A stretch of 20,185 nt of DNA. Origin: Gemmatimonadales bacterium (GTDB taxonomy: Bacteria > Gemmatimonadota > Gemmatimonadetes > Gemmatimonadales > GWC2-71-9). The stretch spans positions 1 through 20,185 of the forward strand of contig JBDIWC010000060.1 of assembly GCA_039794085.1 (NCBI GenBank). The letters run 5' to 3'. Shown here one piece after another: positions 1 to 20,185 of this stretch. The position numbers and the translations under genes were made by a program. Position 1 is the stretch's first letter. Each line of letters begins with the position of its first letter. The notes beneath the pieces were generated by a model. It saw only the letters and a list, made by a program, of their open reading frames with translations, searched no databases and had not been told where the DNA came from.

Positions 1-185
1 ATCCGGGGCGTCCCCTCGCACCGTGCCGACAACGCCCGATCGACGTGTCTCTCACCCACGCGAAACCCTGAAGAGCCCCAAGTGGGATGCCGTCACAGAC
101 GCCGTCACACGCACGGCCGGAGCGGGTTTCCGGGGGGCGTCCCAAATATTGTTGCCGTTTTGTGTTCAATCTTGTCCGTAAGGGA

Positions 186-905
186 CTATAATTCCCTATT
201 CCCTGTTCCTCCCCGCAGCACGAACACCACCCCGAACGCCAGGATCGCCGCCCCGATCCCGAACCATTGCAGCATGTAGCTCAGGTGCGGACCGTCGTCC
301 AGGGGAGGAGGCGGAACCGGCCGAGGCCAGGTGGGACTCCCGGTGTCGCGCTGAAAGAGGACGTAATATCCCGCCACCAACCCCGGGAGGTGCGCCTTGA
401 GGCCGGTGGCGTTGAGCCGTCGCCACGTGGTGTCCCGCTCCCGCGCGAGCGGCGCGCCGCCATCCGGGTCGTCTGGCAGGCGAAAGAGGTACCCGGAGAT
501 CGTGACGACACCGGAAGGCGGGGGGGTCACCAATCCCGTGTCGAGGGAGGCTGCATCGGGTGAGGGGACGAACCCGCGGTTCACCAGGACCAGACTGTCC
601 TGTCGCGCCGGGCGAAACCCCGACACCAGCATCACGCCCGGGGTGCCATCCTCCACCCGGCCCCGCAGTACGACCCGGACCCCGTCGTCCCAGGTTCCCC
701 GCATGGTCACACGCTGATAGTCCGGCGGAGTGGTCGCGGCGCCGTCGGTCAGATCCACCGGCGGCTGGTCCCGCGCCGCAAGGGCCTGCCGGTTGACCGC
801 TCGGCGCTCCACGAGCCGGTTCCCCTGCCAGACCCCGAGAGCCCATGCCGTTCCGGTCCCGGCCAGGATGACTCCTGCGAGCAGGTATCGTGTCGGGCGT
901 GTCAT
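186..905 (-). CDS. SURF1/Shy1 family membrane protein (heme-copper oxidase assembly)
   Basis: N-terminal TM ending in ALGVWQ..R, central YQRVTMRG, LVLVNRGFVP, C-terminal GPHLSYMLQWF plus a second TM, all typical SURF1 motifs. Start placed at ATG 905 (MTRPTRY...) rather than the ORF-track start at 968. Confidence 0.9.
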   Translation of the reverse strand: MTRPTRYLLAGVILAGTGTAWALGVWQGNRLVERRAVNRQALAARDQPPVDLTDGAATTPPDYQRVTMRGTWDDGVRVVLRGRVEDGTPGVMLVSGFRPARQDSLVLVNRGFVPSPDAASLDTGLVTPPPSGVVTISGYLFRLPDDPDGGAPLARERDTTWRRLNATGLKAHLPGLVAGYYVLFQRDTGSPTWPRPVPPPPLDDGPHLSYMLQWFGIGAAILAFGVVFVLRGGTGNREL

Positions 906-1098
906 CTGAATGCCATCGACTGTCCTCAATTGTGGACGCTTCGGACGTTTCCCCGGGATCAAAGCCAATCATAACATGTTATGGAACAACAGGATGGGGT
1001 GAGCCGCTCCCACGGCCTGTCCCTTGCAATCCCGGGTCGGGTGGGACCGATCTGGACGGCCACCGCTGGCTGGGCTCCTTCACGCAGGGGTGAATCGT

Positions 1099-1710
1099 AT
1101 GCGAATCCGCTGGGTTGTGCTCGCCGCCATCGCTTTCTTCACCGTCGCCGGCAGCGCCGTAGCGCAGGGCAGGCGCGGACTGGTCGATGTGACGCCGAAG
1201 AGTTCCCGCCAGGGGTTCTGGCTCTCCGGAGGCGTTGGCTATGGAGAGGAATCGAACCGCTTTTCCGACGAGTCGGTCTGGACCGAGGGACTCGCCAAGC
1301 CGACCCTCTCCCTTCGCCTGGGCGGCACCCCCGATCCTCATCTCCGGCTGGGAGGTGAGGTGTCGGTGTGGTGGAACACCTTCTTCGACGACGGCATCCA
1401 GGACAACATCACCGAATCCCTGACCTCCTTCACCCTGATCGGACAATTCTATCCGATTCTGAGCAGCGGGTTGTTCATCAAGGGGGGAGCCGGCATCGGC
1501 CGGAGCGCCGCCGAGCCGGAGTTCGGGTCGGGGGTGTCGGAGACCGGGTTTGTCTTCCTGGCGGGCGTCGGGTATGACGTCCCCCTGGGGAGGAAGGTGG
1601 CCCTCACCCCCTCGGTCGACTTCTACCGCCACCGGTTCACCAAGGCCAACGCGCCGACACTCCATGAGCGGCTGTTGCACTTCGGAGTCGGGATCACCAT
1701 CCAGCCCTGA
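1099..1710 (+). CDS. Outer-membrane beta-barrel protein (small, probably 8-stranded)
   Basis: Signal peptide MRIRWVVLAAIAFFTVAGSAVA|Q after a GGGGTGA RBS-like sequence. Amphipathic strands (QFYPILSSGLFIKGGAGIG, FLAGVGYDVPLG, LHFGVGITI). Confidence 0.8.
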   Translation: MRIRWVVLAAIAFFTVAGSAVAQGRRGLVDVTPKSSRQGFWLSGGVGYGEESNRFSDESVWTEGLAKPTLSLRLGGTPDPHLRLGGEVSVWWNTFFDDGIQDNITESLTSFTLIGQFYPILSSGLFIKGGAGIGRSAAEPEFGSGVSETGFVFLAGVGYDVPLGRKVALTPSVDFYRHRFTKANAPTLHERLLHFGVGITIQP

Positions 1711-1731
1711 GGAGCCGCCCCCGCCGCCCAG

Positions 1732-1779
1732 ATGCGACACGGGCCATCCCCGAATAACTGGAGATGGCCCGCGTGGCAT
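1732..1779. terminator. GC-rich hairpin between convergent genes (possible bidirectional terminator or stabiliser)
   Basis: ATGCGACACGGGCCATC ... GATGGCCCGCGTGGCAT forms a 17-bp stem with 2 mismatches. No U-tract. Confidence 0.4.
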
Positions 1780-1794
1780 GTCACCCGCGTGGCG

Positions 1795-4700
1795 CTACGG
1801 AGTGGGGGCGACCAGGCCGCCGGGAAGCGGGGGCACCGCCACCCGGAGCGGATGCCGCGTCACCCGATCCCCGATCCGGACGGTGACCAGGTACGTGCCC
1901 GGCTCCGCCGTGGGAGGAGGGCCGCCTCCACCGGGGAGGAGTCCCTGGATCGCCTGGAAGCCGCCCAGGGCCTGAATGACCTGTCGGCGGACAGCACCCG
2001 GTCCACCACCACCGGGGCCTCCGCGGACCACCGGCCCTTCTGCGGGCCGCTCCTGGAACGGCGGTGTGCCGAGAACCGGGGCCCCGCCGCCCCCTCCGAA
2101 GCCGCCCCCGCCCCCGCCCCCGCCTCCCCCGAATCCGAGATTGCCGCTCAGGAACTGGGTGCGGATGGAGTCCAACTGAGCCCGGTCAACCCCGGACTCC
2201 ACGAGGGAATCGGTGATACGCGTCAGCATCTCGCCGAGGCGAACCTGGGCCCGGGTCGGTTCTTCCCCGCCCCCCCCGGAGGTTCGGCGAGGCGTCCCCT
2301 GGAAGTTCCAGGTGACGCGATGCCATCCGGCGCTCGCGGGACCGGTCAGGGTCCGCACCGTGTCGCCCAGGGCGTCGGTGATGGCGATCTGCACCCGTCC
2401 CCGTCCCCCCTCCTTGACGTAGTACGCGATCTCGGCGCCGAAGGGGGGAGACTGGGAGCGGAAGATGTTCTGGCCCCGGTTGTCGCCGCTGCCGGGCGCG
2501 TCATCGAGCCGGCGGTGGATCTGCCAGCCCGTCTTCGGCGCGAACACATGCGACCCGGCGGCCAGCACGGCCGGGGTGAGTTGCTGCAAGGGGGCGATGT
2601 CCACGATCCAGATCGCCCGGCCATGGGTGCCGGCCACGAGTTCGGCGTCGCGCGGGTGAACCTTGAGATCGTGTACCGGGACCGCGGGCATGCCGGTCAT
2701 GAACCGCTGCCAATGGCCCCCGCGGTCGGTCGACACGTAGGCGCCGACATCGGTTCCCAGGAAGAGCAGGTGGGGGTTGACCGGATCCTCGCGGATCACG
2801 TGCACGAAGTCGGGGCCATCGGACGGGAGGTCCGACGCAATCGAGCGGAAGGTCCGCCCGAAGTCCTCGGTCAGGTAGACAAAGGGACGGAAGTCTCCAT
2901 TCCGATGGTTGTCGAAGGTCACATAGAAGCGGAGCGAGTCGTGGGGCGACGGCTCGATCCGGCTCACGTAGGCGAACTCCGGCACGCCGGGGAAACGTCC
3001 GGTGAGGTCATCCCAGGCCCCGCCGTCATTGCGGGTGACCCAGACCTTCCCGTCGTCGGTCCCGGCCAGGAGCCACCCCGGCTGCAGGGGAGATTCGGCG
3101 AGGGACACGATGGTCCCGTAGGTTTCCGCCTGGGTCACGTCCGGCGTGATGCCGCCCGTGGTGCGGGTACTGACCCGGATCTTCATCGTATCCGCCCGGG
3201 ACAGGTCGGGCGAGATGGGATACATCTCGTCGCCCTGTTTGGTGGACTTGAACACCCGGTTGGCCCCCATGTAGAGCGTCATCCGGTTGTGCGGGGAGAT
3301 GAAGAACGGGGTGTTCCAGTTCCAGCGAAGCTGGAGAGCCGCCGAGTCCGCGGTGGCGCGGGCCCGGAGGGCGGCGATCTGCCGCTGCTGGTCCCGGGTG
3401 GCGGGGCGTGTGGTGTCGCCCCGGAGGGAGGCGATCGAGTCCATGAGACGTTGGTACCCGGGACGCCACGAGGGTTTCTGGAGCCCCTGGCGCTGGCCGG
3501 TGCGGACATCGAGGCGCCCGATGTTGCCACCTTGCGACTCGCTGTAGATGATGTTGGGGTCCACCGGGTCCTGCGCCGTGACGAATCCGTCGCCTCCGCT
3601 CACATTGACCCAGTGACTGTTGGTGATCGATCCCTGCCGGAGCCGGCTCGGACCACACCAGCTTCCGTTGTCCTGGAGCCCGCCGCACACGTTGTACGGC
3701 ACCGCCATGTCGACGCTGATGTTGTAGAACTGACCGATGGCAAAGGTGTTGGCAAAGACATAGTTCCCCCCGCGGTCGAAACTGATCCCCACGCCCCCGT
3801 CATTGCCCACCACCATGAATTCGGGGTCGGTCGGGTCGATCCACATCGCATGGTGGTCCACGTGCAGGCCCTGGGTGGCGGTGCGGACCGTGGTGCCGCC
3901 GTCCTCCGACAGGCTCACCGGGGTGCTCGACCAGTAGACCCGGTTCTCATCCTTCGGATCCACCCGGACCTGGGAGTAGTAGAAGGGCCGGACGTTCTGT
4001 GACGCCTTCTTCTCCCAGGTGGCCCCGCCATCGGCCGATCGGTAGAGGCCGCTGGGACGGGTCTGGGCCCCGGCGGGGGCGTCAGAGGGGCGGGGGATGA
4101 TCGTGTCCGCCTCGACGATGGTGTACATGATGGCGGGATTGCTGGCAGCGATCGCGATGCCGATGCGCCCCTTCATCGTCTCCGGGAATCCACCACCCCG
4201 GACCTCGGTCCAGGTGGTGCCCGCATCGGTGGATTTCCAGAGGGCGCTTCCGGGACCACCGCTCTGCAGGAAATAGGGCCCCCGCACCCGCTCCCAGCTC
4301 GCGGCGAAGAGGGTGTTCGGATCGGTGGGGTGCATCACCAGGTCCACGAACCCGGCCTTGTCGCTGATGAACTTGATCTGCTGCCAGGTCCGGCCTCCGT
4401 CGGTCGTCTTGTACAGCCCGCGCTCGGGATTGGAGCGCCAGATGGCACCGAGAGCCGCCACGTAGACAATGTCGGGATTGGTGGGATGGACCACGATGCG
4501 GGCGATCGTTTCCGTTTCCTTGAGGCCCATGAAGGTCCAGGTGAGGCCCCCGTCGGTGGACTTGTAGATGCCCCCGCCCGGCGAGATCGAGTTCCGGCTG
4601 TCCTCCTCTCCGGTCCCGGCCCAGACGATGTCGGGATTGCTGGGTGCAATCGCCAGATCCCCCATCGAGGCCACTCGCTGTCCGTTGAAGACCTCGCGGA

Positions 4701-4950
4701 AGGTGGTGCCGGCATTGGTGGTTTTCCAGATGCCCCCGGTGGCGGCGGCCACGTAGAAGGTGTGGGTCCCCGGAATGCCCTCCACATCGGTGATGCGCCC
4801 GCTCATGTTGGCCGGCCCGATGGAGCGCCAGGGAAGGCCCGCGAGGAAGGCGGAATCAAGAGGTGTGGAGACCTGGGCGGAGAGAGGAGTGGTCAGGAGG
4901 GCGGCCAGGAGACCCATGGCCCGCAGGGTACGAACCCGGTGACGCGGCAT
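1795..4950 (-). CDS. Secreted BNR/Asp-box repeat beta-propeller protein (sortilin/Vps10-like, often annotated glycosyl hydrolase) with C-terminal FlgD-Ig-like domain
   Basis: Signal peptide ending LSA|Q, then WRSIGPANMSGRI. About 11 Asp-boxes (e.g. YKSTDGGLTW, YKTTDGGRTW, YRSADGGATW, YLTEDFGRTF), GGLQDNGSWCGPS, and a C-terminal ITDALGDTVRTL...HRVTWN...PGTYLVTV split by a Gly-rich insert. Confidence 0.88.
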   Translation of the reverse strand: MPRHRVRTLRAMGLLAALLTTPLSAQVSTPLDSAFLAGLPWRSIGPANMSGRITDVEGIPGTHTFYVAAATGGIWKTTNAGTTFREVFNGQRVASMGDLAIAPSNPDIVWAGTGEEDSRNSISPGGGIYKSTDGGLTWTFMGLKETETIARIVVHPTNPDIVYVAALGAIWRSNPERGLYKTTDGGRTWQQIKFISDKAGFVDLVMHPTDPNTLFAASWERVRGPYFLQSGGPGSALWKSTDAGTTWTEVRGGGFPETMKGRIGIAIAASNPAIMYTIVEADTIIPRPSDAPAGAQTRPSGLYRSADGGATWEKKASQNVRPFYYSQVRVDPKDENRVYWSSTPVSLSEDGGTTVRTATQGLHVDHHAMWIDPTDPEFMVVGNDGGVGISFDRGGNYVFANTFAIGQFYNISVDMAVPYNVCGGLQDNGSWCGPSRLRQGSITNSHWVNVSGGDGFVTAQDPVDPNIIYSESQGGNIGRLDVRTGQRQGLQKPSWRPGYQRLMDSIASLRGDTTRPATRDQQRQIAALRARATADSAALQLRWNWNTPFFISPHNRMTLYMGANRVFKSTKQGDEMYPISPDLSRADTMKIRVSTRTTGGITPDVTQAETYGTIVSLAESPLQPGWLLAGTDDGKVWVTRNDGGAWDDLTGRFPGVPEFAYVSRIEPSPHDSLRFYVTFDNHRNGDFRPFVYLTEDFGRTFRSIASDLPSDGPDFVHVIREDPVNPHLLFLGTDVGAYVSTDRGGHWQRFMTGMPAVPVHDLKVHPRDAELVAGTHGRAIWIVDIAPLQQLTPAVLAAGSHVFAPKTGWQIHRRLDDAPGSGDNRGQNIFRSQSPPFGAEIAYYVKEGGRGRVQIAITDALGDTVRTLTGPASAGWHRVTWNFQGTPRRTSGGGGEEPTRAQVRLGEMLTRITDSLVESGVDRAQLDSIRTQFLSGNLGFGGGGGGGGGGFGGGGGAPVLGTPPFQERPAEGPVVRGGPGGGGPGAVRRQVIQALGGFQAIQGLLPGGGGPPPTAEPGTYLVTVRIGDRVTRHPLRVAVPPLPGGLVAPTP

Positions 4951-5049
4951 GCGGCTAGCTCACGGAATGGGGAAGAGAGGTCGGACGACTCTGGTACGCA
5001 GGGGAGGGGTGCTCTGTTGACTGAAACCACCAGAAGGGTGACATGAAAC

Positions 5050-5417
5050 CACGAAAAGGCACGAAAAACACGAAAAAAAATAGGGGCTCATCCGGGTTTT
5101 GTATGGGTGAGAATGGGTGAGGGGAACCTCAACCCGCCATTTCCAGGGGCTCTTCATGCCCTCTTGAATTCGGAGGAAGGTGAGGGCCGGTGGCCAAGGC
5201 GGGGAGGGGCAGGGCCACAAGAAGCACAAAAGGCACACAAGGCACACGAAGCACGAGATCCCACGGAGGGGCTCGCTGTCCCCCACGCCGACTCGCTCGG
5301 GACCGGTGGGGTAGTGTTCCATCTGTGTCATCGCTGTCATCCGTGGTTTCTTCCGGGGGGAAGTGAGGCGCTCCGGCGCTCCGGTCGGCGGCTTTGTGCC
5401 TTTTGTGTTTTTTTGTG
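5050..5417. repeat. Degenerate 9-10 nt periodic repeat arrays in direct and inverted orientation
   Basis: CACGAAAA.. x3 (5050-5077). CACAAGAAG/CACAAAAGG/CACACAAGG/CACACGAAG/CACGAGATC (5216-5260). ATCTGTGTC/ATCGCTGTC/ATCCGTGGT (5321-5347). Reverse-complement array CTTTGTG/CCTTTTGTG/TTTTTTTGTG (5392-5417). Confidence 0.75.
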
Positions 5418-5418
5418 G

Positions 5419-5447
5419 TTGACCGCTAAGCCCTTCTCGGCTATACT
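5419..5447 (+). promoter_or_regulatory. Sigma70-type promoter for the tRNA pair
   Basis: TTGACC (5419-5424), 17 nt, TATACT (5442-5447), followed by a GC-rich discriminator-like CCCGCGCC. tRNA-Leu starts at 5461. Confidence 0.85.
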
Positions 5448-5460
5448 TTTCCCGCGCCAC

Positions 5461-5542
5461 GCCCTGGTGGTGAAACTGGTAGACACGCTATCTTGAGGGG
5501 GTAGTGCCGAAAGGCGTCGCGGTTCGAATCCGCGCCAGGGCA
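5461..5542 (+). tRNA. tRNA-Leu (GAG)
   Basis: Acceptor GCCCTGG/CCAGGGC, anticodon arm CTATC-TTGAGGG-GGTAG, long variable arm GCCGAAAGGC, T-loop GGTTCGAATCC. CCA not encoded. Confidence 0.96.
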
Positions 5543-5550
5543 TCGCAGGT

Positions 5551-5622
5551 GCCACTGTAGCTCAGCGGTAGAGCTCTCGATTCGTAATCGAGTGGTCGTC
5601 GGTTCGATTCCGACCAGTGGCT
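5551..5622 (+). tRNA. tRNA-Thr (CGT)
   Basis: Acceptor GCCACTG/CAGTGGC, D arm GCTC/GAGC, anticodon arm CTCGA-TTCGTAA-TCGAG, T arm GTCGG-TTCGATT-CCGAC. CCA not encoded. Confidence 0.96.
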
Positions 5623-5700
5623 CTCCCCCCCGATGTGAGTGTCGTGGCGTGCCCCCTCGACCGAGGCACGATATTCTGATCCCTGATCCCGCCGGTCGCA

Positions 5701-5718
5701 GTGTCACCCGCTGGTCAT
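5701..5718 (+). promoter_or_regulatory. Possible Pho-box-like site upstream of the polyphosphate operon
   Basis: GTGTCAC-CCGC-TGGTCAT: two GTCA(C/T) half-sites in 11-nt phase, resembling CTGTCAT-N4-CTGTCAC. About 80 nt upstream of the first gene. Confidence 0.3.
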
Positions 5719-5798
5719 TTCGGGAACCGCCGTCAGGGGGGGGAGCGTTCTCGGGGAGTGCCGGGCGGTCACACCGCACACCGGCAGGAGAGGGCTCT

Positions 5799-6713
5799 GT
5801 GTTGAAACCGCTGCATTACCTCGTGTTCCCCGCCGAATCCCCCGGGATCACGATCACGATCTACTATCTCTTCGTCATTCTCCTCGGGTGGCTGGTCCTG
5901 TGGCTGGTGCCCGACCTTCGCGGCGTCGTGTCGGGAGAGCGCCTGGCCGAGCTCGGCCGCACCGGCATCGAGTTCTCCTTCACCAATCCGAGTGCCGCCG
6001 CCCCCGGTCAATGGCTCTCGTGGCAGTTCGCCCTGTCACTCGGCGCCTCGATGGTCGGCGCCTTCCTCCTGATGATCCCGGCCACCTGGGTCTACATGGC
6101 CACCCGCCGCCGGAAGGGGTTCGACCAGAGCATCGTGCACACCATGGTCATCCTCGCCGTGGCCGTGTCGGGGGTGGTGGTGATCGTTCGAAACAGCGTG
6201 GCGTTGGCGTTCAGTCTGGCCGGCATTGTCGGAGCCGTCCGGTTCCGCCAGTCCCTGCAGGACACGCGCGACACCCTCTACATCTTCCTGTCCATCGGCG
6301 TGGGGCTCGCGGCCGGGGCCGAGGTGCTCGCGGCGGCGGCGGTGTTCTCCGCGGTGTTCAACTATCTGGTTCTGACCCTCTGGCGGGCGGACTACGGCCT
6401 CTGCGAGATCGGCACCCGGGCGGCCCATGTGCTCTACACCCGGGGAGAGGATCCCGCGGAGGCCAAGAAGGGGGGGCAGTTCAACGCGGTGCTGCTGGTG
6501 CGAACCCGGGATCCCGCGCAGGCCAAGAGCGCGGTGGAACCGTTGCTGGCCAAGCAACTCAAGCGGTGGCGTCTGGCCGAGGAGGACGTTCACGGCGAGG
6601 AAACGATCCTCAAATATCTCATCCGGCTCCGCAAGAGTGCCAAGCCGGGGGATGTCGAGGATGCGGTCCTCGTGGTCGGCGGTCCGTCCGTGATCGGAGC
6701 GAAGATTCATTGA
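5799..6713 (+). CDS. DUF4956-like integral membrane protein with C-terminal ACT-like domain
   Basis: Motif SVALAFSLAGIVGAVRFR...DTRDTLYIFLSIGVGLAAG typical of DUF4956, multiple TM helices. RBS GGAGAGG before GTG 5799 (TTG 5802 is an alternative start). Confidence 0.82.
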   Translation: MLKPLHYLVFPAESPGITITIYYLFVILLGWLVLWLVPDLRGVVSGERLAELGRTGIEFSFTNPSAAAPGQWLSWQFALSLGASMVGAFLLMIPATWVYMATRRRKGFDQSIVHTMVILAVAVSGVVVIVRNSVALAFSLAGIVGAVRFRQSLQDTRDTLYIFLSIGVGLAAGAEVLAAAAVFSAVFNYLVLTLWRADYGLCEIGTRAAHVLYTRGEDPAEAKKGGQFNAVLLVRTRDPAQAKSAVEPLLAKQLKRWRLAEEDVHGEETILKYLIRLRKSAKPGDVEDAVLVVGGPSVIGAKIH

Positions 6714-7579
6714 GCTTGCAGTTGCTGGTTGTCTCGGCTCTCGCCCTGGTTGGCTCCGGTCTACCGACGGCCCGCGATTCGGTCGGGGTTGAAACGGATC
6801 CTCTGCTCCCGGCCTGCCGGTGGACGGGCCCCGGGGTGGTGCGAAGTTCATTGCACCGGGTGCTCGAGGAGATCTCGGGACTGGCGGCCACTTCGGCGGG
6901 AACGCTCCTCGCCCACGATGATGAGCGGCCCGTGGTGCACGAGATCGACCCCCGGGATGGCGCGATCCTCCGCTCCTGGGCGATGCGCGGGGTGGGGCGG
7001 GTGGATCTCGAAGGGGTCGCGCTGGCCGAGGACAAAGTCTTCCTCATCACCAGCGACGGGATTCTGTTCGAGACCCGGGTGGCGCAGGATGGCGCGACGA
7101 TCCCGGCCACAGCGCTGGACACCCGGCTCGGGAGGCTCTGCGAGATCGAGGGACTGGCCTGGGACCCCGGGGACCGTGTGCTCCTCATCGCCTGCAAGAA
7201 CCCGCGGGCGCGCGGGCTCCGGGATCAGGTGACGATCTTTCGTTGGTCCGTCGACGAGCCCGGGTTGGAGATGCGGCGTCCCCATCTGGCCATTCCTCTC
7301 CCCGCGGTTCTCGATGTGGTGGGAGGGAAGCGGTTCCGGCCGAGCGGGATCGATCGGGACCCCCGAACCGGTCATTACCTGCTGGTGTCGGGACCCGATC
7401 ACGCCCTGGTCGAAATGACTCCGGAAGGAACGGTCGTCGCGGGGGTGTCCCTGAATCGACGCGATCACCCCCAGGCCGAGGGTGTGGCGGTTCTCCCCGG
7501 TCGCCGGGTGGCCATCTCGGACGAGCGGGCCGGCGGGAACCGATCGGGGACGCTGACCGTTTATCCCTGCGGAACATGA
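6710..7579 (+). CDS. Secreted SdiA-regulated/YjiK-like beta-propeller protein
   Basis: TTG start overlaps the upstream stop (TTGA). Hydrophobic N-terminus. Blade motifs EISGLA, AHDDE, DLEGVA, EIEGLAWD, RPSGI, QAEGVA, ISDE. Confidence 0.8.
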   Translation: MSLQLLVVSALALVGSGLPTARDSVGVETDPLLPACRWTGPGVVRSSLHRVLEEISGLAATSAGTLLAHDDERPVVHEIDPRDGAILRSWAMRGVGRVDLEGVALAEDKVFLITSDGILFETRVAQDGATIPATALDTRLGRLCEIEGLAWDPGDRVLLIACKNPRARGLRDQVTIFRWSVDEPGLEMRRPHLAIPLPAVLDVVGGKRFRPSGIDRDPRTGHYLLVSGPDHALVEMTPEGTVVAGVSLNRRDHPQAEGVAVLPGRRVAISDERAGGNRSGTLTVYPCGT

Positions 7580-8721
7580 CTCGCATTCATCGAGGGTTTT
7601 CTGCGATCACAATGGTGATCGCCGCGTGCACGTATGCACGGCCACTCCCGCCCGTCCCGGACGATCGACCCCCGGTGGCGGATCTGGCCTTCCGGCTCTT
7701 TCTCATCGGGGACGCAGGTGCCCCCTCGAGCTCCGACCCGGTGCTGCGTCACCTGGGCCAATCCCTCGCCGAAGCGCCGGAGCGGAGCCAGGCGATCTTC
7801 CTGGGCGACAACATCTATCCCCGCGGGCTCCCTGGACCGGGAGACCCGGACCGGGCCGAGGCGGAACGACGGCTGGCGGTGCAGGTGGACGCCGTGAAAG
7901 AGGCGGGAGCGGGAGCGGTCTTCGTGCCCGGCAACCACGACTGGGACAAGCATGGTCCCGAGGGATGGGACGCGATCCGGCGCCAGGCCGAGTTCATTCA
8001 GGATCGGGGAGGGTCGGCGATTTCGCTGTCCCCTGCGGGCGGGTGCCCCGGTCCTGTGGTGCGGGATTGGCCCCGGCTTCGGGTCATCTTCCTCGACACG
8101 CAGTGGTGGCTCCACGGGAACGCCCGGCCCGACGGCCCCGAGGATGGGTGCCCCACGTGGACCGAGGCCCAGGTGGCCGACTCGCTCCGGGGTGCTGTGG
8201 CCACCGCAGGTGACCGTCGGGTCGTGGTGACGACCCATCACCCGCTCGCCTCCGGAGGGGAGCATGGGGGCCACTTCGGCTGGACCCGGCACGTCTTCCC
8301 TTTCCGGGCCCTGAAGTCGTGGGCCTGGGTTCCGCTCCCGATCATCGGGTCGCTCTATCCCGCGATTCGGGCCTCGGGAGTGTCCGACCAGGACATCCCG
8401 GGGTCGGGAAACCGCCACATGCGGGAGGTGCTCGCCGCCGCCGTGGCGGAGCACCCCCCGCTGGTCTGGGCCGCCGGGCATGAGCACAATCTCCAGGTGA
8501 TCCGGGGAACGGTGGCGCGGCACCTTCTGGTGAGCGGGTCGGGGTACTTCGGCCATGGAGGTTTTGCCCAGTGGAGCGACTCCACGGTGTATGCCAGTGA
8601 CCGGAGCGGATACATGCGGCTGGACGTGCTGCCCGATGGGCGGGTGCGGCTGGCGGTAGTCGCCGTGGACAAAGAGGGAAACGGACGTGAGGCCTTTGCC
8701 GAATGGCTCGAGCATGAGTAA
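7576..8721 (+). CDS. Calcineurin-like metallophosphoesterase (purple acid phosphatase-like), probable lipoprotein
   Basis: ATGA overlap with the upstream stop. Lipobox-like VIAAC. Metal-binding motifs IGDAG, LGDNIY, PGNHDW, HHP, AGHEH. Confidence 0.9.
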   Translation: MTRIHRGFSAITMVIAACTYARPLPPVPDDRPPVADLAFRLFLIGDAGAPSSSDPVLRHLGQSLAEAPERSQAIFLGDNIYPRGLPGPGDPDRAEAERRLAVQVDAVKEAGAGAVFVPGNHDWDKHGPEGWDAIRRQAEFIQDRGGSAISLSPAGGCPGPVVRDWPRLRVIFLDTQWWLHGNARPDGPEDGCPTWTEAQVADSLRGAVATAGDRRVVVTTHHPLASGGEHGGHFGWTRHVFPFRALKSWAWVPLPIIGSLYPAIRASGVSDQDIPGSGNRHMREVLAAAVAEHPPLVWAAGHEHNLQVIRGTVARHLLVSGSGYFGHGGFAQWSDSTVYASDRSGYMRLDVLPDGRVRLAVVAVDKEGNGREAFAEWLEHE

Positions 8722-11284
8722 CGGAATCAGGATGAAAGGATGTCGCATGGCATGTCGCGCGTGGTGGGTTTCCGGTGCCTGTCTGGCAGGGGCGTTGCTG
8801 GGATCGTCGTCGGCGGAGGCGCAGGATTCGGTGACCGTGGTGCCGGGGGAGCAGTACGGCGCCGGTGCTCTGCATCGCTTCGTCTTCGGGGTGGGATACC
8901 GGGATCTCTGGACCACGCCGATCCGGGTGCCCGTGCTCGATCTCGGGCGGCATGAGGGAGGCCTCACCCCGATCAAGAAGGGAGGGGGACAGCAGACCGT
9001 GTCCCTCCGTTTCCGGGCCGCCGATGGCCGGGAATACTCGTTCCGGTCGGTGGACAAGGATCCGAGCTCCGTGCTGCCGGAGGACCTGCAGGGGTCGGTC
9101 GCCGAGAAGATCATCCGGGACCAGACCAGTTCGGCGCATCCGGTCGGTGCCATGGTCGTGGCCGAACTCCTGGAGGCGGTGGGTGTGTTGCACGCAAAGC
9201 CCCTGCTGGCCGTGATGCCCGACGATCCCCGGCTCGGGGAGTTCCGCGCCGAGTTCGCGGGCATGCTGGGCATGCTCGAACTCCGGCCCAACGAAGAGGA
9301 GAATCCGGAGGCCAGCTTCGCGGGGGCCATCGAAGTCGTGGGGTCGGAGAAGTTCCTGGAGGAGATCGGGAAGAACCCGTTCGTCCGCCCCGACGCCCGG
9401 GCCTTTCTGCGGGCCCGTCTCATGGACCTTTTTCTGGGAGACTGGGATCGCCACCGTGACCAGTGGCGGTGGGCCTTGATCGACAGCGACGGGCTCCGCC
9501 GCTGGGTTCCGATCCCGCGGGACCGGGACCAGGCCTTCGCCAAGTTTGACGGATTTCTCCTCCTGATCGGCCGCCAGTCCTTCCCCCAGTTCGTCAACTT
9601 CGGGGCCGGATATGCGGACATCACGGGACAGACCTGGAACGGCCGGGATCTCGACCGGTGGATCCTCCCCAACCTCACCTGGGAAACATGGCAGGAAGAG
9701 GCGACCGACCTGCAACGGCTCCTCACGGACGCGGCAGTCGAGCGGGCGGTGAACGTCCTCCCGCCCCCGTACCTTTCCCGGCAACGGGATCGGATGCTCC
9801 ACGCGTTGCGCCAGCGCCGGGACGATCTGGTGACGGAGGCCCGCACCTACTACCGGCTGCTGGCCCGGGAGGTCGACCTCCAGGCGAGCGATCGCAAGGA
9901 CAGCGCGGTGGTGACCCGAATGGGCGAGGGAGGAACGCGGGCTCAACTCTGGGCGGATGACGTGACGGCACCGTATTTCGATCGCACCTTTCTGAACGAG
10001 GAAACGAAGGACTTGCGGATCTGGCTGCGCGGGGACGACGACCTCGGCATCGTCCGGGGAAGCGGGGGCGGGCCGACCGTCCGGTTCCTGGGCGGGGGAA
10101 GCGATGATCGGTTCCGCAACGAGGCGAGTGACGGCCGGGTAAGGATCTATGATGACCGGGGGACCAACCACGCCGTGGGGGCATCGATCAACGACAAGCC
10201 GTATGTGACGGAGGCCGACTCGGTGCCTGGAGTGCTCCCTCCCCGTGACTGGGGGAGCGACCTGGACGTCTACCCCCTGGTGGGGTTCGCCCCGGACATC
10301 GGATTGCTGCTGAGCGTCAAGCCGTCCAAGACCTGGTTCGGGTTCCGCAAGCGTCCCCAGGCGAGCCGCCTCGCCCTCACGCTCTCCTGGGCCACGAGCC
10401 GGTCCACGATCAACGGAGAGCTGGAGGGGGACTGGTGGCGGGAGAACAGCGGGGTGCGGTTCGGATTTCGCGCCCGGGGTTCGGGGATCGAGGTGTTGCG
10501 GTGGTATGGCGACGGGAATAACTCGGTGCGGGGCCCGACCGACGAGTTCAACCGGGTCTCCATGCACATCCTCTCCTTCGCTCCCCACGTGGGGGTGGAT
10601 TTCGACGCCCGGAGCACCTTCGAGATCGGCCCGATGATCAAGTATTCGGTGACCGAACTCGATGGGGATAACGCAGACCGGTTCATCGCGATCGACCGAC
10701 CCTTCGGCGCCGAGCACATCGGGCAGGTGGGGGCCTTCGCGACGGTGCTGCTCGATGGACGGGATCGAGCCGTGGCCGCCACCGAGGGGGTGATGTTCCG
10801 GGCCGCGGGCTCGGTGTTTCCGGTGATCATCGCCGCGGATGGAGGCACCTTCGGGAGTGTGGAAGGGGAAACGGCGGGGTACTGGTCTCCCCTCGGCCCC
10901 AATGCTCCGACCCTGGCGCTGCGCCTGGGAGGACGCCGGGTCTGGGGTGACTATCCGTTCTTTGAAGCGGCTACGCTCGGCGGGTTCACCTCCCGCGGGT
11001 TTCGTCCCGGACGGTTCGCGGGGGATGCCGCCGTCTGGGCCAACGGGGAGGTCCGCCTCAAGGTCACCGACGCCACGCTGGTGGTCCCGGGGGAACTGGG
11101 CGTCTTCGGGTTCGGGGACGTGGGCCGGGTCTGGCTTGACGGAGAGGAGTCGGACCGGTGGCACCCGTCCGCGGGGGGGGGCGTCTGGTTCGGGATCCTG
11201 AAGCGCCGCATGACCGTGAGCATGTCCCTGGGGCGGAGCCGGGAAGGCACCCGGTTCTATGCGGGGTCGGGATTCGGGTTCTGA
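8714..11284 (+). CDS. Outer-membrane protein: N-terminal atypical-kinase-like domain, Gly/Asp-rich linker, C-terminal Omp85 (BamA/TamA-like) beta-barrel
   Basis: Signal peptide ending AEA|QD. Kinase-like motifs KGGGQQT, DLFLGDWDRHRDQW, PIPRDRDQAF. Barrel with loop motif RGFRPGRFAGD, FGDVGRVW and terminal GFGF. Start could be 8714, 8732 or 8747. Confidence 0.8.
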   Translation: MSNGIRMKGCRMACRAWWVSGACLAGALLGSSSAEAQDSVTVVPGEQYGAGALHRFVFGVGYRDLWTTPIRVPVLDLGRHEGGLTPIKKGGGQQTVSLRFRAADGREYSFRSVDKDPSSVLPEDLQGSVAEKIIRDQTSSAHPVGAMVVAELLEAVGVLHAKPLLAVMPDDPRLGEFRAEFAGMLGMLELRPNEEENPEASFAGAIEVVGSEKFLEEIGKNPFVRPDARAFLRARLMDLFLGDWDRHRDQWRWALIDSDGLRRWVPIPRDRDQAFAKFDGFLLLIGRQSFPQFVNFGAGYADITGQTWNGRDLDRWILPNLTWETWQEEATDLQRLLTDAAVERAVNVLPPPYLSRQRDRMLHALRQRRDDLVTEARTYYRLLAREVDLQASDRKDSAVVTRMGEGGTRAQLWADDVTAPYFDRTFLNEETKDLRIWLRGDDDLGIVRGSGGGPTVRFLGGGSDDRFRNEASDGRVRIYDDRGTNHAVGASINDKPYVTEADSVPGVLPPRDWGSDLDVYPLVGFAPDIGLLLSVKPSKTWFGFRKRPQASRLALTLSWATSRSTINGELEGDWWRENSGVRFGFRARGSGIEVLRWYGDGNNSVRGPTDEFNRVSMHILSFAPHVGVDFDARSTFEIGPMIKYSVTELDGDNADRFIAIDRPFGAEHIGQVGAFATVLLDGRDRAVAATEGVMFRAAGSVFPVIIAADGGTFGSVEGETAGYWSPLGPNAPTLALRLGGRRVWGDYPFFEAATLGGFTSRGFRPGRFAGDAAVWANGEVRLKVTDATLVVPGELGVFGFGDVGRVWLDGEESDRWHPSAGGGVWFGILKRRMTVSMSLGRSREGTRFYAGSGFGF

Positions 11285-11291
11285 GATCCGA

Positions 11292-14200
11292 ATGCCGGGA
11301 ACCCAGTTTCGGTGCGAGGTGGACGGGCTCGAGGCCCTGGCGTCGCTTCGGGAATCTCCTCTCCCGCTTGGGTTGAGGGCGGGGGCCCTCTCCCACAGCT
11401 TCCACCGGGATGTCTACCTCGACACGCCCGACTGTGCGCTCCGAAACCGCAAGGTGGCGTGTCGCCTGCGGATCGGGGCCAACGACCGCCGCTTCCTGGG
11501 TCTCCTGATGCCCGGCATGTCGGACGCCGACGACGAGGGGCGCTGGGAGGCCGAGGTCGAGGCCCTCGACCCCCGGGAAGCGGTGCTCGGCGACTCCGAA
11601 CCGGCCCGCCGCCTGCACGCCCTGGTCGATCCGACGGACCTGCGTCCCTGGCTGCAGGTCGAGACGGAACGCTGGATCCGCCCGGCCCGGTCCGGATGGT
11701 TCCGGCCGAGGGATCGTCTCCTCTTTCTCTACGACCACTGCATCGTCCGCTCCGGGGGCCTCGCGCGGGAGTTCCAGGAACTCGGGGTGAGGCGGGTCCA
11801 CGCGGGCGGCCCTTCCCTGGAGCGCATCGCGCGCGCCCTCGATGCCCGTCACGGTCTTCGCCCCACGCCCTATCCCAAGCATGAACGCGCCGCCGCCCTG
11901 TTGCACGCCGTGGAGGGGGAGGCCCTGGCCCGCGCGCTCGGCAGCGGGCGGTCGGTGGCCCTGCTCGCCGAGGATGAGGACCGGCTGGCGATGCTCGAGG
12001 TGGGTCGCGCCCTTCGGCTTCCCGTGGCCCGCGGAAGCGGGGAGGATGCGGTGCGGTATCTCCTGCGCCGTACCTTCGGCAGCGCCGTGGGAGACCTCGC
12101 GCTTCACGGCGTGGCACCCGGGAGCAGCGTCCGGCCCGCCGTGGAAGTGTGGTCGGCCCGGCGGATCCGGACCGATGGGGAGGGAGAGGGATCGGAGCCT
12201 ATCCGCTGGCTTCCCCTCGCCGAGATCCTCGGCCGGGTCGGGGAACCGGGCCTGCGCGATCCGGAAACCCTGGCCGCTCTCGCGGTGCTGGCTCGGTCGA
12301 GCCCCCAGTCGGCCGCCGTGGCGCTCCGGGCCTCCTCGTGGCGCACGGAGGGAGAGCGCGGGGCTCCGGTGACGGGAACCCGTCCGGTCATGGGGGAGGA
12401 CCTGGCCCGCGACGCGGATCGCGATGCGCTCCAGGAACATGCCGGATATCCCCCGGAGCATTTCCTCAACGCCGAGCTGAGCCAGATCGCCTTCAACCTC
12501 CGGGTGCTTGAACTGTCGGAGGATCGTCAGGTTCCCCTGCTCGAGCGACTCCGCTATCTCGCCATTGTCTCCAGCAACCTGGACGAGTTCTTCGCCGTGC
12601 GGGTCGGCGCCCTGAAGGAACGGACCATGCTGGCCCCCGAACGGCGCAGTCCGGACGGGATGACCGCCGAGCAGGAGCTCGATGCCGTCGCCGCCCGGGT
12701 CCCCGACATCGTCCAGCGGCAGCAACGGTGTCTCGACGAGTGCCTACACGGGCTCCGCACCCGGGGGGTGCACCTCCGGCGCTGGGGGGAACTGGCCGAC
12801 GAGGCCCGGGAGCGGCTGCGGGACCACTTTCGCTCCGAGCTGCTTCCGGACCTCACACCGCGCACCCTGACCTTGAGTCCGGGGCATCCTTTCCCTGTCA
12901 TGCCGGATCGGGTGCTGTCGTTCGCCCTCATGCTGCGGGACGACCGCAGTGGGCCCTTTCATTTTGCCTATCTGCGTCTTCCACCGCACTTGGCCCGATT
13001 CCTCCCGGTCGGCCCCCCCGGGCAGTACATCCGGCTGGAGGAGGTGGTGCGGTCCGACCTGGCGGCCCTGTACCCCGACCGGGTCGTGGAGCAGGCCTGG
13101 CTCTTCCGGGTCACCCGGAGCGCGGATCTCGACGTGGAGGAGGAGGAGGCCGGTGACTTCCTTCAAGCCATCGAGGAGGAGGTGGCCCGGCGGAGTCTCA
13201 ACCCGCCGGTGCGGGTGGAGGTGGAGCAGGGAATGCCGCGGACGCTCCGGAGCCTCCTCCTGCGCGAACTCCGATTTGAGCAACGGGAGGATCCCACCCC
13301 TCTCGGGGAAATGGATGTCTACGACATCCCCGGGGTAATGGATCTGAGCACTCTGCCCACCTTGGCCGCGCTGGCCGAAACGAAACTCGGCGCCGAGGCT
13401 CGGGGGCAGCGCCTCACCTTCCCGCCGTTCATCCCGCGGGATGCCCTGCCAATGGAGGCCTCCCTGTGGGAGACCATCCGGGCCGGGGACCAGCTCGTCC
13501 ACCATCCGTATGACGCCTTCCGCACCTCGACCCAGCGCTTCCTGGAGGAGGCGGCCGCCGATCCCCGCGTGACCACCATCAAGATGACGCTCTATCGCGC
13601 GGGCGACGTGTCCCCGGTCGTGGATGCCCTCTGCCGCGCCGCCGAGTCGGGCAAGGATGTCGCCGTGTTCGTGGAACTGAAGGCCCGCTTCGATGAGCGC
13701 CGGAACATCGCCGCCGTGGAACGGATGGAGGGGGCGGGGGTGCAGGTCATCTATGGTGTGGTGGGGCTCAAGAATCATGCGAAGGTGACCCTCGTGGTGC
13801 GACGGGAAGACGATCGGGTCCACCAGTACGCTCACATCGGGACCGGGAACTACAACGCCTCCACCGCCCGGTTCTACACCGACCTCGGCCTGCTCACCGC
13901 CGATCCCGCCATCACCGCCGACCTGACCGATCTGTTCAATCAGTTGACCGGAACCTCGGCGAGTCCGCGGGGAGTGTTCCGCCGCCTGCTGGTGGCTCCA
14001 GCCACCATGCTGGAGGGGTTCTGCGGTCTGATTGCGCGGGAGGAGGCCCACGCGCGGGCGGGCCGGCCGGCGCGGATCCGGGCGCAGCTCAACGGGCTCG
14101 ACGAGCCCGAGATCATCGAAGCACTCTATCGGGCCTCGGGAGCCGGGGTCCGGATCGAGCTGCTGGTGCGCGGGCTCTGCACCCTGCGCCCGGGACTCGC

Positions 14201-14537
14201 GGGGCTGTCGGAGCAGATCCGGGTGCGGAGCGTCCTGGGACGCTTCCTCGAACACGCCCGGATCTACCACTTTGCGAATGGTGGGGAGGGAGACGAATAC
14301 TTCATCGGGTCGGCCGACTGGCGGCGGCGCAATCTTCGCCGGAGGGTCGAGGTGGCCGTTCCCGTTCGGGATCCCATTCTGATGGATCGGCTCGACCGGA
14401 TTCTGACGGGCGGGCTCACCGAACCCGCAGGCTGGGAGCTCGACTCCGATGGAGGGTACGGGCGCCAGCAGTCCATCAGAAACGGGGTCCCTCATCTTCA
14501 CGATCGGGGAGGAGAGGTGTCCGGAACGGATGCATGA
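11292..14537 (+). CDS. ppk1: Polyphosphate kinase 1 with N-terminal CYTH-like and Nudix-like extensions
   Basis: PPK1 motifs SSNLDEFFAVRV, PGHPFP, HHPYD, TLYR, ELKARFDE, GLKNHAK, YAHIGTGNYN, LVRG, RFLEHARIY, GSADW..RNL.RRVE. About 385 extra N-terminal residues. ATG lies 7 nt after the upstream stop. Confidence 0.93.
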   Translation: MPGTQFRCEVDGLEALASLRESPLPLGLRAGALSHSFHRDVYLDTPDCALRNRKVACRLRIGANDRRFLGLLMPGMSDADDEGRWEAEVEALDPREAVLGDSEPARRLHALVDPTDLRPWLQVETERWIRPARSGWFRPRDRLLFLYDHCIVRSGGLAREFQELGVRRVHAGGPSLERIARALDARHGLRPTPYPKHERAAALLHAVEGEALARALGSGRSVALLAEDEDRLAMLEVGRALRLPVARGSGEDAVRYLLRRTFGSAVGDLALHGVAPGSSVRPAVEVWSARRIRTDGEGEGSEPIRWLPLAEILGRVGEPGLRDPETLAALAVLARSSPQSAAVALRASSWRTEGERGAPVTGTRPVMGEDLARDADRDALQEHAGYPPEHFLNAELSQIAFNLRVLELSEDRQVPLLERLRYLAIVSSNLDEFFAVRVGALKERTMLAPERRSPDGMTAEQELDAVAARVPDIVQRQQRCLDECLHGLRTRGVHLRRWGELADEARERLRDHFRSELLPDLTPRTLTLSPGHPFPVMPDRVLSFALMLRDDRSGPFHFAYLRLPPHLARFLPVGPPGQYIRLEEVVRSDLAALYPDRVVEQAWLFRVTRSADLDVEEEEAGDFLQAIEEEVARRSLNPPVRVEVEQGMPRTLRSLLLRELRFEQREDPTPLGEMDVYDIPGVMDLSTLPTLAALAETKLGAEARGQRLTFPPFIPRDALPMEASLWETIRAGDQLVHHPYDAFRTSTQRFLEEAAADPRVTTIKMTLYRAGDVSPVVDALCRAAESGKDVAVFVELKARFDERRNIAAVERMEGAGVQVIYGVVGLKNHAKVTLVVRREDDRVHQYAHIGTGNYNASTARFYTDLGLLTADPAITADLTDLFNQLTGTSASPRGVFRRLLVAPATMLEGFCGLIAREEAHARAGRPARIRAQLNGLDEPEIIEALYRASGAGVRIELLVRGLCTLRPGLAGLSEQIRVRSVLGRFLEHARIYHFANGGEGDEYFIGSADWRRRNLRRRVEVAVPVRDPILMDRLDRILTGGLTEPAGWELDSDGGYGRQQSIRNGVPHLHDRGGEVSGTDA

Positions 14538-14576
14538 GCCCCCGCCGTGGGGGTGGGTTCCCCTCCAGGAGAGCAT

Positions 14577-14768
14577 ATGATCAAAATGATCATCGGACTC
14601 GGAGTCGGGTTCGGGATCGGGGTCGGGAGCCGGTGGCTGGGCATCCCCTCCCCCGCACCCCAGGCCATCGCAGGCGCGTTTCTGGTGCTGTCGATGACCG
14701 TGGGGTACCTGGCGATGGGGGCGTGGATGAATCGTCGCCGGGCCGGTGCCGGCCGGGGGGAGGACTGA
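14577..14768 (+). CDS. XapX/DUF1427-like small membrane protein
   Basis: RBS AGGAGAG. TM-(IPSPAP)-TM architecture ending MTVGY. Confidence 0.78.
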   Translation: MIKMIIGLGVGFGIGVGSRWLGIPSPAPQAIAGAFLVLSMTVGYLAMGAWMNRRRAGAGRGED

Positions 14769-14923
14769 TGCTGGCCCAGGCGATGGGATACCTCCTCGCC
14801 TTCCTGGTGGGGGCCCTGTGCCGCCGGTTCGACGTGCCCCTTCCGGCGCCCCCGAAACTGCTCGGCGCCATACTCGTGGTGGTGATGACGGTGGGATACC
14901 TGGTGGGCGGGGAGATGATGTAG
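14768..14923 (+). CDS. XapX/DUF1427-like small membrane protein, second paralogue
   Basis: TGATG overlap and GGAGG RBS. MLAQAMGYLLAFLVGALCRRFDVPLPAPPKLLGAILVVVMTVGY has the same architecture. Confidence 0.78.
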   Translation: MLAQAMGYLLAFLVGALCRRFDVPLPAPPKLLGAILVVVMTVGYLVGGEMM

Positions 14924-14987
14924 AGGTGGGTGGCTTTCGCCCGGGGGCGGGGCAGGGTATCTTTCCGGCTGACTGTGGGGATGCGAG

Positions 14988-15131
14988 GGAGGACGTAGGA
15001 CGAGGAGGACATAGGACGTAGGACTTAGGACAAGAGCACAGCAGGACCTCGATTCGTTAAGACCTAGGTCCTATGTCCTAGGTTCTAGGTCCTGTCCCAA
15101 AGGCCGGAGAGAACACTAGTGCTCGGGACGT
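14988..15131 (+). repeat. Direct repeat copy 1 (144 bp) with inverted heptamer arrays
   Basis: Aligns to 15245-15395 with 5 substitutions and one 7-nt indel. Contains a TAGGAC(A/G/T) array and the complementary (C/T)CTA(G/T)GT array. Confidence 0.92.
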
Positions 15132-15244
15132 GGATGTCCGGCGCTCACCGTTGGTTCGCGCCGCCCATCGCGGCCGCCGTCGCTTCGCTCCGGCTGGCCG
15201 TGCGCACGTGGATGGGGTGGGGGTGGTTTGGGGGGCAGGGCGGA

Positions 15245-15395
15245 GGAGGACATAGGACGAGGAGGACATAGGACATAGGATATAGGACTTAGGACAAGAG
15301 CACAGCAGGACCTCGACTCGTTAAGACCTAGGTCCTATGTCCTAGGTTCTAGGTCCTGTCCCAAAGGCCGGAGAGAACACCAGTTCTCGGGACGT
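15245..15395 (+). repeat. Direct repeat copy 2 (151 bp), overlapping the first 8 nt of tRNA-Pro
   Basis: As copy 1 but with one extra heptamer unit. Ends in CGGGACGT, the tRNA-Pro 5' end. Confidence 0.92.
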
Positions 15396-15461
15396 AGCGC
15401 AGCCCGGTAGCGCACCTGAATGGGGTTCAGGGGGTCGCGGGTTCGAATCCCGCCGTCCCGA
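15388..15461 (+). tRNA. tRNA-Pro (GGG)
   Basis: Acceptor CGGGACG/CGTCCCG, D arm GCGC/GCGC, anticodon arm CCTGA-ATGGGGT-TCAGG, T arm GCGGG-TTCGAAT-CCCGC. CCA not encoded. Confidence 0.96.
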
Positions 15462-15464
15462 CTG

Positions 15465-15494
15465 GAAAAGGCGAGCCAATTGGCTCGCCTTTTC
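15465..15494. terminator. Bidirectional intrinsic terminator
   Basis: Perfect 30-bp palindrome GAAAAGGCGAGCCAATTGGCTCGCCTTTTC with A and T tracts, directly after tRNA-Pro. Confidence 0.85.
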
Positions 15495-15549
15495 TGTGTC
15501 GGGACGCCGGGCTGGGCGATCCCCCCGCAGTCCCAGCACCCAACCCTCC

Positions 15550-15637
15550 GGGTTCTGGGTTCTGGGTATCGGGTGTTGGGCCCAGCCCCGCAGTTCCCAG
15601 TACCCAGCACCCAAGGCCCAATACCCCAATCCCCAAC
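15550..15637. repeat. Inverted heptamer arrays (STRR-like)
   Basis: GGGTTCT GGGTTCT GGGTATC GGGTGTT GGG, then CCCAGTA CCCAGCA CCCAAGG CCCAATA CCCCAAT CCCCAAC. Confidence 0.75.
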
Positions 15638-15885
15638 CGCTCGCTCGCGGCATCCGGATCGAATCCCGCACCCAGAGGGCTGGCGAGTAGGACAGCCCAC
15701 ATCGCCAAGCCCTGACGTCGGCCGCTCCGGGATTCCTCGTCAGTCCTCGTCAAAGGCACCCTCATGGCCCCTCGCCGCCGGGGCCAGCATGGAGCCCTCG
15801 GGGAGGTCGTGGGGCGCCACTTGGTGTAGGCAGCGGAGTTCCGGAGGGACTTCCCTCCGGGGTCAAATATTGTAGCGGGCGCAGT

Positions 15886-16200
15886 CTACGCGGTTATCCC
15901 CTTCGGTGCAGAATCAGTTGCTCCCTTGAGCGCAGAAAGGTGGGGGGTGGCCACCACCTGCCATGACTCCAGCCGGATTATCTTCGAAACTGAGGCTGCC
16001 CTTTCCTCCCGGAGTAGGGACTGCCACCGCTCGAAGAGGATTTTGAGGTCCTCCAAGGCCTCATCCTTAGTTCCCCCTTGGGCGATACACCCCTCATGCC
16101 CGGGGTACCAAGCTGCAAAGAGATCGACCCCTTGGGTTCCGGTCTCTTTGCGAACGACAGGTGTCGGCAAGTCGCTCGGGATTTCATTGCGGCGGTTCAT
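15886..16200 (-). CDS. HicB-like antitoxin (N-terminal HicB domain only)
   Basis: AWYPGHEGCIAQGGTKDEALEDL matches the HicB P..pGc..qG.T.eEA motif. ATGA overlap with the upstream gene. Confidence 0.75.
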   Translation of the reverse strand: MNRRNEIPSDLPTPVVRKETGTQGVDLFAAWYPGHEGCIAQGGTKDEALEDLKILFERWQSLLREERAASVSKIIRLESWQVVATPHLSALKGATDSAPKGITA

Positions 16201-16472
16201 GTTCTCTCACTCCTGACGTTCTCGACGAGGCGGATGGCCATTTGAATAGTAGACGGCGGAAGGTTCTCTGACGAGTACACGATCAAATAATGTGTGTCCT
16301 TTCGGCCTGGCCAAAACCATGAGACAATCCTCACCCCACGGGAGGATCCCAACTCCTGAAACCTAAAACCATATGCCGCAAGAAGGGCGCCAACATCGAT
16401 GTAACCCCATCCCTTCGGATCTTCCTTCATTTCCTTGAGGAGGCGCTCTCCCTTCTGCTCGTCTGGAATCAC
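16197..16472 (-). CDS. Divergent HicA-like toxin
   Basis: 91 aa from a GTG that overlaps the upstream stop (GTGA). K.ERLL.EM..DP.GW...DV..LL..YGF pattern and a C-terminal helix as in HicA-type proteins. Directly upstream of the HicB-like gene. Confidence 0.6.
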   Translation of the reverse strand: MIPDEQKGERLLKEMKEDPKGWGYIDVGALLAAYGFRFQELGSSRGVRIVSWFWPGRKDTHYLIVYSSENLPPSTIQMAIRLVENVRSERT

Positions 16473-16894
16473 TGGGTGGGTGGCTGGGCAGGAGGTAGAG
16501 TCTCTCCTTGGACAACGGTGAACGGGATCCGTGCCGCTTCCTCTCCATTCCAACTCAGGACGAAGGAGTACTCCCCGTATCGTGGAAACTGCAGGTTGGG
16601 AAATGGGAGCGCCAAGCTGAACGTACGACTTTGTCCGGCAGGAATCTGGTCCGATTTGACTTCACCCTGTCCTTCGATGAGATGATGCCCGTCCTCGTCC
16701 CTGAGATAGACACGTATCGCGTGCGACTTACTGCCATCCTGGAACTCCAGCCGGAGCCGGAGTGCGACCACCATGGTCGGAACCCCGGCTGGTAGCGTGG
16801 GTGAGGTGATCCGATCGAAGACGCCCATGATATTGAGCTTCCCGCCGTCGGCGACGTTCGCATAATCCGCCAAGACAGCCACTTCAACCACCAT
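16469..16894 (-). CDS. DUF6941-like beta-sandwich protein
   Basis: RBS AAAGGA. MVVEVAVLADYANVADGGKLNIMGVFDRI...L.FPRYGEYSF.L..NG......PF.V pattern, 141 aa. Confidence 0.75.
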   Translation of the reverse strand: MVVEVAVLADYANVADGGKLNIMGVFDRITSPTLPAGVPTMVVALRLRLEFQDGSKSHAIRVYLRDEDGHHLIEGQGEVKSDQIPAGQSRTFSLALPFPNLQFPRYGEYSFVLSWNGEEAARIPFTVVQGETLPPAQPPTQ

Positions 16895-17163
16895 GAGAGG
16901 TCCTTTTGAGTCGAGGGATGTTCGGGCTAGGGTGAGGGCCCTGCACCACCCCCTGGTGGAACTATTTGCCCTACTTGACCGCGGTGGAGATTGGTGAAGT
17001 AATCCGATCGCTCCCAGAAGGTAGCCACGACTTGGTGGTCCGTCCATGGTTGCCCATGCTCGTACCCCGACCGGGAACGAGCGGGAACTGCTGGGGTAGA
17101 TCCTTGCATGGACCCTCTTTGAGGCATACACTCCGGAACTGACTCCAACCCCGAGGGGTTCCA

Positions 17164-17601
17164 ATGGCTAGACGGCTTCTCGCACGGGTCCTCCTTCTCG
17201 GCGCCCTAGCCGCCCCGGCGTGCTCGTCGTCCACTACTCTGGCTTTATCTCCGCCCCCGCCTCCTCCGCCACCACCTCCGCCGCCTCCTCCGGCCCCCGC
17301 GCCACGGTGTTCCGGCGGTCAGTTGTGCGCCCTGGGGTGGGAGGTCGCCGCGCAAGCCGGGGATACGACGTGGGTCATTACGGCCCGGATCTGGAATGAT
17401 GGCCCGACGTGCGCCACAGCCATTGAGGGGAGAGGGTTCCACGGGCCCGGGGGAGTACATACGTTCCGCTCCCCCCGGGACATGCCCGAGCCTCTCTTGG
17501 CCCGCCAAGAAGGACTCGCCAAGTTCGGTGCGACGACTCTGGCAGCGACGCAACTGGATTCCATTCGGATTATCGGATGGACGCCGGGGTCGTGCGGGTG
17601 A
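17164..17601 (+). CDS. Hypothetical exported protein, probable lipoprotein with polyproline linker
   Basis: GAGGGG RBS, MARR plus hydrophobic stretch plus AAPAC, polyproline run encoded by mixed codons, small beta-rich domain with four further Cys. Confidence 0.6.
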   Translation: MARRLLARVLLLGALAAPACSSSTTLALSPPPPPPPPPPPPPPAPAPRCSGGQLCALGWEVAAQAGDTTWVITARIWNDGPTCATAIEGRGFHGPGGVHTFRSPRDMPEPLLARQEGLAKFGATTLAATQLDSIRIIGWTPGSCG

Positions 17602-17880
17602 GGGGCCATCCCGGGGGGTTGATGTAGCCGGGAAGTGTGCGTGAGCGGTGGGCAGTCCGTAGACAGTTCATCTGGGTTCTCGACCAACAACCTTCGCTTC
17701 GGCGTGGACACGGCAAGGGTCAGGTATGGCACTGTCATTTCTATCACAACCCAAGGACCGAGACTCGGGTCCCTCGAGCGCAATGCTCGAACTAGGCGTC
17801 GGCCGGGTCAATCTGTTGAGACTGATCGGGTGACTAGGATTCCTGCGCTTCTCGGAGCTGCCTATGATGACTCCGCAGTG

Positions 17881-19656
17881 ATGCCTGTCGACATAGACTG
17901 CTATTTCGCCAAGCGCGATATGGCGCTGAGGGCGATCGAGCGTATGAAGGACTCCGAAGACACGGAGGCCATTGATCATTTGTGGTGGGAAGTAGCCCTG
18001 TTGCGCTTTAGTCCGGTGGCGAGTAATGGTGGCTGCTATATGGGTGACTCGTATGAAGTATTCGCCGTAAAGTTCGGCCTCACGCCGGAAACGGTACGTT
18101 TCGCTGACACGCGGGCAGTTGAGACACGAGATATTGCGCTCAAGCTTCATTATCTCGGCTTCGTCCTCGACAGGATGCCTCCAACGGGGAGAGCGTGGGT
18201 TGACCGAATGCGAGAGATGCTCCTTTCGTGGCGGCAGTATGCTGACGAATGTCGAATGGCAGCTGCCACTAACCCCACAGGGCACGCGGCCATGTGCGTT
18301 GAGCGTGCCCTGAAAGCTATCGGAGCGATTACGTCACGCCCCGGTGTTCTGCGCGACATGGAACCCACTGAATGGGCAGGATGGGTGTTGCAGCTCGCGC
18401 ACGACGTCCGTGACTTTCCAGGAGACGAGTCGGATGAATCGGACTTCTGGTATCATCGCTGGGTGGCTCCCTTTCTTCGAACGCTCACTAGTCTGCCCGC
18501 GACGGCTTCTCCTCCGCCCTTGCGCCATCAAGCCTTTGCGTTACTGGAGGCCGCAGCGGCCTACTATGAAGCATCCCCCCTGGCGGACCATTTCGCGCTC
18601 CTTGTTGCCGACGTGCGTTATGAGCTCCGAACACACTGGGGGGAGACCGATGCTCATAAGGACAAGGTGAGGGAACAGTTCGCTGCACTTATGCGCCGCG
18701 CCGACCTGCACAAGACGACCGGCAATGGGATGCTTACTCAGCATTTCGTTCGCGAGGCGCTACGTCTGGCGGAGGAGCATCGGCAGTATTTCACGGCAGC
18801 TCAGGTTGACGACTTGATGCGCGAAGAAAGAGCCGCAATAGAACACGCGATCCGAGCAGGTGAGTTCAAGGAGGTGTCGGTGTCGATGGAATTCCCTCGC
18901 GAATATGTCGAGCGATTGCGGGCCACCCCCGAAGAGACAATGTCAGATCTCATAGCCGAAGTTGCGATACCAGTGCCAACGACAGGGTTGCGAGAAGCAG
19001 CGGCTAAGGGTGAGACCCCCCCGCTGTACTTGCTTTTCCCCGCAACAGTGGTGGGGGGTGGGAAGGTTGTAGGCGAGTCACCTGGTGAGGAGAAGAATCT
19101 ACAACTTGAGGGTGAGCGCAACGCACTTTTTCTCGCGGCCCTCGCTGGCCAAGCGATGACCACGACAATTGTCAGTGCCGCTTCCCGCATCGGGCTGACG
19201 ACCGAGCACCTTATTACTCCCCTCACCCCGCTCGCGCTTGATGATGGCACAATAGGACTGATCCGTCATGGGTGTGAGCGGATGATTGCCAAGGACTTTA
19301 TTTCTGCATGCCATATCCTCGTACCTCGTGTGGAGGATGTGCTGAGGCAGCATCTCCGGTCACGCGGCCTTCCCGCGACCGAGTTCAAGCGGGACGTAGG
19401 TGATGGTACGAGCCGGACCGACGACGAATCGGTGGGTGCCATGCTGAGGGGCTGTCTACCAAACGGCATCACGGTACGCGCCTACCTAGGAGACGAGTTC
19501 ACGCAACATATCGAGAGAACGATGTTGTCGCAGACCGGACTAACGCTGCGCCATTCGTTTGCGCACGGGTTGGCCAAACCGGAGCACTGCACACCGGACA
19601 ATGCGGGGATTGTCCTTGCCATTCTGTACAAGCTTGCGGCAATAGCTAGTTCCTAG
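17881..19656 (+). CDS. DUF4209-like protein with C-terminal HEPN-type RxxxxH motif
   Basis: Long helical ORF in lower-GC DNA. C-terminal DFISACHILVPRVEDVLR...GLTLRHSFAHGL. Start uncertain: open from 17635, first ATG at 17881. Confidence 0.72.
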   Translation: MPVDIDCYFAKRDMALRAIERMKDSEDTEAIDHLWWEVALLRFSPVASNGGCYMGDSYEVFAVKFGLTPETVRFADTRAVETRDIALKLHYLGFVLDRMPPTGRAWVDRMREMLLSWRQYADECRMAAATNPTGHAAMCVERALKAIGAITSRPGVLRDMEPTEWAGWVLQLAHDVRDFPGDESDESDFWYHRWVAPFLRTLTSLPATASPPPLRHQAFALLEAAAAYYEASPLADHFALLVADVRYELRTHWGETDAHKDKVREQFAALMRRADLHKTTGNGMLTQHFVREALRLAEEHRQYFTAAQVDDLMREERAAIEHAIRAGEFKEVSVSMEFPREYVERLRATPEETMSDLIAEVAIPVPTTGLREAAAKGETPPLYLLFPATVVGGGKVVGESPGEEKNLQLEGERNALFLAALAGQAMTTTIVSAASRIGLTTEHLITPLTPLALDDGTIGLIRHGCERMIAKDFISACHILVPRVEDVLRQHLRSRGLPATEFKRDVGDGTSRTDDESVGAMLRGCLPNGITVRAYLGDEFTQHIERTMLSQTGLTLRHSFAHGLAKPEHCTPDNAGIVLAILYKLAAIASS

Positions 19657-19807
19657 ACTCCTAGGGCGGTCCGTATGGCGCGTTGCGCTATTCCGATTAG
19701 GAGACAAACCGTGCCGCGCTAATGTCATACCTATTCCCCGAGATTTGGGCCTTGGCCTTCTGGATGTCCTCCACAGAGCACTCGGGCCACCGTGCGGAGT
19801 GCTGGGA

Positions 19808-19836
19808 TTGATCTTCCCGACCGATATAATTACATT
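19808..19836 (+). promoter_or_regulatory. Sigma70-type promoter for the XRE gene
   Basis: TTGATC (19808-13), 17 nt, TACATT (19831-36). An adjacent perfect TATAAT lies at 19825-30. Confidence 0.55.
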
Positions 19837-19843
19837 CATTTAC

Positions 19844-20104
19844 ATGGTCGCCACCCTTCCTCGTCGTCTCGCACAGGCCCGCCGGGCCCGGGGCCTCAGC
19901 CAAGCAGGGCTTGCCCAAGCTGCGGGGGTGCCCCACTCCATGACGATCTCCGCGTGGGAACGCGGGGTGAACCTCCCCCGGGTGGACGACCTGGCTACGA
20001 TGGCGGGTGTGCTCGGCGTGTCCTTGGACTGGCTCTGCGGCCTGACGGCGGAGGGAGGCCCCCTGTGTCAGGATAGTTGTCGCATCGCCCGTCACCTTCT
20101 GTGA
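19844..20104 (+). CDS. XRE/Cro-CI family HTH transcriptional regulator
   Basis: RLAQARRARGLSQAGLAQAAGV...TISAWERGVNLP....L..MA.VLGVSLDWLCG is a canonical HTH_XRE. Confidence 0.9.
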   Translation: MVATLPRRLAQARRARGLSQAGLAQAAGVPHSMTISAWERGVNLPRVDDLATMAGVLGVSLDWLCGLTAEGGPLCQDSCRIARHLL

Positions 20105-20185
20105 CGGGGTGAGGTGCTCACCGCTGGGGGCGACGAGGTGACCGAATGATGACGGCGTACAGTAGTTCCTTCAAGGATCGGATGG
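20066..20185 (+). mobile_element. Left end of a probable IS3-family insertion sequence (truncated by window edge)
   Basis: Begins TGTCAGGATAGTTGTCGC (5'-TG, resembling IS3-type terminal IRs as I recall them). Followed by RBS GAGGTG and an OrfA-like start. Confidence 0.6.
20146..20185 (+). CDS. Probable IS3-family transposase OrfA, N-terminal fragment
   Basis: MMTAYSSSFKDRM matches the YS..FK N-terminus of HTH_Tnp_1-type OrfA proteins. Only 13 codons are visible. Confidence 0.55.
   Translation, partial: MMTAYSSSFKDRM

Follow-up and report, generated by a model that had tools for sequence, protein, structure and literature searches.

The window, a stretch of 20,185 nucleotides from a Gemmatimonadales bacterium (contig JBDIWC010000060.1), contains seven co-oriented genes on the forward strand between positions 5799 and 14923. 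All seven reading frames are open over the coordinates proposed in an earlier note on this DNA. The genes and the domains of their products are listed here.

5799..6713, + strand: DUF4956 (MgtC-like) inner-membrane protein, 304 aa, inferred GTG start (Pfam PF16316, E 1e-12; hydropathy)
6710..7579, + strand: SdiA-regulated family exported protein, 289 aa, inferred TTG start (PF06977, E 1e-11; hydrophobic N-terminus)
7576..8721, + strand: metallophosphoesterase with purple-acid-phosphatase-type motifs (PF00149, Metallophos, E 2e-4)
8747..11284, + strand: kinase-Omp85 fusion, signal peptide recognised by eye (frame open from 8714; probable start 8747)
8927..9862, + strand: predicted atypical kinase fold, CotH/PI4K-like, residues 72-383 counted from 8714 (structure prediction, VIA, motifs)
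9869..10183, + strand: Gly/Asp-rich beta-strand linker (model secondary structure)
10256..11281, + strand: predicted Omp85-type beta-barrel (Foldseek, VIA)
11292..14537, + strand: CYTH-like/Nudix-like/PPK1 fusion, 1081 aa (TIGR03705 over cut-off)
11292..11906, + strand: CYTH (triphosphate tunnel) domain (profile match to 5a60, E 4.5e-4)
11934..12311, + strand: Nudix-like domain with a Nudix box that is not intact, a lead (atlas 0.89 to NUDIX clusters; alignment)
14577..14768, + strand: XapX-domain micro membrane protein 1 (TIGR03510, E 1.5e-13)
14768..14923, + strand: XapX-domain micro membrane protein 2 (TIGR03510, E 8e-12)

The junctions described earlier are present in the sequence (TTGA at 6710, ATGA at 7576, a 7-nt gap at 11285-11291, a 39-nt gap at 14538-14576 and TGATG at 14766) with the exception of an overlap at 8714-8721, which arises only if the first ATG of the kinase-Omp85 gene is taken as its start. 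Homologues with 95% and 86% identity are called at 845 aa, equivalent to a start at ATG 8747, and an AAAGGA motif lies 5' of this ATG in the window and in locus L021; because of these two observations the overlap is probably an artefact of start choice and the real junction a 25-nt gap. In a same-genus locus (L002) the phosphoesterase-barrel gap is about 40 nt and the barrel-PPK1 gap about 90 nt, both wider than in the window, and strict coupling is therefore not kept there. A promoter scan returned one sigma-70-like site, upstream of a tRNA pair (1 against 0.4 expected), a terminator scan was at chance level (4 against 5.1 expected), and no pel or glycan synthesis genes were found among the flanking reading frames scanned in the window.

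The first gene encodes a DUF4956-like membrane protein, as had been supposed, which matches PF16316 at 48.5 bits against a cut-off of 30.6. A hydropathy scan gives four hydrophobic segments and a soluble C-terminal domain, and the motifs A-x-A-F-x-L and F-R are invariant among 49 homologues. The second protein had been described as an exported propeller; the PF06977 match and the hydrophobic N-terminus agree with this, and a propeller-type fold would follow from family membership only. It also has a weak Phytase-like match (E 7e-5), and its gene is accessory, being found in 39 of 119 barrel-kinase loci. The third protein is, as first read, a metallophosphoesterase and a probable lipoprotein (IAAC with Cys18, read by eye). 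It carries all five motifs that we take to define the purple acid phosphatase type (DxG, GDxxY, GNH(D/E), VxxH and GHxH), each of which is present in 42-44 of 47 full-length homologous phosphoesterase domains. The phosphatase gene occurs in 53 of the 119 loci and a second phosphoesterase in 6.

Structure prediction bears out the suggestion that the fourth gene encodes a fusion of a kinase-like domain with an Omp85 barrel. The barrel model resembles BamA (Foldseek E 5e-11) and the barrel of TamA (VIA Z 26.2), and the domain is thereby modelled as a BamA/TamA-type member of the Omp85 superfamily; the Omp85 family match of the protein has an E-value of 3e-20 and lies under the cut-off. The model of the N-terminal domain has the atypical PI3K/PI4K/CotH/HipA kinase fold, superimposing onto PI4KII-alpha (4pla; VIA Z 15.1, rmsd 4.1, 249 aligned), CotH (5jda; Z 14.9, rmsd 4.0, 246 aligned) and CtkA (Z 13.2), and phosphotransfer is predicted. 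Residues R111, K115, D243, D245, H247, D270 and D272 are invariant, and DRHxx[QN] is found in 119 of 128 kinase domains. Pfam, including CotH (PF08757), gave no match to the protein, and neither did a PDB sequence search. Between the two domains lies a linker, all beta at residues 386-490 of the whole-protein model and presumably akin to RTX repeats, which sits where other Omp85 proteins carry POTRA domains; no Pfam POTRA match was obtained in this protein. The invariance of R111, K115, R246 and R271 around the active-site motifs, together with linkage to PPK1 across phyla, could indicate that the kinase fold is a periplasmic enzyme that processes polyphosphate, as a phosphotransferase or a reversed ATP regenerator, and not a modifier of the envelope. 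This is improbable, however, given that the solved structural relatives found for the domain all act on proteins or lipids.

The arrangement is reminiscent of PlpD, a patatin-Omp85 protein in which the enzyme domain likewise lies N-terminal to the barrel and has been shown to stay periplasmic (PMC11116518), although the window protein has a kinase fold in place of the patatin and a beta-rich Gly/Asp linker in place of POTRA. By this analogy the kinase domain would also be periplasmic. Taken together, genes 3 and 4 correspond to a single protein of 1226 aa in Fulvitalea (31% across gene 4) and recall the 'Metallo' Omp85 subfamily, in which a PF00149 domain is joined to the barrel in one chain (Heinz and Lithgow 2014, PMC4104836), whereas the window has two separate genes, like a split member. 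The domain is called a metalloprotease in that paper, the main text of which lacks the word kinase, whereas the motifs here are those of a phosphoesterase. A Riemerella metallophosphoesterase was considered as a possible characterised Metallo-Omp85 protein and set aside; in a review it is listed among T9SS effectors.

The fifth gene had been read as a CYTH/Nudix-PPK1 fusion, of which the PPK1 and CYTH parts hold while the Nudix part is a lead. TIGR03705 is matched at 682 bits (cut-off 466), all four PPK1 domains are recognised by Pfam (PF13089, PF02503, PF17941 and PF13090), and the motifs KNHAK and FLEHAR, the histidines of which presumably correspond to E. coli His435 and His592, are present in the window and in 25 and 26 of 26 homologues, respectively. 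Judged by these motifs the PPK1 part is intact, and activity is predicted. The CYTH family (PF01928) scores just under its cut-off (E 2e-4) and is precomputed on several homologues, and a sequence profile matches the E. coli inorganic triphosphatase YgiF (5a60) over positions 37-208. The domain retains many invariant arginines, but the motifs ExExK and ELELE, which we take to supply the metal-binding acids of active CYTH/TTM enzymes, are eroded. In place of the ELxLE-type motif of YgiF, the family reads E-x-(K/Q/G)-x-R and the window TQFR, and after the invariant E163 none of the 38 matched homologues (of 53) is acidic at the next two motif positions. The sequence is that of a degenerate tunnel, fused to Nudix-like and PPK1 domains where YgiF is fused to CHAD. 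VTC (PF09359) does not match the fusion. The Nudix-like region has no Pfam match, and its box reads GSGEDAVRYLLRRTFG, which lacks the acids of REUxEE, presumably the consensus. The transfer of polyphosphate from the CYTH-like domain to DUF4956 that the earlier note proposed is hypothetical; a complex prediction of the DUF4956 protein with the CYTH/Nudix-like part scored 0.00 and was weighed neither for nor against an interaction. Neither a second PPK1 nor a PPK2 was found in the source genome (94.7% complete), so the fused PPK1 must also perform housekeeping functions.

The two micro membrane proteins match TIGR03510 at 50.0 and 44.6 bits (cut-off 27.8). They had been counted as part of the operon but occur as a pair in 1 of the 119 loci and in 1 of 5 relatives searched, and on these counts they were rejected as core components; the pair is probably incidental.

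The other five genes (DUF4956, SdiA-regulated, phosphoesterase, kinase-Omp85 and CYTH-PPK1) are a conserved module in Gemmatimonadota. All five are carried by 9 of the 119 barrel-kinase loci, the window included, which is clustering far beyond chance. Across 101 genomes of the phylum with 53 DUF4956 genes, and with a neighbourhood defined as within 8 kb, 14 of the 53 lie near a barrel-kinase, 23 have as their neighbour an exported kinase of small size and CotH fold, and none is near both, so that 37 are near one form; here, as in the other counts, kin are not independent. Three further genes adjoin VTC and a CotH/beta-helix protein, which brings the total to 40. The small kinase has a CotH-like predicted fold (pLDDT 88.5, Foldseek E 4e-10 to 5jda) and no PDB sequence match, and because a profile comparison with the barrel-kinase gave no match, only their fold and motifs connect the two. 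Linkage of CYTH-fused PPK1 to DUF4956 is borne out, as the latter is found in all 18 loci of at least 12 kb that hold the CYTH fusion and near 14 of the 20 fusions in the phylum sample. Either kinase lies near 16 of the 20 fusions, and kinase or DUF4956 near 18, the other two being at contig ends. An exported kinase is encoded in all 18 genomes with the fusion, 10 of which have a plain PPK1 elsewhere, so that the fusion looks dedicated.

The module is not restricted to one set of parts. The source genome itself carries a VTC gene (E 6e-38) in a DUF4956-VTC-CotH trio within a glycan locus on contig C7, plain PPK1 adjoins the barrel-kinase in Ignavibacteria (L086, L087, L094), and kinase-barrel and phosphatase form one chain in Fulvitalea and at five loci (L088, L138, L145, L146, L148), Bacteroidota being sampled only through 4 plasmid records of 6 matches. 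Since 37 of the 53 DUF4956 genes and 16 of the 20 fusions lie near one of the two kinases, the core is taken to be a triad of exported kinase, DUF4956 and polyphosphate polymerase. A loose cluster of phosphate genes under common regulation, and with no physical pathway, would account for the variable gene order and content, for the occurrence of each gene alone and for the wider gaps in L002. It is an improbable explanation that does not fit the replacement of one kinase form by the other (both together in 0 of 53), the replacement of the polymerase or the kinase-phosphatase fusion in Bacteroidota. ATP/ADP-transporter-like neighbours (Pfam TLC, E 3e-8 and 4e-4) occur in 16 of the 119 loci, none of which contains DUF4956 or PPK1, as would be expected if the kinase depends on a donor brought through the membrane. 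The exclusion has a naive p of 5e-4, but when tested on the kinase tree it comes down to only 2-3 independent pairs, falls short of significance and was therefore rejected as proof.

The earlier note had held that the system could equally run in reverse, as a scavenger of extracellular polyphosphate or organophosphates. In such a scheme the barrel would admit these compounds, the phosphatase and propeller protein would free phosphate, DUF4956 would aid uptake and PPK1 would store the product. The purple-acid-phosphatase motifs, the Phytase-like match and the additional phosphoesterase at 6 of the 119 loci agree with scavenging, as do the 4 loci, out of 181, that hold Ppx-like genes and a divergent phosphodiesterase gene that adjoins the C19 copy. 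However, no homologues of PstS, PstC, PstA or PhoU were found in the 181 loci, the phoBR-pstSCAB-phoU-ppx cluster of the source genome is on another contig, and the steadiest partner of DUF4956 is a kinase with intact motifs (40/53), compared with 53/119 loci for the phosphatase and 39/119 for the propeller protein. Because of the lack of Pst/PhoU genes at these loci and the constancy of a kinase, scavenging is the weaker reading and is considered unlikely.

The eukaryotic VTC complex, in which polyphosphate synthesis is coupled to translocation, provides a working analogy. Both systems place a tunnel domain and polyphosphate synthesis beside a small membrane protein, whereas PPK1 has a different catalytic fold and the tunnel acids of the window are eroded; DUF4956 is compared with Vtc1 by its setting and not by homology. 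A second parallel, to the association of DUF4956 with VTC and CotH that had rightly been invoked in advance, is found in the cotH-VTC-DUF4956 accessory genes of Gram-positive pel loci, such as SIR_1594-1592 of S. intermedius, where an exported CotH-fold kinase and a DUF4956/MgtC-like membrane protein also adjoin a cytoplasmic, tunnel-bearing polyphosphate polymerase (10.1101/768473; PMC12345266). In the window, by contrast, the kinase shares its chain with an Omp85 barrel, PPK1 with a degenerate CYTH domain serves as the polymerase, genes for a phosphatase lipoprotein and a propeller protein are also present, and flanking pel genes are absent. In that work the trio was not found outside pel loci (10.1101/768473; PMC12345266), whereas here a VTC trio lies in the C7 glycan locus. 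In S. intermedius, aggregation in one medium fell by over half when either the CotH gene or the MgtC-like gene was deleted, whereas Pel levels shifted in opposite directions in the two mutants and no drop in aggregation was reported for the VTC-gene deletion (PMC12345266). The first of these results favours a supply line that serves the kinase, and the other two weigh against it. The view that no experimental description exists therefore stands for the form in the window and not for the Gram-positive cotH, VTC and MgtC-like genes. In the literature searched, which included few subscription papers and no supplements, no account was found that deals with a kinase-Omp85 protein or with a CYTH-PPK1 gene next to DUF4956.

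It is proposed, tentatively and at somewhat less than an even chance, that the five core genes constitute an outward phosphoryl supply line to a kinase in the periplasm, whose action the phosphatase would reverse. In this scheme polyphosphate would be produced at the inner membrane by the CYTH-PPK1 fusion, and a donor would cross by way of DUF4956. On the periplasmic side the Omp85-borne kinase-fold domain would then phosphorylate some component of the envelope, and the phosphatase-type lipoprotein would undo this. The gene set, the domain identities, the conservation of catalytic motifs and the proximity of kinase, DUF4956 and polymerase genes in genomes are observed, whereas transport by DUF4956 and its outward direction are inferred. 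As sister modules sit in glycan loci, the likeliest class of substrate comprises surface glycans, lipids and matrix proteins on their way through the barrel. CotH-type kinases are ATP users, 5jda holding AMP, and we know of none that uses polyphosphate. Slightly the larger share of this tentative confidence falls on polyphosphate itself as the exported donor, and ATP regenerated from polyphosphate by PPK1 is a close alternative.

Another possible, though rather doubtful, explanation is that DUF4956 is an MgtC-like regulator which relays the state of the envelope kinase and phosphatase to PPK1, with ATP arriving by another route and the degenerate CYTH and Nudix-like domains acting as sensors of a ligand or partner. 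DUF4956 relatives match MgtC weakly (E 5e-3), and published descriptions give their make-up as MgtC plus ACT; for MgtC itself the described role is that of a regulator and not of a transporter, which weighs against transport by DUF4956. The eroded acidic motifs of CYTH and the contrary changes in Pel in the two S. intermedius mutants (PMC12345266) point the same way. So does the number of kinases that lack a linked supply gene: DUF4956 is a neighbour of only 15 of 35 barrel-kinase and 23 of 41 small-kinase matches, and fused PPK1 is a neighbour of only 6 of the 35 barrel-kinase matches. These figures also weigh against the supply line, as does the presence of fused PPK1 near only 14 of the 53 DUF4956 genes. 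Signalling leaves unexplained, however, why a tunnel domain is found on two unrelated polymerases (VTC and PPK1) beside DUF4956, and why nucleotide-transporter-like neighbours occur in 16 loci.

The supply line bears on the source of the donor for secreted CotH-type kinases outside the cytoplasm and on the exit of polyphosphate from bacterial cells; in B. cereus, extracellular polyphosphate of unknown origin is reported (PMC13484657). The module names the candidate parts, among which there are slot-like exchanges between barrel-kinase and small CotH-like kinase, between VTC and CYTH-PPK1 and between DUF4956 and nucleotide-transporter-like genes. In its most general form, which we hold with low confidence, DUF4956 and a polymerase that bears a tunnel, be it VTC or CYTH-PPK1, would together be a bacterial polyphosphate exporter, and exported kinases of the CotH/PI4K fold, the Omp85-anchored one of the window among them, would use polyphosphate directly as their donor. 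The 'Metallo' Omp85 subfamily may be re-read as an outer-membrane barrel that carries paired kinase and phosphatase, and the polyphosphate-donor reading, if true, would amount to a general route of phosphorylation outside the cytoplasm that does not use ATP.

All seven open reading frames of the co-oriented gene run are open, on one strand, at the positions that the earlier note gave for them. Gene 1 encodes a DUF4956 protein with four hydrophobic segments, gene 2 a member of the SdiA-regulated family whose N-terminus is hydrophobic, and genes 6 and 7 XapX proteins. The PF00149 phosphoesterase encoded by gene 3 has an IAAC that resembles a lipobox when read by eye, and carries 5/5 of the motifs that we take to define purple acid phosphatases; among 47 full homologous domains, each motif is retained by 42-44. 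Five of the tight junctions claimed for the run match their description, and the overlap at 8714-8721 hinges on choosing the first ATG. The two nearest homologues of gene 4 (95% and 86% identity) are annotated at 845 aa, which corresponds to a start at 8747 in the window, where the ATG is preceded by AAAGGA, and the same layout is found in the compared locus L021. Strict coupling of translation holds locally, because two junction gaps in the same-genus locus L002 are wider (about 40 and 90 nt). The run is flanked by the following features of the window:

5461-5542, + strand, tRNA-Leu, closely upstream of the gene run
5551-5623, + strand, tRNA-Thr, closely upstream of the gene run
15006-15131 and 15270-15395, two 126-nt repeats, 96% identical, directly ahead of tRNA-Pro
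15388-15462, tRNA-Pro

Both repeats contain an internal inverted repeat made of AGGAC units. Past tRNA-Pro (15462-20185) the G+C content drops to 0.57-0.63, and this stretch, where DUF6941 and a weak match to DUF4209 lie among ORFs that lack annotation, may mark the border of an integrated element.

A Pfam search with gene 4 gave zero matches. Its AlphaFold model (30 sequences, pLDDT 83.7) predicts an Omp85 barrel (Foldseek E 5e-11; Z 26.2 against TamA), a beta linker rich in Gly/Asp, and an atypical kinase fold spanning residues 72-383 (Z 15.1 to PI4KII-alpha, 14.9 to CotH and 13.2 to CtkA). Catalytic-type residues of the kinase fold are invariant across 30 homologues, and of 128 domains 119 have the motif DRHxx[QN] and 117 the motif PxD[RH]D. 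That this fold itself processes polyP is highly improbable. By analogy with PlpD (PMC11116518), the kinase domain is presumed to lie on the periplasmic side, and may instead be displayed on the cell surface. A Metallo Omp85 subfamily has been published as a 'metalloprotease' fusion (PMC4104836; again in PMC11358297), and neither main text mentions a kinase. Gene 5 is an intact PPK1 preceded by an N-terminal CYTH domain (5a60, E 4.5e-4) that retains many Arg and has lost most metal-binding acids; the Nudix-like domain that follows, without an intact box, is a lead only. All 53 proteins found with this type of N-terminus also bear PPK1 domains, and every organism-named carrier among them belongs to the Gemmatimonadota. 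A literature search covering mainly open-access main texts brought up no paper on this kinase-Omp85 protein or on PPK1 fused to CYTH.

The proposal that the gene set is kept together elsewhere is borne out by 119 pooled barrel-kinase loci including the window (4 duplicates, 3 paralogous host-genome loci and 23 short loci were excluded), of which nine hold all five core genes. Partners are the phosphoesterase (53), DUF4956 (44), SdiA-type proteins (39), PPK1 (31), CYTH (25) and, more rarely, nucleotide-transporter-like (16) and HD/PycTM (6) proteins. The two micro membrane proteins drop out of the proposed system, since XapX occurs in one locus, the window itself, and in one of five relatives searched, the sister species. 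DUF4956 is present in all 18 CYTH-fusion loci among the 90 barrel-kinase loci of at least 12 kb. In Bacteroidota, phosphoesterase and kinase-barrel are one fused protein, which in Fulvitalea adjoins an HD/PycTM gene and a cyclase-domain gene, and in Ignavibacteria a plain PPK1 adjoins the barrel-kinase. Numerous barrel-kinases have none of these partners, and a loose gene cluster is a very doubtful account of the module. Neither DUF4956 nor PPK1 is found in any of the 16 nucleotide-transporter-like loci (naive p 5e-4), an exclusion that is a lead because the kinase tree gives just 2-3 independent pairs.

ATP/ADP-transporter-like genes (TLC/MFS, HEAT) lie on both sides of the barrel-kinase in L006, L007, L037, L046, L052, L053, L058, L059, L065 and L084, where DUF4956 and PPK1 never occur; the host genome has one distant homologue (30%) of the transporter-like protein (G000:C90 7501-8670). 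HD-PycTM ('Pycsar effector') genes replace DUF4956 in L061, L068, L087, L091, L094 and L145, at times with a cyclase-domain gene and PPK1 as well, which suggests a housekeeping role for the PycTM group beside the barrel-kinase.

The nearest relatives that bear a name are assigned to Gemmatimonadales, so the host is likely a member. The host genome has four DUF4956 genes, in the window and on contigs C7, C19 and C15, the last standing alone:

G000:C7 45394-52153 (L099:5395-12154), - strand, VTC-DUF4956-TPR-CotH/beta-helix-phosphoesterase, canonical VTC
G000:C19 56544-58850 (L100:4545-6851), - strand, DUF4956 and a small exported CotH-fold kinase of 345 aa

The C7 run sits within a glycan synthesis locus, directly 3' of flippase, glycosyltransferase, deacetylase and epimerase genes; its host is a diderm, it is not part of a pel locus, and L150 and L151 hold similar runs. 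The C19 kinase has a weak CotH match and conserved Cys, and its model folds CotH-like (pLDDT 88.5; Foldseek E 4e-10). Pfam mostly misses this type (weak matches in 3/18 members), and about 11 such loci hold a divergently oriented phosphodiesterase-family gene. In L189-L192 a small CotH-fold kinase abuts CYTH-PPK1, with no DUF4956 in those stretches, two of which end at contig ends.

One even set of 101 genomes of the phylum was searched for DUF4956, barrel-kinase, small kinase, CYTH fusion and PPK1, linkage being taken as within 8 kb. DUF4956 gave 55 matches, two of them below the cut-off; the 53 counted lie near a barrel-kinase (14), a small kinase (23) or both (0), and the remaining 16 near VTC plus CotH (3), VTC (3), PPK1 (3) or none of these (7, two near contig ends). 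The 20 CYTH-PPK1 fusions lie near a barrel-kinase in 6 cases, a small kinase in 10 and DUF4956 in 14; 18 are near a kinase or DUF4956, and the other two are truncated at contig ends. Plain PPK1 is additionally present in 10 of 18 fusion-bearing genomes. The reverse linkage is looser, with DUF4956 near 15 of 35 barrel-kinase matches (one from the unpublished genome G196, on which no conclusion depends) and 23 of 41 small-kinase matches. These counts are a pattern and not a formal test, because the small-kinase profile was derived from neighbours of DUF4956 and kin are non-independent.

An exported kinase requires a phosphoryl donor, and its compartment is generally held ATP-free. The loci fit a three-slot pattern of cytoplasmic donor maker, membrane partner and exported kinase, plus phosphatase. 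The donor would be made in the cytoplasm by VTC or CYTH-PPK1, each with a tunnel domain, the membrane partner would be DUF4956 or the nucleotide-transporter-like genes, the exported kinase would be barrel-fused or free, and the phosphatase would erase its phosphorylation. We tentatively favour, with somewhat less than even confidence, outward donor supply by either polyP export or ATP regeneration. Inward phosphate scavenging is distinctly improbable, and PstS, PstC, PstA and PhoU were found in 0/181 loci. Counted against supply is that the host genome yielded a single PPK1, the fused one, and no PPK2. Signalling through the MgtC-like DUF4956 in place of supply is unlikely. Also against supply, MgtC is described as a regulator (10.1101/2024.04.20.589940), and no drop in aggregation was reported on deletion of the S. 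intermedius VTC gene, whereas CotH and MgtC-like deletions each lowered aggregation and shifted Pel levels oppositely (PMC12345266).

The module is real and conserved. The cotH-polyP polymerase-DUF4956 trio is published beside Gram-positive pel genes, its mechanism left open, and reported as not found outside pel loci (10.1101/768473; 10.1101/2024.04.20.589940; PMC12345266). The module is a new diderm form of this already known, unexplained kind.

Follow-up and report, generated by a model that had tools for sequence, protein, structure and literature searches.

PPK1 is generally described as a cytoplasmic enzyme of four domains and nothing more. What could such a kinase gain from an N-terminal extension of about 390 residues comprising two folds that the E. 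coli Ppk does not have, and what could tie it to an uncharacterised membrane family, DUF4956, encoded in the same likely operon? The question is raised by a gene in the window analysed here, a stretch of 20,185 nucleotides from a Gemmatimonadales bacterium (Table 1). An earlier note on this DNA had proposed that the extra residues form degenerate CYTH-like and Nudix-like domains, both catalytically dead, and that the CYTH tunnel could replace the VTC partner usually found with DUF4956. The folds, the loss of catalytic residues and the link to DUF4956 have stood; the tunnel as a polymerase in the place of VTC has not.

Table 1. Features of the likely operon and of the fusion gene (positions in the window)
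Feature	Position	Strand	Basis
DUF4956 membrane protein, first gene of likely operon	5799..6713	+	Pfam, fold search
SdiA-regulated family protein, signal-peptide-like start, likely exported	6710..7579	+	Pfam; N-terminus read
Calcineurin-like metallophosphoesterase, lipobox-like start, likely lipoprotein	7582..8721	+	Pfam; N-terminus read
Outer-membrane protein, kinase-like N-terminal motifs and C-terminal Omp85-type barrel	8687..11284	+	NCBIfam, motifs
CYTH-like/Nudix-like/PPK1 fusion gene, 1081 aa	11292..14537	+	Pfam, TIGR03705
Degenerate triphosphate-tunnel (CYTH/TTM) domain, residues 3-207	11298..11912	+	Pfam, profile, model, residue map
Pseudo-Nudix domain, residues 217-341, fold nearest ADP-sugar/ADP-ribose hydrolases	11940..12314	+	Model, profile, alignment
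Variable, poorly conserved linker, residues 342-389	12315..12458	+	Alignment of homologues; pLDDT
PPK1 core (N, head, C1, C2)	12459..14474	+	Pfam, residue mapping
Two small XapX-domain membrane proteins, downstream of fusion gene	14577..14923	+	NCBIfam

All the motifs quoted in the earlier note lie in a single frame from the ATG at 11292, which we take as the start rather than the upstream ATG at 11259 because the N-termini of homologues agree with it. They are TQFRC (4-8), RDVYLDTPDCALRNRKVACRLR (39-60), QVETER (122-127), FLYDHCIV (145-152), FQELGV (161-166) and PKHERA (195-200) in the tunnel, SVALLAEDEDRL (221-232), LRLPVARG (241-248), EDAVRYLLRRTFG (251-263) and IRWLPLAEIL (304-313) in the Nudix-like domain, and KNHAK (827-831) and RFLEH (984-988) in the PPK1 core. 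The core holds the same four domains as bacterial PPK1 (PF13089, PF02503, PF17941 and PF13090, at residues 391-1061), scores 682 bits with TIGR03705 (cut-off 466) and shares 33% identity with E. coli Ppk (668 alignment columns). Ppk residues R375, H435, H454, Y468, R564, H592 and E623 correspond to R769, H829, H848, Y862, R960, H988 and E1020; R375, Y468, R564 and E623 we take to be catalytic or ATP-site residues. H435 and H592 are the catalytic histidines (PMC6537752), so that both histidine motifs are intact, as had been claimed. Equivalents of R375, Y468, H592 and E623 are present in 145/145 fused proteins and that of H435 in 143/145. The catalytic residues of the core are thus in place and ATP-dependent polyphosphate (polyP) synthesis is predicted. 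At least two PPK1 matches are found in 36 of the 50 genomes that bear the fused module, the fused form being usually a second copy; in the other 14, this genome included, it is the only PPK1 found and therefore probably has a share in ordinary cytoplasmic storage of polyP too.

The first extra fold was recognised through profiles and a confident model. A single-sequence search of the N-terminus against the PDB and a search against NCBIfam each gave 0 matches. With the N-terminal part taken by itself, PF01928 scores 23.5 bits against a cut-off of 23.2, and in the alignment it matches 38 of the 40 members at E<=1; a search with the family profile picks up E. coli YgiF (E 1.8e-5). In the N-terminal model (pLDDT 92.4, below 50 at residues 340-345), residues 3-207 match YgiF with Z 16.6 and an rmsd of 3.3 Å over 188 residues, the top fold match, tied with 2gfg; the YgiF type is also best by profile, and the Foldseek match of the tunnel model has E 1.3e-9. 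Among non-fused proteins, the nearest matches come from the same phylum and are intact CYTH-CHAD proteins. The fusion thus shares fold, profile, substrate arginines and DxY motif with the YgiF-type CYTH-CHAD triphosphatase (PDB 5A60/5A61) but has lost ExExK, K69 and both metal sites, and instead of a CHAD domain the pseudo-Nudix domain and then PPK1 follow the tunnel.

Kept in the tunnel are R7, D40-x-Y42, R58, R60, R127, D148, E163, K196 and R199, while YgiF E4, E6, K69, E160 and E162 are replaced by G3, Q5, L72, G165 and R167, the ExExK position reading G3-T-Q5-F-R7. The loss of ExExK that the earlier note had seen in TQFRC is therefore real and extends to the invariant metal-1 glutamate E160 and the metal-2 glutamate E162. 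Residues were mapped to YgiF in 142 homologues at <80% identity, with roles from PMC4641920; since these are kin and not independent, the counts, like the genome counts below, overstate. The substrate arginines are kept in 124 (R56), 132 (R58) and 138 (R126) of the 142, the DxY motif has D/N/E in 138 and Y/F in 135, the K8 position is K/R in 118 and R188 is kept in 132; D148 is acidic in 139 and E163 in 112. The E4 and E6 positions are acidic in 28 and 55, and the metal-1 position (E160) in only 16, so that it is lost in 126. At the third metal-2 position (E162) an acid is found in 4 and a basic residue in 91, and the K69 position is basic in 29; ExExK/R occurs in no homologue, nor are all four glutamates found together in any. 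The plug-helix lysine (equivalent to Vtc4 K458) is K196 here, with K in 40, R in 50 and other residues in 52. Metal-ligand register and side-chain directions were read from alignments and not from model coordinates; HMMER, hhalign and the intact CYTH(-CHAD) proteins of the phylum gave the same register. An alternative one, with E163 as the metal-1 glutamate in a Vtc4-like E-x-K, was judged less likely because the intact CYTH-CHAD proteins align gap-free as E-x-E-x-E on 163/165/167. With the metal ligands for hydrolysis gone, the tunnel looks catalytically dead, as judged from its residues.

The second fold was likewise recovered by structure prediction. Pfam gave no match on the Nudix region, and a profile search gave a weak one to a Thermus ADP-ribose pyrophosphatase (E 0.08). 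In the model, residues 217-341 resemble many Nudix hydrolases, best NudE (1vhg; Z 14.4, rmsd 2.7 over 123), with Z 11.4 to NrtR and 11.5-11.6 to Ddp1/DIPP1. The NudE alignment starts only at NudE residue 47; in ADP-ribose hydrolases the N-terminal part serves dimer-based substrate binding, and because of this late start the domain here appears to be without it. The conserved residues are G248, G250, E251, R255, E285, W287, W306 and R335. Neither the Nudix box, GX5EX7REUXEEXGU by consensus (PMC2330246), nor RE..EE.G occurs in any of 124 homologues, in which the positions aligned to Nudix E16 and E20 are never acidic. A Nudix fold without catalytic glutamates had been predicted, and the Nudix-box helix indeed carries none; this domain, too, looks catalytically dead on the evidence of its sequence. 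Nothing in this analysis points to (p)ppGpp, one of the ligands put forward before; the Nudix hydrolases closest in fold act on ADP-sugars or ADP-ribose. In that respect, and in its broken signature, the domain resembles the pseudo-Nudix effector domains of NrtR/AraR, those of the NrtR regulators binding ADP-ribose as effector (PMC2330246). Unlike these, it is fused to an enzyme and not to a C-terminal winged-helix DNA-binding domain: no helix-turn-helix match was found after it with Pfam or NCBIfam, and the variable linker and PPK1 follow directly. A PPK1-Nudix fusion in a single chain is described from the red alga C. merolae (Yagisawa et al. 2025, PMID 39699696, as summarised in the review PMC12526157). 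In this eukaryotic protein, compared here by description only, the Nudix part is a DIPP-family hydrolase, whereas ours has no box, is nearer to ADP-sugar hydrolases (Z 14.4) than to Ddp1 (11.6) and is accompanied by a TTM domain and DUF4956.

The fusion is not peculiar to this contig. Its N-terminal region is common to 39 proteins among 7993 scored candidates, all 39 with PPK1 domains, and of 301 genomes from the phylum, Gemmatimonadota according to the source names, 50 carry the CYTH-Nudix-PPK1 module; 80 full-length proteins were collected, and six family members are without Nudix. Among 356 candidates of 70-226 aa for stand-alone pseudo-Nudix proteins there was one match, a fragment also holding CYTH pieces. 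Estimated dN/dS is below 1 in 8/8 pairs, for CYTH and Nudix alike and of the same order as in the PPK1 core, which indicates that both N-terminal domains are under purifying selection. Contigs from public runs cross the Omp85-CYTH-Nudix stretch (a related strain) and the Nudix-PPK1 junction (possibly the source sample). Breaks do occur at a few loci (a frameshift in L035, a gene split behind the head domain in L037), but given the 80 proteins, the 50 genomes, the dN/dS values and these contigs, the chance that we are dealing with an assembly or frameshift artefact, or with decaying leftovers, is negligible. A pattern scan of genome contigs found one close relative only, and an Atlas search with a homologue as query returned only its own PPK1 clusters, commonest in Gemmatimonadota. 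In an IQ-TREE analysis of 51 rows, run in quick mode without mixture model or AU test and with a long E. coli outgroup, 38 fused rows form a single clade against 13 plain PPK1 (SH-aLRT 100); the local support of the fused clade in a FastTree run is just 0.435. The fused form thus differs from plain PPK1 as a separate clade and also by its neighbours, DUF4956 and envelope genes. No published description of a CYTH-Nudix-PPK1 fusion was found in the literature searched, a coverage lying mostly outside subscription journals.

The DUF4956 protein has a predicted helical membrane domain and a C-terminal ACT-like domain (an MgtC-like layout); a fold search with residues 225-304 gave ACT-type matches only, all near-tied (Z <=9.3; MgtC C-terminal domain 8.7), and one with the membrane part gave no clear match, which does not establish a new fold. 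The Omp85 gene ends 7 bp upstream of the fusion gene. Its N-terminal region carries DWDRH...DRD, a resemblance at motif level only; it matched nothing among PDB sequences, and in profile comparisons with the CotH-like family and with a CotH protein the catalytic-loop-like motifs align without significance. The exported partners are taken as kinases from such motifs and a sub-cut-off CotH match. No XapX proteins were seen at the other loci examined, and a sigma-70-like site (5419-5447) and four terminator-like sites show no excess over chance. DUF4956 adjoins 16 of 20 fused loci but none of the 20 loci with a plain ppk1. In 59 proteins it is fused to a full-length PPK1 of the fused clade: 52 are DUF4956-PPK1 (915-950 aa) and seven are DUF4956-CYTH-Nudix-PPK1, with one example of the latter in a genome locus (L156); in the IQ-TREE tree these fusions are nested within the fused clade. 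The proposed link to DUF4956 is therefore strongly supported. An exported kinase-like gene is present at 16 of the 20 fused stretches, a distant CotH-like one at 10 and a kinase-like Omp85 at 6, never both. The association is not strict: DUF4956 occurs in 130/301 genomes as against 50/301 for the module, six of the 50 module-bearing genomes gave no DUF4956 match, and at 15 DUF4956 loci sampled from module-less genomes no PPK1 lies within ~8 kb, 13 of them being beside a CotH-like gene. Complex prediction of DUF4956 with residues 1-345 scored 0.00 in two runs, which is silent on binding either way.

VTC provides the obvious comparison. Fold matches include Vtc4 (3g3q, Z 12.6) and Vtc2 (3g3o, Z 12.3), but the VTC profile PF09359 matches none of 40 family members at E<=1, and hhalign gives 61.9% to 11 VTC proteins of the phylum as against 93.6% to YgiF. 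Vtc4 is a TTM protein working without metal site 2 (PMC4641920), and Vtc2 is listed as catalytically inactive (PMC12526157). The tunnel here has lost site 2 as Vtc4 has, and also the metal-1 glutamate, whereas bacterial VTC rows keep E-x-K at the metal-1 position. Another contig of this genome carries a classic VTC-DUF4956-TPR-CotH-metallophosphatase cassette, with the same kinds of parts as the operon in the window. The idea that the CYTH tunnel replaces VTC is accordingly contradicted by the missing metal-1 glutamate, by the closer kinship with YgiF-type CYTH-CHAD, by this true VTC cassette and by the 52 DUF4956-PPK1 fusions without CYTH or Nudix. By analogy with the cassette, it is the PPK1 core that takes the place held by VTC, and not the tunnel. 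As in the yeast complex (Vtc4 polymerase; inactive Vtc2/Vtc3 tunnels), a TTM fold and a polymerase tied to a membrane domain are found together, with basic residues at the acidic patch of the hydrolases (PMC4641920); here, however, the polymerase is PPK1 and the membrane partner DUF4956, only a putative channel. In Gram-positive pel loci, the accessory genes encode CotH, a VTC-domain polyP polymerase and DUF4956, and in S. intermedius Pel-dependent aggregation falls when the cotH gene or that of the membrane (MgtC/ACT) protein is mutated (PMC7112168 and PMC12345266). There too, as in the VTC cassette of this genome, a polymerase, DUF4956 (membrane plus ACT) and an exported kinase-type gene adjoin, but our polymerase is a PPK1 fusion, DUF4956 belongs to a longer subfamily, the partner is either an Omp85 protein with kinase-like motifs or a distant CotH-like one, and polysaccharide genes are absent nearby.

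The reading we prefer, at a probability of about 45%, is that of a membrane-coupled PPK1 whose dead tunnel would bind polyP and guide it towards DUF4956 and the envelope enzymes, the pseudo-Nudix domain being a nucleotide-binding or structural accessory. It builds on the conserved catalytic residues of PPK1, on the two folds predicted with high confidence, on the missing metal ligands, which would leave both domains inactive, and on the adjacency and repeated fusion to DUF4956. Since relatives fuse PPK1 to DUF4956, polyP synthesis likely takes place at the membrane and serves the cell envelope, and the unfused form would be coupled to the membrane as well. In the last and weakest step, the basic tunnel would hold the polyP made by PPK1, shield it from cutting and hand it to DUF4956, which would supply the operon's exported proteins, kinase-like or phosphatase, with phosphate or polyP. 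Such a scheme would parallel the VTC-DUF4956-CotH cassette, with PPK1 as the polymerase in VTC's stead and the tunnel in a part like that of the inactive Vtc2/Vtc3 tunnels. Against it, relatives can do without the tunnel and Nudix domains (the 52 fusions without both, the six proteins without Nudix), DUF4956 often occurs without this kinase and the plug-helix position is K/R in only 90/142. A bolder form, in which Gemmatimonadota assembled a bacterial counterpart of the eukaryotic VTC out of other parts, by docking a dedicated PPK1 on, or fusing it to, a DUF4956 channel, and in which a metal-free, Arg-lined tunnel convergent with Vtc2/3 threads nascent polyP into that channel, so that it crosses the inner membrane and donates phosphoryl groups to exported CotH-like kinases and kinases of the outer membrane, we consider unlikely.

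Another possibility is that both domains are allosteric sensors, the tunnel binding ATP, PPPi or another triphosphate and the pseudo-Nudix domain an ADP-linked metabolite, so that PPK1 is switched without any hand-over of chains. NrtR is a precedent and is among the fold matches, both domains are conserved under purifying selection, and their loss in some lineages would suit an optional regulator. The ligands are hypothetical here, however, the N-terminal part of ADP-ribose hydrolases is missing, the tie to DUF4956 is left unexplained and the shift from acidic residues to Arg/Lys in the tunnel suits a polyanion better than a metal-nucleotide; we therefore find this explanation doubtful. Ligand-free docking or scaffold modules, holding PPK1 to DUF4956 through the ACT-like tail of the latter or fixing the oligomeric state of the kinase, are less probable still. 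The direct DUF4956-PPK1 fusions drop both the ACT-like tail and CYTH-Nudix, as expected of interface parts, in no PPK1 fusion does the match to the DUF4956 profile (341 positions) extend past position 245, and the near-invariant R39, E124 and R130 are placed by alternation on the outer face of the tunnel strands. But the seven four-part fusions retain CYTH-Nudix despite a missing ACT-like tail, and the inward arginines and DxY, not needed for pure docking, are as conserved as the outer residues.

That the tunnel has instead acquired a changed activity, with E163 (and D148 or E86) as metal ligand, trimming PPPi or making a short primer for PPK1, would fit the conservation of E163, D148 and the catalytic arginine (YgiF R56), the metal-1 glutamate in 16 homologues and the example of Vtc4. 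It is a rather improbable alternative: E163 corresponds to YgiF E158 and not to E160 in four alignments, E6A and E160A each impair YgiF (PMC4641920) where this protein has Q5 and G165, and E6 is found in 0/16 homologues having the metal-1 acid. Very improbable is a PPK1 running in reverse, making ATP from stored polyP beside DUF4956 for the exported kinases, with the dead tunnel feeding polyP in. The reaction is reversible (PMC12526157), kinase-like genes are frequent at the fused stretches and some genomes already have a ppx-ppk1-sixA-CHAD operon making polyP, opposite to which the DUF4956-PPK1 fusion lies; yet as the sole PPK1 of 14 genomes the enzyme must probably synthesise, and passage of ATP by DUF4956 is purely hypothetical.

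In Gemmatimonadota, a widespread and mostly uncultured phylum, a PPK1 clade with a pseudo-triphosphatase tunnel and a pseudo-Nudix domain, repeatedly fused to DUF4956, thus links an uncharacterised membrane family to polyphosphate. The DUF4956-PPK1 fusions are single-chain constructs for asking whether bacteria make and pass polyP at the inner membrane, which bears on the origin of surface or periplasmic polyP and on the fuel of CotH and other kinases outside the cytoplasm. Should export prove wrong, the N-terminal domains would still represent a new regulatory or polyP-binding add-on to PPK1.

The fusion gene is an uninterrupted ORF of 1081 residues, and every motif quoted in the earlier note was found in this single frame. 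The four PPK1 Pfam domains cover residues 391-1061, TIGR03705 is matched with 682 bits (cut-off 466), and no other PPK1 was detected in the source genome (94.7% complete). With residues 1-385 as query, 39 proteins were matched among 7993 scored candidates; all 39 contain PPK1 domains, and those named by taxon belong to Gemmatimonadales or Gemmatimonadota. The CYTH-Nudix module is present in 50 of the 301 genomes of the phylum and in 27 of 126 genera (the 301-genome tallies take in one genome flagged unpublished, G155, on which no other result depends). A profile search of these genomes recovered the same 50 plus two weak matches, both with intact ExExK and E-x-E-x-E; the one that was scanned is a CYTH-CHAD protein. 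Among the best 150 of 3342 profile matches in a representative library, all proteins of at least 900 residues have a PPK1 core after the module. Most of the shorter ones are fragments; in some the core is degenerate or incomplete, and a few (e.g. P0092 and P0161) resemble mis-called read-throughs without PPK1. The gene is under purifying selection: dN/dS, estimated by a simple counting method on GC-rich sequence, ranged over 0.11-0.78 in the tunnel, 0.02-0.45 in the Nudix part (8 pairs each) and 0.09-0.37 in the PPK1 core (7 pairs). Public contigs span both junctions. An architecture so distributed is not unique to this contig, as an artefact was supposed to be, and is real.

Several variants were seen. 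In L035, from a single-contig genome, the fusion is broken by two frameshifts, perhaps sequencing errors; in L037 it is divided behind the head domain. Two fused paralogues per genome occur in G041, G034, G172, G211, G224 and G158, those of G158 (L041 and L042, contig C38) lying ~10 kb apart on opposite strands. In a subtype of about 640-725 aa (L036, P0075, P0155) the module is followed only by degenerate PPK1 N and head domains, without the catalytic C domains; it still adjoins DUF4956 in L036 and is possibly a wholly non-catalytic adaptor.

By sequence, the N-terminal part scores 23.5 bits against CYTH in Pfam, barely above the cut-off of 23.2, and matches no Nudix family. The claim that it contains both folds nevertheless survives, because both are predicted by an AlphaFold2 model of residues 1-345 (149-sequence alignment; pLDDT 92.4). 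Residues 3-207 are modelled with the fold of triphosphate tunnel metalloenzymes, with YgiF (Z 16.6, rmsd 3.3, 188 aligned; Foldseek E 1.3e-9) and 2gfg (Z 16.6) tied as best matches, Vtc4 reaching Z 12.6 and Vtc2 12.3. Residues 217-341 are modelled as a Nudix fold, closest to NudE (Z 14.4, rmsd 2.7, 123 aligned), with other ADP-sugar hydrolases at Z 13-14, Ddp1 at 11.6 and NrtR at 11.4.

According to Martinez et al. (PMC4641920), metal site 1 of YgiF is the invariant E160 and site 2 comprises E4, E6 and E162; E6A, E160A and R56A impair the enzyme, and in Vtc4, which retains site 1, the acidic patch is replaced by basic residues. When YgiF was mapped onto 142 tunnel domains (<80% identity), the positions kept were K8 (as K/R in 118), DxY (138 and 135), R56 (124), R58 (132), R126 (138), R188 (132), D143 (139) and E158 (112). 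The E4 position is acidic in 28, E6 in 55, E160 in 16 and E162 in 4 (basic in 91), and K69 is basic in 29; the fusion protein has G3, Q5, L72, G165 and R167 at the lost positions. Neither ExExK/R nor all four glutamates together occur in any of the 142, so that the lack of an N-terminal ExExK reported for this protein extends to the whole set. HMMER, hhalign and the intact CYTH and CYTH-CHAD proteins of the phylum agree in placing E-x-E-x-E gap-free on residues 163/165/167, and both metal sites are therefore taken as lost; E163 as the metal-1 glutamate, which would make the domain resemble Vtc4, is less likely on this register. The 16 homologues with an acid at E160 (P0039, P0054, P0070, L045 and others) all lack E6, several also losing R56 or R58, and from these residues are read as a second decay route. 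A separate stand-alone CYTH protein of the source genome has an intact ETEVK motif. The Nudix box, as defined in PMC2330246, is absent from all 124 pseudo-Nudix domains, and the positions of NudE E16 and E20 are never acidic, which bears out the missing glutamates. The catalytic histidines of the core were likewise correctly read: R375, Y468, H592 and E623 are retained in 145/145 fused proteins and H435 in 143, H454 being variable (Y in 17).

PPK1 was found in 254 of the 301 genomes; 36 of the 50 module carriers have at least two matches and 14 a single one. In a tree of 51 cores picked from 166, all 38 fused rows fall on one side of a branch versus the 13 plain PPK1 (SH-aLRT 100, quick mode), and the same grouping, weakly supported locally, was recovered by FastTree (105 rows). 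Of 20 fused stretches, 16 have DUF4956 close to the fusion gene (2 of the 4 misses reach a contig edge); none of the 20 stretches (~11 kb each) around plain ppk1 has it. Outside that set, plain ppk1 is close to a fused locus in L049 and in L137-L139, where it is convergent with a direct DUF4956-PPK1 fusion; in L137 it is part of a ppx - ppk1 - histidine phosphatase - CHAD operon. Long DUF4956 occurs in 44/50 module-carrying genomes versus 86/251 others, these genomes being related and not independent. The representative search also yielded a four-part DUF4956-CYTH-Nudix-PPK1 protein (P0044), whose first 330 residues matched 60 of 7994 candidates, 59 joining DUF4956 to PPK1; loci included, there are 52 full-length direct fusions and 7 four-part ones. 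Both nest within the fused clade of the 51-core tree, the four-part form at two places, as does a Nudix-less form (6 proteins). This nesting and the patchy CYTH and Nudix domains thus point to a kinase clade bound to DUF4956, with sheddable N-terminal domains. DUF4956 itself is modelled as a helical membrane domain with an ACT-like tail, the latter absent from all PPK1 fusions. A fixed DUF4956-PPK1 machine is counted against by 15 long-DUF4956 loci sampled from module-less genomes: none has PPK1 nearby and 13 have a CotH-like gene, so that the exported protein is the steadier partner. The source genome has two more long DUF4956 genes, one (L170) accompanied by a CotH-like gene as well as a divergent phosphodiesterase, the other (L171) without recognised partner.

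VTC (PF09359) occurs in 16/301 genomes, and a short DUF4956 adjoins it in 12/12 loci examined. The source genome carries a complete classic VTC-DUF4956 cassette, whose short DUF4956 weakly matches MgtC and which is of the kind described for Gram-positive pel loci in PMC7112168 and PMC12345266. The operon in the window is built of the same sorts of components, with an SdiA-regulated protein and a metallophosphoesterase between DUF4956 and an Omp85 protein that shows kinase-like motifs, and with the PPK1 fusion as polymerase. Among the 20 fused stretches, a CotH-like gene is found in 10 and a kinase-like Omp85 in 6, never together, and neither was found at the plain-ppk1 stretches; motifs and one sub-cut-off CotH match (E 0.0019) make these partners putative kinases. 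Genes for Ser/Thr kinases, some of which contain TPR repeats, also recur beside the fusion (L035, L041, L047, L048, L050, L156). The suggestion that the tunnel replaces VTC was not upheld: it is nearer YgiF than VTC (hhalign 93.6% versus 61.9%), and since it is YgiF-like and lacks the metal-1 glutamate, PPK1 would occupy the polymerase slot.

After tRNA-Pro the GC content drops to 0.57-0.63, and this end of the window probably marks the border of an integrated element. Two small ORFs there, without Pfam match, resemble a toxin-antitoxin pair. XapX-domain genes were not seen at the other loci examined.

Features of the window and of related loci (window positions unless a locus or contig is named)
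Feature	Location	Remark
1051-aa Vps10/BNR-repeat protein, outer-membrane beta-barrel protein, SURF1 gene	1795-4950; 186-1710	upstream genes
tRNA-Leu, tRNA-Thr	5461-5623	directly 5' of DUF4956 gene
Omp85 N-terminal region	8687-10000	kinase-like motifs; alternates with CotH-like gene across loci
Fusion gene	11292-14537	ATG to TGA
Two tandem XapX-domain genes	14577-14923	3' of fusion gene
tRNA-Pro	15388-15462	
Probable element edge	15388-20185	
Two small ORFs	15886-16553	
DUF6941 gene	within 15388-20185	after tRNA-Pro
Weak DUF4209 match	17635-19656	
Repressor-type HTH gene	19745-20104	
VTC cassette	G000:C7 (L169), about 3400-13550	glycosyltransferase, polysaccharide flippase, VTC (PF09359), short DUF4956, TPR, CotH/beta-helix protein, metallophosphoesterase
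Stand-alone CYTH	G000:C41 (L002:1495-2097)	
Long DUF4956	G000:C19 (L170:6548-10455)	
Long DUF4956	G000:C15 (L171:5521-6579)	
Frameshifted fusion	L035:8270-11626	
Split fusion	L037:6325-9358	
Degenerate-core subtype	L036:7579-9702	
Direct fusion, convergent plain ppk1	L137:3051-11634	

At a probability of roughly 45%, we favour a metal-free tunnel that binds polyP without cutting it and aids its hand-over to the membrane partner and envelope enzymes. A YgiF-type triphosphatase would have shed its metals and retained its arginine-lined tunnel; CHAD, a polyP-binding domain (PMC6537752), would have been exchanged for the pseudo-Nudix domain, and the pair joined to PPK1. Another possibility, to which we give about half that weight, is that the N-terminal domains are allosteric sensors; no observation made here favours (p)ppGpp. 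That they are pure docking modules seems unlikely, and a tunnel with altered catalysis slightly more so. A reverse reaction supplying ATP is improbable, and an artefactual fusion can be dismissed.

A search of main texts that covered subscription journals poorly turned up no paper describing a fusion of either kind, CYTH-Nudix-PPK1 or DUF4956-PPK1; the nearest printed precedent is a red-algal PPK1-DIPP Nudix fusion, as summarized in a review. A PPK1 with two pseudo-enzyme domains is real, and is of interest chiefly through its tie to DUF4956.
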